DNA of 55,185 nt from a virus (lineage: Duplodnaviria > Caudoviricetes): the IMG/VR virus record IMGVR_UViG_3300031673_004168, positions 1 through 55,185 of that record. One strand, 5' to 3'. Of this stretch, positions 1 through 55,185 are shown one piece after another. A program made the position numbers and the translations under genes. Every line of letters starts with the position of its first letter. Position 1 is the first letter of the stretch. Below the pieces are notes generated by a model. The model saw only the letters and a list, made by a program, of their open reading frames with translations, made no database searches and was not told where the DNA came from.

Positions 1-440
1 CCCGCCCCGGAGAAGTCCGCGCGGACTGTAAACCTATGTCACCAAAGAACTTATACCAAAACCCAAAACCCATATAATTACAAGCGGACTGGGAACTCTA
101 AGCACAAATTCTATGCTGTAGTTAACATAACGCTTATTATCGGACATTGACACTCCTAACTATGTATAAATAAAAGGCTTACAACTGTCAACTTCATAAC
201 CTTTTAGGTTATTATGTCAACTACGTATGCGGGCATGTATTCTCTTGTTGTCGCAACTATAACAAATATAAGCACTTACAATGGTTGACATCTGTTGAGA
301 TATTTAAAATTCACATAATATTCCGACCTCATTTGAATGCCCTGTAGCACACTTCAAGAAGTTTTTATTTTTTCCGAACCGCCCCTATTTTCTATGGAGA
401 ATTACAATATCCCCACCGTGTGAGTAAAACAGCAGACATT

Positions 441-785
441 TTGTTGAACATTCATAACCTGTTTATTTATATGCAGATAAAAAACTTGCATTGTTGAACA
501 AAGTGTGATATACTTGTTGAACAAAATAATGTTGAACAAAATTTGTTGAACAAAAGAAAGGTATGATATGAAAGAGGTAAGCAGGCGGGAATTTGTGTTA
601 AACATCTGTAAGTATTTACGTAGTAAGGGGTTGTACAGGTTGAGTGGCAGGGAAGGTGATATAGAGGTAGAGATAAGAGGTTTGTCAGACAAAAAGCAGT
701 TGTCAGACAAAAAGCCTAAAGCGTCGAAGAAGTTGTCAGACAAGTCGAGTTTGTCAGACAAAGTAGAAGAAGGTTTGTCGGACAA
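441..785. repeat. Array of ten 11-bp palindromes, consensus TTGTY-N-RACAA
   Basis: TTGTTGAACA(A) at 441, 491, 514, 529 (one mismatch) and 543; TTGTC(A/G)GACAA at 682, 700, 733, 751 and 775 (these encode the LSDK repeats of ORF 568-903). Confidence 0.9.
486..514 (+). promoter_or_regulatory. sigma70-type promoter
   Basis: TTGCAT-N17-TATACT upstream of the ATG at 568; palindromic repeats lie in the spacer and just downstream of the -10. Confidence 0.7.
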
Positions 786-903
786 AAAAGAAGAGACAGA
801 AGTCTTTCCAGTGCGACCGGAAAACAAATCCCTGACGGAATACGGATGCGGATGTAAGAGGGTAGAAGGGAAAGTCTACTGTCCGAAGCACGGAAGGATG
901 TAA
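568..903 (+). CDS. Hypothetical protein with LSDK repeats and a C-terminal CGC...CPKH putative zinc-binding motif
   Basis: ORF with GAAAGG RBS and promoter upstream; five LSDK repeats. Confidence 0.65.
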   Translation: MKEVSRREFVLNICKYLRSKGLYRLSGREGDIEVEIRGLSDKKQLSDKKPKASKKLSDKSSLSDKVEEGLSDKKEETEVFPVRPENKSLTEYGCGCKRVEGKVYCPKHGRM

Positions 904-974
904 AGAGAATCAGCCGAATAGATGAGTGGTGGCGGCTGAAAAAAAATTTAAATATTTAAACTAAGGGGGCGGAA

Positions 975-1181
975 ATGAGTGAAAAAAGTATTTGTAAATA
1001 TTATAGTTATTCTCAGGGTAGATGTTTTCCTGTAAACGTAAGCAATATGACTGTATACGAAGATTGCGAAGAATGTCCGGTATTAAAAGCTGGGAAAGAA
1101 TGTGCTAATTTTAAATATTATGGTGATGTATATGGATGTATAGAAAGGGAACCAGCCGAACAAAAGAGTGGTGGTGTTTGA
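975..1181 (+). CDS. Small Cys-rich hypothetical protein
   Basis: ORF preceded by AAGGGGG; six Cys. Confidence 0.5.
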   Translation: MSEKSICKYYSYSQGRCFPVNVSNMTVYEDCEECPVLKAGKECANFKYYGDVYGCIEREPAEQKSGGV

Positions 1182-1210
1182 AAAAAAATTTTTAGTTTTT
1201 TTGAAAAGAG

Positions 1211-2137
1211 GTGAACGTGGAGAAGATAATCTGCGGAGATTGTTTGGAAGTATTAAAGGATATGGAATCGGAAAGCGTAAATTGCGTAATGACTTCTCCG
1301 CCGTATTGGGCACTTAGAGATTACAAAGTAGAAGGGCAACTCGGATTGGAACCCACGTTCCAAGAATATATCAATAGGCTATGCGACATCTTTGACGAAG
1401 TTAAACGGGTTTTGCGTAAAGACGGTACTTGCTGGGTTAATCTCGGCGATACTTATGGAGGAAGTGGAGCGGGAACTGGTGGCAAGGAAGATATAACGGC
1501 TTGCAAAGAAAGTTTTTTATTGCCAAAAGGGTGCAATAAGAGTAGCAAATTACGTGGAACAAGTTTGCAAAAATGCCTACTTCAAATCCCATCCAGATTC
1601 TCAATAGAAATGTGCGATAGGGGTTGGATATTAAGGAACGAAATAATATGGCACAAACCAAACTGCATGCCAGCAAGCGTTAAGGATAGATTTACGGTAG
1701 ACTTCGAGAAGATATTCTTCTTTGTGAAGAAAAAGAGGTATTGGTTTGAGACTCAGTATGAACCACACATAACTGGCGATAGAAAAATGATAAATTATAA
1801 AGCAAACGTGCCTTCTTCGGTTTCCACAAGAAGACATAACGAGGATAGAATTTATAAAAATAACCCCAAAGGTCGCAACAAACGCTGTGTGTGGAGAATA
1901 AACACCAAACCATTCAAGGGTGCTCACTTTGCCGTGTTCCCAGAAGAACTTATAGAAACACCGCTGAAGGCAGGGTGTCCGATAGATGGAACGGTTTTAG
2001 ACCCGTTTTCTGGTGCGGGTACAACAGGTGTGGTAGCTAAAAAACTCGGAAGAAACTTTATCGGTATTGAGTTAAATCCTGAATATGTGAAGATGTCGGA
2101 AGATAGAATAGCCAACACGCAACGCAGTATGTTTTAA
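1211..2137 (+). CDS. DNA methyltransferase, N4-C/N6-A family, beta class (probably m4C)
   Basis: GDC...TSPPY catalytic motif at the N-terminus; HFAVFP and LDPFSGAGTT SAM-binding motif plus GIELNPEY at the C-terminus. Confidence 0.93.
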   Translation: MNVEKIICGDCLEVLKDMESESVNCVMTSPPYWALRDYKVEGQLGLEPTFQEYINRLCDIFDEVKRVLRKDGTCWVNLGDTYGGSGAGTGGKEDITACKESFLLPKGCNKSSKLRGTSLQKCLLQIPSRFSIEMCDRGWILRNEIIWHKPNCMPASVKDRFTVDFEKIFFFVKKKRYWFETQYEPHITGDRKMINYKANVPSSVSTRRHNEDRIYKNNPKGRNKRCVWRINTKPFKGAHFAVFPEELIETPLKAGCPIDGTVLDPFSGAGTTGVVAKKLGRNFIGIELNPEYVKMSEDRIANTQRSMF

Positions 2138-2154
2138 ATAAATTCGATTTCGAC

Positions 2155-2182
2155 TTGACAACTGAAAAAAGTCAGGTAAACT
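2155..2182 (+). promoter_or_regulatory. sigma70-type promoter
   Basis: TTGACA-N16-TAAACT; the predicted start site coincides with the start of the stem at 2188. Confidence 0.55.
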
Positions 2183-2187
2183 TTGGA

Positions 2188-2279
2188 TTGGACGTAACGT
2201 GGCGTGGTAGCCTGATGGAAACTCTTAAAGCTTGCACAGAGTAAATCGTAAATCGCAAACCAATTGCCGTTGCGTCCAA
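2188..2279 (+). ncRNA. Candidate structured small RNA or leader
   Basis: TTGGACGTAACG (2188-2199) pairs with CGTTGCGTCCAA (2268-2279); internal ACTCT/AGAGT hairpin; intergenic and GC-richer than its flanks. Confidence 0.45.
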
Positions 2280-2363
2280 AAAAAATTCAAAGGAAAGGCA
2301 TGTGCAATAAAAACAATACAAAAAGATTTGGGGGAATCCTGCCACCGTACCTGAAATTTAGCC

Positions 2364-2867
2364 ATGAAAACATACATAACAACAGACACACATTTTTGCC
2401 ATGAGAAAGTGAAAGAGTATTGTGGCAGACCAGAAAACTTTGAAGATTTGGTTTGGAACTCTTTTAGAAGTCTAAGGCGAGAACACATCTTAATACACTT
2501 AGGCGATGTTTGCTGGTACAACCATAAGAAAATAAATAATAGAATAGGATTGTTGCCTTGCAAAAAGATATTGGTGTTGGGCAACCACGACAAGAAATCC
2601 TATAATTGGTACATGAACAACGGTTGGGATTTTGTTTGCGAGACGTTTAGCATGGAACGACATGGTAAGATAGTATTGTTTTCGCATGAGCCTAAAGCGT
2701 GGGACGGATACTTTGATATAAACATATGCGGTCATTTACACAATTCGCAACACAGATTAGAAAACGAATTAAAAGGAATAGAACGGCATGGTCAATACGT
2801 TTTAAGTCTTGAAGATAACAAATACAAGTTATGGAGTTTAGATAAGATTGTAGGTTGTTTTAAATGA
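2364..2867 (+). CDS. Calcineurin-like metallophosphoesterase
   Basis: DTHFCH, HLGD, GNHD, SHEP and GHLH motifs. Confidence 0.9.
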   Translation: MKTYITTDTHFCHEKVKEYCGRPENFEDLVWNSFRSLRREHILIHLGDVCWYNHKKINNRIGLLPCKKILVLGNHDKKSYNWYMNNGWDFVCETFSMERHGKIVLFSHEPKAWDGYFDINICGHLHNSQHRLENELKGIERHGQYVLSLEDNKYKLWSLDKIVGCFK

Positions 2868-2884
2868 AAGGCAATCACAGCGGA

Positions 2885-3107
2885 GCTGGGGTTGTTGAAA
2901 GGTACCTATTTACCGAAAGAACCCCAAACGATAGTAGAAGGTTTGGCTGAACTATCCAGCATAGGTAGATAGGTCTGGCACAGGCAGGCAATTATAGGTT
3001 AAGGGGCTATTTCCGCATAACAGTCACTTAACGAGACTCAGGAGCGGAGACACGTTGCGGATAAGTTTGTCACGCTGGGCAGGGGATAAACCCTGTTGTC
3101 TGTGCCA
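2885..3107 (+). ncRNA. Candidate structured ncRNA(s): pseudoknot-like unit followed by a tRNA-like unit
   Basis: Stems GGGGTT/AACCCC, GATAGT/ACTATC, ACCTATTTACC/GGTAGATAGGT, TGGCACAGGC/GTCTGTGCCA and GCAGGG/CCCTGT in a non-coding gap. Confidence 0.45.
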
Positions 3108-3276
3108 ATTAAAATTTAGGAAGTGAAAAATAAAAACACAAATCTTTATTCAAATACATTGTCCCACGTGTGGTGAGTGGGTACTAAGAAAAGATGATTA
3201 CGAATTTTCGTGTTGTCCGTATTGTGGGGCAGTCGTAGAAACTGATAAAGCCAAGAAAGTATATTATGAGAAAATT

Positions 3277-4086
3277 ATGAAAAATTATATCTGTAAAGGT
3301 TGTGGAGAAGAAATTAATCCATATTTTAATAGTACATGCTCTTACTGTGGCACAGAAAATCCTGTTATGACTAAACCAAAGATGCCCAAGATAGAATCAG
3401 CATACGGTGAAAGCCCATTAGCGGAATTGTATAAATATTACCAAAGGAACAAACGTATATTTTCATCATATCTAATGAACGAAGGAAAAGATGAGGAGAA
3501 AAAGAAGCCAAACTTTCCAAAAGAGATTGGCGGTCTACACGCTTCCAAGATATGGATAGACGAAGCAAGCGGCTTCGACGATTGCATGGGAAAAACTCTT
3601 TTTGTCAAATGCCCAAAATGCGGCAAGAAACAACTTTTTTGTGATAATATTTTTTATTATAGGTGCATGAATTGTTATGAGATGTATACCAAAGAGCAAT
3701 ATTATAAGGAGGCTAAAATGCCAGTTGAAGAATTGTATGTAGATTATTTTGTAGATTGTCCCGAATGTGGCAATAGGATTAGGGTAGACGAAGCGATTGT
3801 TCGGTCTACTCTTTGGATAACTACGTGTAGGTGCGGTCACGAATTTAGAACGGAGACTGAATTGTTTAAACGGTCAAAACAAAAGGAGAAAAAAATGCTA
3901 AAAGTAATTTCAGACGTGTACGAGAAGACAAGCGATGCGGTGTTGGTGGAGAAACATTTTGGAATTTGTCATGGTGTTTTCAATGATAGCAATCCAATGG
4001 ACGCAATTTTAATCAATGGATTCAAAGAAGAAATTTTAAAGAAAGCGAAAGAGCTTGAGAAAGCGGAGAATGACAAAAAAGTATAA
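3277..4086 (+). CDS. Multi zinc-ribbon protein (frame open upstream to 3127)
   Basis: CKGC..CSYC, CPKC..CMNC and CPEC..CRC pairs; an in-frame upstream segment encodes a further CPTC..CPYC ribbon. Confidence 0.7.
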   Translation: MKNYICKGCGEEINPYFNSTCSYCGTENPVMTKPKMPKIESAYGESPLAELYKYYQRNKRIFSSYLMNEGKDEEKKKPNFPKEIGGLHASKIWIDEASGFDDCMGKTLFVKCPKCGKKQLFCDNIFYYRCMNCYEMYTKEQYYKEAKMPVEELYVDYFVDCPECGNRIRVDEAIVRSTLWITTCRCGHEFRTETELFKRSKQKEKKMLKVISDVYEKTSDAVLVEKHFGICHGVFNDSNPMDAILINGFKEEILKKAKELEKAENDKKV

Positions 4087-4294
4087 ATCCCTGACCAAAT
4101 ACAAATTAGGCGATAAGCAAATTTTCATAGTTGAGAATGACGAACGCAGAAAAAACTTTGATGATTTGGTCGGCAGGAAAGTAATCATAGACGGCGTGAA
4201 ATATAAATGTTTAGGCGTGGAAAGAAAACTTCACGCACCGCCGTGGGTTGTTGGAGAAAAAATAGGGTTAATGGTAAATGAGAAAAACAAATAG
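4070..4294 (+). CDS. Hypothetical protein
   Basis: ATG after GGAG, overlapping the neighbouring genes. Confidence 0.55.
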   Translation: MTKKYKSLTKYKLGDKQIFIVENDERRKNFDDLVGRKVIIDGVKYKCLGVERKLHAPPWVVGEKIGLMVNEKNK

Positions 4295-4634
4295 AGAACC
4301 ATTATTAAGTCTAACAAAAAAAGATTTTAGGGTAGACACTTTTAAGTCTGGCGGAAAAGGCGGTCAACATCAGAATAAAACAAATTCTGGAGTAAGAATA
4401 ACGCATATAGCAACTGGTATTTCTTACGAATGCAGAGAAGAACGGGAACAAAGCCGAAATAAGAAAAAAGCTTTTAAAAAATTATGTGCTGATAAAAAAT
4501 TTCTGTTATGGATTAAACAAGAAAGCTTTAAAAAGGAAAACGAAGAGAGAGATAAAGAAAAATATTCTATTACGGAAGAGAATATAATAGTAGAACACAG
4601 GGGAAATGGCAAATGGGAAAAGGAGAAGCAATGA
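4278..4634 (+). CDS. Peptide chain release factor-like (GGQ, ArfB/RF-1 domain) peptidyl-tRNA hydrolase
   Basis: SGGKGGQHQNKTNSGVRITH...EREQSRNKKKA matches the RF-1/ArfB catalytic domain. Confidence 0.88.
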   Translation: MRKTNREPLLSLTKKDFRVDTFKSGGKGGQHQNKTNSGVRITHIATGISYECREEREQSRNKKKAFKKLCADKKFLLWIKQESFKKENEERDKEKYSITEENIIVEHRGNGKWEKEKQ

Positions 4635-4742
4635 AACGGATGCACCCGCAAATTATAGGAGTCTACGTAGTTGTAATGATAGGAGGAATAATACTGATGT
4701 GTTGTTTCTTCGGATTCTTGAGTTCACTTTGTAGATAAAAAT

Positions 4743-4770
4743 TTGCATTCCCAAAAAAGTAGTGTATACT
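4743..4770 (+). promoter_or_regulatory. sigma70-type promoter
   Basis: TTGCAT-N16-TATACT, same hexamers as the promoter at 486; AGGAGG RBS downstream. Confidence 0.65.
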
Positions 4771-4789
4771 TTGTAAAAAGGAGGAAGAA

Positions 4790-5047
4790 GTGAATAGACG
4801 AGAAATGGAAGAAAAAATAGCAAATTTAGCAACAGAAGTTTGCAATCTTAAAACAAAGATGGGTATGGTCAATAATGTTTTACAAAATTTGTTTGGTTCT
4901 TTTTATTATTCTGAATCTCGCACATTAGAAGAAATAAAGAAATCCATTCTTCTTTTAGCCGAAACCTTAGGCTACGAGTTCAAGCCAGAAAGCACAAAGA
5001 AAGAGCCGGCGAAGTTTGTCAAGAAAGAAACCAAGAAAAATACATGA
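4790..5047 (+). CDS. Hypothetical protein
   Basis: GTG start with AGGAGG RBS and upstream promoter. Confidence 0.7.
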   Translation: MNRREMEEKIANLATEVCNLKTKMGMVNNVLQNLFGSFYYSESRTLEEIKKSILLLAETLGYEFKPESTKKEPAKFVKKETKKNT

Positions 5048-5137
5048 AACGCTTTCTTATAATAACAGCAATGACAATAGTAAAAGGCTTCCTTGATATT
5101 TTAGTTAAGTTGTACCGTTTTTTGGAGGAGAAAAACA

Positions 5138-5359
5138 ATGGCATATAAAAAAGTAGATACAGCTGAAGGGTTCAGGAATATAATTACCTGTACTGATGAA
5201 GATGAAATTGAAGAAATAAGAATTACTTTTACAAGAAAAAACAAGTTATTTAAAAAGAAAACACCGCATTCTCTTATATACATAAAAGGTAATGCTGACC
5301 TTAGAATAATAATCGAGGACAAGCCCATGTGGGGCAAACCGATAGTGGATGACAATTAA
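5138..5359 (+). CDS. Hypothetical protein
   Basis: ATG with GGAGG RBS. Confidence 0.65.
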   Translation: MAYKKVDTAEGFRNIITCTDEDEIEEIRITFTRKNKLFKKKTPHSLIYIKGNADLRIIIEDKPMWGKPIVDDN

Positions 5360-5364
5360 AAAAA

Positions 5365-5663
5365 TAACCAAGTGGCTGAATATGCGTGCCAGAGCATAAA
5401 GCACAGAGTGGATAGCTGAAAAGCTATTCGGGCTGGTTGTACAGGTTTATGGGCATAATGCTAAAAAAGCTTTGAGTTGGTCAACTCTTAGCCTCGTAAG
5501 AACAGGACAAATCGCATTAAACTAATGATGATGGCTGTATCCTGTTGGAGGTACTCAATCCTTCCGTTCATTAAGACTAAGCATGACGATACTTAGTTGA
5601 ACGTGGCAGAATAATTCTTGTAAATCGATGGCTTGTGGGTAGTCAGGAATCCCACCTTGGTTA
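5365..5663 (+). ncRNA. Candidate ~300-nt highly structured ncRNA with tRNA-like closing architecture
   Basis: Ends pair (TAACCAAG/CTTGGTTA); GTGGG/CCCAC hairpin stacks on the 3' strand; at least six internal stems including a GAAA tetraloop; no ORF; terminator directly downstream. Confidence 0.6.
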
Positions 5664-5690
5664 AAAATTTTAGAGTTAAAGTCGACATTG

Positions 5691-5739
5691 AAGCCGATAT
5701 TTAGGCAGAGTCAAATCTGTTTAGGTATCGGCTTTTTTT
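5691..5739 (+). terminator. Rho-independent terminator
   Basis: AAGCCGATAT...GTATCGGCTT long hairpin followed by a T tract. Confidence 0.8.
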
Positions 5740-5759
5740 GTTTTAAAAAGGAGGAATTT

Positions 5760-5954
5760 ATGGGAAGCAAAAAGAAAGACAAGCAATTGGGTAAAATTGT
5801 TATGTCCGCAACTCAATTAAGAAGAATGGCAAATGAAATACAACAAAGTTATGGGACTAAGGACAATGTTGAGATTAAGGCTGTTCTAAGCTATAGGGGA
5901 AAAGGAAATGAAAAAACATTAGGAATAATATATAGAAAAGGAGAAACCATATGA
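5760..5954 (+). CDS. Hypothetical protein
   Basis: ATG at 5760 after AAGGAGG (preferred to the TTG start at 5688, which lies over the terminator). Confidence 0.6.
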   Translation: MGSKKKDKQLGKIVMSATQLRRMANEIQQSYGTKDNVEIKAVLSYRGKGNEKTLGIIYRKGETI

Positions 5955-6544
5955 GCACAGAGAAAGAATTAAAAAAATTGGCAGATAAAGAAGCTAAGAG
6001 AGTTCGGGAAATGAATTTTAGGATTATAACGTATCTTCTATATGTAAATCCAAGAGGGAAAAGATATAATTATAGAATTGGAAGCAGATTATGTTTAAAC
6101 GAAAATATGAAGGAATTTGAAAAATCGATAGAAGAAGAAAACAGTTTTCTGTTTGAAACTATGGAAGATGTTTCCAAAGATTTGGTAAAGAAAAGAACTA
6201 AATGGCACATTTTATATAAAAAATTTAAGTATAACAAAATCGTTAAAAAGTTCAGAAACTCTAAAGATATTCCAAAGAGTGCACATATTTTAATTTTTAT
6301 TGATATGTACGAAAACATCACTTGTGTTTGGTTGAAACAAAAAAACGGAGTTCGTAAGTTAAATTGTAGGCAATGGGAAAGTTTGATAAAAAAAATAAAA
6401 AAAGGCAAAGGCGAGAATTTAATATACATCAAAGGCAACGACAAAAAAAGCGTAATTAAAAAAGGGATACTTAAAGCTAAAGAATTTGAAAGAAAATTAA
6501 AGGAGAAAAATGAACAAAGTAAAAATCAAGTCAGTAGAGATTGA
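5951..6544 (+). CDS. Lys-rich hypothetical protein
   Basis: ATGA overlap with the previous gene; AGGAG RBS. Confidence 0.65.
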   Translation: MSTEKELKKLADKEAKRVREMNFRIITYLLYVNPRGKRYNYRIGSRLCLNENMKEFEKSIEEENSFLFETMEDVSKDLVKKRTKWHILYKKFKYNKIVKKFRNSKDIPKSAHILIFIDMYENITCVWLKQKNGVRKLNCRQWESLIKKIKKGKGENLIYIKGNDKKSVIKKGILKAKEFERKLKEKNEQSKNQVSRD

Positions 6545-6791
6545 AGTTGGCAAAAAGAAGTTCAATTTAACAGTTGAAGAAGCAAAGAAGCTGAAGAATG
6601 TTTTAGACGAACTTTTTGGTAAAGAGATTATCAGAGAGGTAAAAGAAATCCACCACCATGACGGGCATTCGCATCCGTGGTATTGGTATCCGCCATGTAG
6701 TACTACTACGCTTGAAATTCCACCGCCAACAGTTTATTTCGATAGCGGTTCAGTCGGATATGAAAATTATGCACTTAAAATAACATGCTAA
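6510..6791 (+). CDS. Hypothetical protein
   Basis: AAGGAG RBS; small phage-type ORF. Confidence 0.65.
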   Translation: MNKVKIKSVEIEVGKKKFNLTVEEAKKLKNVLDELFGKEIIREVKEIHHHDGHSHPWYWYPPCSTTTLEIPPPTVYFDSGSVGYENYALKITC

Positions 6792-6800
6792 GGAGGAAAA

Positions 6801-7823
6801 ATGGTACTAACATCACCAAACTTAAAACCAGAAAGCGTTCTAATAACCGAAGAAAGCGACAGAGCGTTTGGCAGAGCGTTAATTACAGGAGTTTCAGGAT
6901 TTGTGGGCAGGCATTTAGTTGAATTTCTTCAACGTGAACATCCTGAAATAGAAATTCATGGGCTTGTTAGGTACAGGTCAAATGTAGAAAAACTTGATGG
7001 GATAAACTTGCATTATGGCGACCTTAACGATTTTTCGTCATTGTCATGTTTGATTGCGGAAACAAGACCTGATTGCATCTACCACCTTGCGGCGATGAGT
7101 TACGTCGACCAGAGTTTTAAGGCTCCAGCGGATACATTAAAGACGAATATTATCGGCACATGTAATCTTTTGGAATCCGTGAAATGTCTTAAATCGGATT
7201 TAGGATATGACCCAGTAATAGCAATAATCTCATCAAGCGAAGTGTATGGGCAGGTAAAAGAAGATGAGTTGCCGATAAATGAAATGAATCAATTTAGACC
7301 TGCTTCGCCATATGCCGTGAGTAAGGTCGGAGAGGATATGTGTGCCCTTCAGTACCACCTATCTTGGGGCTTAAAAACCTTGCGTAGCAGGGCGTTTACT
7401 CATTCGGGTTCGGGCAGAGGGGAGCAATTCTGCCTATCAAGTTTCGCCAAACAAATAGCAGAAATAGAAAAAGGCAAACGAGAATTTATTTCGGTAGGCA
7501 ATTTAGATTCCGTAAGAACACTTTGCGATGTAAGAGATATGGTAAGAGCGTACTGGCTTATGGTAACGAAATGCGAATATGGTCATGTTTACAATATCGG
7601 TGGCGATGAACATATGACGGTAGGCGAAGCGTTAGATGTTCTTCGTGGTATGTCAACAAAAGACATAGAAGTTAGAGTAGACCCGAAACGATTAAGACCG
7701 TCTGACGTTACTTTACAGTTACCAGACAGTTCAAAGTTCCGAGAAAAGACAGGCTGGAAACCTGAATATTCTGCTAAAGAGATGATGGAAAGCATCTTAA
7801 ACTTTTGGAGAGAACGAGTATGA
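6801..7823 (+). CDS. GDP-mannose/GDP-heptose 4,6-dehydratase-family extended SDR
   Basis: ITGVSGFVG Rossmann motif, HLAAMSYV, SSSEVYG, SPYAVSK (YxxxK), GNLDSVR and RLRPSDV motifs of Gmd-like enzymes. Confidence 0.9.
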   Translation: MVLTSPNLKPESVLITEESDRAFGRALITGVSGFVGRHLVEFLQREHPEIEIHGLVRYRSNVEKLDGINLHYGDLNDFSSLSCLIAETRPDCIYHLAAMSYVDQSFKAPADTLKTNIIGTCNLLESVKCLKSDLGYDPVIAIISSSEVYGQVKEDELPINEMNQFRPASPYAVSKVGEDMCALQYHLSWGLKTLRSRAFTHSGSGRGEQFCLSSFAKQIAEIEKGKREFISVGNLDSVRTLCDVRDMVRAYWLMVTKCEYGHVYNIGGDEHMTVGEALDVLRGMSTKDIEVRVDPKRLRPSDVTLQLPDSSKFREKTGWKPEYSAKEMMESILNFWRERV

Positions 7824-8506
7824 TTAAGTTGATACGTGGAGATTGTTTGGAAGAAATGAAGAAGATGCCGGATAAGAGTATAGACATGATTTTAACTGAC
7901 CCTCCGTATGGAATATCTTTCAAGTCCCACAGACAAACTTATCAAAAAGCAATAAAAAATGACGGCTTTGATGAATGGATTTTGCTATTACCAAACATGT
8001 TAAAAGAGTTTAAGCGTTTATTAACTGATACTGGTTGTTGTTGTTGTTGTTGTTGTGGTGGTGGAAAAACTCCAGTAACAGCAATTTTCACTATTGAATC
8101 ACTTAAATATTTTAATCTCATACAAACTTTAGTTTGGAAAAAGTTTATTGGATTAGGTTGGAAATATAGACCGAGTTATGAAAATATAGTTGTATTAAGT
8201 AAAGATTCCAAAAACTATAATTTTTATGATACAAGCAAAAAATGTTCAAATGTTATAGAAGGTATAAACCAAAAAATACCAAGAAAAGGCGAGCATCCTA
8301 CCGTTAAACCAATTAAATTGATGGAAAAATTGATTGAAATACATTCTATACAAAACATGACAATCCTTGACCCCTTCATGGGAAGTGGTACTACTGGAAT
8401 TGCATGCAAAAAGTTAAACCGTAATTTTATAGGCATAGAAATTGATAAAGATTATTTTAAATTGGCAGAACAACGAATAAAAAATACAAGTTTGAGGTTG
8501 TTATGA
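7820..8506 (+). CDS. DNA methyltransferase, N6-A/N4-C family, beta class, with a poly-Cys tract
   Basis: TDPPY, HPTVKP and LDPFMGSGTT motifs; start placed at the ATGA overlap at 7820. Confidence 0.92.
   Translation: MIKLIRGDCLEEMKKMPDKSIDMILTDPPYGISFKSHRQTYQKAIKNDGFDEWILLLPNMLKEFKRLLTDTGCCCCCCCGGGKTPVTAIFTIESLKYFNLIQTLVWKKFIGLGWKYRPSYENIVVLSKDSKNYNFYDTSKKCSNVIEGINQKIPRKGEHPTVKPIKLMEKLIEIHSIQNMTILDPFMGSGTTGIACKKLNRNFIGIEIDKDYFKLAEQRIKNTSLRLL
8036..8056 (+). repeat. (TGT)7 in-frame trinucleotide repeat
   Basis: GGT-(TGT)7-GGT-GGT-GGA encodes GCCCCCCCGGG. Confidence 0.95.
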
Positions 8507-8904
8507 TTAAAGAAGAACGTATAAAAATATCCAAACTTAAAGATTCAAACGGCAATCCTTTTTCAGTAATTCAGGCACAGACATTTAGCGAAGACCAATG
8601 GGTTACTATACTTAAAACCGCACAGAAAGAAATTAACCGAGCTTGTAATGGAGATTTAAAGTTTACGTCAGATTATTGGCTGAAAAAGTTAAGTCTTTAT
8701 AACTCAATGTTCAGGATACAAGCTATGGTAAGAAACGCTAAACTTTATGGCGACCTTCCACCGATAGATGTTATTTATGGGTACAAAGATATAGACGGGT
8801 ATGTTTTGGTAGACGGTCGTCATAGATGTTGGGCTTATGTTTTATGTGGCAGGGAAGAAATAAATGCAAGAGTTACTTACAGAAAAGGTTATAAAGGAGA
8901 TTGA
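8503..8904 (+). CDS. ParB/Srx N-terminal-like domain protein
   Basis: PPIDV...YVLVDGRHRCWA motif. Confidence 0.75.
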   Translation: MIKEERIKISKLKDSNGNPFSVIQAQTFSEDQWVTILKTAQKEINRACNGDLKFTSDYWLKKLSLYNSMFRIQAMVRNAKLYGDLPPIDVIYGYKDIDGYVLVDGRHRCWAYVLCGREEINARVTYRKGYKGD

Positions 8905-8905
8905 A

Positions 8906-9121
8906 ATGTATGCGTATGAATTTATGGATTTTCTCGATTACATTTTTTCAATGAAATCTTCAAAAGACCGTATGTTTGCTATATGTTTAATGTCTGGAAT
9001 GACGCAACAAGAAGTAGCGATTATGGCGAATTGCACACAACCTTATGTATGCAAAAGACTTAAAAAAATAAAAAGTAGTTATAAAAAGAGTGATTTATTT
9101 CGTTATAACTATGATAGGTAA
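8906..9121 (+). CDS. sigma70 region-4-like HTH protein
   Basis: KDR...GMTQQEVAIMANCTQPYVCKRLKKI HTH; AAGGAG RBS before the ATG at 8906. Confidence 0.7.
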   Translation: MYAYEFMDFLDYIFSMKSSKDRMFAICLMSGMTQQEVAIMANCTQPYVCKRLKKIKSSYKKSDLFRYNYDR

Positions 9122-9389
9122 AAATATGTTTATCAAAAGTATTTATGAAATTAACGTAAAAAAGATTTCTTCGTTGCTATCAAAAGATTTGCACATGCGT
9201 GAAGATTTGCAACAGGAGATGTTGTTAGAAATATTTAAACAGGGCAGGTATTACGATAAAGAAATTGATAGCTATGTACTTTGGGTGGCAAAAAATAGAG
9301 CAATAGATTACATAAGAAAGTTTAATAAAAAAGAAATACCTTACGGTTCCATGAACGACATAGATAATCTATTAAATTCAGAAAAGTGA
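9111..9389 (+). CDS. ECF sigma factor region-2-like protein
   Basis: REDLQQEMLL...YVLWVAKNRAIDYIRK resembles ECF sigma2 (EDLxQE...W...ARNRAIDYLRK); start at 9111 or 9126. Confidence 0.7.
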   Translation: MIGKNMFIKSIYEINVKKISSLLSKDLHMREDLQQEMLLEIFKQGRYYDKEIDSYVLWVAKNRAIDYIRKFNKKEIPYGSMNDIDNLLNSEK

Positions 9390-9582
9390 TTTTTAGATGC
9401 GTTTTTCACTATAATAATAAAACGCTCACCCCTTTTATGTCGAACTTAATAACACATTTTGAAAAGTATATTCAGAAAGATGAGTTCGATAAAATAAGTA
9501 AGAAAGTTCTCGTAAAGTTTTTCATTATATTCATAGATTTTTTTAATAAACAAGGGTATCAAATAATTTATCGAGGCAAAAA

Positions 9583-10023
9583 ATGGGTTTCGAGCCAAAA
9601 TATAAAGACCATAAATACAAAGACAAGATTATAGAACATTTCGAGAAGGGTACACCTCTATCTAAAATATCATCTTGGTTGTCTGCTTTAGGTCCAGAAC
9701 ACGCAATATCAACATATACACTTAGACATCACAAAAAAAAGTATACTGATAGCAAGCGTAGCGATGATGAACTTGCTAAAGCCAAGAACGAGTTTGGCGA
9801 TACAACAGACTTAGAATACTATCTAATAGAAACCATAGTTCAGTGTAGAATAAAAAAAGAACAAAAAAACCTTAGAAGCTATGACTATCAGAAATACGAC
9901 CAGCAAATGCAAATGGCGATAAAACTACTTAACGAACTAAGAAGTTCAGACCAAAGAGGCATGAGTATGGAAGAAGTCTTTACTAAACTTGCGGATAAAG
10001 TAAAAACAAATGACGCAAAATGA
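9583..10023 (+). CDS. Putative terminase small subunit
   Basis: N-terminal HTH-like segment and helical C-terminus; overlaps the terminase large subunit start. Confidence 0.6.
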   Translation: MGFEPKYKDHKYKDKIIEHFEKGTPLSKISSWLSALGPEHAISTYTLRHHKKKYTDSKRSDDELAKAKNEFGDTTDLEYYLIETIVQCRIKKEQKNLRSYDYQKYDQQMQMAIKLLNELRSSDQRGMSMEEVFTKLADKVKTNDAK

Positions 10024-11389
10024 ACTTGAACGAGAAATTATAATACAGTTTCTTGAAACCTTTACAAAGGTAGAGGGTTCGGATTGTAAACTTTATGATT
10101 ATCAAAAAAAGTTCATAAGGGATTTAAGCACGTTCAGGATAGTCAACAAAGCAAGGCAATTGGGGTTTTCGTTTATACTGGCAGGTGAAGGGCTTGTGGA
10201 ATCTATTATGAATCCAGAAGCCGTAATTCTGTTTATATCAACTTCGGAAAACTCCGCTAAGCGTGTGCTTGACTATTGCAAACAAATTTATCATTCGATA
10301 CCTGTTGGAATAAGACCGAAGACGTTTAAAAATTCTCAAACAGAACTACAATTTTTGGGTAAAGATAGAAAACCAGCTGGTCATTTAGTATCATTGCCAA
10401 ATAATGCCTCAACTTGTCGTGGTTTTAATGCCAACCGAATTTATATAGACGAAGCGGCACATTTCAAAGAAGAAGATAAACTTTTTCGTGCGATACAACC
10501 GTCAATTTCTCGTGGAGGCAAGATGACGGTATCGTCGACTCCGCTTGGGCGTGGAAATACCTTCTACGATATTTGGGCTAACAATAAAGAGTACAGCAAA
10601 CACCTTGTACCATATACTTTATGTCCAGACCCAGTTTATCAAAAACGCATAAAAGATATGCAATTGACTATGGACGAACTGTCGTTTGCTCAAGAATTTT
10701 TATGCGAGTTTAGAGAAGACGCATACGCATATTTTCCAGAAAAAATACTTGCACCATGTATAGATAACGAGTTAGGTCAATACTTTCAGATTAAACGTCA
10801 AGGTGTTGTCCATATGGGTATAGATTGGGCAAAGAAAGAAGATTCAACAGCAGTTGTAGTTGTAGAACATCTTGATAAAGATAAACTTTGCATAGTTAGA
10901 CGTATAGAATTTTACAAAAGAATGCCATACGAAAAGCAGTTAAGCCATGTCTACGAAATTTGCAGAGAACTTGAAGTAGAAAAAATATTCTGCGACCAGA
11001 CAGGTGTTGGCGAGAAACTTTACGAAGATTTGGTAAACAATTCAGGGGTTTTAGTAGAAGGTATAAATTTCACAGTTGCGACCAAAGAACTTTTGATAAC
11101 AAAGTTACGCCAACTTTTCGAGGGCGAATCTATACGCATACCACGCCATAAAGAACTTATAACACAACTAAGAAGTCTTGAACGAACTTATACCGAGCAA
11201 GGTAACGTGCGATTTAGGCATGTAAGCAACGAACACGATGATGCGGTCTGGGGTTTGGCAATGGCGGCATCGGAGTTCAAAAAAGCAGGAAGAGACTTTG
11301 CGTTTAAGTTAGGTCCAGAACGTGAATCCGTGAAAATGTACGACAAAGACGAAAACGAAGATATGGCAAAAATAAGAAAACTTTTTTAA
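10010..11389 (+). CDS. terL: Terminase large subunit (Mu gp28-like)
   Basis: LYDYQ, KARQLGFS (Walker A variant), YIDEAAH (Walker B), SSTP coupling motif, GIDWA and HDD nuclease motifs. Confidence 0.95.
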   Translation: MTQNELEREIIIQFLETFTKVEGSDCKLYDYQKKFIRDLSTFRIVNKARQLGFSFILAGEGLVESIMNPEAVILFISTSENSAKRVLDYCKQIYHSIPVGIRPKTFKNSQTELQFLGKDRKPAGHLVSLPNNASTCRGFNANRIYIDEAAHFKEEDKLFRAIQPSISRGGKMTVSSTPLGRGNTFYDIWANNKEYSKHLVPYTLCPDPVYQKRIKDMQLTMDELSFAQEFLCEFREDAYAYFPEKILAPCIDNELGQYFQIKRQGVVHMGIDWAKKEDSTAVVVVEHLDKDKLCIVRRIEFYKRMPYEKQLSHVYEICRELEVEKIFCDQTGVGEKLYEDLVNNSGVLVEGINFTVATKELLITKLRQLFEGESIRIPRHKELITQLRSLERTYTEQGNVRFRHVSNEHDDAVWGLAMAASEFKKAGRDFAFKLGPERESVKMYDKDENEDMAKIRKLF

Positions 11390-11400
11390 GGGAGGAAGTA

Positions 11401-12822
11401 GTGGGGTTTTTAGACAGATTTAAAAAAACTAAACCAGACGTTACGAAATACGCTGACGGTGTTGAAGTTAGAGAAAAACCTAATGTACGTGAATATGGCG
11501 TGCAAGGTAATCTCACTGCGAATTGGAATAAGTTTCTTGGTTTGGGAGACGCATTAAATCCAGACGAAATAGGCATACAGACTTATAAGGAAATGATGCA
11601 AGATGCCGAAGTTCGTGTTGGGTTTAATTTTATTCGGAACAGTATATTATCAAGAAAATGGAAAGTATCATACCCTGAAAAAAACTCAAACAAAGACACT
11701 TTAAATATTTTAGAATTTATTAAATTTTCTTTTGGAAACATAGATGATAATGCTCAATTTGAAAGGTCGCTTGGTAAACTTTTATACGCTATCCCTTATG
11801 GGTTCTCTGTAATAGAAATTGTTTGGAAAATTATTAAAGGTGGTAAGTTTTCTGGAAAGATAGGAATAAAGAAACTTAAAGATTTAGACCCAGAAAACAT
11901 AGAATTTGAAACAAACAAGTTTGGAGATATAGAAAAAATAGTTCAGAAAACTGGAGACAATGACAAAATTACAATCCCGCTTGAAAAAGCTATTGTCTAC
12001 ACCCCAGATAAAGAGTTTGGTAACCATTATGGAGTTTCGAGGTTAAGGTCGGTACATAAAAACTGGTTTGTAAAAAAAGTTGTTATAAAGTTCTGGAATA
12101 TAGCTTTAGAACGATTTGGTATGCCTATTCTCGTTGGAACAGTTCCTTCCAAGAATGAGTTAGACAAAATGCTTACCTTGCTTGACGATGTGCAAACAAG
12201 GTCGTCTGTTGCCAAAACAGATGGTTGGGAAATTGACGCATTAGAAACTGGCGTTGGTCGTTCCGCTGGTGGAGACTATAAATCCGCTTTAGAATACCAT
12301 AACTCACAGATATTAAGAGGAATGTTGGTCCCACCACTCCTCATAACAAGTCAAGGCGGTGGAGGTAGTTACGCTCTTTCAAACACACAATTTGGATTAT
12401 TCCAGACAATGCTAAAGTGTCTTGAAATAGATGTTGGCAATATAGTCGAAGAAAAGATTATCAAACCGTTGGTTATTTATAATTTTGGTGTACAGGACGT
12501 TTATCCACAGTTTGTTTTTGAACCTATGACAAAAGAAGATTTACTTAATTTAAGTAAGATATTCGCATTGCTTGTCAAGAACGGAGTGGTTGGTAATGAC
12601 GAACAGTGGATGCGAGATATGATGGGCGTTCCCCATAGAGATGTTGCGGAAGTTACACGAGATACTATTAAGGACAAGACTAAAGAAAAAGGTACTACCA
12701 AACCACTGCCTATCCCGGGAGCAACCGGAACTAAAGGAACACAACAGGTTAAGGTCGGAAAGACACCAACGACAGGCGGAAAAATTTCAGGCGTAAAAGG
12801 AGGGGTTAAGACACCAGTATGA
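11401..12822 (+). CDS. Portal protein (DUF935/Mu gp29-like)
   Basis: Follows terL; YGFSVIEIVW, ERFGMP and GGGSYAL motifs typical of this portal family. Confidence 0.9.
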   Translation: MGFLDRFKKTKPDVTKYADGVEVREKPNVREYGVQGNLTANWNKFLGLGDALNPDEIGIQTYKEMMQDAEVRVGFNFIRNSILSRKWKVSYPEKNSNKDTLNILEFIKFSFGNIDDNAQFERSLGKLLYAIPYGFSVIEIVWKIIKGGKFSGKIGIKKLKDLDPENIEFETNKFGDIEKIVQKTGDNDKITIPLEKAIVYTPDKEFGNHYGVSRLRSVHKNWFVKKVVIKFWNIALERFGMPILVGTVPSKNELDKMLTLLDDVQTRSSVAKTDGWEIDALETGVGRSAGGDYKSALEYHNSQILRGMLVPPLLITSQGGGGSYALSNTQFGLFQTMLKCLEIDVGNIVEEKIIKPLVIYNFGVQDVYPQFVFEPMTKEDLLNLSKIFALLVKNGVVGNDEQWMRDMMGVPHRDVAEVTRDTIKDKTKEKGTTKPLPIPGATGTKGTQQVKVGKTPTTGGKISGVKGGVKTPV

Positions 12823-13274
12823 TGAAAAAAAATATATTTAATGATTTAGGAACTTATTATGTTGAATGGCTTAAAGAAGAACGTCCTTTAATAGACTTGT
12901 TAATAGATGGCATTTACTGTAAACACGAACGTAATTATGTTCATTATCATAATAACTATCGTAATCAGTTGAAGGGTTTGCTATACGACTTTGAAAATGA
13001 AAGATTTGTTATTGAACGTGAACGTAACAATCGTCTTGTAAAAATACTTGAAAGCACTGGTGAGCTTTACCCAATAGCAGTTTATGATTATGAAAACGGA
13101 TTCATGTGCGTAGACGGACATCACAGAATAATGGCACATTTAACATGTAAATATGATTATATCCCAGCCATAATCTATAAAGATTGCCATGAAGCAGGTC
13201 AGGCAAAAGCTAACGCTATAAATACAGACTATTATAAAGACCTCATGGAGATAGATAAGGAGATAGGTGCATGA
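12819..13274 (+). CDS. ParB/Srx N-terminal-like domain protein
   Basis: YPIAV...CVDGHHRIMA motif. Confidence 0.7.
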   Translation: MMKKNIFNDLGTYYVEWLKEERPLIDLLIDGIYCKHERNYVHYHNNYRNQLKGLLYDFENERFVIERERNNRLVKILESTGELYPIAVYDYENGFMCVDGHHRIMAHLTCKYDYIPAIIYKDCHEAGQAKANAINTDYYKDLMEIDKEIGA

Positions 13275-13924
13275 GACCATCTATCGAAGCGGCAAAAAAA
13301 TATTTTAAAGACAAACCCATAATTTGTGCAGAATTAGGAGTATCAGTTGGAGATAATGCGTTAGATATGCTAACCAACTATCCAGAGATACAAAAAATAC
13401 ATCTTGTAGACAATTATTTTGGAATAAATGCACGATGCCAACACGTCGCAAAAGAAAAACTAAAAAAATTTAACGATAAAATAGTTTGGCATTATGCGAC
13501 TACAGTAGAGGCGGCTAAACAAATAAAAGATGAAAGTGTAGATTTTGTATATGTAGATGATGGTCATGCGGATTTTGAAGTAGAACAGGATATACGGTCA
13601 TGGTTTCCCAAAATAAAAAAAGATGGAATGATGGGTGGACATGATTTTAATATAAACGGAAGAATGAGTGGAATAGAGAAATCATGCAGAAAAATGTTTG
13701 CTGAAATAAATTTACCATTAAGTATTGTTTTGACATTTTCAGACCCAAGAGAAAAAAGACCATGTGATGATAGACATACACGAAAGGTGAGATGCCCAAT
13801 ATTGTCAGATTGGTGGGTTTATAAGATAGAAACCACATATCCTTATATTTTAAATGGTATTCTACAAAAACAGGAACAAGACGATATTCCAATTCCAGAA
13901 CCAAAAATTCATAAGGAGAATTAA
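13271..13924 (+). CDS. Class I SAM-dependent methyltransferase (Methyltransf_24-like)
   Basis: AELGVSVG, DFVYVDDGH and GGHDF motifs. Confidence 0.85.
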   Translation: MRPSIEAAKKYFKDKPIICAELGVSVGDNALDMLTNYPEIQKIHLVDNYFGINARCQHVAKEKLKKFNDKIVWHYATTVEAAKQIKDESVDFVYVDDGHADFEVEQDIRSWFPKIKKDGMMGGHDFNINGRMSGIEKSCRKMFAEINLPLSIVLTFSDPREKRPCDDRHTRKVRCPILSDWWVYKIETTYPYILNGILQKQEQDDIPIPEPKIHKEN

Positions 13925-13925
13925 G

Positions 13926-15302
13926 ATGCGTAAGAAATTAAATTATGCAGAAAAGGATAAGAAAGAATTAAAGAATGATACCGTTCACATAACATTCAGC
14001 ATGACAAAGAAAAACATTAAAGATGTGGAAACCGAAGAAGTTGATGATGGTCTTTTACTTAAAGATATACCAGTATTTAAGGCTGGAACGCATAGGGGTA
14101 CAGAATACACGGAAAAATATATTGATAACGTATTGATAAACCAGTTTGACGTTAAAGAGAATGTTCCAATACAAGCCGACCATTCCGAAAGCTATGTAGA
14201 CACTTTAGGATATGTTAAAAAACTTGTACGGAAAGGAACCATGCTTTATGCCGATATGTTTCTATTAGATGACAACGCTATTAGCCGATGGAAACGTGGT
14301 CTTATGAAGAAATGGTCAGTAGGAATGTATTGGGACGGAAGAGGTCTAAGAGAAATATCTGCCGTAGCGTTCCCTTATATTAAGGAAGCTTCAGTGCTTT
14401 CCGAGACCGTAGACTCAAAAAATATAAATCTTGATGCTGAAAACTTAACGGAAGATATTGTTGGAAAAAATGGAACTATAAAATATGACAAAGAAAATGA
14501 AGTTTATTTTTTAGACATCAGCGGTAAAGAAAAAGTTTCCGTTTGGACAGAAGAATATATAAACTCACTTCCTGACTCGGCTTTCGCACTTGTTAAAGAA
14601 ACAGTCAAAGACAAGGCACGAGACAGAGCATTGCCCTACAAAGATAAAGAAGGAAACATTGATAAAGATAACGCTAAAAACTCGTTATCACAAATCAACG
14701 AGATGAAAGATTTTTCATCTGAACAAATGGCGAAAGCTAAAATTACTTTAAACTATGCCATAGAAGGCAATAATAAAGTTAATAAGGAAGAAGGAGATAA
14801 TGATATGGACGAAGTAAAATTGAATGAACTTGCTGACTTGAAAGCAAAAGAGATGTTGAAGGAAGCTTCAGAAAATGAAGAGAAGCTTAACGAACAGATT
14901 AAAGAGAAAGACGCTAAACTCGCGGAAGCTGTACAGGAAAAAGAAAAGTTGGAAAAACAGCTCGACTTATCTGAAGTTAGAGAAACCGTAACCAAACTTA
15001 AAGAAGACGGCAAAATAACACCTGCCGAAGAAGCGAGTGTAGTAGATTTCATGACAGGTCTTTCTAAAGAACAGAGAGTAAAGTATGCCGAAATGCTTAA
15101 AAAGACTGATTCTAAAGTTAATTTAGAGGAAAGTGGAACACAGCATTCTAAAAAAGACGAGAAAGACGAGTTCAAAATGGATTTCGACGAAATGGAAGCT
15201 GATGAGATTGAAAAAGTAGTCGGAAAATACGCAGAGAAAGAAGGTATTCCTGTAGATGATGCCCGTGACGTACTCTACGAGAAGAACACTGCGAAAAAAT
15301 AA
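13926..15302 (+). CDS. Prohead protease / scaffold fusion (Mu gpI-like)
   Basis: PVFKAG...PIQADH...WSVG...ISAVAFP protease-like N-terminus and acidic coiled-coil C-terminus; AAGGAG RBS supports a start at 13926. Confidence 0.8.
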   Translation: MRKKLNYAEKDKKELKNDTVHITFSMTKKNIKDVETEEVDDGLLLKDIPVFKAGTHRGTEYTEKYIDNVLINQFDVKENVPIQADHSESYVDTLGYVKKLVRKGTMLYADMFLLDDNAISRWKRGLMKKWSVGMYWDGRGLREISAVAFPYIKEASVLSETVDSKNINLDAENLTEDIVGKNGTIKYDKENEVYFLDISGKEKVSVWTEEYINSLPDSAFALVKETVKDKARDRALPYKDKEGNIDKDNAKNSLSQINEMKDFSSEQMAKAKITLNYAIEGNNKVNKEEGDNDMDEVKLNELADLKAKEMLKEASENEEKLNEQIKEKDAKLAEAVQEKEKLEKQLDLSEVRETVTKLKEDGKITPAEEASVVDFMTGLSKEQRVKYAEMLKKTDSKVNLEESGTQHSKKDEKDEFKMDFDEMEADEIEKVVGKYAEKEGIPVDDARDVLYEKNTAKK

Positions 15303-15362
15303 GACAACAGTCTTAAAATACAATTGGGAAACCAATTATAGATATAAATTGAGGAGAAAAAG

Positions 15363-15794
15363 ATGGCTTTAACAGAAACATATGCCGGAAATATAGTGGT
15401 GGTCGCCAGTCCATTTGAGTTCTCCGCTAAAGCTTCAGGTGCTTTGAACGAAGGCAGAGTTGTACAACTTAACACTGCTGTTACGTTTCTTGAAGAAGGT
15501 ATACCTTGTGTTGAGCAAGCGTCAGCGAACGCCGCTACTCCCATAGGGTACGTTACTGCCGATTGGGAAGCAAATGATGTTTGTGTTGTTTACACAGGCG
15601 GTATTGCAAGACTTGAAGATAGTGGAAGCGGATTATCCGTTGGAGCGAGAGCTATGTGCGACGCTGACGGTAAAATAAAAACATACGCATCAGGAACTGC
15701 TGGTGCAATAGTAGGTGTTGCAATGGAAACTATTACTGCTTCGACTTTTGGTCAGGTATTAGTTAATATTTCGCACAACACTGATGTCGCATAA
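15363..15794 (+). CDS. Capsid decoration/cement protein
   Basis: Between scaffold and capsid genes; Ala/Gly-rich with PIG and IVGVAME patterns. Confidence 0.75.
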   Translation: MALTETYAGNIVVVASPFEFSAKASGALNEGRVVQLNTAVTFLEEGIPCVEQASANAATPIGYVTADWEANDVCVVYTGGIARLEDSGSGLSVGARAMCDADGKIKTYASGTAGAIVGVAMETITASTFGQVLVNISHNTDVA

Positions 15795-15810
15795 AGGATG
15801 GTGATATAAA

Positions 15811-16758
15811 ATGATTAGTTATGAAATTCAAGCTGACCTGCATCCAAAGAAACTAACTGGTATCGCCATCAAGAAAACACAGGGGATGCTTTTTGCTCCT
15901 GATTTTCTTCCTGAACGCTTGTACCCCGAATGGTCTGGTTACTACAAATCATACGGTGATATAGCGTTTGGACAGTTGGCTCCAGAAGTTGGTGAAGGCG
16001 GATTAGATAGGCTCTTAAATACTAACTATACGGAAAGTTCTTTCACGATGAAAGAATATCGTATAGGAGGTAGGCTTTCAGAAAGAGCTATAAAGTTCTT
16101 GATGAACAAGAATTCCAAAGTTGCGGTTGCCTCTGGTAGACAGCTTGTAACTGACGAAATCGAGTTCTTAGCCGAAACGTTAGCACTTCGAGAAGAGTAC
16201 ACCATTCTCAATGCGTTAACAAGCAATGCTCCGTCAGGGAACAAAGTTACAGCTTCCTTTGATTGGAGTGGAACTCAATCAACACCGTTATCAGACTTAC
16301 GTAATGCTTGTAAGAATATTCTTGCCAACCAGCATACGCAAGGCGATACGCTTATTATAAGTCCTGATACGGAACTTAACTTGATGAACCACGCAGATAT
16401 TAAGGATATATACAAATATTCTGGTAATACTACGAATCTAACCGCAAAGATTGCGGAAGGAAGAAGTAGAGCTATCCCGAATGTAGCAGGATTAGATGTA
16501 TATGTTTCTGCGGCTGTTAAAACAGCCAATACTGCGGCGGGTCTTCTGTCAGGTGCGACCGAAACAGCTCTTGTAGGCGATGATTATGCTATCGTTTGTA
16601 AGAGAGGTACAAGTCTCGGTTACACTTACGTAGCGGAACCGCTTGAAGTTAGGCGTTGGGCTGAAGAAGAGAGACGTTCTGTGCGAGTACAATTGTTCAA
16701 GACGTTCATTCCTGTAGTATTTAGGGTGAATCAGATTGCTACGATTGTGTCTGTATAG
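15811..16758 (+). CDS. Major capsid protein (HK97 fold, lambda gpE-like)
   Basis: 315 aa, position in the head operon, W..TQSTPLSDL motif, downstream hairpin. Confidence 0.85.
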   Translation: MISYEIQADLHPKKLTGIAIKKTQGMLFAPDFLPERLYPEWSGYYKSYGDIAFGQLAPEVGEGGLDRLLNTNYTESSFTMKEYRIGGRLSERAIKFLMNKNSKVAVASGRQLVTDEIEFLAETLALREEYTILNALTSNAPSGNKVTASFDWSGTQSTPLSDLRNACKNILANQHTQGDTLIISPDTELNLMNHADIKDIYKYSGNTTNLTAKIAEGRSRAIPNVAGLDVYVSAAVKTANTAAGLLSGATETALVGDDYAIVCKRGTSLGYTYVAEPLEVRRWAEEERRSVRVQLFKTFIPVVFRVNQIATIVSV

Positions 16759-16773
16759 TACGTAAATAAATCA

Positions 16774-16812
16774 GTGTGGGGAGTGATGGTTTGTAACCGT
16801 TGCTTCCCACAC
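16774..16812 (+). terminator. Strong hairpin after the capsid gene (terminator or mRNA stabiliser)
   Basis: GTGTGGGGAGTGATGGTT/AACCGTTGCTTCCCACAC; no clear T tract. Confidence 0.55.
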
Positions 16813-16831
16813 AAACTAAAAGGAGTAAAAA

Positions 16832-17068
16832 ATGGCTCAAGTAGACCCAAGAAATCTTAGCGTTGTAGAACTAAAGTCTTTGATTTTAGACGAACAGGAC
16901 AAATCGGAACTTGCTGGGAGGAACGCACAAATTTTAAGAGCGGAACTTCAAGGCAGAACAAAAGTAACGAACATGGTAGAAAAAGCCGAGGAAGTTAACG
17001 GCGTAGAAGAAAAACCAGTTGACCCAGAAAAGCCAGTAGAACCCATATCAGAAGAACCCAAACAATAA
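16832..17068 (+). CDS. Hypothetical protein
   Basis: AAGGAG RBS. Confidence 0.7.
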   Translation: MAQVDPRNLSVVELKSLILDEQDKSELAGRNAQILRAELQGRTKVTNMVEKAEEVNGVEEKPVDPEKPVEPISEEPKQ

Positions 17069-17078
17069 GGATTAGTCT

Positions 17079-17648
17079 ATGAGGTGTCCGCATGATGGTA
17101 GCACGCTTTACAAATTAGGCATAAGCTTATGTTGCAAAAGGTGTGAATACAAAATAATCCAGCCAAACAAAAAATGGGTTCCTGAACTTCATTGGAAAAA
17201 AAGTTTTCCCGCAGATTACGCTTGGAGTTTGTTCGACACCACAAACGCTACAATCTCTGGTGATACCGCAACAATTTCAATAGGCGAAACTCAAGCTATT
17301 TTAATAAGCCCTCAATTTACGAATTTGACACGTTCAAATACGCAGTTGAGGGATTTTACTAAAATAAAGATAGACAAAACAACTGGTTCTTTAAATGACG
17401 GTAAAATATCTCTTTCTGCATCGAACGACGGTGGCACAGTTTGGACACGCATTAAAGATAATGGGCATATCTACGAACTTAACTATGGCAATGAATGTGC
17501 TTGCGGTGGCACAAAACAATCCAAATACAACGATTTAAGGGTACGAATAATACTTAAACGCCCATCAATTTCGGACACCTCACCATCAATTTCTCTATTC
17601 AATATTTCATACAATCACATTCCAGATGACGGTAGGAGGGTTTATTAG
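17079..17648 (+). CDS. Hypothetical protein (N-terminal zinc ribbon, beta-rich domain)
   Basis: CPHD...CKRC; SNDGGTVW motif. Confidence 0.65.
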   Translation: MRCPHDGSTLYKLGISLCCKRCEYKIIQPNKKWVPELHWKKSFPADYAWSLFDTTNATISGDTATISIGETQAILISPQFTNLTRSNTQLRDFTKIKIDKTTGSLNDGKISLSASNDGGTVWTRIKDNGHIYELNYGNECACGGTKQSKYNDLRVRIILKRPSISDTSPSISLFNISYNHIPDDGRRVY

Positions 17649-17962
17649 TGAAAGGCAAATTCAAACAAACAGTATTTTACGGAGCGGACAATAAAAAAAT
17701 AACACCAGAAGGTCTGGAAGAAAAAGAACTCACAGAGATAGTTGAGAACTCTTATTTCTTTGGGCAGTTTATGGCTTACTACATGGTGTTGTTATTAGTA
17801 AAAAAGATAGGCGTTGAACAGGCACTCAAGTTTGCGGATAAAAAGTTTCAGGATATAGGATTTGCGAATGAAGAATTTATAATTCAAGCCGAAAAAGCAG
17901 AAAAAAATGTGAAACAGTACTATACAGATACTATGGAAGGGAAAACATCTAAGATAAAATAA
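17648..17962 (+). CDS. Hypothetical protein
   Basis: GTG start with AGGAGG RBS, overlapping the previous stop. Confidence 0.6.
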   Translation: MKGKFKQTVFYGADNKKITPEGLEEKELTEIVENSYFFGQFMAYYMVLLLVKKIGVEQALKFADKKFQDIGFANEEFIIQAEKAEKNVKQYYTDTMEGKTSKIK

Positions 17963-17972
17963 GGGGCATTCA

Positions 17973-18266
17973 ATGGTTGATGAAAAAGGCAATAGGGTAA
18001 CAATAGAATGGTTTAGGTTAATAACACCTGTTTTGGTTACTGTTAGTATCTTTCTTTTGGGAAGTATAAATTTCAAAGTAAACAGTATTGACACAAAACT
18101 ATTCCAGCATTTGACCAACCATGAACTTCATTATCCACGTTCACTTATAGTAAGTGACGCAGTTTTTAAAGAACATAATAGAGTTAGCGAAGAACGATAT
18201 AAAAACATGGAAAAGAATTTAGACAAGTTTGAATTAAGGATTTTACGGGCGATAGAAAATAAATAG
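17973..18266 (+). CDS. Membrane protein (one TM helix plus coiled coil)
   Basis: LITPVLVTVSIFLLGSI hydrophobic stretch. Confidence 0.6.
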   Translation: MVDEKGNRVTIEWFRLITPVLVTVSIFLLGSINFKVNSIDTKLFQHLTNHELHYPRSLIVSDAVFKEHNRVSEERYKNMEKNLDKFELRILRAIENK

Positions 18267-18332
18267 CGTCCCCAGACGTGTGTCGTGCCCACACACGATA
18301 CCTTTGCGATAGCGAAAGGTTTTCTGGGGACG
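18267..18332 (+). ncRNA. Compact three-way-junction RNA element
   Basis: CGTCCCCAGA/TCTGGGGACG closing stem enclosing CGTGTGT/ACACACG and ACCTTT..AAAGGT hairpins. Confidence 0.55.
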
Positions 18333-18348
18333 GTAAATCGGGAGAGTT

Positions 18349-18795
18349 ATGGAAAACATAGAAATGCTTCAGAAAGAATTGGATTCAAAGCAAGCGGAAG
18401 AAACAAAACTGGTTAACGAAATAAAAGAATCCGAACGAACTCTATTGAACAGCAACAAATCTTTAAAAGAATATCAAAACATACAAGACAAGATAAACAA
18501 TGTAACTTTGTCGAATCAAAGAAGCAGAGAACTTTTAAAGTCCATCAAAGGCAAAATAGAAAACGTAGACAATCTGATAGGCACAGATACATTTAAAAGT
18601 TTAAACGAAAAACTTGAAGGGTTACATGCTGAATCTGGCAAGATTAAAGTGAAAATAGATGAAACCAATTATGAACTTACGATAAAATCTCAAGAACAGC
18701 GTAAAATACACGAAATGAAACGCAAGATAGAAGAACAGGAAAAGCGTAATTCTGGATTGAAAGAAAAACTCAATTCACTCAAAGCGAATAAATAA
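18349..18795 (+). CDS. Coiled-coil hypothetical protein
   Basis: GGGAGAG RBS; heptad-rich E/K/L composition. Confidence 0.7.
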   Translation: MENIEMLQKELDSKQAEETKLVNEIKESERTLLNSNKSLKEYQNIQDKINNVTLSNQRSRELLKSIKGKIENVDNLIGTDTFKSLNEKLEGLHAESGKIKVKIDETNYELTIKSQEQRKIHEMKRKIEEQEKRNSGLKEKLNSLKANK

Positions 18796-18804
18796 GGATA
18801 CAAA

Positions 18805-19125
18805 ATGTCAACAATCACACCTGATATAACAAGACTTTTATATACAATAGCTGTAGCCAGTGGTAGTGGCGGAACTGCGTTACCATCAGATATGGCAAAC
18901 GAAATATTACAGATTATAGTTGTTCCACCTTTATCTACAGACACGTATAAAGTTTACATGAGAGATACATTAGACAGTATAGAAACTTTCAGGAGAGATG
19001 ATGAAATTGTAGGAACTTTTAACGAGATATTTGCACCAGTTATACCTATATGCGGTAAATATGAATTTTATATTACAAACGCCTCAAGTGATGGCAACTA
19101 CAAATTGAGGATAATATACAGATGA
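18805..19125 (+). CDS. Hypothetical protein, possibly structural
   Basis: AAGGA RBS; lies in the structural operon. Confidence 0.6.
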   Translation: MSTITPDITRLLYTIAVASGSGGTALPSDMANEILQIIVVPPLSTDTYKVYMRDTLDSIETFRRDDEIVGTFNEIFAPVIPICGKYEFYITNASSDGNYKLRIIYR

Positions 19126-19538
19126 GCGAAGCAGGGGTAAACAAAACTTTTAATTATGAATGGGACGATACCTTAAAGAAGTGGATTAAACAAGTATCAT
19201 CTTCAACGGGTACAACTCAAGTAAACATTGAAAATGTTACTCCAGTAAATGGTAGGTTGCCGGTAGATACAGAACTTACAATATCAGGTGATGTAATAGT
19301 TGATAGAGTAAATATACAGAGTATTCCTTTAACAGAAGTATATCCAAGTGGCACATACGCACAACTTTTAACTTCTGATGATTTAGTTACTACAATCCAA
19401 TACCATGAAAGCGATGCTATTTTTGGAAGCAACTCTACGATAAGTGGAATAACGTATAGTTCTGTTACTTTAGGCACGACAGCATACGAAACTTTTGCAA
19501 GTGGTACAAATACATTGGTTATTACAAGGGGATTATAA
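19122..19538 (+). CDS. Ser/Thr-rich hypothetical protein, possibly structural
   Basis: ATGA overlap; stop directly abuts the fibre ATG. Confidence 0.6.
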   Translation: MSEAGVNKTFNYEWDDTLKKWIKQVSSSTGTTQVNIENVTPVNGRLPVDTELTISGDVIVDRVNIQSIPLTEVYPSGTYAQLLTSDDLVTTIQYHESDAIFGSNSTISGITYSSVTLGTTAYETFASGTNTLVITRGL

Positions 19539-22500
19539 ATGATTTCAGAACATCTTAAAGAACATGAAATCTTAGGTATAAAAGGAAACACCGATTCACG
19601 CTACGTCAACATCTCCGGAGATACAATGACCGGACCGCTTATTGTTCAGGGAGCTATAACTGGCACATCTCTAACAGACGGCACAGCAACACTATCTTCT
19701 GGCAACCTAACCGGCATGGGAAACATCACAGGCGATGATGTAGATTTATCACTTGGCACAGGCAATATAACCACATCAGGTTTAGCGACCGTAGACGACA
19801 TACTTCTCCCAAATGGCGGAACAGTAGGCACCGCAACCTACAAATGGCTCTTTGACGAGACTAATGGGGATATAACGGCTACCGGCAACGTCGGCATAGG
19901 GACGACGAGTCCTGAATATATACTTGATATAAATGGTGGGACTAATGACAATGATTCTACAATTAGAATAGGTAATTCTGATGATACTACGATACTTTGG
20001 ATAGCTGGAACAAGGGGGGCTTATGGATATAATAGAAGTGCTAATTTATTTACATTACAGGCAGGTGTTGGGAAAAGTTTAACTTTTAACACTGGTGCAT
20101 CTACATTTGGAAATAATGAAAGAATGAGAATAACAAGTGACGGCAACGTCGGCATAGGCGAGACAGACCCCGAAACCCTAACCGAATGGAGTTCTACAGT
20201 TCCATACCTAACGCTACACAATACCACAGAGGAGGACACAGATTACGGCAGGGAAAGCCGAATCATCGCAAAAGGCGAGCAAAGTGGGACAGAAGAAACC
20301 ACTCTCGGCTATCTTGAATTTGCCCACGACGGGACTGGAGATGACCAGAAAGGCATATTCACGCTTGCTTTGAACGACGGCACAGACGGAGACACGCCGA
20401 CAGCAGTGATGACGGTAGATAGTGCGGGCAACGTCGGCATAGGTACGACGGCGCCTGGGGCGAATTTAGAAGTGGGCGGTAGCGCAAATGAGAAGTTGAG
20501 GTTAGTTGATACAAATAGTGATGGAAATCCATTTTTAAGTTTTTACCAATCAACTGCTGAGAGGGCTAGGATACAGTATTTAGACAGTGGAGACCAAATG
20601 TATTTTTATAGTCAAAAGAAATTTTCATTTCGTCCGCAGAATGTAGAAGCAATGGTAATTGATGATGGCGGCAACGTCGGCATAGGCGATACGAGCCCAT
20701 CCACGCTAACCGAATGGAGTTCCACAGTTCCTTACTTAACTCTGCACAACACCACCGAGGAAGATACCGACTACGGCAGGGAAAGCAGAATCATCGCAAA
20801 AGGCGAGCAAAGTGGGACAGAAGAAACCACTCTCGGCTATCTTGAATTTGCCCACGACGGGACTGGAGATGATGAAAAAGGTATATTCACACTTAAACTG
20901 AACGACGGCACGGACGGAGATACACCAACAAGCGTGGTAACGGTAGACAGTGCGGGCAACGTCGGCATCGGGACGACGGGACCGGGGGCACCATTGCATA
21001 TAAATTCAACAAGCGGAGAGAGTATAGCCCTTCTCATTTTAGAATCGGATGTATCAGGGGGGGGATATAATGAAATTCAATCAAAGGTTGTCGGGGGATT
21101 AAATTTTGGCGGCATACGTTTTTATGCAGAATCAGGTGCCTATGATTCTTCTATAAGATTTGTTACTCAAACGGCTAGTGATAGCCTAACAGAACAGATG
21201 GTTATTCAACATGACGGCAACGTCGGCATAGGCGTAACCGACCCAGACACTAAACTTGAAATTCTAAACGGCGGAACTCAGGCTAAACTATCATATGACG
21301 CTACAAACTACATCACATTAGCCACTCAATCTGACGGTGATTTGACCATTGATAGTAATAAGACGAGTTATGTTTTGGATTTGGGCGATGGCACAATCGA
21401 AACTACTGGAGCTGATTGGGTAAAGGACACTCATATAGATTGGGGAACTGGAGCAAATCAAGTCAGTGCGGCAGATGTTCCGGTAACAATTCTAAGCGGG
21501 GCTACTTACGACGATATTCAGAATTTTATTGACACAACACAATCAGCAGGAATAATATCTGGCGGTGAGGTTACGGTAAATTCTCCCGAAGATGGCATGG
21601 TCGACGTAGCCGCTGGAACAGGAATGATTCGTTCAGCCGATACAACTACAAGTCCGCTTTTATTCTTCGATTGGGATGCTACGGAAAATGTGGAATTAAC
21701 CGATAATGTTTTAAATTATATCATAATGAATTATCACGCCACTACTCCATTCGTTTCAGTAATAACTTCTCTTGAGGATTATGATAAAAACACTCAAATA
21801 CCCATTGATATAGTGTTTCGTAAGGGCGATGAAGTAGAAATAGACGGAAGTGCTGGTATGTTTCTGCCTAACTATAAACAGAATATGTGGCATAGGTTGA
21901 TACATCGAGGGATAGAACAGATAAATGGTACAGCTCTTGTTGCTGAAAGCGGGACAAGGTACCTGACCATAACGGAAGGTATTTATTATTATTGGGTAGA
22001 ATCTGTTGTTGACGCAATAGACACAACGGGAGCAGGAAGATTTAAACCAGTATATCGTGACGGAGGGACGGGTTGGACTTACGGTGCCGAGGCACAACAA
22101 TTTTCCAATATTCTCTATGATGACGGAGATGGAACACCTGGCGATATTGGAGTAGCGAAATATGCCACATACTACGTTTACCAGTGTCTTGAGGGAGATA
22201 TGTATATCCAATATGGTCAAGGACAGAATAACACACTCACGATAGCACAGAATGAAGATATACCGTCACCTCCAAATTATCTCGATAAGTGGGCTACGTT
22301 AAGGGCTAAAATAATAATCCTAAATGGTGCAACAAACGCTACATCAATAAGCAACTATTCATCAACCGCATTTACTTCATACGCCGCTGGAGTGCATAGC
22401 GAATTGACTGGGTTAGCATGGACTTCTTCGGGGCATACAGGTACAGCAACAAGATTAGCAGGGTTTGAAGGTGCAGGTGCGGCATCAGAATACACTATGA

Positions 22501-23795
22501 GTGGAACTGGTACTGAAATTCCAACTACAGTCTCTCCGACATTCACGACACCTAATCTTGGAACACCATCGGCATTAGTCGGAACAAATATTTCTGGTAC
22601 TGGTGCGAACTTTACAGCAGGTACAGTATCCACAATTACAGGCTTAGCCCCCGACACACAGAACACTTACGCTCGAACACAATATTTAATACCTTACGCT
22701 TCATCAACGACAGCTTTTGGCGAGATAGCCATAGGCACTGACGGTCAAGTTTTGACTTCAGGCGGTGCGGGAGTTGCGCCTAGTTTTGAAGACGCGGCAG
22801 GTGGTTCAACTGCAACACGAGAAGAAGTCAACTCATTACTCAATGCTTACCGAATAGCGGTAAATGGGTCTTTGGTAAAGTTTAATCTTATGGACGGTAT
22901 CATGGACGAGTTTGAGGACGAAAGCGGCGTAGATACTGGCACATCTACAAACGAAGACTATGACAGTTCAAATGATTTATACAGTCCTGATGTAGTAGAG
23001 ACGAAATCTATCAGTCAAGAGACCAGCAATGACTATGTTCAACAAGGTGATGTTGGCGGGCAAGAACGTAGAAATGCACAAAGTTTTACGCTATCTGCGC
23101 AGAAAACCATTGATGCTATTGGCATAGAATTGGATGCAAATTCGGGTTCCCCGTCAGGTGATGTTACGATACGAATAGAAACTGACAGTTCTAACGTGCC
23201 ATCAGGCACTTTGGCGAATGTAAATGCCACAAAAGCAGTAACTGTCACAGCGAGTCAATGGAACAAGTTTTCCTTTGATACTCCTTTTTCGTTATCTTCC
23301 GGAACGTATTGGATAGTTTTCACTTGTGCAGACCAATCAAACAATGCTTATTGGACTTGGAAAACAAGCACATCAAGCTTATACGCTGGCGGTAACATGG
23401 CATATTCTACAGATGGCGGAAGCTCTTGGACTGCTTTAGGAACATACGACCAGACATTCCGAGTTTACACAGACGAACCCGGCAACATGACGCTTGTATC
23501 AAATTCTACCGAAGCTGAAGCGAATCCTGACACGGTGAGAATCGTAGTCTTTGAAGAAGACGTTGACGCTATTACTGAAAATACCGACTTGAAAGCCTAC
23601 GCCTCAAGGGACAACGGAGGAAATTGGGTACAGGCAACCTTAACTGACGAAGGCGATTACGAATCAGGACAAAGATTATTGACTGGTGAAGCAGATGTGT
23701 CAGGTCAGGCAAGTGATAAAACGGTTAAATGGAAAGTAGAAACCTTAAACGAAAAAGACTGTAAGATACATGGTATAGGATATTTATTAAAATAA
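19539..23795 (+). CDS. Large modular fibre/adhesin-like virion protein
   Basis: 1418 aa, Gly/Thr/Ser/Asp-rich; YVNISGDTMTG, six GNVGIG repeats, GQVLTSGGAGVAPSF fibre motif, C-terminal beta-sandwich (AQSFT...GTYWIV, choice-of-anchor-R-like by recall). Confidence 0.8.
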   Translation: MISEHLKEHEILGIKGNTDSRYVNISGDTMTGPLIVQGAITGTSLTDGTATLSSGNLTGMGNITGDDVDLSLGTGNITTSGLATVDDILLPNGGTVGTATYKWLFDETNGDITATGNVGIGTTSPEYILDINGGTNDNDSTIRIGNSDDTTILWIAGTRGAYGYNRSANLFTLQAGVGKSLTFNTGASTFGNNERMRITSDGNVGIGETDPETLTEWSSTVPYLTLHNTTEEDTDYGRESRIIAKGEQSGTEETTLGYLEFAHDGTGDDQKGIFTLALNDGTDGDTPTAVMTVDSAGNVGIGTTAPGANLEVGGSANEKLRLVDTNSDGNPFLSFYQSTAERARIQYLDSGDQMYFYSQKKFSFRPQNVEAMVIDDGGNVGIGDTSPSTLTEWSSTVPYLTLHNTTEEDTDYGRESRIIAKGEQSGTEETTLGYLEFAHDGTGDDEKGIFTLKLNDGTDGDTPTSVVTVDSAGNVGIGTTGPGAPLHINSTSGESIALLILESDVSGGGYNEIQSKVVGGLNFGGIRFYAESGAYDSSIRFVTQTASDSLTEQMVIQHDGNVGIGVTDPDTKLEILNGGTQAKLSYDATNYITLATQSDGDLTIDSNKTSYVLDLGDGTIETTGADWVKDTHIDWGTGANQVSAADVPVTILSGATYDDIQNFIDTTQSAGIISGGEVTVNSPEDGMVDVAAGTGMIRSADTTTSPLLFFDWDATENVELTDNVLNYIIMNYHATTPFVSVITSLEDYDKNTQIPIDIVFRKGDEVEIDGSAGMFLPNYKQNMWHRLIHRGIEQINGTALVAESGTRYLTITEGIYYYWVESVVDAIDTTGAGRFKPVYRDGGTGWTYGAEAQQFSNILYDDGDGTPGDIGVAKYATYYVYQCLEGDMYIQYGQGQNNTLTIAQNEDIPSPPNYLDKWATLRAKIIILNGATNATSISNYSSTAFTSYAAGVHSELTGLAWTSSGHTGTATRLAGFEGAGAASEYTMSGTGTEIPTTVSPTFTTPNLGTPSALVGTNISGTGANFTAGTVSTITGLAPDTQNTYARTQYLIPYASSTTAFGEIAIGTDGQVLTSGGAGVAPSFEDAAGGSTATREEVNSLLNAYRIAVNGSLVKFNLMDGIMDEFEDESGVDTGTSTNEDYDSSNDLYSPDVVETKSISQETSNDYVQQGDVGGQERRNAQSFTLSAQKTIDAIGIELDANSGSPSGDVTIRIETDSSNVPSGTLANVNATKAVTVTASQWNKFSFDTPFSLSSGTYWIVFTCADQSNNAYWTWKTSTSSLYAGGNMAYSTDGGSSWTALGTYDQTFRVYTDEPGNMTLVSNSTEAEANPDTVRIVVFEEDVDAITENTDLKAYASRDNGGNWVQATLTDEGDYESGQRLLTGEADVSGQASDKTVKWKVETLNEKDCKIHGIGYLLK
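19884..21232 (+). repeat. Six 17-bp GGCAACGTCGGCAT(A/C)GG repeats and one duplicated ~300-bp module
   Basis: Copies at 19884, 20142, 20427, 20670, 20955 and 21216; module 20142-20450 recurs at 20670-20978. Confidence 0.92.
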
Positions 23796-23806
23796 AGGAG
23801 AAACAC

Positions 23807-24094
23807 ATGGAAAAAACATTCGCATTAGTTCCAGACCAAAGCGACAAAACAGAACGAGATGATGTAGCAGTAAAAGTTACTGTCGAAAAAACGTTTGTTG
23901 AAGACACTATCAGGACGGCAACCGATATCAAAAATGAAAAAGCCCGACTTTTAACAAAACGTGATGTCATTGACGCAGAAATAGCAGTACTCGACGCTGA
24001 ACTGGTGTCGTATTACGTTGAGGCGGATAAATACGAAATTGTTCCGGTTGTGATACCGGAGGAAGAACCTGTCGAGGAAATTATTAAATCTTAA
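23807..24094 (+). CDS. Hypothetical protein (possible fibre chaperone)
   Basis: AAGGAG RBS; directly follows the fibre gene. Confidence 0.6.
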   Translation: MEKTFALVPDQSDKTERDDVAVKVTVEKTFVEDTIRTATDIKNEKARLLTKRDVIDAEIAVLDAELVSYYVEADKYEIVPVVIPEEEPVEEIIKS

Positions 24095-24114
24095 ATTTTA
24101 GGAGGGCATAGGGC

Positions 24115-27100
24115 ATGGCTAATAGCGAAAACACAGGCAAACCAAGAATACTCTTAATCGGAGATTCTGCATCACTCCATACTGGCATGGGAATAGCCGT
24201 CAAGGAAATAGCAACACGTCTTTATCGTATGGATAAATACGAAATAAGAACTTTCGGTTGGTTTGCACATACAGCAGAACAACGTGGCGTTAAATGGAAT
24301 TTTCCATGGCGACAATATACTACTTCAGACCATACAAGATCTTATGGACATCCTCAAGGATACCCTGCTGAACCTAATTGGGAATCGTGTCCAATGGTTA
24401 AGGTAATAGACGATTATAAGCCTGATGTTGTTATCGTTATCGGCGATTATTGGATGGCGGACTTCATTTTAGACATGCCGAACAGAAGACAAACTAAGAT
24501 AATTTGGGAATTTCCAATCGATGGAAAACCTGTCCCCAAGTCATGGATAAAGACTTTCAAAAAAGCCGACATACCGATAGTAATGTCAGAGTTTGCGGAA
24601 CAAGCAATAAAAGACGTTGATGAATATTTTAAAGTTGAACGCAACCCAAGAGGATTAGATACAAGCATATTCTTTCCACAGACATTAGACAGACCAAAAG
24701 ATTTTCTAAGAAAGAATTTCATGCCTTCCGCAATAGGCAGATTTGTAGTAGGAGTTTTTAATAGGTTTCAGGACAGAAAACAAATAGGTAGGGCAATAGA
24801 AGCATTTAGCAAATTTATTAAGAAATATAAACATGACGATTGTGATTTATATATTCATTGCGACCTTAATGATTCCGCAAGTATCCAACAAGGTAAAACT
24901 CTTATAGGCGAAGATGGACTTTTAAAACGATACGGACTTGACGGAAAGATTCTGTTTAATAAAAACATTACAGTTGAACAAGGCATTTCTGCACCAGAAC
25001 TTGCGGCGACTTATAATTGTTGTGATGTTATTTTGAATACTACACAAGGCGAGGGATGGGGTCTCTCGATTTTGGAAAGTTTAGCTTGTGGCGTTCCAAA
25101 TATAGCTACAAATTACACTACACCACATGAATTTGCAAAGTCAGGTGGCATAAAACTTATAGACGTTATCACTACAATAACTGGAATGTATAACGTGGAA
25201 AGAGCCTTAGCCGATACAGACCACGCCGCTGATTTGCTCGAAGAACTTTACAGGTCGCCATCTACAAGAAAAGATATGGGAATAAAATGTGCTGAATGGG
25301 CAAAACAGTTTAATTGGGAAAATAATATACAGAACTGGGTATCGTATATTGAGAGATGTTTAAAGGGTACGGAATATAAAGCTATTTCCAAGACCAAAGA
25401 GAGGGTACTCGACCTTGAACCTAACGTAAACATTCAAGGTGCTGTATTCGAGAACACAGGGTTTAGTATAGTTACAAAAAACCTTGCCAAAGCATTAGAT
25501 GCCGTAGGCGTAAACGTAAGCCTCGAACCAAGAGTTCCACATCTTGCCAAGTTTTTTAAAGTTGAAGACCAAATAACTGAACTCATAAGCAAAGAAAAGA
25601 ATACCGTATTTGAGTTTATAAACCATATGGGGCAAGAACAACTCGAAAGACTTCCTGCAAGTAAAGCCAAATATAAAATAGCGTATTTCCCGTGGGAACT
25701 TACAAATATCAAAAACGAATGGGTAGACGGATTAAATAAATACGCAGACGCAGTATGGTGCAATTCACAGTTTACATCTGATATTTATAAGAACGCAGGT
25801 ATACAGGAAGATAAACTATTTGTGATTCCAAATGGCAAATGTTTGCCAGAAGTTGAAAGAAACCGAGACGTAGAAGATAAAACATACAAGTTTCTATGTG
25901 TAGGAAATCTCGGGGATAAACGCAAGAACGTAGAAACTCTTATCCAATCCTACCTTAGTGAGTTTAGTAGCGATGACGATGTGGAACTTATTTTGAAATC
26001 ACAGCCAGGTCATCTTGATAGCGACCCTACAGAACTCGTTGAATTTCTATCGAGAACAAAACAAAAAGCTCCTAAAATAACAGTTATTCACGAAGATTAC
26101 ACAGATAAAGCGTTGGCACAGCTTATGGCAGATTGCGATTGTTTTGTTACAGCAAGTCATGCTGAAGGATTTTGTGCGCCGATTTTGGAGGCAACTTCAA
26201 TAGGTATGCCAGTAATAGCACCTATGTATGGCGGGTATTTAGAGTTTGCACAGAATGGTAAGTTTTTTGGCGTTGCAGTAGACATATCAGAAGCAACCAA
26301 ATCGCCAGTATATTATTACAATTCCAAATGGTCGAATGTTAAGTTTAAAGAACTAATGCGAGTTATGCGTGAAGTCTTTGTAAACAAAGTTTTACCAGAT
26401 GGTGTTAATTATGTTCCTGACCATACTTGGGAAAACACAGCTACAAAGATGAAAAACGAGCTAAAAAACGTAGCCAAACGTGCTTCACAAAAAAAGGTTA
26501 AGATATATTATCATAACTTCGCTTACAACCTTTGGAATAACGACAACAAGCTAAACTTTGTAAGGTATGCACCTTCTAACATAGAGTTCGTAGACGATTT
26601 TGAAAGTGCGGATTTGCAAATAATAGACATTACAAGACTTAGCGATAAACACAACATCAAATGTAAAAATTATATAGCTCTGATGCACTGTTTTGGCGAA
26701 TGGTCTAATGAGAATGCAATGTATTATTCAGATATTTTTGAAAATGCAGTTATGGTTTATTCCCATTTAGATTTAAAGGGCATAATGACAGGTTCGGATA
26801 AATGGACAGAGAAAGAGTTTGACAAAAAGATAAACTTTGTTCGTGGACCGTGGGGAGTTGACGAAGACTTGTTTTTTAACATGGGAAACAATCCAAAAGC
26901 ATATACTATGCTAACAACAGGTGCAGTAGCTCCTACCGAAGCCATAGCAGAATGTTTGTATTCTTGTCAAGCTGTAAAAGGCAAACTTCTTCATGTCGGT
27001 CCGAATATGTTTCCAAACGCAGAAGGATATTTGAATACACGCAACCTAACTATACGAGAAATGTGTGCTTCATATTCGTTGAGTTTTTATACGAACTCTA

Positions 27101-27411
27101 TGAGAAGGATTGAAGGATTTGAAAAAACTTTTTCGGAGGGTGTACTTTCAGGGTCTCGTCCGATATGCTTTGATACTCCACTTTATAGGCATTGGTATAA
27201 AGACATTCCTTTGTATGTAAAAGAAGGAACTCCCGATGAAGTAATAAAAGAACTTATAGATATATTCAAATCTCCATATAAACCAATAACAGAAGTAGAA
27301 AAACAATTTGTAATAGACAATTTCTCTTGGATAAAGGTATCTAAGAATTTCTGGAAAAACTTCAAGAAGATTTGGAGGTCAAAAGATGACAAATCTAATG
27401 GACTGGTCTAA
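24115..27411 (+). CDS. Multidomain GT-B glycosyltransferase (two GT4-like domains plus a third GT-like domain)
   Basis: EGWGLSILESLACGVP and EGFCAPILEATSIGMP (ExF/WG...E motifs); third domain with IEGFEKTFSEGVLSG. Confidence 0.88.
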   Translation: MANSENTGKPRILLIGDSASLHTGMGIAVKEIATRLYRMDKYEIRTFGWFAHTAEQRGVKWNFPWRQYTTSDHTRSYGHPQGYPAEPNWESCPMVKVIDDYKPDVVIVIGDYWMADFILDMPNRRQTKIIWEFPIDGKPVPKSWIKTFKKADIPIVMSEFAEQAIKDVDEYFKVERNPRGLDTSIFFPQTLDRPKDFLRKNFMPSAIGRFVVGVFNRFQDRKQIGRAIEAFSKFIKKYKHDDCDLYIHCDLNDSASIQQGKTLIGEDGLLKRYGLDGKILFNKNITVEQGISAPELAATYNCCDVILNTTQGEGWGLSILESLACGVPNIATNYTTPHEFAKSGGIKLIDVITTITGMYNVERALADTDHAADLLEELYRSPSTRKDMGIKCAEWAKQFNWENNIQNWVSYIERCLKGTEYKAISKTKERVLDLEPNVNIQGAVFENTGFSIVTKNLAKALDAVGVNVSLEPRVPHLAKFFKVEDQITELISKEKNTVFEFINHMGQEQLERLPASKAKYKIAYFPWELTNIKNEWVDGLNKYADAVWCNSQFTSDIYKNAGIQEDKLFVIPNGKCLPEVERNRDVEDKTYKFLCVGNLGDKRKNVETLIQSYLSEFSSDDDVELILKSQPGHLDSDPTELVEFLSRTKQKAPKITVIHEDYTDKALAQLMADCDCFVTASHAEGFCAPILEATSIGMPVIAPMYGGYLEFAQNGKFFGVAVDISEATKSPVYYYNSKWSNVKFKELMRVMREVFVNKVLPDGVNYVPDHTWENTATKMKNELKNVAKRASQKKVKIYYHNFAYNLWNNDNKLNFVRYAPSNIEFVDDFESADLQIIDITRLSDKHNIKCKNYIALMHCFGEWSNENAMYYSDIFENAVMVYSHLDLKGIMTGSDKWTEKEFDKKINFVRGPWGVDEDLFFNMGNNPKAYTMLTTGAVAPTEAIAECLYSCQAVKGKLLHVGPNMFPNAEGYLNTRNLTIREMCASYSLSFYTNSMRRIEGFEKTFSEGVLSGSRPICFDTPLYRHWYKDIPLYVKEGTPDEVIKELIDIFKSPYKPITEVEKQFVIDNFSWIKVSKNFWKNFKKIWRSKDDKSNGLV

Positions 27412-28444
27412 AGAAAAGAAAATAGCGTTTTTATCACCATACAACACGCCAAGAGGAAGATTAAATAAAGAGATAGTAAACGGAATTACTGGAGTGCCGT
27501 TTACATTTAAAGAAGAAGGTGCGGACTTTTATTGGTATCACGATATTAAGAACTTACCACATGACGAGTTAGTAGAAATATTTAATCAATATGATATTTG
27601 GATTTATCCAGTATATCCTGAATATTTCGATATGGTTATAAATATTCGTGATGAATATAAGGGTAAAATAATTGGCGTAACTGATATTCAAACACATCAA
27701 TTAAGTTATTGGAATTTACCTGACCTATCAAAGTTTGTATCTGCCGTTAATTGTTATGACGCAATAATGGCAACTAACCAAGACGAAGTAGAGACTTTCA
27801 GAGGGTGTCTTAAAGATAAGAAGAAAATAGAATACACAGGTTGGAGTTTGTATCCTAACGAAATTCACACTAAATATTTTAGACCTAAAGAACAAAGGGA
27901 CAAGAATTTGGTAAGCGTAGGCATATCAAACCCAGGCGATTTCAATAGAGATATATTAACAAACCTTACAGTCTACAATGAACTCAAAAAACTTAAACCT
28001 GAAATAAAAGGGTTTATGTATTATGTAACACCAAACAAAGTTTCAGGGCTAAGGGAAATTGTAACAAAAATTGGGTGCAAAGATTTCGCTTTGGTTACAG
28101 AACTTCCTTACGATGTTTCAATGGACTATCTGTCAAAAGCATATTTAGCGATACATATGTATACATTTAAAGTTGTAGGAAGATTAGCTCAAGATTGTGC
28201 GGCTTTAGGTGTGCCTATGGTAGGAACAATAGCTAACCTTCCGAATAGGTTATGTTTCCCAGATACCAGCGTGTTCGATTATGACGTAAAAAGTGCCGTA
28301 AAATTAGCCTATGACCTTTTAAATGACGAAGGACTTTACGACCACGTATCAGATAAAGCAAGACAAACAGCATATTCTTTTTATGGATTAGAAGCTACAA
28401 GAGACAGAATTTTAAAACTTTTACAGCAGAACAACTTAGCATAA
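27386..28444 (+). CDS. Putative GT-B glycosyltransferase
   Basis: GRLAQDCAALGVPMVG resembles a degenerate GT4 C-terminal motif; cluster context. Confidence 0.65.
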   Translation: MTNLMDWSKEKKIAFLSPYNTPRGRLNKEIVNGITGVPFTFKEEGADFYWYHDIKNLPHDELVEIFNQYDIWIYPVYPEYFDMVINIRDEYKGKIIGVTDIQTHQLSYWNLPDLSKFVSAVNCYDAIMATNQDEVETFRGCLKDKKKIEYTGWSLYPNEIHTKYFRPKEQRDKNLVSVGISNPGDFNRDILTNLTVYNELKKLKPEIKGFMYYVTPNKVSGLREIVTKIGCKDFALVTELPYDVSMDYLSKAYLAIHMYTFKVVGRLAQDCAALGVPMVGTIANLPNRLCFPDTSVFDYDVKSAVKLAYDLLNDEGLYDHVSDKARQTAYSFYGLEATRDRILKLLQQNNLA

Positions 28445-28454
28445 AGGGGCATAC

Positions 28455-29030
28455 ATGATTAAAGACCAGTTGCTGGAAATCTTTGATAGGCACATGGCAG
28501 TTTTTTATGATTTTTACTTCTCGGAAAGTAATCTAAATTTAATAACAAAAGCATCACGTGCGATAGTAGATTGTTTTAAAAGAGATGGGGAAACCATTAT
28601 TTGTGGTAATGGTGGCAGTGCTTCCGATTCGCAACATTTTGCGGCAGAACTTGTGGGTAGGTTTGAAAAAGAAAGAAAAGCAATCAATGCCATAGCCATC
28701 ACAACAAACACTTCCATATTGACAGCTATCGGTAACGATTATAGTTTTGACGGTATATTTTCAAGACAGGTAGAAGCGATAGGAACAGACAAAGATGTTC
28801 TAATTGGCATTTCAACAAGTGGCAATTCAAAGAATGTTATAAAAGCATTTGATGTAGCTAATGCTAAAGGAATGTTCACAATTTCGCTAACTGGAAATGA
28901 CGGTGGTAGATTAAAAGAAGTTTCTGATTTAAACTTGAATGTTAATTGCGACAATACTGCTACTATACAAGAGATACATATAACTATAATTCACGCTATT
29001 TCAAAGATTGTTGAGGATTTATCATGTTAA
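28455..29030 (+). CDS. gmhA: D-sedoheptulose-7-phosphate isomerase
   Basis: CGNGGSASDSQHFAAELVGRF, TAIGNDY, FSRQVEA, ISTSGNS and IQEIH: full GmhA signature. Confidence 0.96.
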   Translation: MIKDQLLEIFDRHMAVFYDFYFSESNLNLITKASRAIVDCFKRDGETIICGNGGSASDSQHFAAELVGRFEKERKAINAIAITTNTSILTAIGNDYSFDGIFSRQVEAIGTDKDVLIGISTSGNSKNVIKAFDVANAKGMFTISLTGNDGGRLKEVSDLNLNVNCDNTATIQEIHITIIHAISKIVEDLSC

Positions 29031-30043
29031 ATAACGTGCTTTTAAGGGGCGAATTGGGAGACAACCAATCTTGTGGAATAGTAAATATAGGATTGTGTTA
29101 TGGATTCGAGAAGAATAACGTAAACGTAAGTATTGACCCGAAGTCTTTGTATGCAACTATTCCAAAATTTGCTACAGATAGAATAAGACGCAAACTTATG
29201 TTTGATACTGTAATAGAACACGGGTTACCACACCATATGCAAGGATTAGGCAAGAACAGACCGTGGAAACGTGTTGCATTAAACTTTTGGGACAGCGATT
29301 TAGTAACAAATGAAGCGGCGGATTGCTTGAACGAGTATGCGGATAAAATCATAGTGCATAGCGAATTTAATAAAAAAGGACTACTGAACGCAGGCGTTGA
29401 TAAAGAAATTGCGATTGGTGCGGCGGGAGTATTCACAGAACGATACAGAGGTATAGAAAAGAAACCAAAAGACAAGTTTAGGTTTGTATTCACAGGAGTG
29501 GCACAGGGAAGAAAGGGCGTACAGGAAGCCATATCAGCGTTTGAAGAAGTTCTTGGCGGCAAGAAAGACGTTGAACTGGTTATTAAAAGCAATTCATGGG
29601 GAAAACTATGCGATTATACTGTAAAAAGTGATAATGTCATAAGGATTTACGAAGAATTTCCACGTGGAAAGTTTATTGAGTTTATGACTAATGCGGATTG
29701 TTTTGTATGCCCATCTAAGGGTGATGGACTAAACTTCCCCGGGTTAGAAGCTATGGCTTGTGGTTTGCCTTTGGTAATGACAGATTTTGGTGGACCGACA
29801 GAATATTGCAATGAAAAAACTGGGTATCCAGTTAAATATGACCTTGTTGATTGTCATTATCTTCCAGGACATCAAGCGGAACCAGACATGGAGCATCTAA
29901 AAGAAACTCTACTTCACGTCTACAACAACCAAGAAGAAGCCAGAAACAAAGGCATGTACGGGTATAAATGGGCGCAAGAATATTGGGATTGGGAACATGA
30001 TTGTAAACGGTTAATTAACGCGTTGGAGGGTACGAATGATTGA
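29024..30043 (+). CDS. GT4-family glycosyltransferase
   Basis: GRKG...PSKGDGLNFPGLEAMACGLP motif. Confidence 0.9.
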   Translation: MLNNVLLRGELGDNQSCGIVNIGLCYGFEKNNVNVSIDPKSLYATIPKFATDRIRRKLMFDTVIEHGLPHHMQGLGKNRPWKRVALNFWDSDLVTNEAADCLNEYADKIIVHSEFNKKGLLNAGVDKEIAIGAAGVFTERYRGIEKKPKDKFRFVFTGVAQGRKGVQEAISAFEEVLGGKKDVELVIKSNSWGKLCDYTVKSDNVIRIYEEFPRGKFIEFMTNADCFVCPSKGDGLNFPGLEAMACGLPLVMTDFGGPTEYCNEKTGYPVKYDLVDCHYLPGHQAEPDMEHLKETLLHVYNNQEEARNKGMYGYKWAQEYWDWEHDCKRLINALEGTND

Positions 30044-30602
30044 TTTAAAAGAGTTTAATTATGATGCAGACGGTAAAGTGAAGCTTCATTTGGGGTGTGG
30101 AAATCAAGACTATCACGATAATGGATTTATAAATGTAGACATAAGACCGCTTTCACACGTAGATATAATTACTGATTTGAATAAAGATATTGATTTGCTT
30201 GACAATTCTGTTGATGAAATAGTTGCTTATAGCGTTTTAGAACATTTTCCTATGGGGGATTTACATGGTGACGACCCATTTGCAAATTCAATCAGAATAT
30301 TAAAAGAATGGAAACGTATACTAAAAGACAGAGGTACTATAACTTGCAAAGTTCCAAACATGTTCGCTCTTTGTAATGATTATGTTAGAGGAAAAATAGA
30401 CGTTTTGGAGTTCTTCCGCTATGTTTACGGAGCGCAGAATTATCCTGCCAATGTGCATCTTGCAGGATTTGATAAAGTAGTTTTTTCAATGATTGCTGAA
30501 TTAGTCGGGTTTAAACATATGGAATTTTTACATCACGAAAAAGACGAAGATACTTTTAACGAATTAACAGATTGGGAAATGAGAGTGAGGTTCATAAAAT
30601 AA
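30036..30602 (+). CDS. Class I SAM methyltransferase (type 11-like)
   Basis: LHLGCG...INVD...SVDEI...VLEH...EWKRILK motifs. Confidence 0.85.
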   Translation: MIDLKEFNYDADGKVKLHLGCGNQDYHDNGFINVDIRPLSHVDIITDLNKDIDLLDNSVDEIVAYSVLEHFPMGDLHGDDPFANSIRILKEWKRILKDRGTITCKVPNMFALCNDYVRGKIDVLEFFRYVYGAQNYPANVHLAGFDKVVFSMIAELVGFKHMEFLHHEKDEDTFNELTDWEMRVRFIK

Positions 30603-31102
30603 TGAGACCAGCATTAAAAGAAGCTAAAAGATTATTGAGTGGTAAGCAGAATTTGGTTGTTGCAGAGATAGGTGTATTGAGAGGCGAGAACGCAAGAGAG
30701 ATTTTAAGAGAGTGGAGCGAAGTTGAAAGATTGTATCTCATAGACAATTATTGTTGTGGTATGAATGAATTTGAAACCGCAAAGAAAATTATATATCCAT
30801 GGGTTAATAGATGCATTTGGATGCTTCAAGATTCAGTTGAGGCGATAAACGACATAGAAGATAATTTGTTGGATTGCGTATATATTGACGGCGACCATTC
30901 TTACGAAGGTGTCAAGCGAGATATATTAGCAAGCTGGGCTAAACTAAAGTCTGGCGGAGTTTTATGTGGGCATGATTATTCAACACGTTGGGACAGTCTT
31001 GCAGGTGCAGTAAAAGCCGTAGATGAGTTTGTTGCGGAAAACAAATTGGAATTATGGTCAGCGACTACTGGAAGTTCAAGCGATTGGGTGGTGGTTAAAT
31101 GA
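30602..31102 (+). CDS. Class I SAM methyltransferase (Methyltransf_24-like)
   Basis: AEIGVLRG, YIDGDHSYEGV and CGHDY; start at the TAATG overlap. Confidence 0.88.
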   Translation: MRPALKEAKRLLSGKQNLVVAEIGVLRGENAREILREWSEVERLYLIDNYCCGMNEFETAKKIIYPWVNRCIWMLQDSVEAINDIEDNLLDCVYIDGDHSYEGVKRDILASWAKLKSGGVLCGHDYSTRWDSLAGAVKAVDEFVAENKLELWSATTGSSSDWVVVK

Positions 31103-31593
31103 GGCTGGCAATAGAAGCTGTAATAAATCATTGTAAAAAAGATATAATCGGTGCTGAAGTTGGCGTTTACGAAGGCGGAAATGCAGTTGATATGTTAAAA
31201 AATGATAACATAAAAAAACTGTATTTAATTGATATAGTAGAATTTCCAAAACTAAAACAAAACATATCGCCTTTTCTTGACAAAATAAATTTGATGATAC
31301 CTATGTCTTCCGAAGATGCGTCCAAAAAAATAGCAGATAAAAGTTTAGATTTTGTTTATGTAGACGCAGACCATACTTACGAGAACTGCAAAAACGATTT
31401 AAACTTGTGGTGGGGTAAAGTTAAAGATAATGGAATTTTATGCGGTCATGATTTTTCAGTTGAAATGTTAGGAACTGTAAGGGCTATTGTAGAATTTGCA
31501 ATATCAAATAGATTATTATTAAATCATGTAAATACTTATGACCCTATACAAAAAACTTGTTCAAAAAGTGATTGGTGGATATACAAATGTTAA
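31099..31593 (+). CDS. Class I SAM methyltransferase (Methyltransf_24-like)
   Basis: AEVGVYEG, DFVYVDADHTYE and CGHDF. Confidence 0.88.
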   Translation: MRLAIEAVINHCKKDIIGAEVGVYEGGNAVDMLKNDNIKKLYLIDIVEFPKLKQNISPFLDKINLMIPMSSEDASKKIADKSLDFVYVDADHTYENCKNDLNLWWGKVKDNGILCGHDFSVEMLGTVRAIVEFAISNRLLLNHVNTYDPIQKTCSKSDWWIYKC

Positions 31594-31611
31594 ATAATTT
31601 TAAATCGAAAG

Positions 31612-32328
31612 TTGAGAATAAATAATATGGGAAGAATATTTAAGTTGCCATATCAACCTTATGTTGCAGGACCTAAACCTAACGGTCATAACGAAAGATG
31701 CGTAGAAGTTCCTTGGGCGTTATCGGTTATTCCAGACGAAGGCGGCACAATATTAGACGTAGGATATGCTTATGCAGAGGCAAGATGGTTACATCAATTG
31801 CTTGAGATGAGTAATCTTGATATTTATGGAGTAGACGTAGCCGACCCTTGCCCAAGACATAATGGTATGCTACAGAAATATGATTTAAAACAAATCAAGC
31901 ATGATATTAGATTCCCGATGGAAGCTAAGTATAAAGATATGTTTGATGTAGTATTCTGCATTTCAACAATAGAACACCTTGGGTATGATAACGATTGGTA
32001 TTTTGATAAGAAAGAAACGCCTTATGAATCAACTGCTATTGACGATAAAATAGCTTTAAGAAATATGATGGATGTATTAAAACCCGGAGGAAAACTTGCA
32101 CTTACAGTTCCTTATGGAAAATACCAAGAGCATAGGCATTTCAGACAGTATGACAGACCGAGATTCGGGGCTTTGATTAAACCGTATAAAATAGACAGAT
32201 ACGATTTGTTCTACTATGACGGAACTGGATGGAGACCCGCTACCGAAGAACAATGTGCAGATAAATATTATGGACATTATGGATTTGTTTCCTCTTCGGC
32301 GTTGGCGTGTGTGTTATTAACAAAGTAG
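31612..32328 (+). CDS. Class I SAM methyltransferase
   Basis: ERCVEVPW, ILDVG, ISTIEHLG and LKPGGKLALTVPYG. Confidence 0.82.
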   Translation: MRINNMGRIFKLPYQPYVAGPKPNGHNERCVEVPWALSVIPDEGGTILDVGYAYAEARWLHQLLEMSNLDIYGVDVADPCPRHNGMLQKYDLKQIKHDIRFPMEAKYKDMFDVVFCISTIEHLGYDNDWYFDKKETPYESTAIDDKIALRNMMDVLKPGGKLALTVPYGKYQEHRHFRQYDRPRFGALIKPYKIDRYDLFYYDGTGWRPATEEQCADKYYGHYGFVSSSALACVLLTK

Positions 32329-32335
32329 GTACTAA

Positions 32336-32959
32336 ATGGTAGACGCAACATACTTCGATAAAGATTATTTCACTAATGGTATTGAAACACACAAGTCGGG
32401 TTATGACAAAGATGCTTTCTTGATTAAAAATGACGTGTTCAAACATCAAGCTAACATGCTTAATGAAATTCTTAAATTGAAAGAAAACAACAAATCTGTT
32501 TTAGACGTTGGGTGTGCGAGAAACAACTTAGTGTATTACCTTAGAGAATTAGGCATTTTCGCTTACGGTCAGGATATATCAGAATGGACTTATGGGAATA
32601 GCCATGCAAAAGATTTTCATTTCTGTGGCAATGTTCAGGATAAGGTTCAGGGCAACAACTTTGACTGCGTAGTTTCGTTTGAAGTCTTTGAACATTTCGA
32701 CAAACCAGAACAAGCCATAAAAAACATTTATGATTCTATGGTTAAAGGTGGAATACTTTTTTGCACTATTGGCACGGACGCAAGACCTGAAGAAAAGAAT
32801 ATGGACAAATCTCACGTTATGATACGGTCAAGAGATTTCTGGCATAAACTTTTTGTTAAGAACGGATTTGTGGAACGTAAAGATATTTACGACAAATTTT
32901 TCTGGCATGATTTAGTTAAACGGTTTAAATGGGACGTATTTTCATATGAAAGAAGTTAA
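32336..32959 (+). CDS. Class I SAM methyltransferase (type 23-like)
   Basis: VLDVGCA, GQDIS and FEVFEH motifs. Confidence 0.85.
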   Translation: MVDATYFDKDYFTNGIETHKSGYDKDAFLIKNDVFKHQANMLNEILKLKENNKSVLDVGCARNNLVYYLRELGIFAYGQDISEWTYGNSHAKDFHFCGNVQDKVQGNNFDCVVSFEVFEHFDKPEQAIKNIYDSMVKGGILFCTIGTDARPEEKNMDKSHVMIRSRDFWHKLFVKNGFVERKDIYDKFFWHDLVKRFKWDVFSYERS

Positions 32960-33236
32960 ATCGGTTTTTATCCAACAGACGGATAAAGATAAAAGTATAT
33001 TTATGGATACCTTCAAGGTAATGGTTAAAGAGCATCCTAATATACTTGTTTATCATGGCGGTCCGGTAGTCGAAGAAATTAAAGATAGAAATGTTGTTGT
33101 TACAACGAATTATTATAGAGACCAAGACTTAATAAAAGATTTTGGGTGTAAATATGTAATTGTGTGTCGTGGAGATGATGTTAATTTAATTATAAAAAGA
33201 ATAGTAGAAACTGCGAGGAGTAATAATGATAAGTAA
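32946..33236 (+). CDS. Hypothetical protein
   Basis: Overlapping ORF within the operon. Confidence 0.55.
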   Translation: MKEVKSVFIQQTDKDKSIFMDTFKVMVKEHPNILVYHGGPVVEEIKDRNVVVTTNYYRDQDLIKDFGCKYVIVCRGDDVNLIIKRIVETARSNNDK

Positions 33237-33696
33237 TTACCAATGTCCCTTATGCGAAGAAAAAAATCTTAATAAAAGATTGTCTAACACTTCACTTTAC
33301 TGGATAGCTAAATGCGATATTTGTGGAAAGATTATAGCAGTTTATCAAGAGCATGTTAAACAAGTCGAAGCTTATGTTGTTGACGAGATGAAACAGGAAT
33401 GTAGGAGATTATTTGGTAGTTGTAATTATAAGATAAGTTTTGAAAACCAACACGTTGATGGGCATTTTCACTTTCATTTAGAACCTTTAAAAGAAGAAGT
33501 TTTAGAAAGCATACCAGAGGTTCAAGACAATGTTATGCCTGAAGAAGAAGTCAAAGAAAAAAGAGAATATAAGAAGAAGAAAAAAAAGAAGAAGAAGGAA
33601 AAAGTAAAAGCTATACCCGAAGTACCAGTAGAACCATTGTCAGAGCCTCAAGAAGAACCGCCAGTAGAAATTCCATTAGAAACCCAAGAACAGTAA
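33226..33696 (+). CDS. HIT-like protein with a low-complexity charged tail
   Basis: N-terminal CPLC and HFHFHL histidine triad followed by a K/E/P-rich tail. Confidence 0.55.
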   Translation: MISNYQCPLCEEKNLNKRLSNTSLYWIAKCDICGKIIAVYQEHVKQVEAYVVDEMKQECRRLFGSCNYKISFENQHVDGHFHFHLEPLKEEVLESIPEVQDNVMPEEEVKEKREYKKKKKKKKKEKVKAIPEVPVEPLSEPQEEPPVEIPLETQEQ

Positions 33697-33706
33697 GGGA
33701 CGTATT

Positions 33707-34312
33707 ATGAGAATAGTAATAATGGCAGGTGGCAAGAGTACAAGGTTGAGACCGTTAACAGATTATATGCCAAAGATAATGGTTCCCATACATGGAAAAC
33801 CTTTTCTTTTTTATCTTGTAAAGCGATACGGTAACGCAGAATTGGTATTATCCGTAAACTATCTTAAAGAAAGTATAAAAAATTGGTGTCGTCAAACTAA
33901 AAACTATCTTGAGTTTGTTGAAGAACCTGAATTTCTTGGAACTGGAGGTGGTTTGAGGATATGCGAACCATTCGTATGTGATTGTAAAAAGTTTATAGTC
34001 ATGAATGGCGATACTTGTTTTGATGAAGACATAGAAAAAATATACAGATTACATAATTCAAAAAAGCATGTAGCAACTGTAATTTACGCAAAAAATAAAC
34101 TTACTCGTGAAATTAGAAACTCTGGATTTTATGTATTCAGCCAAGAAGTTTTCAAGTATTTAAAATCACCGAAAATATTTAAAATAGAAGATAAACTAAA
34201 CGATATTCCGCATAAAATATATGAAAGCAAAAAAGAGTATGTCGATATAGGAACTTTTGAAGGACTTAAATATGCTAAACAAAACCTATTGAAGGAGTTG
34301 ATATGTGTATAA
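33707..34312 (+). CDS. hddC: Sugar-1-phosphate nucleotidyltransferase (HddC-like heptose-1-P guanylyltransferase)
   Basis: MAGGKSTRL...PK, EPEFLGTGG, NGDT and DIGT; single short domain next to hddA. Confidence 0.78.
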   Translation: MRIVIMAGGKSTRLRPLTDYMPKIMVPIHGKPFLFYLVKRYGNAELVLSVNYLKESIKNWCRQTKNYLEFVEEPEFLGTGGGLRICEPFVCDCKKFIVMNGDTCFDEDIEKIYRLHNSKKHVATVIYAKNKLTREIRNSGFYVFSQEVFKYLKSPKIFKIEDKLNDIPHKIYESKKEYVDIGTFEGLKYAKQNLLKELICV

Positions 34313-35334
34313 TTCATAGTGTTGCTCCATTAAGAATTGGTATTGGTGGTGGGTCTTCTGATTTATCGCAGTTTGTGCATAAGTATGGTGGTGAAGTTCT
34401 TAACGTAACCATAAACAAATGTGTGTATTCTACCTTAGTACCAAGAAAAGACGATAAGATAACAATACATTCAGAAGATTATGATATTAAAGATGAGTAC
34501 GATATACATAAAGAACTGCCTTATGACGGCGAGTTAAGTTTAGTTTGTGGAACTATAAACAGAGTTAAAAAAGATTTTGATATTCCGAATGTTGGATTTG
34601 ATATTTATTTGAGAAGTGATGCACCACCAGGTGCAGGATTGGGAACGTCTTCCGCAGTAGTAGTTTCTATATTAGGGCTTTTCAGGCAATGGTGTAACCT
34701 TGATATAAAACCTTACGAACTGGCACATTTAGCATGGAGTATCGAACGGGAAGATATGAAAATGGCTGGTGGCAAGCAAGATGAATACTCCGCAGTATTT
34801 GGTGGCTTCAACGTGATGAGTTTCAATAAAGACGACAGCGTTTTAATCCTTCCATTACGCATACCAAGAAATACAGAACTTGAACTAAGAAACAATCTTC
34901 TTCTTATATATTCAGGAATGACGCATAAATCAGGCGATATAATAATGTCGCAGACACCAAATAACGAATATAAATTTAATTGGATAAATCATATAAAGAA
35001 CATATCACATGCTATGGCTGAAGATATATTACGAAAAGATTTGCAGAATTTTGGAGAGCTATTAAGTCTCGAATGGGAATACAAGAAAAAGCTATCAATA
35101 AAAGTTACTAATGCCCATCTTGAAAAGTTATATAAAATAGCAATGGATAATGGTGCCGATGGTGCAAAAATCACTGGTGCCGGAGGTGGAGGCATGTTTG
35201 TCATTTATGCTAATTGGGATAAGAGATGCAAGATAATAAAAGCTATGGAAGCCAACGGTTGTAAAAATATTGATTTTAATTTTAGACAAGAAGGGTTACA
35301 GACTTGGAGTATACGAGATGAAAAAAATAACTAA
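34303..35334 (+). CDS. hddA: D-glycero-D-manno-heptose-7-phosphate kinase (GHMP family)
   Basis: APLRIGIGGGSSD, DAPPGAGLGTSS, GGKQDEY...FGGFN and GAKITGAGGGG. Confidence 0.9.
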   Translation: MCIIHSVAPLRIGIGGGSSDLSQFVHKYGGEVLNVTINKCVYSTLVPRKDDKITIHSEDYDIKDEYDIHKELPYDGELSLVCGTINRVKKDFDIPNVGFDIYLRSDAPPGAGLGTSSAVVVSILGLFRQWCNLDIKPYELAHLAWSIEREDMKMAGGKQDEYSAVFGGFNVMSFNKDDSVLILPLRIPRNTELELRNNLLLIYSGMTHKSGDIIMSQTPNNEYKFNWINHIKNISHAMAEDILRKDLQNFGELLSLEWEYKKKLSIKVTNAHLEKLYKIAMDNGADGAKITGAGGGGMFVIYANWDKRCKIIKAMEANGCKNIDFNFRQEGLQTWSIRDEKNN

Positions 35335-35474
35335 AGTTCGTAGATGTAAAGATAAAAAACATTGCCAATATAAAAACGTATGGTGGGACGCAACACAATG
35401 CCTTGCAGAATTTCATGTGTGGAACACTTGTCGGGCGAAAGACACTATAGAAAAAAGAACAAAGGAAATAAAGA

Positions 35475-36149
35475 ATGGGGGTGAGTAACCAAAGACAATA
35501 TATAACCAAAGAACAAATTGAATCATTATATTGGGTTGGTGGATTGCCTTTAAGAGAAACAGCTAGAAAACTTGGAACTAATACGGATAGCTTGTGTAAA
35601 AGAATGAAGGAAGTTGGTTTAAAAACTAGAAATTTATCAGAGTCGCATATTGGTCATATTCCGTACAATAAGGGAATTAACTTTCAGTCTAATACTGGAA
35701 AAACCCATTTCAAAAAAAATCATATTCCATGGAATAAAGGACTAACTAAAAAAGATGACCCTAGAATAAAATCCAACCCAGGTCCACATGGGAAGATACC
35801 CTGGAATAAAGGATTAAACAAAGAAAATTGCGATATATATAAGAAACTTAGTGAGGAAAGAAGTGGCGAAAATCATTGGATGTGGAAGGGTGGAGTAACT
35901 AGTAAACGAAAGAGTATATTTTGTAGCAATGAATATCAGAAATTTAGAAAAACTATACTAAAAAAGTTTAATTATACTTGCTTGTCTTGTGGCGAAAAGA
36001 AAAAACTACATGTTCACCATATAGAACGATTTGCTGATATGCCTCAAAAAGTTATGGATGAAAATAATTGTATTGTTCTGTGTAAAAAATGTCATCAATC
36101 ATTGGGTGCAGAACATTCCACACCGCTTAATATTAAGGAGAAATTATGA
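35475..36149 (+). CDS. HNH homing endonuclease with PWNKG DNA-binding repeats
   Basis: N-terminal HTH, three P(Y/W)NKG repeats, HWMWKGG, CLSC...HVHHI...N...LCKKCH. Confidence 0.88.
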   Translation: MGVSNQRQYITKEQIESLYWVGGLPLRETARKLGTNTDSLCKRMKEVGLKTRNLSESHIGHIPYNKGINFQSNTGKTHFKKNHIPWNKGLTKKDDPRIKSNPGPHGKIPWNKGLNKENCDIYKKLSEERSGENHWMWKGGVTSKRKSIFCSNEYQKFRKTILKKFNYTCLSCGEKKKLHVHHIERFADMPQKVMDENNCIVLCKKCHQSLGAEHSTPLNIKEKL

Positions 36150-36628
36150 GCAGGTCAGAAAGATATTGTACGGCTGATGATGATGTCAGAATACTTTTGG
36201 AGAAGATTACAGACGCTGTAATATCTGATACTGTAGTTGAATACATGATAGACATAGCCTGCGATATTATAGATTCAAAACTTGTCTATAAATACACAGT
36301 ACCGTTTACGACAACACCACCTTTAGTGAAAACTATCGCAACACATCTATCGTCATACCTTGTTTTGAGACGTATTTATTCCAATACAAGAGGTGAAGGT
36401 TTCGCAGAGTGGTTAAACATGTTTAAAGATTTCGCTGATAATTTATTGAAGTCTATTTTTGATGGCGAGTGTATTCTCATAGATTCTTCAGGTAATGAAT
36501 TGTCTATTAAAAGCAATTACGGTATAAAAATATCAACTGCGAATTATGTGCCTATATTCAACGAAGGCGGAGAATTGGATTGGGAAGTAGATGATAGCAA
36601 AGTTGATGCCGCAATAAAGGGAAGATAA
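36146..36628 (+). CDS. Head-tail adaptor (Mu gp36/DUF1320-like)
   Basis: YCTADD...IIDSKL..KYTVPF...P motif and position. Confidence 0.75.
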   Translation: MSRSERYCTADDDVRILLEKITDAVISDTVVEYMIDIACDIIDSKLVYKYTVPFTTTPPLVKTIATHLSSYLVLRRIYSNTRGEGFAEWLNMFKDFADNLLKSIFDGECILIDSSGNELSIKSNYGIKISTANYVPIFNEGGELDWEVDDSKVDAAIKGR

Positions 36629-36630
36629 CT

Positions 36631-37077
36631 ATGGCTAACACACCTCAATTTACAACACTCATTTCTGGAGTTGTTTCTGGTTTACAAACAGATTCAAGGC
36701 TTTCGGCAGTTCCTGACACTTCGATTTATTACGGTCCAGAACCGAATATACCTTTGTTCCCTGCAATAACAGTTGAACTTTTAGAAGCCAGAGAAGAATG
36801 GAAAACTTTTGGAAGTACAGGTGGGAAAGATTTAGAGGCTACCTTCGTAATAAGAGTTTTTGATGAAGCCTATGATTATGTAACAGGGCTACAAAGTGTA
36901 GAAACCATAGCTAAAAATGTAAGTGACGTATTACAAGCTAAAACTGGAATTAGTGGATTGTCGTATCAGGCATACCCAGGAACAAAAAGGTTTGGTACTG
37001 TAGAATTTAACAATGTACCAGTTTTCGCTTGCGAAATAGAGCTGTTGACAAAATCGAGATTTGCACCAGCTTCGTAA
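36631..37077 (+). CDS. Putative tail terminator/completion protein
   Basis: Position before the tail tube; FPAITV pattern. Confidence 0.55.
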   Translation: MANTPQFTTLISGVVSGLQTDSRLSAVPDTSIYYGPEPNIPLFPAITVELLEAREEWKTFGSTGGKDLEATFVIRVFDEAYDYVTGLQSVETIAKNVSDVLQAKTGISGLSYQAYPGTKRFGTVEFNNVPVFACEIELLTKSRFAPAS

Positions 37078-37213
37078 GGGTTAGCTTCACGGACTAACTA
37101 AAAAATAGAAAACGTAAGAAAATATAATATAAATAAACAACTTGTTATAACTACTAAAGATATTAAGTATATTTGTTTTCTCGCAACATATAGATATATA
37201 AGGAGTATAAAAA

Positions 37214-38188
37214 ATGAGTACCATTGGTAGCAATGCCTCATTCGGGTATGTAGAAGAAACCGTATGGGCGAGTGGTACGCCAACGATAAATACCTTCATT
37301 CCGTTTATTTCGGAAAGTCTCAAACTTGAACGAAACATAGTCGCAAGCGATGCCATAAGAGGTAACTCCGCAAGGAGTATATGGCGAGAAGGTGCTGAAA
37401 GAGTTAGTGGAGATTTGAGTGTTGAGATTCAGCCGACTGCGTCTATGGGAACGCTATTGAAACACGCTTTAGGGCGTGTAGAGACAGCCGGACCAAGCGG
37501 AACGGATAGTTATTATGTTCACGACATATATCCTTCAGGAAGTTTACCTGCCGGCATTAGAGTGCAGGTAGATAGAGACAGTAAATATTTTGTCTACAAA
37601 GGATGTAAAGTTAATGAGCTATCGTTAGAGTGTGCTGTAGGAGACCCTTTAATGGCAACATTTTCGTTCTTGGGTCATAGCGAAGAATACTCTGCTTTAG
37701 GTACTGCTTCAACAAGTATATCTACCTTAAACCCTTTAACTTTTGACGAAGGTGCGTTTACACTTGATGGGACAAGTGCTGAAGTTCAGTCTTTCTCATT
37801 AACCGTAGCAAACAACCTCAAAGAAGATAAAGGACAGTTAGGTAGTCGTTATAGAGCTGATATACCTCGTAGTGGATTTAGAGACGTTACGGGAACTTTA
37901 AATCTTGAGTTCGATGATTTTACGATGTATAGCAAATACTATAACGGTACTGAAGCGGCTATGGCATTGAAGTTCACTGCTGATGATAAGATAGATACAT
38001 CTGACGCTTATCAGCTTTGGATAGAATGTCCAAGAATAGTATTCACTGGTGAAACCCCGACTGTAGACGGTCCAGATATAGTTTATCACGATATGCCTTT
38101 CACAGCTTTTGCAACTGACAGTCCTTCCGAGGAATGGCAGAGGTACGAAGTTAGGATGAAACTGATAAACGGAGATTCGTCTATCTAA
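37214..38188 (+). CDS. Major tail tube protein
   Basis: EETVW...FISESLK, YKGCKVNELSL and R.VTGTL motifs of siphovirus tube proteins; strong RBS. Confidence 0.85.
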   Translation: MSTIGSNASFGYVEETVWASGTPTINTFIPFISESLKLERNIVASDAIRGNSARSIWREGAERVSGDLSVEIQPTASMGTLLKHALGRVETAGPSGTDSYYVHDIYPSGSLPAGIRVQVDRDSKYFVYKGCKVNELSLECAVGDPLMATFSFLGHSEEYSALGTASTSISTLNPLTFDEGAFTLDGTSAEVQSFSLTVANNLKEDKGQLGSRYRADIPRSGFRDVTGTLNLEFDDFTMYSKYYNGTEAAMALKFTADDKIDTSDAYQLWIECPRIVFTGETPTVDGPDIVYHDMPFTAFATDSPSEEWQRYEVRMKLINGDSSI

Positions 38189-38241
38189 AATGAGCTTAGG
38201 GGGAATGTAAAAAGTTCCCCCGGCTCCACTTCAATTTTCAT

Positions 38242-38688
38242 ATGCCAACATCAAGATTCGTATACACAGATTTCAACACTTTTTTTTCTAAATGGAAAAA
38301 TGCCATGTCTCGTATGCAAAGACAACTTAGAACTCCATTAAGAATGTCAGCTGAGTGGTATATGAAGAATCCGTTGCTTGAACGGTTCAATAAAGAGAGA
38401 ACTCCACAGGGACATAGATGGAAAGCACTAACACCAAGAACGCAGAAAGAAAGAACGGAATTAGGGTACAATCCTACGCACCCGATATTAAGAAGAACAG
38501 GTGCATTGCGTGGAAGTTTCTATAGAGATTTTATAGGACCGTATAAGATTAAAATAGATAACCGAATGGAAAAAGCTAAAAAGCTACATCCAAAACGACC
38601 GTTTTTGGGGTTCAATCGGAAAGATACAACAGGCGTTAAAGACGTATTTGTAAGGTGGTCTTACGATACGCTTACTAAAAGTTTATAA
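38242..38688 (+). CDS. Virion morphogenesis protein (Mu gpG/P2 gpS-like)
   Basis: RF..ERTPQG..WKAL...ILRRTGAL...PKRPFLG. Confidence 0.85.
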   Translation: MPTSRFVYTDFNTFFSKWKNAMSRMQRQLRTPLRMSAEWYMKNPLLERFNKERTPQGHRWKALTPRTQKERTELGYNPTHPILRRTGALRGSFYRDFIGPYKIKIDNRMEKAKKLHPKRPFLGFNRKDTTGVKDVFVRWSYDTLTKSL

Positions 38689-38702
38689 CCAAAGGATACA
38701 CA

Positions 38703-39002
38703 ATGTCAAAACTATTTGCAGAACTATATTCAAAGACAGAAGTTATTGAGGGCGAGAAGTTTACCATATCGAAACTGTCGCTAAAAGACCAGCTTGAAGT
38801 GTCTAAATCGCTTGAAAACGACCTTTCAAGTGGAAGCGTTACAATGATAAAAAGCAGTCTTAAAAAATGGGAAACAGAAGATGGTACAGAGATTGAAATA
38901 AATGATGATAACATTTTAAGATTGCGAAGCGATGTTGTAATGAGCCTTGCAAACGCAATAACTTCGTACAATAACTTGGGCAAAGATAAAGAAAAAAACT
39001 AA
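38703..39002 (+). CDS. Tail assembly chaperone (gpG-like)
   Basis: Upstream of the tape measure gene; ends in the slippery site A AAA AAC. Confidence 0.75.
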   Translation: MSKLFAELYSKTEVIEGEKFTISKLSLKDQLEVSKSLENDLSSGSVTMIKSSLKKWETEDGTEIEINDDNILRLRSDVVMSLANAITSYNNLGKDKEKN

Positions 39003-39235
39003 GAAGGGCGGTAGTGGTAGCGTATAACAACGCAAGCCTGAAAGAGACCCCGCCCGAATATATAATGTTCAGAATATCCGAGAAGTTTGGTTGGACAATA
39101 AACGAGATTTTAGACCAACCGGCAGAAACATTACAGTCATACATAGTTTTAATAAGCGAAGATAACGTACAACAAAAAAGAAAGGCTGATAGTTCCAAAA
39201 GCAAATCAAGCTCTTCAAATTTTAGACGAAAGTAG
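38993..39235 (+). CDS. -1 frameshift extension of the tail chaperone (gpGT-like)
   Basis: AAAAAAC at 38993-38999; the -1 frame is open from there through ORF 39014-39235 (FGWTINEI motif). Confidence 0.75.
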   Translation, partial: KKLRRAVVVAYNNASLKETPPEYIMFRISEKFGWTINEILDQPAETLQSYIVLISEDNVQQKRKADSSKSKSSSSNFRRK

Positions 39236-39240
39236 AATAG

Positions 39241-42159
39241 ATGGCTAACGAGATTTTTGTAACCATAGGTGCTAAATTCCAAAGCGACATGAACGCACAG
39301 TTAGGTAGTGTCCAGAAGAAAGGCATGGCGGCACAGAACTCTATGAATGGGTTAGGTCGTGCGGCGTTTTTCGCAGGATTTGGGCTGAAACAAATGGGTC
39401 GAGAGATGCTTACCGCAGGCATGGCTTTAGGTAGCTTGGCTGTTATGGCGGCAAAAGCGTTCGCAGACTTTGAAGATGCCGTTATGACTACTGGTGCTAC
39501 GGCACAGCTTACGTCTGAACAGTACAAAGAAATGGGTACGGTTATACTTGATTTGGCACGAAGTACGGTATTCACAGCTAACGAAATTGGTAAAGCTACA
39601 GTAGTCTTGGCACAGGCAGGATTGGCGTTTGACGAAATTAAGTTTGCGATTAAAGGTGTAACGCAACTATCTACTGCGTTTGCTACTGACTTGGAATCTA
39701 CGTCTAAAGCGGTTGTTCAGACAATAAGACAGTTCGGGTTAGAGTTTAGCGAGACAGAACGAGTAGTAAACCTTTTTGCGGCGGCGGCAACTTCGAGTAG
39801 ATTGACAGTTAAGACTTTAGGTCAAGCTATGTCTAATGTCGGTCCGGTCGCAAAGGTATTAGGCGTAAGTTTAGAAACCGTAACTGCTATTTTAGGACAC
39901 ATGGCTAATGTCGGCATAGACGGCACGAAAAGTGGTAGACAGTTAAGAATAATGATGTTACGTTTGGCAACTGCTATGCCACATACTTCTTCTAAGAAAA
40001 TAAATGACGCTTTAAAAGATTTAACCCTTACGTTCAACGACATAAACCCAGCCACCAATGATTTTATAGATATATTGCTGAAACTAAAGAAGGCTAATAT
40101 AGGTGCGTCAGAAGCCAGTGTATTATTCAGGCAAAGAGCGGCGGCAACAGGATTAAGCCTTGTTGAGAATGCCGAAAAGATAGCAGAACTTAGGGATAGA
40201 ATAACAGGCACTCAAAGAGCGTATGAAGTATTTGGATTGAGAATGGTAACGCTTACCGCTAAGGCAGAGATATTTAAAGATTCAATTATAGCTTTAGGTG
40301 TTTCTATTGGGAAACTTTTAGAAGGTGGAATTAAAGTCATTGTAGACAAAGGCACAGATTTTGTAAAGGGTTTAATCGAGAATGATGAACAAGTTAAAAA
40401 CATAACAGAATCTATTATTAAATGGACAGGTGCATTAGTCGGTGGCGGTGGTCTTTTGATTGCTGTTGGAAGCCTTATAGGTTTCATGGCGATTTTAAGT
40501 GTTATGGGTGCTCCAATTTGGGCGGCGTTTCTTGCACTTGCAGGTATCTTTGGTGCGGCAAGTTGGGCTGGCAATAAATTATCAGAAAGTATCTTAGGTG
40601 TAAGTAACGCTTTCGAGGAAAGCCAAACTAAAATAAAACAGGATTTAATGGCGACAGATAGGCTCATAAACGAATATGAGATATTAAGAGGCAAAGCCGA
40701 TTCAAGTAGAGGTGCACAGAAAAAGTTAAAAGAGATAACAGATGAACTCAAAGAAACATATCCAGAATTGGTTGAGCAAATAAATGAGTTTGCTGAAGGG
40801 CTAAGAAAAGGGTCTGAATTTCAGAAAGATGTTTTTAATGAAGCAACAAGAAAATCTATTGAAGCACATACTAAAAAGATAAAAGAACTTAATGATGAAT
40901 TAAATAGACAAGAAGAATCTAACATTGTATGGCGTGGAATGTTAGCTATTTTTGATGAAGCGAAAGAAAAAGCCGAAGAAGGAAGTAATTTTATATCTAA
41001 AAAGTTTCAACAAATTCAAGGTAATGTAAAAAAGTCTATTGATGAAGGCGGTAAATTACATTTTCTTACAGAAGCAAATGAAGCTTTAGAATCATGGTAT
41101 AAAAATTTAGTAACTGGTGGAGATAGATTTAAAAAAGATGTAGCTGACCCTATAAAAACAGAAATAGATGTTTTGAAAGGCAAAATTGAAGATTTGAATG
41201 AGACATCTTCTCTAAAAGAATTTGTCGAAGAAGCTAAAAAAGCACCCATGACTTTAAACGAGATTAAAGCTCTTACAGACCAAATAGATACTAACTTAAA
41301 AAGCTGGGAAATTCCAGTATCTGATACAACTAAAAAACTTGATGACTTAAAAAGGGAATTTGATGATGCGGTAGCCTCAAATCTGGCTTCTCAAAAATTA
41401 TTAGACGACCAACTAAAAAACAGCAAAGCTGGTTTGATTTCCCTTACAACAGACCAAATATTAGCAACTGAAGAAGGTGCTACTAAAAACAAAGTGGCTT
41501 TAGAACAAATAACAGAAGCATATCGAAGAATGGTTGCCGACACACATGGTCTTAATCGAGAGTTCAAAATGGACTTTATGAGCCTTACAGGCGATATGGT
41601 AGATTTCTGGACAGACGCTATTGACGGCATGATAACCAAAACAAAGACTTGGCAAGACGTTTGGCAGGATATACTCACACAAGCACGCAGATTTTTTATT
41701 CAGTCTTTTCTTCAGATTATATTCAATAAATGGCGAGAAACAATGGGTGCCATGCAAACTGGTGGTAGCGGTGGAAGTTGGGTAGACATACTATTAAAAA
41801 GTATAGGAATGTTCGCCGGAATTAAGGGTGGTGGCACACCTGCAACAACTTCAAATGCCGCAAGTGCTTCTTATTTTTCAAATCTTCAGCGTTCAGATGT
41901 TGGGTTCGCAAGCGGAGGTATAGCAACAGCTCCAACAGCTGGAATATTCGGTGAAGCAGGACCAGAAGCACTCATACCATTAGACAGATTAAACGAGTTT
42001 ACAGGTGCGAAAACTCAAGAGATAACAGTAGTAAACGTAATAGACCCATCATTCGTGCCAGCTTCAATAGTAAAAGACCCACGAGTAATTATAAACATAA
42101 TCAACCAAGACTTAATTGAAGCTGGGTCAACTCGTAGAACTTTAAGGAGAAGCCAGTAG
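39241..42159 (+). CDS. Tape measure protein (TP901-like core)
   Basis: 972 aa, Ala-rich helical; FTANE...LAQAG; hydrophobic mid-segment; C-terminal FASGG...GEAGPEALIPL. Confidence 0.92.
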   Translation: MANEIFVTIGAKFQSDMNAQLGSVQKKGMAAQNSMNGLGRAAFFAGFGLKQMGREMLTAGMALGSLAVMAAKAFADFEDAVMTTGATAQLTSEQYKEMGTVILDLARSTVFTANEIGKATVVLAQAGLAFDEIKFAIKGVTQLSTAFATDLESTSKAVVQTIRQFGLEFSETERVVNLFAAAATSSRLTVKTLGQAMSNVGPVAKVLGVSLETVTAILGHMANVGIDGTKSGRQLRIMMLRLATAMPHTSSKKINDALKDLTLTFNDINPATNDFIDILLKLKKANIGASEASVLFRQRAAATGLSLVENAEKIAELRDRITGTQRAYEVFGLRMVTLTAKAEIFKDSIIALGVSIGKLLEGGIKVIVDKGTDFVKGLIENDEQVKNITESIIKWTGALVGGGGLLIAVGSLIGFMAILSVMGAPIWAAFLALAGIFGAASWAGNKLSESILGVSNAFEESQTKIKQDLMATDRLINEYEILRGKADSSRGAQKKLKEITDELKETYPELVEQINEFAEGLRKGSEFQKDVFNEATRKSIEAHTKKIKELNDELNRQEESNIVWRGMLAIFDEAKEKAEEGSNFISKKFQQIQGNVKKSIDEGGKLHFLTEANEALESWYKNLVTGGDRFKKDVADPIKTEIDVLKGKIEDLNETSSLKEFVEEAKKAPMTLNEIKALTDQIDTNLKSWEIPVSDTTKKLDDLKREFDDAVASNLASQKLLDDQLKNSKAGLISLTTDQILATEEGATKNKVALEQITEAYRRMVADTHGLNREFKMDFMSLTGDMVDFWTDAIDGMITKTKTWQDVWQDILTQARRFFIQSFLQIIFNKWRETMGAMQTGGSGGSWVDILLKSIGMFAGIKGGGTPATTSNAASASYFSNLQRSDVGFASGGIATAPTAGIFGEAGPEALIPLDRLNEFTGAKTQEITVVNVIDPSFVPASIVKDPRVIINIINQDLIEAGSTRRTLRRSQ

Positions 42160-42160
42160 T

Positions 42161-42496
42161 ATGGCGACATTCCCAAGCATAACCCCACAATATCCATTTG
42201 TTGAAGTTACGCAATACGGTAACTTAATAAACGATATTTGGGGTAAAGAAAAAAGACGTAACCTTTGGGGTCCGAAAAAAGGGTTTCATCTTAAATACGA
42301 CCATATAAGTTTATCTGACGCAAGAAGTATAGTTGAGTTTTTTGACGCAAGACGTGGTAACTACGAATCGTTTTCTTGGACGCATCCTTTAACTGATGTT
42401 TCTTATACAGTAAGGTTTGCAGAATCAAACATTACACGAAAAGAAGTTGGTGTGAACGCTTTTAATATAGAGTTTGATTTGGTAGAGGAGCTATGA
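42161..42496 (+). CDS. Distal tail / minor tail protein (lambda gpM-like)
   Basis: FFDARRG..ESFSW.HP...VRF motif right after the tape measure gene. Confidence 0.75.
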   Translation: MATFPSITPQYPFVEVTQYGNLINDIWGKEKRRNLWGPKKGFHLKYDHISLSDARSIVEFFDARRGNYESFSWTHPLTDVSYTVRFAESNITRKEVGVNAFNIEFDLVEEL

Positions 42497-42577
42497 TGGA
42501 AGTTTTATTTCATGGGTATCAACATTTGCCGATATATATTTATACGGTATTACTTTTAACAGAAATAATGAGGCGAA

Positions 42578-42772
42578 ATGGAAGATAAGAAAATATATGA
42601 ACGTGGCGTTGTTCCGCAGAAAGAGCCAAGAAAGAAATCCAACTGTTCGCTTGAGAGATACCAAAGAATTACGGGTTATTTCCAAAGCACACATGCATGG
42701 AACCCGGGCAAGGTTTCTGAACTAAAGGACAGAAAATATTACAATATCGAAGAGGAAAAACTAAATGGCTGA
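42578..42772 (+). CDS. Stand-alone NrdD C-terminal glycyl-radical peptide
   Basis: YQRITGYF...WNPGKVSELKDR is the class III RNR C-terminal signature; GAGG RBS. Confidence 0.8.
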   Translation: MEDKKIYERGVVPQKEPRKKSNCSLERYQRITGYFQSTHAWNPGKVSELKDRKYYNIEEEKLNG

Positions 42773-43100
42773 TTTCGTATTGCAACCAAATTACGTCTAC
42801 ACCGAGGTAATAGGCTACAACACAAACATAGTCTCATTCACGTCTGGCAAAGAAGCACGATATTCCAAAGGTTCGGCTATCCATGAGTTTCAGTTAGTTT
42901 ACAGCATGGCAGATGATACGCAAAGAGACACTATTGTAGACTTTTTCAATGCAAAAACAGGAATTTTAACAACATTCACTTGGGACAACCCAACTGACAA
43001 CACAACTTATACAGTCCGATTTAAAGAAGATTCTTTATCGGTAGAAACTTATGATTATGGAATCCACAGAATAACTTTTTCATTTATAGAGGAAATTTAG
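42765..43100 (+). CDS. Second distal tail / minor tail protein (gpM-like)
   Basis: FFNAKTG...FTWDNP...YTVRF, paralogous to 42161-42496. Confidence 0.75.
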   Translation: MADFVLQPNYVYTEVIGYNTNIVSFTSGKEARYSKGSAIHEFQLVYSMADDTQRDTIVDFFNAKTGILTTFTWDNPTDNTTYTVRFKEDSLSVETYDYGIHRITFSFIEEI

Positions 43101-43101
43101 C

Positions 43102-43944
43102 ATGGCAAGAGATTTATCATCAAATTTAGTTACAGCGACAGAAGCGTCAGAATCCAGACCGATTGAACTATACATAATTCATCTTGATAGTGCCACACTT
43201 TATTTTGCGGCGAACGATACTAATGTAGATTTCTATGATTTAAACGGGGACGCTCAAGAATATACCGCTGTTGCTATTTCAAGAAACGATATTAGCAGTA
43301 ACATAGATATTCACGTAGACACCATGACAGTCAGATTAAACAATGTAAATCAAGCTATGTCAAGTTATGTAGCTAATAACGATTTCAGGGGCAGACGATT
43401 GGTTTGTTTAAAAGTATTTTCTGATTATCTTGATAACTCTGACGATTACACAGTTGTTTTTGACGGACTAATGGATAAACCAGTATTGGTAGAAACGCAA
43501 ATGCAAGTAAGCGTTGTGTCAAGATTGGGAACTTTAAATCTAAAGTGTCCAAGAAGAATGTATCAGGTAGCTTGCAATTGGGAGTTTGGTGCGACGGAAT
43601 GTGCATATGATATAGAAGCTACTGGTATATCAGGTCAGACCGCTACAAGTGGCAATACAACTACGTTCTGGGACGATAGCAGGGCAGAGGCTAACGATTA
43701 TTTCAAACATGGCGAAATATTATGGGTGTCAGCAGGGCTTAACTCTTCCGAGAAACGAAAAATAACAGTATCGAGTGGCACGAAATTTGTAATGGATTAT
43801 GCGTTACCTTCTGGTGTGAATCTAAACGATACGTATACAATGAAACGAGGGTGTCCTAAAACGCATTTATGGTGTAGTGGATTAAGTAACTTAGACAATT
43901 ACGGCGGATTTTCTAATCTTCCGTGGGAAATAATAATTCGTTAA
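43102..43944 (+). CDS. Tail tip/hub protein (lambda gpL / DUF2163-BR0599-like)
   Basis: RRMYQVAC...C, GCPKT...C and NYGGF Cys motifs. Confidence 0.82.
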   Translation: MARDLSSNLVTATEASESRPIELYIIHLDSATLYFAANDTNVDFYDLNGDAQEYTAVAISRNDISSNIDIHVDTMTVRLNNVNQAMSSYVANNDFRGRRLVCLKVFSDYLDNSDDYTVVFDGLMDKPVLVETQMQVSVVSRLGTLNLKCPRRMYQVACNWEFGATECAYDIEATGISGQTATSGNTTTFWDDSRAEANDYFKHGEILWVSAGLNSSEKRKITVSSGTKFVMDYALPSGVNLNDTYTMKRGCPKTHLWCSGLSNLDNYGGFSNLPWEIIIR

Positions 43945-43953
43945 GGAGATAAA

Positions 43954-44376
43954 ATGTATCATTGGTCAGACGATTATGTAGGTAGAAGATTATTTGAAGA
44001 TGAACATGGATATAAAGGTCATAAGATGTGTCTTTTATTAGCTTTAGAAATCCTTGAAAAACATCTTAACTTTGCTGTGTATAAACCGACTAAACAACTT
44101 ATACGAGAAACAGAAGAAAACTGGTATGAAGATTATCCGTATATATTAGTAACTCACGCACATAGTTATGGTAACACGCTTAACAACATAAAAGACCTTA
44201 AAGAGTTTGATTTAGTATTTTTCAAGATAGACAACGCTATAAGACATTGTGGTGTAATGATAAACGATTACGGTAAATTCGTACACCAACTCAAAGACAG
44301 ACCAGTGCAGATAGACAGATTAAGTTCTAAACATTGGTCTAAACGATTTTTTTGTGGACTACGTATTAAAAGATGA
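43954..44376 (+). CDS. NlpC/P60-like tail-associated protein (gpK-like)
   Basis: Catalytic-type C...DLVFF...HCGV...FVH; position between gpL-like and gpJ-like genes. Confidence 0.75.
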   Translation: MYHWSDDYVGRRLFEDEHGYKGHKMCLLLALEILEKHLNFAVYKPTKQLIRETEENWYEDYPYILVTHAHSYGNTLNNIKDLKEFDLVFFKIDNAIRHCGVMINDYGKFVHQLKDRPVQIDRLSSKHWSKRFFCGLRIKR

Positions 44377-47300
44377 GCAAATCTCCTGGATTTAGAATAA
44401 AAGAGTACCAAACACTAAAAGAACTTGCCGAAGAAAAACTATCGTCACCAAACGCAGATAAGAATTTAGTTGAAATAAAAGACGCTATTGACAAAAAAGA
44501 AATTGGCGATAGTGTAGGTCAGATGATAGGTGCTGTTGTAGGCGGTATTATTGGCGTAGCGTTAGCACCAGTAACTTTTGGTGCGAGTGCGTTTTGGTCT
44601 TTTGCTACTCTAACAGCCGTAATAGCAGGGGCTTCTTTAGGTTCTTCGGTTGGTGGAATAATAGACCCACCCAGACCGCCTTCATTAAGCCAAGACTTTT
44701 CTTCGGGTTCACCTACATATGCGTTTGACGCTTCATATAACACAACTTCTAATCAATATCCAGTACCAGTACTTTATGGAAAAGTTAAAGTAGCAGGTAA
44801 CAATATTTGGCTTAGCGACCCTGGGACAACAACGCTTCATAAATTTGTAGGCATATCAGAAGGCGAGATAAATAGCGTATCAGAAGTAAAACTTAACGAT
44901 ATAGACATAGATGATATAACAGGCTGTTCTTATGATTTATATACAGGGACTTCTTCGCAAACGGTAGACTCAAGGGCAGACGGTGCTGTTGACGGATTAC
45001 GATACACAGCTTACATGGCAGTAACAATGGAAACTGGCGATAAGTTGCGTGGCGGAAACCCTGTATTGACAGGTGTTTACGAAGGAATAAAGGTAAAAAC
45101 TTGGAACGGAAGTGCGTGGTCTGACGGTACTTCTTATAGCAACAACCCAGCGGCTTGCATAAGAGATTTTCTTACGAACACAAGATACGGTGCAGGCATT
45201 CCAGAAGCGTCTTTAGACGATACCACGTTTGGCGAGATATACGATTATTGTGATGTGTTAGTAGACAAAGCAGACGGTACAGGTCAAGAAAAACGGTATA
45301 CTTTAAATTTATGTATAGATAGCAGACAGTCCGTTCCTGATATGTTACAGATAATGTTATCTTGTTTTGGTGGATACTTAATTTTAAGTGGCACGACAGT
45401 AAAGTTAGGTATCGAGAAATCAGAAAGTACAACACAGAGTTTTACAGAAGATACTATCGTAGCAGGAAGTTTATCGCATAGCAAATTAGGCAAAGACGAA
45501 GTTGCCAATAGAATAAAGATTCAGTATGTAGACCCAGATTATAACTGGATAAAGATATACGCTTTAGCGGAAGATAAAATAAACCAAGATGAACGATATG
45601 ATTTAGGTTTAGGCGAAAAAGTTATTGAGAAAGAAATGTCTTTGCTTGGAATTACAAGTTTCAGTCAAGCGTCTCGATTAGCAAATATGTATCTTTATCT
45701 TGATAAACTTTGTGATTCGTATATTACTTTCAAAACCTCACTAAGAGGTGTAGTTTGCGAAGTTGGTGATGTGGTAAGCATTACGCACAGTATGCCTGGG
45801 TGGACTGCAAAGCTATTCAAAGTGCTTCAAATGCGGTTTGCTGAAAACGATACCATTGAAGTTACCGCAAGAGAATACAACGCTTCGATATATTCGGATA
45901 AGCCGGGACAAGAAATAGTAGTTCCTGATTATGGCACTGTAACAAACGAGTTAACACCGCCAGACGCTCCTGATACCGTTACAGCAACAGAAAGCGGATA
46001 CCTTAACGCGGACGGAACTTGGATACCTACAATATCAGCAGAATGGACAGACAACCAAAACAAGTCATATATCAGCCATTACGAAGTTCAATGGAAACGT
46101 GGCGGGGGAGACTATTTTACTTATAGCACAACGGCTGATTTGGCTATGGAACTTTCACCTGCACAGGTAGACGTTGTTTATGTGATAAGAGTTAGAGCTG
46201 TTACAATAGACGGTCTTAAATCAGATTTTACTTCAAGCAATAGCTTAACAATAAACGGCAGGTCAGACGAACCTAATGACGTTGACGCTTATTCATACAC
46301 GTTCAAGAAAAGCCTTATTATACGTTGGGACGGTGTAACTGATAACGATTTATCAGGATACGAAATAAGAGATATAGACGAAAGCTGGGGTGATTCTACT
46401 GGTCTTGTTTGGAGAGGTAATACCGAGAGCTGGAACGACCCGAACCCTTCAAGCACAAGTGATACCTACTATATAAAAGCGTTCAACAATAGCGGTTACT
46501 ATTCTGCTAACGCATTATCAATGCCGTTCATAAACGAAGCCCCGTTAAATGTAACAGGGTTTACAGGTACTTTTGATAACAATATCTCGTTGTCTTGGGA
46601 TAACATGGACACTAATAGCGATTTGGATAGATACGAGGTAAGAACTTCCGACGCTAATTGGGGAGTATCAGGAACTTCTAATTTGACGTTTAATGGCTAT
46701 GCCTTAACCGCAGAGAATATTGACCCATCAGGTGCAAGAAGTAGAACTTTCTATATTAAAGCGTTTGATGTGCATGGTCAAGAATCGGTAAGTGCTTCTG
46801 ATACAACTGTCGAGAATGACGTTCCTGAAACACCTACTTTAACAGGTACAGTATTCGCAGACATGGCAAGACTGTCTTGGAACGATTTATATGATATTGA
46901 CCTTAAATATTACGAAGTATGGGAAGACCAAGAAAACACTTGGGACGGTAGCGAATCTAAAATAGCAAGCATAAACACTACTCACTACGAGCTTACCAGC
47001 AATAGAGACTTTGTTGAAGGCATAACGAAGGGAACTCCTTCTTCAACTGTTATAGCATTATCTGGAACGAACGTAAGCACAGTAAACGATTATTATAATA
47101 GCGACAGGATTTTTATAAAAACTTCCGGCACAGTTTTTGAGGAACGAACAATATCTGACTACGATGGCACGGCAAGCGAAATTACCGTCTCCCCTGCTTT
47201 GACTTATATCCCCCCTGCCGGAGTAAGTTATCACATAGACAACACGGCATATTACAAAGTAGTAGGTGTAGACAACTTCGGGTCAGGCACTTTATCAAAC

Positions 47301-47915
47301 GCAGTTCAAATAGACTACACACAGATTTCAGGTTCGACAATTTCAGACGGTATAATTTCAGGTAGGAAACTTATAACAGGTGAAGTTATAACACTATCAG
47401 CACAGATACGCAACGCTATTATAGATGACGCACATATAAATTCCGTAAACGCCACTAAGATAGTTGCAGATTATCTATCAGCAATAAGTGCTAATTTGGG
47501 AACAATAAACGCAGGTACGATTCAAGGTGGAAACATCTATCTTGATACTCAAGGAGCGTTAAGAAGCAACACTACTGGAAACTATCCTTATCTTGAGTTT
47601 AGCAATGACGGTTTAATGCTAAAAGATTCTGATACTGGTGGTACGTATGGTACAGCGGAATATAGCACAGACAAATATGGTTATGGAGCTTTAGCGTGGC
47701 TCATGAACTCAACTATAGGGGTGCCGTGGGTAGAACTAAAAGAGCCGAGTATTTCAGGAACGACAGTAGCGAGTTTAAGACTTTACAACAGAGGTTCGGA
47801 CCCAGACGGTAAAGCTGAAGTTGGGGATTTGGCTGTTGTGAGCGGTAAGCTAAAAATTTGTATCGGAGCTGGGACTCCGGGGACGTTTCAAATTGTTGGC
47901 GACCAGACAGCTTAA
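44373..47915 (+). CDS. Central tail fibre / host-specificity protein (gpJ-like, with FN3 repeats)
   Basis: PVPVLYG, SEGEI, SNNPAAC..DFLTNTRYGAG, EVGDVV and FN3-like repeats. Confidence 0.9.
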   Translation: MSKSPGFRIKEYQTLKELAEEKLSSPNADKNLVEIKDAIDKKEIGDSVGQMIGAVVGGIIGVALAPVTFGASAFWSFATLTAVIAGASLGSSVGGIIDPPRPPSLSQDFSSGSPTYAFDASYNTTSNQYPVPVLYGKVKVAGNNIWLSDPGTTTLHKFVGISEGEINSVSEVKLNDIDIDDITGCSYDLYTGTSSQTVDSRADGAVDGLRYTAYMAVTMETGDKLRGGNPVLTGVYEGIKVKTWNGSAWSDGTSYSNNPAACIRDFLTNTRYGAGIPEASLDDTTFGEIYDYCDVLVDKADGTGQEKRYTLNLCIDSRQSVPDMLQIMLSCFGGYLILSGTTVKLGIEKSESTTQSFTEDTIVAGSLSHSKLGKDEVANRIKIQYVDPDYNWIKIYALAEDKINQDERYDLGLGEKVIEKEMSLLGITSFSQASRLANMYLYLDKLCDSYITFKTSLRGVVCEVGDVVSITHSMPGWTAKLFKVLQMRFAENDTIEVTAREYNASIYSDKPGQEIVVPDYGTVTNELTPPDAPDTVTATESGYLNADGTWIPTISAEWTDNQNKSYISHYEVQWKRGGGDYFTYSTTADLAMELSPAQVDVVYVIRVRAVTIDGLKSDFTSSNSLTINGRSDEPNDVDAYSYTFKKSLIIRWDGVTDNDLSGYEIRDIDESWGDSTGLVWRGNTESWNDPNPSSTSDTYYIKAFNNSGYYSANALSMPFINEAPLNVTGFTGTFDNNISLSWDNMDTNSDLDRYEVRTSDANWGVSGTSNLTFNGYALTAENIDPSGARSRTFYIKAFDVHGQESVSASDTTVENDVPETPTLTGTVFADMARLSWNDLYDIDLKYYEVWEDQENTWDGSESKIASINTTHYELTSNRDFVEGITKGTPSSTVIALSGTNVSTVNDYYNSDRIFIKTSGTVFEERTISDYDGTASEITVSPALTYIPPAGVSYHIDNTAYYKVVGVDNFGSGTLSNAVQIDYTQISGSTISDGIISGRKLITGEVITLSAQIRNAIIDDAHINSVNATKIVADYLSAISANLGTINAGTIQGGNIYLDTQGALRSNTTGNYPYLEFSNDGLMLKDSDTGGTYGTAEYSTDKYGYGALAWLMNSTIGVPWVELKEPSISGTTVASLRLYNRGSDPDGKAEVGDLAVVSGKLKICIGAGTPGTFQIVGDQTA

Positions 47916-47924
47916 AGGAGATAT

Positions 47925-48131
47925 ATGAACGAACTAACAATAAAAATGGGCGATATACAGCATAGAGTTCTTTGTAAACACGCCACAGCAAATAATACTA
48001 CACCTGAACAGTATGCCACAAACATAATTGTAGGTTGGCTAAACTCAAAAATCAAAGGTGTATTTATAGATAAAATGAAAGCTAAAGATTATGACGAACT
48101 TGAAACTATGTTAGGGAAGGTGGACGAATGA
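47925..48131 (+). CDS. Hypothetical protein
   Basis: AAGGAG RBS. Confidence 0.6.
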   Translation: MNELTIKMGDIQHRVLCKHATANNTTPEQYATNIIVGWLNSKIKGVFIDKMKAKDYDELETMLGKVDE

Positions 48132-48433
48132 AAGACGTAAAAATAGGAGAGAAAAGAACTTTTGAACTGTATCCAGGCGATTGGATAGTTGAAGAAATTA
48201 TCAAAGACAAAAACATTAAACATAATCTAATCTTGAGAAAAAACGGTCAGGAACTGCATAGCTGTCCGCATTGTGGCGGTGTTCTTGGTGAAAGAAAAGA
48301 TTATGTATTTAATCATATAGAAAAATTGAGGCAAGGAGATAAGGTATTGCACTTGGCGATTTCTGATTGTAACCGTACAGTATTGCTTGAAGAAGTTCTG
48401 CCTCAAGGAGGCGTGAATGGCATTTCCAACTAA
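48128..48433 (+). CDS. Hypothetical protein (CPHC motif)
   Basis: ATGA overlap. Confidence 0.55.
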   Translation: MKDVKIGEKRTFELYPGDWIVEEIIKDKNIKHNLILRKNGQELHSCPHCGGVLGERKDYVFNHIEKLRQGDKVLHLAISDCNRTVLLEEVLPQGGVNGISN

Positions 48434-49085
48434 TTTAGACAGTTTTTCTGTCAAGACAAGCGGACAGACAATTTCAGAAAGTCACGTAAACGACGTTCAA
48501 ACCGCAATAGTAGCAACCGAAACAAAGATAGGCTACGGAGCAGACACCCCAGTAAGCGGAGATTTCTTCAAAGGCACAGGCACAGGAACTTCGGGTTGGA
48601 GTGCGTTTAGTTCTTCTGATTTGCCTGCTGGCTCTGTTGTTCAAGTAGTTAATACTCAAACCGGTGCAGAATCTCATATAGATACAACGCAAATGCCATA
48701 TGATGATACAATACCACAAAATGACGAGGGTAATGAATTTTTGACATTAGCAATAACACCAACGTCTGCTACAAATAAACTTATAATTGAATGTTATTTT
48801 ACAGGCTCTATTGCAGGCGTTGATAATGTAGTTGCCGCTTTGTTCCAAGATTCTACTGCAAATGCTTTGGCGGCAACGGCTGTATATCCTACGGCAACAG
48901 ATAATGCGTCTTTGGATATTTATTTGCCTCATTATATGGAAGCTGGTACAACAAGTGAAACTACATTTAAGTTAAGAGTTGGGAGTGCAAGTGCATATCT
49001 TATAACAATGAATGGGGCTTCTTCATCAAGAAAATTTGGTGGAGTTTGTGTGTCTGGAATTACTATTAAAGAAATCAAAGTATAA
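48417..49085 (+). CDS. Short tail-fibre-like protein
   Basis: FPTNLD...HVNDVQTAI N-terminus; PAGSVVQVV...ITPTSATNKLII...ITIKEI beta-rich C-terminus. Confidence 0.7.
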   Translation: MAFPTNLDSFSVKTSGQTISESHVNDVQTAIVATETKIGYGADTPVSGDFFKGTGTGTSGWSAFSSSDLPAGSVVQVVNTQTGAESHIDTTQMPYDDTIPQNDEGNEFLTLAITPTSATNKLIIECYFTGSIAGVDNVVAALFQDSTANALAATAVYPTATDNASLDIYLPHYMEAGTTSETTFKLRVGSASAYLITMNGASSSRKFGGVCVSGITIKEIKV

Positions 49086-49095
49086 GGAGAAATCT

Positions 49096-49491
49096 ATGGA
49101 TTTTATCAAAGAGTTTATAACTCAACACGCTCTAACAGTTGTCGTGTCTATCGTAGGAATTTTTGCGGCACGATACGTTTCTAAACTTATTGGAATAATA
49201 GAAGAAAAGTTTAGCATAGACATTGACGACAGAGTAGAACGGTTTATCGAAGATTTGGTTAAGAAATCTATTCGTATAGTTTACCAAACTTTTGTAAAAG
49301 AAAAGAAAAAAGCTGGAACTTGGAACGCAGTATCAAAAAAAGAGGCACTCATGGAAGCGTTTCATTTAGTCCAGAACGAAGTGCGTAGAAAAAAACTTGA
49401 ATATCATGTGCAAGACAGAAACTTAATCAACGACATCGAAGGTGCTATTTTAGAAGAAAAGAACGCAAATAAAAAACCTAAAACAATATAA
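49096..49491 (+). CDS. Holin-like membrane protein (LL-H type)
   Basis: One N-terminal TM helix, KKEAL...IEGAI pattern; AAGGAG RBS gives a start at 49096. Confidence 0.6.
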   Translation: MDFIKEFITQHALTVVVSIVGIFAARYVSKLIGIIEEKFSIDIDDRVERFIEDLVKKSIRIVYQTFVKEKKKAGTWNAVSKKEALMEAFHLVQNEVRRKKLEYHVQDRNLINDIEGAILEEKNANKKPKTI

Positions 49492-49524
49492 CCATATGAT
49501 GAACCATATCAGGAGGGGTGGTAT

Positions 49525-49911
49525 GTGAATGAAGAAATCAAGCCTACTTTTGGGACACATCTTATCTTAGATTTAAGATGTTGTGATGAAAATAAACTTA
49601 AAGATTATAAATTGATATTTGATATTTTATATGAACTGCCTGAAAAAATAGGTATGACAAAGATTACACAACCCTATGTTTTCCCATACTCTGGGCTTGT
49701 TCCTGAAGATAAAGGAATAACTGGAATTGTAATTATCGCAGAAAGCCATATCTCTATACATACTTTTCAGGAGAAAGATTATTGTTTTGTAGATGTTTTT
49801 TCTTGTAAACCTTTTGATTATAGATATGCTTCAAACTTTATAGTAAACGTATTTAACTCAAAAGATTATGATGAAAAAGTAATAGAGCGAGGTATAAACT
49901 TTAGAAGATGA
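49525..49911 (+). CDS. speD: S-adenosylmethionine decarboxylase proenzyme
   Basis: FGTHLILDL, GITGIVIIAESHISIHTF (ESH self-cleavage site) and DVFSCKPFD. Confidence 0.93.
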   Translation: MNEEIKPTFGTHLILDLRCCDENKLKDYKLIFDILYELPEKIGMTKITQPYVFPYSGLVPEDKGITGIVIIAESHISIHTFQEKDYCFVDVFSCKPFDYRYASNFIVNVFNSKDYDEKVIERGINFRR

Positions 49912-50095
49912 ACATAATATCGTTGATTATTATACTTATAGAAGCAGGATTTAAGATAACTTTGTTTAGTACTGGACTTTCGTTTAATCCAGAATATCAA
50001 ATAAGAATGCCTGTATCTCAAGATTTATCACCTAAAGTAGAATACAACTTTGAGTATAGCTCAGAAGAATTTAAACCAACATTTAAGGAGAAAAA

Positions 50096-50380
50096 ATGAA
50101 TATAATGAAATCGTGGGAAAGTTTAAGCCAGAAACTTTGGAATAGCTTTGGAAGTAAACTAAACCCCACAGCGAAGAAAATAAGAGCGTGGAAATTACCT
50201 CCAAGAATAAGCGAACAGCTTGAAGATATTGCAAACAAGCTACCGCCAATTATAACCAATTTACTGTTAAACTTTGTAACGAAGATTTACAAAGACGCAG
50301 AAAAGATAGGCAACAATAAATTGGTAAACGCTAACTTAACAAAGGTAAGAGATTTTATTGACAAGATAATTTCTAAATAG
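50096..50380 (+). CDS. Hypothetical protein
   Basis: AAGGAG RBS; last + strand gene. Confidence 0.6.
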   Translation: MNIMKSWESLSQKLWNSFGSKLNPTAKKIRAWKLPPRISEQLEDIANKLPPIITNLLLNFVTKIYKDAEKIGNNKLVNANLTKVRDFIDKIISK

Positions 50381-50391
50381 CATTAAATCGG

Positions 50392-50437
50392 AAAAGCCCC
50401 TCTACTTTGAACGGAAAAGAAGTAAAGGGGCTTTTTT
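50392..50437. terminator. Bidirectional rho-independent terminator
   Basis: AAAAGCCCCT..TACTT/AAGTA..AGGGGCTTTTTT at the convergence of the + and - gene blocks. Confidence 0.82.
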
Positions 50438-50872
50438 GTTGTGCGTCAAGATAGCAGTTATGTTGTGTTGCGTGTTGGCTTTTCAAAAATACGCCTTACA
50501 AAATAACAAATAACACCTACTACAATTAAAAAAATGTTGAACATGAAATATCCAAAACACCATTGAAAAAATATCCTAAGGCTTTCTTTGATGAACTCAA
50601 TCATTTTTTAAGTCTCTTTTTTTCGACCGTTCTATTATATGGTTGTCATGCAAAAGTCTTACAATAATAGTTCCATGATTTTCTTCAATTAACTCCGCTT
50701 TTACAAATCCTTTTTTATTCAATCTAACTTCTATAACGTCTCCCTTTTTCATGTTTGCCTTTCAGTAGTTACGACTGACGGTTAACGGGTATCCCCATTC
50801 TCTTTGAAGGCATGAAGCCGACTTTATTGACTTTCACAATCATCAACCTTAACTATTAGTACCATAATATGT

Positions 50873-51166
50873 TTACCAACCTTCTTCTTCAAACCCGCTT
50901 TGTTGTTCAGCTTTGCCTGCGTCCTTGTTATATTCAGCAAGTACGATTTGTTCCAATTCTTCTCGTATCTCTTTTGTTTTCGGATATACTGTATCGTAAT
51001 ATTTGTCGTCTTTACCTTTTGAAGATGGCATGCCTACAAACAATCCGTTATTTCCGTTTATTATTTTTAACCCTTTCACAACAATAGCGTCTGCAATACA
51101 AATATCACAAAACGCTACGCATTTACCTAAATTAACTTTTTTTATTCGTTCTACTTTAAAGTTCAT
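50873..51166 (-). CDS. spoVG: SpoVG-family nucleic-acid-binding protein
   Basis: VKGLKII.G..GLFVGMPS.K...Y.D..YP motif. Confidence 0.9.
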   Translation of the reverse strand: MNFKVERIKKVNLGKCVAFCDICIADAIVVKGLKIINGNNGLFVGMPSSKGKDDKYYDTVYPKTKEIREELEQIVLAEYNKDAGKAEQQSGFEEEGW

Positions 51167-51566
51167 TGTTCTCCTTTAAAAAATTATAATGTGAATTCAT
51201 AAACTCAAGTTTAATGTCTAAAGTTTCTAAAGTCGATTCGCATACGTCACGAAAATATCTTATCGGGGCTACAGTAGCCTCCACAAGAGCCTTTCTTTCC
51301 AAATCAGTAGTTGTCTTTGTTCTTTCAGGCATGTATTCGTGAGTAGCTATATCCAAATACTTATTGAAATCTGCAAGTGCTGTACCTACGTTTAGTTTAG
51401 CTACTAAAAGTTTGTTGCCATATTCCTTAAACAAAGTTTCTTCGTTTGGTATCGCAATTGAAAGATGTTCTCTGATAGACATTAGTTTAGGACTAAACTT
51501 CGTAGAATAGTCTGCGAACTCTTGCATTACATTCATGTTATTCTTCCCTCCCGATAGTGGTGTCAA
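51156..51566 (-). CDS. Hypothetical helical protein
   Basis: ORF; probable start at an internal ATG after GGGAGG. Confidence 0.6.
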   Translation of the reverse strand: MTPLSGGKNNMNVMQEFADYSTKFSPKLMSIREHLSIAIPNEETLFKEYGNKLLVAKLNVGTALADFNKYLDIATHEYMPERTKTTTDLERKALVEATVAPIRYFRDVCESTLETLDIKLEFMNSHYNFLKENNEL

Positions 51567-51726
51567 TCTCGATTACTTCTCTTTTTCTTTGACCATTGAA
51601 TATACTATATTCGACTTGTTTTTGTGTTGCGGTATTAGAATAACCACATATATCGCATTTGATAATGCCTTTTGTTATGTGCATTCTATTATTACATTTT
51701 GGGCATGATAGCAGATTGTCTGGCAT
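51538..51726 (-). CDS. Small zinc-ribbon protein
   Basis: CPKC...CDICG; AAGGAAG RBS. Confidence 0.6.
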   Translation of the reverse strand: MPDNLLSCPKCNNRMHITKGIIKCDICGYSNTATQKQVEYSIFNGQRKREVIEIDTTIGREE

Positions 51727-51749
51727 TTAAACTTCCTTGGTTAATATTA

Positions 51750-51777
51750 AGTATAATGATATTTTTTAGGTTGGCAA
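51750..51777 (-). promoter_or_regulatory. sigma70-type promoter
   Basis: On the - strand TTGCCA-N16-TATACT upstream of ORF 51726. Confidence 0.55.
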
Positions 51778-51782
51778 GTTTT

Positions 51783-52253
51783 TTATATAACTTTTTTTTC
51801 CAACTCCTCAACTTTTTTTGAAAACTTTTCAAGTAACAATTCTAAATCTGCAATGCTAAATTTTACCGAAAATTTACTTAACCGTCTTAACTCATCTACT
51901 CGTTTTTCTCCGTAGGTTTTGTACATGAAAGAAGCGTACTCTGATTTGTTTCCGTGAAGCATACAGTTACATGAAAAACATTGACAGTGCACCAAATCTT
52001 CTTCAAACAAAACTGCATTACTTCTACCGTCTATATAATGTCCAGCTTGCATTTCTCTCCAATGTTTTATTACACCACAGGTTATACATTTAACATATCC
52101 ATTTTCATTAGCATATTTCATTCTAATATACTTAGAAAACATATCCCAAGTTTTCTTTTTAAGTTTAGCCTTTGGAGATTTTTTTCGTTTTTTCAACGGT
52201 GTGCGTTTCATTTTTTGCCTTTCTTTATTTTGTATCCACCACAAGCCAAGCAC
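51783..52253 (-). CDS. NinG/Rap-like recombination endonuclease
   Basis: FSKYIR...CITCG...QAGHY...CQCFSCN motifs; true start probably the internal MKRTPL. Confidence 0.88.
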   Translation of the reverse strand: MLGLWWIQNKERQKMKRTPLKKRKKSPKAKLKKKTWDMFSKYIRMKYANENGYVKCITCGVIKHWREMQAGHYIDGRSNAVLFEEDLVHCQCFSCNCMLHGNKSEYASFMYKTYGEKRVDELRRLSKFSVKFSIADLELLLEKFSKKVEELEKKVI

Positions 52254-52442
52254 ATCAAGCGTTGTCTTAGCTTTCTGTTTTTGTCATAATATCCTTGTTG
52301 ATTTGTTTTTGAATGACTATTCTTCTTTTTTGCGACATTGAACGTATTGGTATTTCTAATGGATAATGCTCACATTCAGTAACATAGTTACCGTTCGCAC
52401 CTTCTCTTATTTCTACACCGCAATGTTCGCATATGAAATTGC

Positions 52443-52736
52443 TCATTTACGTTTTACCTCTATTGCTTTCATGATTGCTTCGGCAATAGTCTTTATTTTT
52501 TTATCAAATTCTATTGCAGATAAACTTCTCTCAGTCCATGGTAAAAGGGCTAATCTTGTAAGCTCGCTTTTTGATATAATTTCAGAAATCTCATCTACGC
52601 TAAGCACCGGACGTATCCAACCAGATGAACCACCACAATTCTGTTTTTCACAATCACATTCTGGCAGAATATTAGTATCACTTGGATATAAATACCTACC
52701 ACATTTAGGACATTGTGCTACATCACCTGTACTCAT
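52443..52736 (-). CDS. Hypothetical protein (zinc-ribbon N-terminus)
   Basis: CPKC...CDC; shares PVLSVDEI and AEAIxKA with the upstream ORF. Confidence 0.6.
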   Translation of the reverse strand: MSTGDVAQCPKCGRYLYPSDTNILPECDCEKQNCGGSSGWIRPVLSVDEISEIISKSELTRLALLPWTERSLSAIEFDKKIKTIAEAIMKAIEVKRK

Positions 52737-52945
52737 TTCTTTCCCCTTTTCTTAACCATAGCCTTGTGGATTGCTTCGGCTTGCATTTTTCTTTCCCACC
52801 CAAACATTACTTCTCCAATTTCATTACCTTTAATTTTCATAACTTCATCAATTTCATCAACGCTAAGCACCGGAACTTCAAGCTCTCCAACATCATGAGC
52901 CGAATAACAGCCTTTCATGTCTACCAAGTCTTTAACTTTCATCAA
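52733..52945 (-). CDS. Hypothetical protein
   Basis: GGAGG RBS; C-terminal half paralogous to 52443-52736. Confidence 0.6.
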   Translation of the reverse strand: MMKVKDLVDMKGCYSAHDVGELEVPVLSVDEIDEVMKIKGNEIGEVMFGWERKMQAEAIHKAMVKKRGKK

Positions 52946-52957
52946 GCACCTCCGGCG

Positions 52958-53188
52958 TTACAGTTTTCTTGTTGTTGCTTTCATTGTAAGCGGGATAGGA
53001 GCCTCTACCATAAATTTCCCGTTACAATGGTCGCAAGTCCATTCTCCTAAAAATAGGGACACCACATAAGTAGCAAGTTCTTTGTCAAGATTTATAGTTT
53101 CCATCATACAATTAAAACTTTTCGTTTGGTCTTCCACAATTTTTTTACAATGCGGACAAGTTACAGTTACGTAATCAAACATTCCCAT
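52958..53188 (-). CDS. Small zinc-ribbon protein
   Basis: MGMFD...CPHC...QTKSF...CDHC; GGAGG RBS. Confidence 0.7.
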   Translation of the reverse strand: MGMFDYVTVTCPHCKKIVEDQTKSFNCMMETINLDKELATYVVSLFLGEWTCDHCNGKFMVEAPIPLTMKATTRKL

Positions 53189-53316
53189 TATTGTTCCCCT
53201 CCGGCGTTATTAGTTTCTGTTCGGTTAAATTCTTCCTAACCACCATCCAAAACAAAATGCTATAATATGTAATAGAGCTATTGCGCCTATAACCAGTCCA
53301 ATTTGGTATTTCTCTC

Positions 53317-53451
53317 TCATCTCAACCTCTTTCCGCAACGTGGGCAGATGTAATAATGCTTCACATCGCCGTGTACTGCGTTTATTACCTTGGTCTGAAC
53401 TTTTATTTTTGTCTTATGCCCCCACAGAAAACATATCAGCCGTTTAATCAT
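53317..53451 (-). CDS. Small zinc-binding protein (DUF1660-like)
   Basis: Read by hand: MIKRLICFLWGHK...CPRCGKRLR, 44 aa (below the ORF-track cut-off). Confidence 0.55.
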   Translation of the reverse strand: MIKRLICFLWGHKTKIKVQTKVINAVHGDVKHYYICPRCGKRLR

Positions 53452-54097
53452 CGCTCACCGCCTTCAAATTTATAAATTCATTTCCTATCGAGTTGTCGGG
53501 GAAAAAGTATTTATTATAATCTCCTTCTTCCAAAAAATAAACTTCGTTGGAATAATGCCTTTTTAATTTTTCAAACATTCCTTTATCATCATAAAAAGAT
53601 AATTGTTTGATAGTAAATTGCACATAACTCTTTTCACTAAATTTAATAAAGTTTTCAATTTCATTTACGTCAGTATATTCTGTCGCAACATGAACTATTC
53701 TAAGTTTACAAAATTCACGAATATAATCAAAATAATATATATCATCAGATAAATTGTCAGATGTAATTACAAGTTTGTTTATTCTCCTCCAAAATATATC
53801 TTCATATAATTTTTGCCTTGAATGGACATCGACTACCATATTATATTTGTGTGCTAATTCAAAAATTCTTGTCCACCAATGTACATTAGTTCTATATTCA
53901 AATAAACAATCTCCGCCTCCGGATATACTAAACTTTTTTTTATCTCTATTATCTGAAATAAATTGTTCGAGTTTTTTCCAATCCATTGGCAGATTTACAT
54001 TTTTTAAAGGATGATGTTGCCATATACAAAACCAACATTTTTGCTGACAACCCCAATTTGTTATTATTGATATATTTGGGCTAACTGACCGCAACAT
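53444..54097 (-). CDS. Radical SAM protein
   Basis: CQQKCWFC (CxxxCxxC) and SISGGGD motifs. Confidence 0.85.
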   Translation of the reverse strand: MLRSVSPNISIITNWGCQQKCWFCIWQHHPLKNVNLPMDWKKLEQFISDNRDKKKFSISGGGDCLFEYRTNVHWWTRIFELAHKYNMVVDVHSRQKLYEDIFWRRINKLVITSDNLSDDIYYFDYIREFCKLRIVHVATEYTDVNEIENFIKFSEKSYVQFTIKQLSFYDDKGMFEKLKRHYSNEVYFLEEGDYNKYFFPDNSIGNEFINLKAVSDD

Positions 54098-55044
54098 AAT
54101 CCCGCCTCCTCACATTTTGCTATTGCATCTATTACGACAGGAATATTATTTTTTTCAAATTCAAGTTTTAATTCTTCAAGTTTTTCATAATTTGAGTAAT
54201 TAGCATATGTTTTAAGGTTGAAATTATCTGCTTGATTAGTTTTGTTCAGCGGTATCAATTTAACCGAAAACTTTTCTTTACTTATTCCCATTTTTTTAAG
54301 TTTTTGTATGTCAATTTCAACACCATCCATAACTATAAAATTTAAAGTAACCGTTCTGTTGGTTATTCTATAATTATTGATATGTTTTACTATTTTATCA
54401 AGAGGCATAACGTCGGCACCGCCTAATAACTCTTTTCGTTTTTCTTCATCAGTCGAATTTATACTTAACTGAAAATGAAGAAATCCGTTAAAATGAATTT
54501 CTTTCATATCAATTACATCACCTATAACTTTGTCGGCAGAATATCCTTGTATCGTTTTGTTTGGTAATATCGTGTTAAAACATGGCAACCAATCATAATC
54601 AACACCACAATTTTTGCTCAATTCAGGCAAAGAATGTACAGCTCTTAGGACATTATCAAGATTATGAGCTGGTTCTCCCATTCTTGCAAATCCTATTTTA
54701 ACTTTATTACTTTGTTCAACATACGGAGTACAATATATAATCATCTCGATTTGTTTAAGTATTTGTTCTGTAGTTAAATTTCCTTTAAATTCTAATGGTG
54801 CAACATCGCAAAAGTTGCAATTATGAGGACATCCCTTTTGAGTAGATACTGTAAGCAACCATTTATCTTTAAAGTCTACCAAATGTTTCCATACAAGTTT
54901 TGGATTATTTGTTTCTCTAACTTCATAATGATTTTTTCCAGATACTGAAACATCTCTCATTTCAGTAAATTCGATTATATAGTTATCTAACTCTGCAATA
55001 AATATTCTGCCACTTGGTAAATATAATACATTTTTAATCTTCAT
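54064..55044 (-). CDS. RlmN/Cfr-like radical SAM protein
   Basis: STQKGCPHNCNFC, GNLTTEQI, RMGEP, LSINS and C-terminal CGQL. Confidence 0.85.
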   Translation of the reverse strand: MKIKNVLYLPSGRIFIAELDNYIIEFTEMRDVSVSGKNHYEVRETNNPKLVWKHLVDFKDKWLLTVSTQKGCPHNCNFCDVAPLEFKGNLTTEQILKQIEMIIYCTPYVEQSNKVKIGFARMGEPAHNLDNVLRAVHSLPELSKNCGVDYDWLPCFNTILPNKTIQGYSADKVIGDVIDMKEIHFNGFLHFQLSINSTDEEKRKELLGGADVMPLDKIVKHINNYRITNRTVTLNFIVMDGVEIDIQKLKKMGISKEKFSVKLIPLNKTNQADNFNLKTYANYSNYEKLEELKLEFEKNNIPVVIDAIAKCEEAGLCCGQLAQIYQ

Positions 55045-55185
55045 CGCTCACATCCTTTATCTCCCGTATCAATTCTGGAAAAATTCCATTAGGGGTATGT
55101 TTTATTAAAGCCGCATAAGTTATACACGCCCCCTGAGTCGTCTTTATTGTTATGCGATTGCCCGAAGCCCAAACTTCTATTGATG

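Follow-up and report, generated by a model that had tools for sequence, protein, structure and literature searches.

ROOL, GOLLD and, according to a 2026 preprint, manA form large RNA-only assemblies. The first two are phage RNAs that are encoded near tRNA islands and form cages (Kretsch et al. 2025, PMC12286853). manA figures among the riboswitch candidates of Weinberg et al. (2010, PMC2864571), where it is placed upstream of mannose and fructose genes. Its sites are 5' UTRs of mannose/fructose, nucleotide, chaperone or photosynthesis genes in marine cyanophages and gamma-proteobacteria, and optional modules of this RNA are described in PMC3023696. Its copies are reported to assemble as decamers and as a 60-mer via kissing loops (bioRxiv 10.64898/2026.07.01.735769). 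In a review of RNA oligomers, kissing loops and palindromic pairing are presented as common motifs (PMC12990946).

Here, a locus related to manA was analyzed in the window, a stretch of 55,185 nucleotides of viral DNA. Positions 5365-5663 of its + strand are a genuine gene for a folded RNA of an uncatalogued family, the + strand being taken as the transcribed one because of the many G-U pairs in the fold. The gene is read as encoding a stable non-coding RNA of 299 nt from an expanded relative of manA; a probability of roughly 0.6 is assigned to this explanation as a whole, including the inferred release by tRNA enzymes and the homo-oligomer formed through the P5 and P8 loops. No Rfam family was matched at gathering scores in the window. 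The sole sub-threshold match was manA RNA (RF01745; 24.2 bits, E = 3.2e-4, model positions 1-192), whose gathering score is 55.2. Homologues of the window copy scored 15-34 bits against RF01745, below the gathering score, in comparison with 76.7 and 87.6 bits for two bona fide manA controls. In the opposite direction, the covariance model built in this analysis (R1) matched the 87.6-bit control at 35.7 bits (rough E = 5e-10), aligning P1, P2 and P9, and missed the other, so that one of the two manA RNAs was matched. The similarity spans P1, the internal-loop hairpin GUGRCUGAAUAA...UAAGG (P2) and the 3' hairpin, with high posterior probability in both directions. Judged by these alignments, P1, P2 and P9 are common to manA and the family, and it is this reciprocal sub-threshold similarity that identifies the family as an expanded relative of manA. 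A sequence-only reading of the locus had proposed either a new class or a distant relative of GOLLD and ROOL. It was right in that no curated family claims the RNA; the proposed kinship fell, as neither GOLLD nor ROOL was matched even at E up to 10 on 5250-5800, or at gathering score in the window, and the only resemblance is to manA. Identities as tmRNA, group I or II intron, RNase P RNA or tRNA were also tried, and no model match was obtained in the window or, at E up to 10, on 5250-5800.

The features of the fold are as follows.
5365 to 5372, + strand: 5' strand of P1, TAACCAAG, pairing with 5656 to 5663 and closing the whole element.
5373 to 5404, + strand: P2, a hairpin of manA type.
5375 to 5377 with 5400 to 5402, + strand: P2a, GCU with AGC.
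5378 to 5382 opposite 5398 to 5399, + strand: P2 internal loop, GAAU(A) opposite AA.
5382 to 5387 with 5391 to 5397, + strand: P2b (TATGC/GCATA), with the loop triplet GCC at 5388 to 5390.
5388 to 5390 with 5533 to 5535, + strand: pseudoknot PK1, 3 bp, GCC of the P2 loop with GGC of the P6 internal loop, added in this analysis.
5404 to 5435, + strand: P3 hairpin, CAG (5404-5406) with CTG (5433-5435).
5410 to 5417 with 5422 to 5429, + strand: inner stem of P3, GGATAGCT with AGCTATTC, capped by a GAAA tetraloop (5418-5421).
5447 to 5463, + strand: 5' strand of the long-range helix P4, with TTAT (5447-5450), GCAT (5453-5456), loop AA (5457-5458) and TGCTA (5459-5463).
5469 to 5492, + strand: P5 hairpin, GCT (5469-5471) with AGC (5490-5492) and GAGTT (5474-5478) with AACTC (5483-5487).
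5479 to 5482, + strand: P5 loop GGTC, self-complementary with G-U pairs.
5501 to 5546, + strand: P6, AACAGGA (5501-5507) with TCCTGTT (5540-5546) and CA (5508-5509) with TG (5536-5537), supported as helices 12-13 of the model.
5511 to 5514 with 5529 to 5532, + strand: inner stem of P6, ATCG with TGAT; the internal loop holds GGC 5533-5535, the 3' side of PK1.
5547 to 5564, + strand: P7 hairpin, GGAGG/CCTTC, with the 8-nt loop TACTCAAT (family consensus UA-N-N-C-A-A-U).
5565 to 5603, + strand: P8, CGTTC (5565-5569) with GAACG (5599-5603) and GACTAAG (5575-5581) with CTTAGTT (5592-5598).
5582 to 5591, + strand: P8 loop CATGACGATA, containing the 4-nt palindrome CATG.
5604 to 5623, + strand: 3' strand of P4, with TGGCA (5604-5608), the GAAUA loop (5609-5613), ATTC (5614-5617) and GTAA (5620-5623).
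5635 to 5655, + strand: P9 hairpin, GTGGG/CCCAC, with the 11-nt loop TAGTCAGGAAT; it abuts the 3' strand of P1 and equals the 3' hairpin of manA.
5656 to 5663, + strand: 3' strand of P1, CTTGGTTA, partner of 5365 to 5372.

The architecture is thus a closing helix, P1, around a junction that bears P2, P3, the long-range P4 domain holding P5-P8, and P9. Within it, a GAAUA/AA internal loop and a UA..CA..AU hairpin loop each occur twice, and there is a GAAA tetraloop that hardly varies. The consensus comprises 84 base pairs in 17 helices. When 19 homologues were aligned with MAFFT, independently of any model, 81 pairs were 89.9% paired as against 67.6% in shuffles, with compensatory change in 61 of them; the covariation score was 0.650 compared with 0.236 in shuffles (0/500 reached it) and at most 0.164 when partners were slid. 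When 38 distinct sequences were aligned to the model, 93.0% were paired and 72/84 pairs displayed compensatory change, the corresponding values for 49 distinct, independent sequences being 92.2% and 70/84. Pair counts in all three alignments were higher than in any of the 500 shuffles or any slid control; alignments fitted to the covariance model (A4, A7 and A8) lean to its structure. The window sequence folded by itself gave z = -2.10, with 5/200 shuffles folding equally well, which is only modestly better than chance; the structural support derives from comparison of homologues and not from energy.

Support can be followed helix by helix. In most of the 25 homologues examined P1 consists of 7-15 bp of quite different sequence (weak or offset in a few), and all 6 of its modelled pairs change in a compensatory manner. 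The internal loop of P2 is almost fixed among the 38 sequences, with G33/A38/A37/Y37/A37 on one side and U38/A38/A38 on the other. The loop of P3 is GAAA in 36/38, the exceptions being one GCAA and one GAAG, while its stem pairs covary. A canonical 11-nt GAAA receptor was sought by eye, and UAUGG (5448-5452) and CUAAG (5577-5581) were rejected, as they sit in different helices and neither is conserved. P4, which the sequence-only reading had left out of its stems, displays compensatory change in 10/13 pairs (helices 7-9), and its GAAUA/AA loop is a second copy of the P2 internal loop with strand order reversed (columns G38 A38 A30 U24 A37 opposite U37 A38 A38). In P7, 100% of cells are paired and 4-5 of 5 pairs are compensatory; in P8 all 12/12 are. 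The loop of P9 varies at positions that were unfixed by the search, giving UAAUCAUUAAU, UAGAUGCGAAU and others.

It can be observed that every stem named in the sequence-only reading is present in the window and corresponds to a covariation-supported consensus helix. Its closing stem TAACCAAG/CTTGGTTA is P1 and its GTGGG/CCCAC hairpin is P9; TATGC/GCATA became P2b, GGATAGCT-GAAA-AGCTATTC P3, GAGTT/AACTC P5, AACAGGA/TCCTGTT P6, the GGAGG stem P7, and the last two nested stems, CGTTC/GAACG around GACTAAG/CTTAGTT, P8. Its view of a large, densely structured phage non-coding RNA with its own terminator is likewise upheld. Two details did not survive. The proposed pairing of GACTA (5575-5579) with TAGTC (5640-5644) is fully formed in 1/38 sequences, the window itself, and its 76/180 paired cells equal background. 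The stretch TGGCTGAA, which had been likened to tRNA positions 8-15, belongs to the P2 motif of manA type, where it forms the conserved 5' strand, and both ARAGORN and the Rfam tRNA model came up empty in the window.

The window copy scores 237.1 bits against R1 and is the single match in the window. In total, 78 distinct full-length members were gathered from phage, metagenome and MAG contigs. Members accounted for 43/119 loci in a first pattern scan, 6/7 new loci in a second and 54/70 loci in a metagenome scan; in a scan of genome contigs only 9/119 were real, the pattern being too loose and 119 matches being about the number expected by chance. All member sets were collected with sequence patterns, and the motifs searched for therefore appear more invariant than they are. 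Relatives of the element together with the terminator also occur in other samples (DNA contigs of four runs, with patchy coverage, excluded from the counts), one variant having its P9 loop altered at 5642, 5646, 5647 and 5650. In searches of the literature on manA RNA, on huge and Lak phages and on tRNA arrays, no published description of the family was found; the words non-coding, ncRNA, tmRNA, tRNA array and structured are all absent from the Lak paper PMC6784885, and the IMG/VR catalogue of 8,495 candidate viral RNAs (PMC10690425) may include the family in its supplements.

PK1 ties the loop of P2 to P6. Its mutual information (1.42 and 1.34) gives the two top pairs outside the covariance model, all 3 pairs are compensatory, and pairing amounts to 99.1% in the 38 sequences and 96.2% in the 49 independent ones. 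Since PK1 is absent from the covariance model, the alignments were not fitted to it. Covariation of this kind is compatible with either an intramolecular or an intermolecular contact.

Further covariation was found within hairpin loops. At positions 2-3 of the P5 loop, the 38 sequences hold GC 23, CG 7, UA 4, GU 2, AU 1 and other 1, and a second set holds GC 26, UA 8, CG 7 and other 3. Base-pair behaviour is seen at positions 2-3 and also at 1-4 (97.4% and 96.6% paired, with 12 and 15 double-change cells; 0/500 shuffles reach these values). Within a single molecule, adjacent bases of a 4-nt loop are unable to form a pair, and the covariation of positions 2-3 counts for self-pairing. Overall, the P5 loop is self-complementary in 74/78 sequences and 12/15 distinct loops. 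The P8 loop contains a 6-nt palindrome in 63/78 sequences, in forms as different as UAGCUA, UAAUUA, UCAUGA, UGAUCA, UCGCGA, GCUAGC and GUCGAC. Composition-preserving shuffles of single loops are themselves often palindromic (0.06-0.67), which renders this null uninformative; control loops and pair counts in loop columns were used instead. Among control loops, palindromes occurred in 0/29 distinct P7 loops and 5/18 distinct P9 loops, while palindromes of at least 4 nt are also frequent in the long loop of P6 (median 12 nt; 50/65 distinct loops). In a set examined later, the prediction of self-complementarity held in 9/9 cases for both the P5 and P8 loops. Since covariation keeps both the P5 and the P8 loop self-complementary, pairing between copies of the RNA is probable, as it occurs in manA, ROOL and GOLLD. 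It should be noted that the window copy is atypical: the palindrome in its P8 loop, CAUG, has just 4 nt, self-complementarity of its P5 loop GGUC depends on G-U pairs, and its closest relative found (L302) has the P5 loop GGAC, which is not self-complementary, so that self-pairing is weakest in the window's own lineage. A Watson-Crick palindrome is also absent from the P8 loop in L088 and, with loops of GACG type, in L129, L132 and L131.

The prohead RNA of phi29 and retroviral dimerisation hairpins multimerise via complementary hairpin loops, and palindromic loops yield homodimers. These RNAs are unrelated to the family in sequence and role, the analogy being one of mechanism only. In manA and in the family RNA alike, P1 closes the structure and is followed directly by GUGRCUGAAUAA-hairpin-UAAGG, the P2 motif and its loop being alike in detail; a 5-bp hairpin with an 11-nt loop, UA..CAG.AAU, abuts the 3' strand of P1; a GAAA-loop hairpin is present; and both are phage-borne. 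The differences concern size, interior, setting and contacts. The family RNA is 299 nt long in the window as against about 190 nt for manA. The interior of manA (about 130 nt, a helix enclosing three hairpins and then another hairpin) is not found in the window, where alignment to the Rfam model requires inserts of 32 and 119 nt and leaves most interior pairs broken; the family has instead a rebuilt interior with the long-range P4 domain and its four hairpins, the second GAAUA/AA loop and PK1. manA is located in 5' UTRs of marine cyanophage and gamma-proteobacterial genes, whereas the family accompanies tRNA genes in large phages from gut, soil and water and also occurs in a few Bacteroidales. 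Finally, the putative contacts between copies are homotypic (palindromic) in the family, those reported for manA being between different loops (L5-L7', L8-L9').

ROOL and GOLLD resemble the family in where they lie and in how they probably behave, but not in sequence. They too are phage or prophage RNAs with ornate folds, often near tRNA islands, and have covariation-conserved kissing loops between copies, as described in PMC12286853. No sequence or model similarity to the family was obtained; they are much larger (over 500-800 nt), and the assembly of the family is a prediction. Proximity to tRNA islands applies to the family but not to the window copy, as ARAGORN and the Rfam tRNA model gave no tRNA gene anywhere in its 55 kb.

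Across the family, tRNA genes lie on the strand of the element in 94/110 member loci (49/56 viral, 45/54 metagenome), and no locus has one on the opposite strand. A tRNA was located within 200 nt in 38/54 metagenome loci. In Lak-type and other large phages the element is often flush with tRNAs and directly between them, with no ORF to regulate, spacers to P1 in L010, L027 and L056 being 0-1 nt upstream and 2-4 nt downstream. The gene is thus usually found inside phage tRNA arrays on the tRNA strand, and in some members it forms a separate, terminator-bearing unit. The tRNA cluster of phage T4 encodes small stable RNAs (species 1 and 2) that are freed by tRNA processing. This comparison concerns the setting; the T4 RNAs are shorter and are not known to be related to the family. 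The window copy stands alone behind an ORF and carries its own terminator.
5138 to 5359, + strand: upstream ORF of 73 aa, with no Pfam family; its stop codon is 6 nt before P1.
5690 to 5745, + strand: intrinsic terminator, a 20-pair stem (5690-5735) with a loop of 6, then TTTTTTTGTTTT.

The terminator, which the sequence-only reading had placed at 5691, ends in a T run and is the sole terminator-like site on the + strand in 3000-8000; it begins 27 nt past P1, and none of its strands is common to it and the element. Terminators also follow the element in L121 and L076. No promoter-like site was found between the upstream ORF and P1, and given that the stop codon precedes P1 by 6 nt, the RNA may be the 3' end of the ORF transcript.

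These surroundings bear on a cis-regulatory role, in which the RNA would be a riboswitch or leader sensing a sugar-nucleotide metabolite and controlling neighbouring genes, as first proposed for manA. Besides that early proposal, genes for related metabolism can be cited: a GDP-mannose 4,6-dehydratase-like gene lies 1.1 kb downstream of the window element, and a mannose-1-phosphate guanylyltransferase-like gene lies beside two Bacteroidales chromosomal copies. However, between the window element and the dehydratase gene lie three small ORFs and the strong terminator, whose stem has no overlap with the element and so offers no alternative pairing, and L184 has its transferase gene on the opposite strand. 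Together with the same-strand tRNAs of most loci and the copies lodged between tRNAs, this makes regulation in cis quite improbable. The occurrence of the fold among tRNA genes, where ROOL and GOLLD are also found, likewise speaks against the earlier riboswitch view of manA.

Introns occur in phage tRNA regions, and a large multi-helix fold with a pseudoknot and a GNRA loop would suit a catalytic or mobile RNA, whether self-splicing intron, hydrolytic ribozyme or retroelement RNA, lodged in the arrays. Against this, no Rfam intron or ribozyme was matched at E up to 10, P1 joins both ends so that no exons are brought together, and the element lies between tRNA genes instead of within them. Moreover, in the loci examined the element has no gene for a reverse transcriptase or a homing endonuclease next to it, and each of 5 genomes searched holds a single copy. 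Such an identity is therefore regarded as highly implausible.

The position inside tRNA arrays is also consistent with a monomeric RNA that binds a protein or mimics tRNA, for example to decoy or guide enzymes of tRNA processing, of tRNA repair or of defence directed at tRNAs. P1 stacked on P9 would then represent acceptor and T arms, and the palindromic loops would serve a dimeric protein or matter little. P9 (5 bp) does lie directly against P1 (8 bp in the window copy) on its 3' strand, much as T arm and acceptor stem adjoin in tRNA; for the single-stranded loops of P7 and P9, which are highly conserved, mutual information revealed no RNA partner; and a gene with an RF-1 domain lies 730 nt upstream of the window element. 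But tRNA models are blind to the element, P1 ranges over 7-15 bp among members and is not fixed at 7, and no protein gene is common to the stand-alone loci examined. Furthermore, G-U variants of the P5 loop (GGCU, GGUC, GCGU) keep self-complementarity at the RNA level and lose symmetry at the DNA level. A monomeric role of this kind is considered unlikely, with a better claim than either regulation in cis or catalysis.

In the preferred reading, that of a stable RNA related to manA that pairs with its own copies, the enzymes that trim flanking tRNAs (RNase P and 3' tRNA processing) would cut the RNA out of the arrays, and in the window the terminator (5690-5745) would fix the 3' end of the RNA. 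Pairing of P5 loops, and in most members also of P8 loops, with their counterparts in other copies would give a homo-oligomer. More speculatively, the assembly might act in trans during infection, on translation or tRNA supply, and not as a cis regulator. The most far-reaching version is put forward tentatively, as a possibility against which the odds are about two to one or slightly more: a new self-assembling class of phage RNA with a long manA fold, freed from tRNA arrays by tRNA-processing enzymes, closing into homo-oligomers or cages via P5-P5' and P8-P8' kissing loops and a GAAA tetraloop contact, and acting on the supply or protection of tRNAs or other translation apparatus.

The family extends the range of the manA fold from marine cyanophages to gut Lak-type megaphages, soil and groundwater phages and a few Bacteroidales genomes. 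If the self-assembly reading is true, cage-forming RNAs would be a recurrent device of large phages, represented by ROOL, GOLLD, manA and this relative of manA. Testable predictions come from PK1 and from the self-complementarity of two loops, which can be abolished and re-created. Bacteroidales, with their chromosomal copies, may offer a route to genetics, should an isolate carrying one be found, which the uncultured megaphages do not. A few Bacteroidales MAG contigs with housekeeping genes carry the element. Relatives were detected in 1/151 genomes of the order (the centre genome itself, with strict filters and few candidates scored) and in 2/41 of the genus, so that the element is sporadic among the bacterial genomes searched. 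TAnnTTTG boxes are located 25-35 nt upstream of the Bacteroidales copies.

The main features of the locus in the window are as follows.

5365-5663, + strand: the element, within a 400-nt intergenic gap
5359, + strand: end of the upstream ORF, with the next likely start codon at 5760
GCC 5388-5390 with GGC 5533-5535, + strand: PK1 pseudoknot, from mutual information and compensatory change
5690-5735, + strand: strong intrinsic terminator, a 20-pair stem followed by a T run

Every stem listed in the sequence-only reading is present in the window sequence, and the terminator that it placed 3' of the element corresponds to the 20-pair stem. Folded singly, the element has an energy only modestly out of the ordinary (z = -2.10 for the + strand, -2.60 for the - strand), so that the case for structure rests on the comparison of homologues. 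For a MAFFT alignment of 19 sequences, RNAalifold gave a structure of 81 pairs in 16 helices, with 89.9% of cells paired compared with 67.6% in shuffles. Covariation among homologues, on which function had been made to depend, was found: 61 of the 81 pairs display compensatory change, and the score of 0.650 exceeds all 500 shuffles (0.236) and the values obtained with slid partners (at most 0.164). Alignments of 38 and 49 distinct sequences, which are model-guided and therefore biased towards the model structure, gave 93.0% and 92.2% pairing, with 72/84 and 70/84 pairs compensatory. The frequent G-U pairs identify the + strand as the transcribed strand. In the window, helix P1 closes a junction bearing the hairpins P2 and P3, the long-range helix P4 around P5-P8, and the hairpin P9. 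A mutual-information scan of unpaired columns revealed an extra pairing absent from the model, PK1, formed by a triplet of the P2 loop and a triplet of the P6 internal loop located after UGAU. Its pairing reaches 99.1% in one sequence set and 96.2% in another, and all three pairs are compensatory. The alternative pairing of GACTA (5575-5579) with TAGTC (5640-5644), suggested earlier, is formed in the window alone among the sequences compared. A helix-flanked GAAUA/AA internal loop, which we take to resemble the UAA/GAN loop motif, is present twice, in P2 and, with strands swapped, in P4. Nearly all members have GAAA as the P3 loop.

Comparison with phage records by blastn returned 17 matches, namely 15 Prevotella Lak megaphages and two copies of one 735-kb uncultured phage. 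R1, the covariance model of the family built here (315 positions, 81 pairs), recognises a single copy in the window at 237.1 bits. When viral contigs were scanned with the P9 loop, 119 loci resulted; R1 recognises 43 of these, either with a score of at least 93 bits or as truncated matches, and the remainder share the 15-mer only. A second pattern, composed of P2 and P3 and hence blind to the 3' half of the element, gave 23 loci, seven of them new, and six of the seven are family members. Nine members were obtained among 119 loci in genome contigs, a number of loci close to that expected by chance. The metagenome scan provided 55 matches in 54 of 70 loci. The family totals 78 distinct full-length sequences, with members from gut, activated sludge, marine, soil and groundwater samples, according to record titles and run labels. 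One metagenome contig carries a tandem pair of copies (L268:1-108 and 204-520, - strand), the first cut by the contig end.

Rfam 15 gives no matches in the window at gathering scores. The kinship with GOLLD or ROOL that had been considered was not recovered: with permissive filters, the sole match for 5250-5800 at E up to 10 is manA RNA, covering the full model (E = 3.2e-4; 0.032 for the whole window). Membership of RF01745 itself fails Rfam's own test, the match reaching 24.2 bits where the gathering score is 55.2, and homologues score 15-34 bits, none above threshold. For the reverse test, a pattern from the printed Rfam consensus was used to fetch two bona fide manA RNAs, which reach 87.6 and 76.7 bits with the RF01745 model; R1 matched one of them (35.7 bits, rough E = 5e-10), with P1, P2 and P9 aligned. 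The P2 region of manA reads UGACUGAAUAA, a stem with loop UUGUGAG or UCGUGAG, then UAARGUA, compared with UGRCUGAAUAA, a stem with loop UUGAKAG, then UAAGGYA in the family consensus. Like the element, manA contains a GAAA hairpin, and its UAACCA loop resembles that of P7, whereas the interiors do not align and the lengths differ (~190 nt and 299 nt). From these sequence likenesses, the element is read as an expanded manA relative with the common manA core; optional modules are said to occur in manA (PMC3023696). The family is related to a known RNA and is itself without description in the literature searched, although it may sit in supplementary catalogues outside that search (PMC10690425). 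tmRNAs were also observed on a phage contig that carries the element (L055:1678-2077, - strand) and on one that carries a true manA RNA (L127:10941-11374, - strand).

The strongest functional clue is provided by the loops of P5 and P8. The 4-nt P5 loop is GGCC, GCGC, GUAC, GAUC, GGCU, GGUC or GCGU in 74/78 sequences (12 of 15 distinct loops). With position 1 set against 4 and position 2 against 3, pairing amounts to 97.4% and 96.6%, with 12 and 15 double changes, matched by none of 500 shuffles. Since adjacent tetraloop bases are unable to pair intramolecularly, the natural reading is that this loop would pair antiparallel with the same loop of another copy, and its G-U variants argue for selection at the RNA rather than the DNA level. 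The P8 loop, of about 9 nt, contains a 6-nt palindrome of at least seven kinds in 63 of the 78 sequences, compared with 0/29 distinct P7 loops (8 nt) and 5/18 distinct P9 loops (11 nt), used as controls. Self-complementarity predicted from the viral set held in the genome-contig set (9/9 for P5 and P8), including a new type, UCGCGA. A preprint reports assembly of manA RNAs into octamers, decamers and a 60-subunit shell via kissing loops and a GNRA contact (10.64898/2026.07.01.735769). ROOL and GOLLD, phage RNAs near tRNA islands, are described as cages held by kissing loops that had been flagged earlier by covariation (PMC12286853). On this precedent, we propose a homo-oligomeric RNA, in which putative P5-P5' and P8-P8' contacts would join the copies. 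Against this, the long P6 loop is likewise rich in short palindromes, the palindrome test by single-loop shuffles is not significant, and the P8 palindrome is absent from some lineages. Moreover, the window has GGUC in P5 and CAUG only in its P8 loop, and its nearest relative, locus L302, has GGAC in P5, so the self-pairing case is weakest in the window's own lineage. A monomeric RNA, protein-bound or tRNA-mimicking, is a possible alternative; a ribozyme or mobile RNA found no support.

Same-strand tRNA genes accompany the element at 49 of 56 viral and phage-record loci and at 45 of 54 metagenome loci, and opposite-strand tRNA genes at none of either set. In Lak phages, tRNA-Thr (or an odd tRNA) is located on one side and tRNA-Met on the other. 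In one subgroup, 0-1 nt separates the upstream tRNA from P1 and 2-6 nt separates P1 from the next tRNA; at locus L010, the upstream tRNA ends at 2010, the element occupies 2011-2313 from P1 to P1, and 2316 is the first base of the next tRNA. Such short spacers are expected if tRNA processing releases the element, as would probably occur for array copies. Many element-bearing contigs are very large (200-554 kb). No tRNA genes were found in the window, whose copy belongs to the minority without them. One element-bearing array contains a suppressor tRNA with anticodon UUA, which reads TAA (L212:7324-7398, + strand), a hint that the phage in question recodes a stop codon. Sub-threshold YrlA (Y RNA-like) matches in three other such arrays (L083:3627-3743, L046:4043-4158 and L001:1329-1443, + strand; 24-39 bits against a gathering score of 69) may represent further structured RNAs.

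Four high-GC copies are located on Bacteroidales or Muribaculaceae MAG contigs. The two examined, L184 and L199, have housekeeping neighbours: leuA-leuCD-leuB, priA and a mannose-1-phosphate guanylyltransferase-like gene (L184:1862-2950 and L199:223-1395, - strand). A TAnnTTTG box, the Bacteroidetes promoter consensus, lies 25-35 nt upstream of both and of L239, a low-GC copy. The element occurs sporadically in the relatives of one such genome (2/41 of the genus; 1/151 of the order under strict filters). GDP-mannose pathway genes lie near three stand-alone copies, those of the window, L184 and L199, a recurrence that would favour a cis regulator of adjacent genes. Such a role is unlikely, because most copies are without an ORF to control and, in the window, terminator and element are separate. 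The proximity, which echoes the association behind manA's name, may reflect chance or shared synteny. Other stand-alone copies likewise have terminator-like hairpins 3' of the element. In a relative seen in contigs of sequencing run X6, the terminator stem carries one inserted base per arm (T after 5703, G after 5721), and the hairpin would survive.

The window is an entire viral record of 55,185 bases. Its long ORFs are all on the + strand up to ~49.5 kb, with three on the - strand near the 3' end. A 118-aa protein (4278-4634, + strand) has RF-1 (GGQ) as its sole domain (PF00472, 4.6e-23) and is closest to release factor models and PrfH, under their cut-offs; its gene, phage-borne and peptidyl-tRNA hydrolase-like, lies 730 nt upstream of the element. 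On the downstream side, the terminator and three small ORFs precede a GDP-mannose 4,6-dehydratase-like gene (6801-7823, + strand), directly followed by an adenine-specific DNA methyltransferase-like gene (7805-8506, + strand; CcrM/PRK11524-type models, under cut-offs). At 20865-20920 (+ strand), an archaeal C/D box sRNA model matches weakly (20.5 bits, E = 0.87), most likely by chance.

What the first reader, a model, noticed from the sequence alone, without database searches (positions are those of the whole stretch)
24115..35334. Phage-encoded GDP-heptose synthesis, glycosylation and methylation module inside the virion operon
Seen: three GT genes (about five GT-B domains), gmhA, five SAM methyltransferases, a HIT-like gene, hddC-like and hddA, tightly coupled after a Ser/Thr-rich fibre gene. 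Established: GmhA-HddA-GmhB-HddC makes GDP-D-glycero-alpha-D-manno-heptose for capsules, S-layer and flagellin glycans; some mycobacteriophages glycosylate their virions with GTs encoded among structural genes. Inference: this phage makes its own heptose donor to build an O-methylated glycan on virion proteins. Alternatives are DNA hypermodification or host-surface conversion, but no flippase, polymerase or base hydroxymethylase is evident. I do not know of a described phage system with this composition.
Basis: partly seen in the sequence, partly recalled or inferred. Interest (0 to 1): 0.88.

Follow-up and report, generated by a model that had tools for sequence, protein, structure and literature searches.

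The report
Phage-encoded heptose glycan-building gene module
An uncultured phage family carries, between its head and tail genes, enzymes that make an activated seven-carbon sugar plus sugar-adding and methyl-adding enzymes, most likely to coat its own particles with sugars, though what receives the sugars is untested.

Summary
Window 24115-35334 is a tightly packed, same-strand block in a metagenomic phage contig, between head genes and the head-tail adaptor and tail tube genes.

What it holds:
- a 1098-aa protein with two clear GT4 domains and a third GT-like domain
- a 352-aa possible GT and a 339-aa GT4
- GmhA, above its curated cut-off
- five class-I SAM methyltransferases
- a small protein with a predicted HIT-like fold
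- an HddC-like nucleotidyltransferase and an HddA-type kinase

Outside the given coordinates:
- 6801-7823 is most like GDP-heptose 4,6-dehydratase. Its homologue lies inside the module in one relative.
- 13271-13924 is a sixth methyltransferase paralogue.
- No GmhB phosphatase was found.

The module is a core, position-conserved feature of this phage lineage, so it is not an assembly chimera. Its inner cassette varies between relatives.

GDP-heptose synthesis is well supported. The acceptor is unresolved: virion proteins are most likely (about 0.5), with host envelope, DNA and other acceptors as rivals.

Phage heptose genes, DNA heptosylation and virion glycosylation are each already known. 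I rate this a new variant of a known kind, interest 0.6.

The parts
6801..7823 (+).
   Evidence: Pfam GDP_Man_Dehyd 255.7 bits. Best PDB hit is 7US5 at 249 bits, above Rmd reductase 2PK3 (214) and GMD 1DB3 (155). A 50%-identical homologue lies inside the module of L019.
13271..13924 (+). sixth methyltransferase paralogue (Methyltransf_24 type), in the head module
   Evidence: 37% identity to MT164, E 1e-24. Absent at this position in relative L005. Its PHROG family carries the label 'DNA methyltransferase'.
19539..23795 (+). 1418-aa fibre-like protein with an internal near-identical repeat of about 90 aa
   Evidence: PHROG tail fibre families, E 1e-19. Sequence. Ser+Thr 21.4%. This slot holds unrelated genes in the relatives.
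23807..24094 (+). 95-aa ORF of unknown function between the fibre gene and GT1098
   Evidence: No Pfam or PHROG hit.
24115..27411 (+). GT1098: two GT4 (GT-B) domains plus a third GT-like domain
   Evidence: Pfam Glycos_transf_1 96 bits in 2 stretches. hhalign results. Only PDB hit is chlorovirus B736L, E 1e-8. About 35 full-length homologues at 41-90% identity.
27386..28444 (+). orf352, conserved partner of GT1098 and a possible degenerate GT-B
   Evidence: No Pfam, NCBIfam or PDB-profile hit. AF2 model is poor, pLDDT 50. Atlas lead to clusters named glycosyltransferase. Present in all 10 relatives that cover this position.
28455..29030 (+). GmhA, sedoheptulose-7-phosphate isomerase
   Evidence: TIGR00441 215.2 bits against a 209.45 cut-off. 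Among relatives, found only in L018.
29024..30043 (+). GT339, single-domain GT4
   Evidence: Pfam 61.9 bits. 99.7% hhalign probability to GT1098 domain 2.
30036..32959 (+). five class-I SAM methyltransferases: 30036-30602, 30572-31102, 31099-31593, 31612-32328, 32336-32959
   Evidence: Each passes a Pfam gathering score: Methyltransf_11, _24, _24, _23 and _23. The best phage hit of 30572-31102 is annotated O-methyltransferase.
32946..33236 (+). orf96, conserved small protein of unknown function
   Evidence: No family hit. Homologues in L004 and L011.
33226..33696 (+). orf156: zinc-ribbon-like CxxC pairs plus a HIT-like domain (residues 1-90), then a low-complexity tail
   Evidence: Conserved GHFHFH motif. 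AF2 pLDDT 74.6. Foldseek top hits are HIT family, best 3R6F with TMq 0.67 and E 1e-2. Pfam HIT hits in 0 of 6 members.
33707..34312 (+). HddC-like sugar-1-phosphate nucleotidyltransferase
   Evidence: Pfam NTP_transferase 68 bits. NF049965 HddC 72 bits, below its 300 cut-off. Best PDB hit is Yersinia HddC 6JQ8.
34303..35334 (+). HddA-type GHMP kinase (D-glycero-D-manno-heptose 7-phosphate 1-kinase)
   Evidence: NF049969 282.5 bits, aligned over its full length, below its 600 cut-off. PDB hits 4N3O, 3K85 and 4USK at 197-237 bits against fucokinase at 69.
35475..36149 (+). HNH endonuclease, a mobile insertion that is not part of the pathway
   Evidence: Pfam HNH. Absent in L004. Skipped by an independent contig in run X2.
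36146..36628 (+). head-tail adaptor, the 3' boundary of the module
   Evidence: Pfam Phage_Mu_Gp36. phrog_195.

Best explanation
This is a late-expressed, phage-encoded glycan factory.

Proposed pathway:
1. GmhA isomerises host sedoheptulose-7-phosphate to D-glycero-D-manno-heptose-7-phosphate.
2. The HddA-type kinase makes the alpha-1,7-bisphosphate.
3. A host phosphatase removes the 7-phosphate. In relative L011 a phage HAD enzyme may do this.
4. The HddC-like enzyme makes GDP-D-glycero-alpha-D-manno-heptose.
5. The distant gene 6801-7823 converts part of this to GDP-6-deoxy-4-keto-heptose.
6. The soluble GT4 enzymes (three to five GT-B domains) build an oligosaccharide.
7. Five or six SAM methyltransferases O-methylate it.

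The acceptor is most likely exposed virion protein: capsid, tail or the variable fibre. This would resemble mycobacteriophage virion glycosylation and chlorovirus capsid glycosylation.

Shown here: gene identities, their order, and their conservation across relatives. Inferred: every activity, the sugar's identity, the methylation target and the acceptor.
For: Pathway:
- GmhA is above its curated cut-off.
- The four best solved relatives of HddA are all heptose-7-phosphate kinases.
- The best solved relative of the nucleotidyltransferase is HddC.
- The best solved relative of 6801-7823 is the Campylobacter GDP-heptose 4,6-dehydratase, and its homologue lies inside the module in L019.

Position:
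- 5 of 5 contigs that run past the head genes carry GT1098 next: window, L006/L011, L007/L012, L008/L014, L032.
- 6 of 6 contigs that hold the adaptor gene have HddC-HddA just upstream: window, L004, L011, L013, L014, L019.
- An independent contig from run X2 bridges HddA to the adaptor gene.
- Genes overlap or lie at most 20 nt apart. No promoter or terminator signal exceeds chance.

Enzymes:
- No module protein has a predicted transmembrane helix.
- The best full-length phage homologues of GT339 are GT4 genes of Arthrobacter phage Kitkat and Microbacterium phage Magritte. Both lie between the tail terminator and major tail genes.
- The only solved sequence relative of GT1098 is chlorovirus GT B736L, which binds GDP-mannose best (PMC9614988, passages).
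- The best phage hit of MT176 is an O-methyltransferase described as a carbohydrate 3'-O-methyltransferase homologue (bioRxiv 10.1101/2021.07.29.453957, passages).

Diversity: the inner cassette varies between relatives (GT2, GT8, LicD, FkbM, extra methyltransferases), as expected for an exposed glycan under diversifying selection.

Precedent: GT and O-methyltransferase genes lie inside the structural operon of cluster O mycobacteriophages (PMC4351075, passages). Glycans have been found on mycobacteriophage capsid and tail tube C-termini (as cited in PMC12619734, passage).
Against: - No experiment exists, and nothing in the sequence names the acceptor.
- The capsid and tube proteins have no Ser/Thr-rich C-terminal extension, unlike the mycobacteriophage case as cited.
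- The fibre upstream is not conserved among relatives. It therefore cannot be the conserved acceptor.
- No GmhB-type phosphatase was found in the window.
- No 4-reductase or epimerase was seen to finish a 6-deoxyheptose.
- HddA and HddC both score below their NCBIfam equivalog cut-offs.
- GmhA is missing from most relatives.
- GT4-like GT-B enzymes can also act on DNA.
- Published readings of comparable phage clusters favour host-surface change.
Confidence: 0.5

Rival explanations
1. Host-envelope conversion. The soluble enzymes act on host lipid-linked or core intermediates at the inner face of the membrane. The host's own export machinery then displays an altered LPS, capsule or teichoic-acid-like glycan, for example to block adsorption by other phages or trapping of progeny on debris.
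For: - Heptose, GT4, GT2, GT8 and LicD are typical of LPS, capsule and teichoic acid synthesis.
- This is the published reading for cyanophage and pelagimyophage sugar clusters (PMC7824862 and PMC7029224, passages).
- Cr30 and SynMITS9220M01 carry heptose genes with GTs away from the structural genes.
- Relatives L012 and L014 hold two small membrane proteins next to HddC.
Against: - The module has no flippase, polymerase, ligase, initiating phosphotransferase or any transmembrane protein.
- It sits inside the late morphogenesis operon as a core block, not as a moron beside an integrase or tail spike.
- No integrase turned up among the window ORFs scanned.
- A surface change made late in a lytic cycle would have little time to act. 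This last point is inference.
Confidence: 0.2
2. DNA hypermodification. The GTs attach heptose-containing glycans to a hydroxylated or hydroxymethylated pyrimidine in phage DNA before packaging, protecting it from nucleases.
For: - Mono- and di-heptose on 5hmC were made by a phage cluster, and GT-B DNA glycosyltransferases resemble BshA, MshA and PglH. Such clusters were also found in neighbourhoods holding structural genes (bioRxiv 10.1101/2023.12.21.572611, abstract and passages).
- GT1098's NCBIfam hits include MshA, BshA and PglJ models, all far below their cut-offs.
- The dehydratase gene overlaps an N6/N4 DNA methylase gene.
- PHROG and RefSeq labels for Methyltransf_24 relatives read 'DNA methyltransferase'.
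Against: - No thymidylate-synthase-like hydroxymethylase was found in the window or in four relatives' records, and the control for that family worked.
- No Tet/JBP match was found either, but its control found nothing anywhere, so that test is uninformative.
- All these records are fragments (11-49% complete).
- The reported heptose route uses an APH-like kinase and a cytidylyltransferase, not HddA and HddC.
- Three to five GT domains, six methyltransferases and the relatives' GT2, GT8, LicD and FkbM genes far exceed the mono- to trisaccharides reported on DNA.
- I know of no O-methylated DNA glycan. This is recall, not a search result.
Confidence: 0.15
3. Another cytoplasmic product. The module makes a free or lipid-bound methylated oligosaccharide or a glycosylated small molecule that acts inside the infected cell or after lysis, for example as a signal, decoy or inhibitor.
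For: - All enzymes are soluble.
- Many methyltransferases together with a HIT-like nucleotide-handling protein recall natural-product sugar tailoring.
- A commentary on viral heptose enzymes leaves the role of the metabolites open (PMC11461863, passages).
Against: - There are no scaffold-forming genes for an aglycone.
- The conserved placement among virion genes is not explained.
- No precedent was found in my literature searches.
Confidence: 0.1

Closest known systems
GDP-D-glycero-alpha-D-manno-heptose and 6-deoxyheptose pathway of bacteria (GmhA, HddA, GmhB, HddC, then DmhA/DdahA), as in Campylobacter capsule, Yersinia O-antigen and Aneurinibacillus S-layer glycan (organism examples recalled)
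   Same: GmhA is above its cut-off. The nearest solved relatives of the kinase, the nucleotidyltransferase and the SDR are HddA, HddC and the GDP-heptose 4,6-dehydratase.
   Different: The genes are encoded by a phage. No GmhB was found, and no reductase or epimerase follows the dehydratase. HddA and HddC score below their equivalog cut-offs. The dehydratase gene lies 17 kb away from the module in this genome.
Mycobacteriophage virion glycosylation (Che8, Corndog, Myrna; Freeman et al. 2023, not held, recalled and as cited). Cluster O gene layout from PMC4351075.
   Same: GT and O-methyltransferase genes lie inside the virion structural operon, and the enzymes are soluble. GT339 has GT4 homologues at the matching operon position in other actinophages.
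   Different: This module is far larger and carries its own sugar-nucleotide pathway. The capsid and tube proteins have no Ser/Thr-rich C-termini. The host is unknown and the GC content is about 37%. No glycan has been demonstrated.
Chlorovirus autonomous capsid glycosylation (PBCV-1 A064R, A111/114R, A061L, GMD; NY-2A B736L)
   Same: Both have multi-domain soluble GTs, separate sugar O-methyltransferases and a virus-encoded GDP-sugar 4,6-dehydratase (PMC9614988, passages). B736L is the only solved sequence relative of GT1098.
   Different: Chloroviruses infect eukaryotic algae. Their glycans are N-linked and contain no heptose. Apart from the B736L-like domain, the resemblance is one of logic, not homology.
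Phage DNA sugar hypermodification clusters (Pyle et al., bioRxiv 10.1101/2023.12.21.572611)
   Same: Phage-encoded GT-B enzymes act together with sugar-activating enzymes, and heptose is among the sugars used.
   Different: That heptose route uses a HAD/APH-like enzyme plus a cytidylyltransferase, and it depends on a C5 methyltransferase with a TET-type oxidase or on a thymidylate-synthase homologue. Neither was found here. That system has no methyltransferase array.
Heptose and LPS-like gene clusters of Caulobacter phage Cr30, Synechococcus phage SynMITS9220M01, other cyanophages and pelagimyophages
   Same: Annotated phosphoheptose isomerase and heptose 7-phosphate kinase genes lie next to GTs in phage genomes.
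   Different: Those clusters lie in large myovirus genomes away from the head-tail operon. Sequence identity is low: HddA 30-32%, with Cr30 aligned over only 53% of the query. They are interpreted as host-surface modification.

Membership tests
GDP-D-glycero-alpha-D-manno-heptose pathway | GmhA sedoheptulose-7-phosphate isomerase | tested here: met
   TIGR00441 215.2 bits against a 209.45 cut-off.
GDP-D-glycero-alpha-D-manno-heptose pathway | HddA GHMP kinase | tested here: inconclusive
   NF049969 is the best model and aligns over its full length, but scores 282.5 against a 600 cut-off. The four best PDB hits are heptose-7-phosphate kinases at 197-237 bits.
GDP-D-glycero-alpha-D-manno-heptose pathway | GmhB 1,7-bisphosphate 7-phosphatase | tested here: not met
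   No HAD-family hit among the window ORFs scanned. Relative L011 has a HAD_2 protein in its module. A host enzyme may supply this step, which is inference.
GDP-D-glycero-alpha-D-manno-heptose pathway | HddC guanylyltransferase | tested here: inconclusive
   NTP_transferase domain present. NF049965 scores 72 against a 300 cut-off. Best PDB hit is Yersinia HddC at 61.7 bits, with the GGxxTRL motif. Nucleotide specificity is unknown.
GDP-6-deoxyheptose branch | GDP-heptose 4,6-dehydratase followed by a reductase or epimerase | tested here: inconclusive
   A dehydratase-like SDR lies at 6801-7823, best hit 7US5. No second SDR or cupin was seen in the window.
Actinophage-type virion glycosylation | GT (and methyltransferase) genes inside the virion structural operon | tested here: met
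   The module lies between the head genes and the adaptor and tube genes in every relative that covers the region.
Actinophage-type virion glycosylation | Glycans attached at C-termini of capsid and tail tube subunits | tested here: not met
   No Ser/Thr-rich C-terminal extension: the last 40 residues are 10% and 15% Ser+Thr. The glycans themselves cannot be tested with these tools.
Phage DNA sugar hypermodification | Enzyme that makes 5hmC, 5hmU or 5-hydroxycytosine (thymidylate-synthase homologue, or C5 methyltransferase plus TET-type oxidase) | tested here: inconclusive
   PF00303 found in 0 of 5 records, with a working control. PF12851 found in 0 of 5, but its control was silent. The records are 11-49% complete.
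Lysogenic O-antigen conversion (Gtr/Oac type) | Membrane flippase, bactoprenol GT or polytopic GT, encoded next to an integrase | tested here: not met
   No predicted transmembrane helix in any module protein. No integrase among the ORFs scanned.
HIT superfamily (orf156) | HIT fold with an HxHxH nucleotide-binding motif | tested here: inconclusive
   GHFHFH is conserved. The top Foldseek hits are nearly all HIT proteins but at E about 1e-2. Pfam HIT found in 0 of 6 members.

The most novel reading that the evidence does not exclude
A lineage of uncultured soil and groundwater tailed phages synthesises its own GDP-heptose (and a 6-deoxy derivative) and uses it to build a variable, multiply O-methylated glycan coat on its virions. 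This would be the first virion heptosylation. It would also be the first self-sufficient virion glycosylation pathway in a phage outside the actinophages, and a bacterial-virus counterpart of chlorovirus capsid glycosylation.
Probability: 0.45. Interest if true: 0.8.

Novelty: new variant of a known kind. Interest (0 to 1): 0.6.

Why it matters
Virion glycosylation in phages has so far been shown only for a few mycobacteriophages, where it alters antibody recognition (recalled; cited). If a second, unrelated phage lineage makes both the donor sugar and a methylated glycan for its particles, two things follow:
- glycan coats would look like a broader phage strategy, for shielding, stability or adhesion
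- the variable cassette would be a natural library of GTs and sugar methyltransferases

If the acceptor turns out to be DNA or the host envelope, the module would still add the alpha-GDP-heptose route to the known phage repertoire. The finding also gives a concrete target. All genes are soluble and compact, so the pathway can be rebuilt in E. coli.

Tried and rejected
Searches and tests that led nowhere:
- Nucleotide search of the block against 50,697 phage records: no match.
- Scan of bacterial and archaeal genomes for GT1098 relatives: none. So no prophage copy and no host clue.
- Attempts to extend the genome into the missing half through relatives of end genes: no relative, only distant NinG hits at 32%, or only the known contig again.
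- orf352: a profile search against PDB gave nothing meaningful. Its AF2 model was too poor to search (pLDDT 50.4).
- Pfam at E up to 10 for the orf156 family: no HIT model hit.
- Promoter and terminator scans: counts below shuffled expectation, none at the module borders.
- tRNA scan: none.
- Sequencing runs: no RNA holder listed.
- Parts of the stretch without contig cover in X2-X5 are not evidence of anything.

The 60-79 kb contigs that carry GT1098 homologues therefore could not be read.

Literature limits:
- Freeman et al. 2023 is not held.
- Tang et al. 2024 was seen only through a commentary.
- Supplements are closed. The contig lists of Pyle et al. might show whether this lineage was among their clusters near structural genes.
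- None found one.

Readings rejected:
- Assembly chimera or host fragment. The same order recurs in independent contigs, and GC content matches the flanks.
- The fibre as the conserved acceptor. That slot is not conserved.

Full report
WHAT IS THERE

The window is a linear viral metagenome contig of 55,185 bases with an estimated completeness of 49%. On the + strand it encodes, in order:
- large terminase (10010-11389)
- portal (11401-12822)
- protease/scaffold (13854-15302)
- major head protein (15811-16758)
- several small head-completion ORFs
- a 1418-aa fibre-like protein (19539-23795)
- the block in question (24115-35334)
- an HNH endonuclease
- a head-tail adaptor (36146-36628)
- tail tube (37214-38188)
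- tape measure and distal tail proteins

Inside the block, neighbouring genes overlap or lie at most 20 nt apart. Promoter-like and terminator-like sites are no more frequent than in shuffled sequence, and none marks the borders. GC content is 0.33-0.38, like the flanks.

GENE IDENTITIES

Glycosyltransferases:
- GT1098 has two clear GT4 domains. These domains and GT339 are mutually related by profile comparison at 95.7-99.7% probability.
- GT1098's last 308 residues reach only 17.9% probability. They do keep an invariant Glu-x7-Glu spacing (the meaning of the motif is recalled), and their nearest language-model clusters are named glycosyltransferase.
- orf352 has no HMM or PDB-profile hit and a poor AF2 model. 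It has only a similar language-model lead.
- So three GT-B domains are verified and two are leads.

Other enzymes:
- GmhA passes its equivalog cut-off, 215.2 against 209.45.
- All five methyltransferases pass a Pfam gathering score.
- The kinase is HddA-like. NF049969 is its best model and aligns end to end, although it scores 282.5 against a 600 cut-off. Its four best solved relatives are heptose-7-phosphate kinases at 197-237 bits, with fucokinase next at 69.
- The nucleotidyltransferase is short but complete. Its best solved relative is Yersinia HddC.
- orf156 has no HIT HMM hit in any of 6 family members. It does have a conserved GHFHFH motif. A moderately confident model (pLDDT 74.6) has best Foldseek matches that are nearly all HIT proteins, at weak E-values of about 1e-2 and TM 0.5-0.69.

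- 6801-7823 is an SDR whose best solved relative is the GDP-D-glycero-D-manno-heptose 4,6-dehydratase 7US5 (249 bits). That is ahead of GDP-4-keto-rhamnose reductases (214, 180) and GDP-mannose dehydratases (155 or less).
- In relative L019 a 50%-identical homologue of this SDR lies inside the module, between two methyltransferase genes. This ties the gene to the pathway.
- 13271-13924, in the head module, is a sixth methyltransferase paralogue, 37% identical to MT164.
- No GmhB-type phosphatase is present in the window. Relative L011 has a HAD_2 protein in its module.

RELATIVES

Searches with the capsid protein, HddA and a GT1098 alignment brought in viral and metagenome contigs. More DNA of three of them was taken out.
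- All 5 contigs that run past the head genes carry GT1098 next.
- All 6 contigs that hold the adaptor gene have HddC-HddA directly upstream.
- Core genes: GT1098, orf352, GT339, Methyltransf_11-type and Methyltransf_24-type methyltransferases, a small orf156-like protein, HddC and HddA.
- GmhA occurs only in the window and its closest relative L018.
- The interior varies between relatives: GT2 genes, GT8, LicD, FkbM-type and further methyltransferases, and a nucleotidyltransferase.
- The slot before GT1098 holds unrelated fibre-like genes of varying size.
- GT1098 has about 35 full-length homologues at 41-90% identity, on contigs up to 79 kb.
- In an independent run, a 4.3-kb contig bridges 31765-35431 to 36218-36779 and skips the HNH gene. 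The 3' junction is therefore real, and the HNH gene is a mobile insertion. L004 also lacks it.
- The block is not a chimeric host fragment.

HOW IT MOST LIKELY WORKS

The donor pathway rests on four independent gene identities. I hold it at about 0.8. Sedoheptulose-7-phosphate would be isomerised, phosphorylated at C1 and dephosphorylated at C7, probably by a host enzyme. It would then be activated to a GDP-heptose and in part dehydrated at C4/C6. Nucleotide specificity and the fate of the 4-keto sugar are not shown.

The GT domains would then assemble an oligosaccharide, and the methyltransferases would decorate it. The closest annotated viral relative of MT176 is an O-methyltransferase. That enzyme is described as a homologue of carbohydrate 3'-O-methyltransferases.

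THE ACCEPTOR

No module protein has a predicted membrane helix, so the acceptor is met in the cytoplasm.

Evidence for virion proteins:
- The module is a core block in the late morphogenesis operon.
- The best full-length phage homologues of GT339 are single GT4 genes placed between the tail terminator and major tail genes in Arthrobacter and Microbacterium phages.
- Cluster O mycobacteriophages carry O-methyltransferase and GT genes between portal and protease.
- Glycans on mycobacteriophage capsid and tube have been reported (cited; the primary paper is not held).
- The one solved sequence relative of GT1098 is a chlorovirus GT that binds GDP-mannose. Chloroviruses combine multi-domain soluble GTs, sugar methyltransferases and a GDP-sugar dehydratase to glycosylate their capsid.

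Evidence against virion proteins:
- The capsid and tube lack Ser/Thr-rich tails.
- The fibre is only modestly Ser/Thr-rich (21.4%) and is not conserved.

Rivals:
- DNA hypermodification has a direct heptose precedent, and it uses GT-B enzymes that resemble the same bacterial GT4 families. However, no thymidylate-synthase homologue was found in the five incomplete records. The Tet/JBP test had a silent control. The enzyme complement here is also far richer than the clusters described in the passages I read.
- Host-envelope conversion is the usual published reading of phage sugar clusters. It fits the LPS-like enzyme families, but it does not fit the late-operon position or the lack of any membrane component.
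- A free or lipid-bound product cannot be excluded.

My odds are virion 0.5, host envelope 0.2, DNA 0.15, other 0.1.

COMPARISON WITH WHAT IS KNOWN

The following are already known:
- Phage heptose genes beside GTs are annotated in Caulobacter phage Cr30 and Synechococcus phage SynMITS9220M01, and appear in human faecal phage contigs.
- Viral heptose biosynthetic enzymes of the beta (HldE-type) route have been reported, notably without a phosphatase (commentary).
- Heptose on phage DNA has been reported.
- Virion glycosylation is established in mycobacteriophages.

My searches did not find the combination seen here:
- the alpha, GDP-linked route with a heptose 4,6-dehydratase
- a three-domain GT4
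- five to six methyltransferases and a HIT-like protein
- all as a conserved block between head and neck genes of one phage lineage

I therefore rate it a new variant of a known kind, not a new category.

VERDICT

Interest is 0.6. It would rise to about 0.8 if virion heptosylation were shown.

Noticed in passing
homologues of window 24115-27411: P0006, P0007, P0017, P0019, P0036; L018 993-5369; L024 1305-5615: Several GT1098 homologues are 1400-1900 aa long and carry intein and homing-endonuclease Pfam domains (Hint, LAGLIDADG_3, Intein_splicing). An intein inside a phage glycosyltransferase is unusual and suggests a strongly conserved site.
   Followed up: no
window 35475-36149: The HNH endonuclease between HddA and the adaptor gene is a mobile insertion. 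It is absent in relative L004, and an independent contig in run X2 skips it (786 nt replaced by 112 other letters).
   Followed up: partly
window 19900-21000 (fibre residues about 215-305 and 390-480): The fibre has a near-identical internal protein repeat of about 90 aa. Contigs of four other metagenomes pile up here at far higher depth, with many joints. The repeat unit therefore seems shared by many other phage fibres in those samples.
   Followed up: no
window 4278-4634: A 118-aa protein has an RF-1 (peptidyl-tRNA hydrolase, ArfB-like) domain, Pfam 81.8 bits. It may be a phage ribosome-rescue or translation-release factor.
   Followed up: no
window 49525-49911: S-adenosylmethionine decarboxylase, above the TIGR03330 cut-off (85 against 75.65). 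This is notable in a genome with six SAM methyltransferase paralogues and two DNA methylases.
   Followed up: no
window 54064-55044 (- strand): A radical SAM protein with weak, full-length similarity to RlmN/Cfr rRNA methyltransferases (66 bits, far below cut-off).
   Followed up: no
window 1211-2137 and 7805-8506: Two N6/N4 DNA methyltransferases. The second overlaps the end of the GDP-heptose dehydratase-like gene by 19 nt.
   Followed up: no
L012 17104-17859; L014 5262-6060 (- strand): Relatives carry two small predicted membrane proteins (about 150 aa with 3-4 helices, and about 100 aa with a C-terminal helix) just upstream of HddC. The 150-aa protein has no Pfam family; the smaller one was not scanned. 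They could be holin-like or linked to the glycan.
   Followed up: no
L011 10352-10987; L024 12015-12623; L021 13648-14403; L019 8698-9399: The relatives' cassettes add a HAD_2 phosphatase, a LicD-family transferase, a GT8 and an FkbM-type methyltransferase. Glycan chemistry therefore seems to differ between sister phages.
   Followed up: partly
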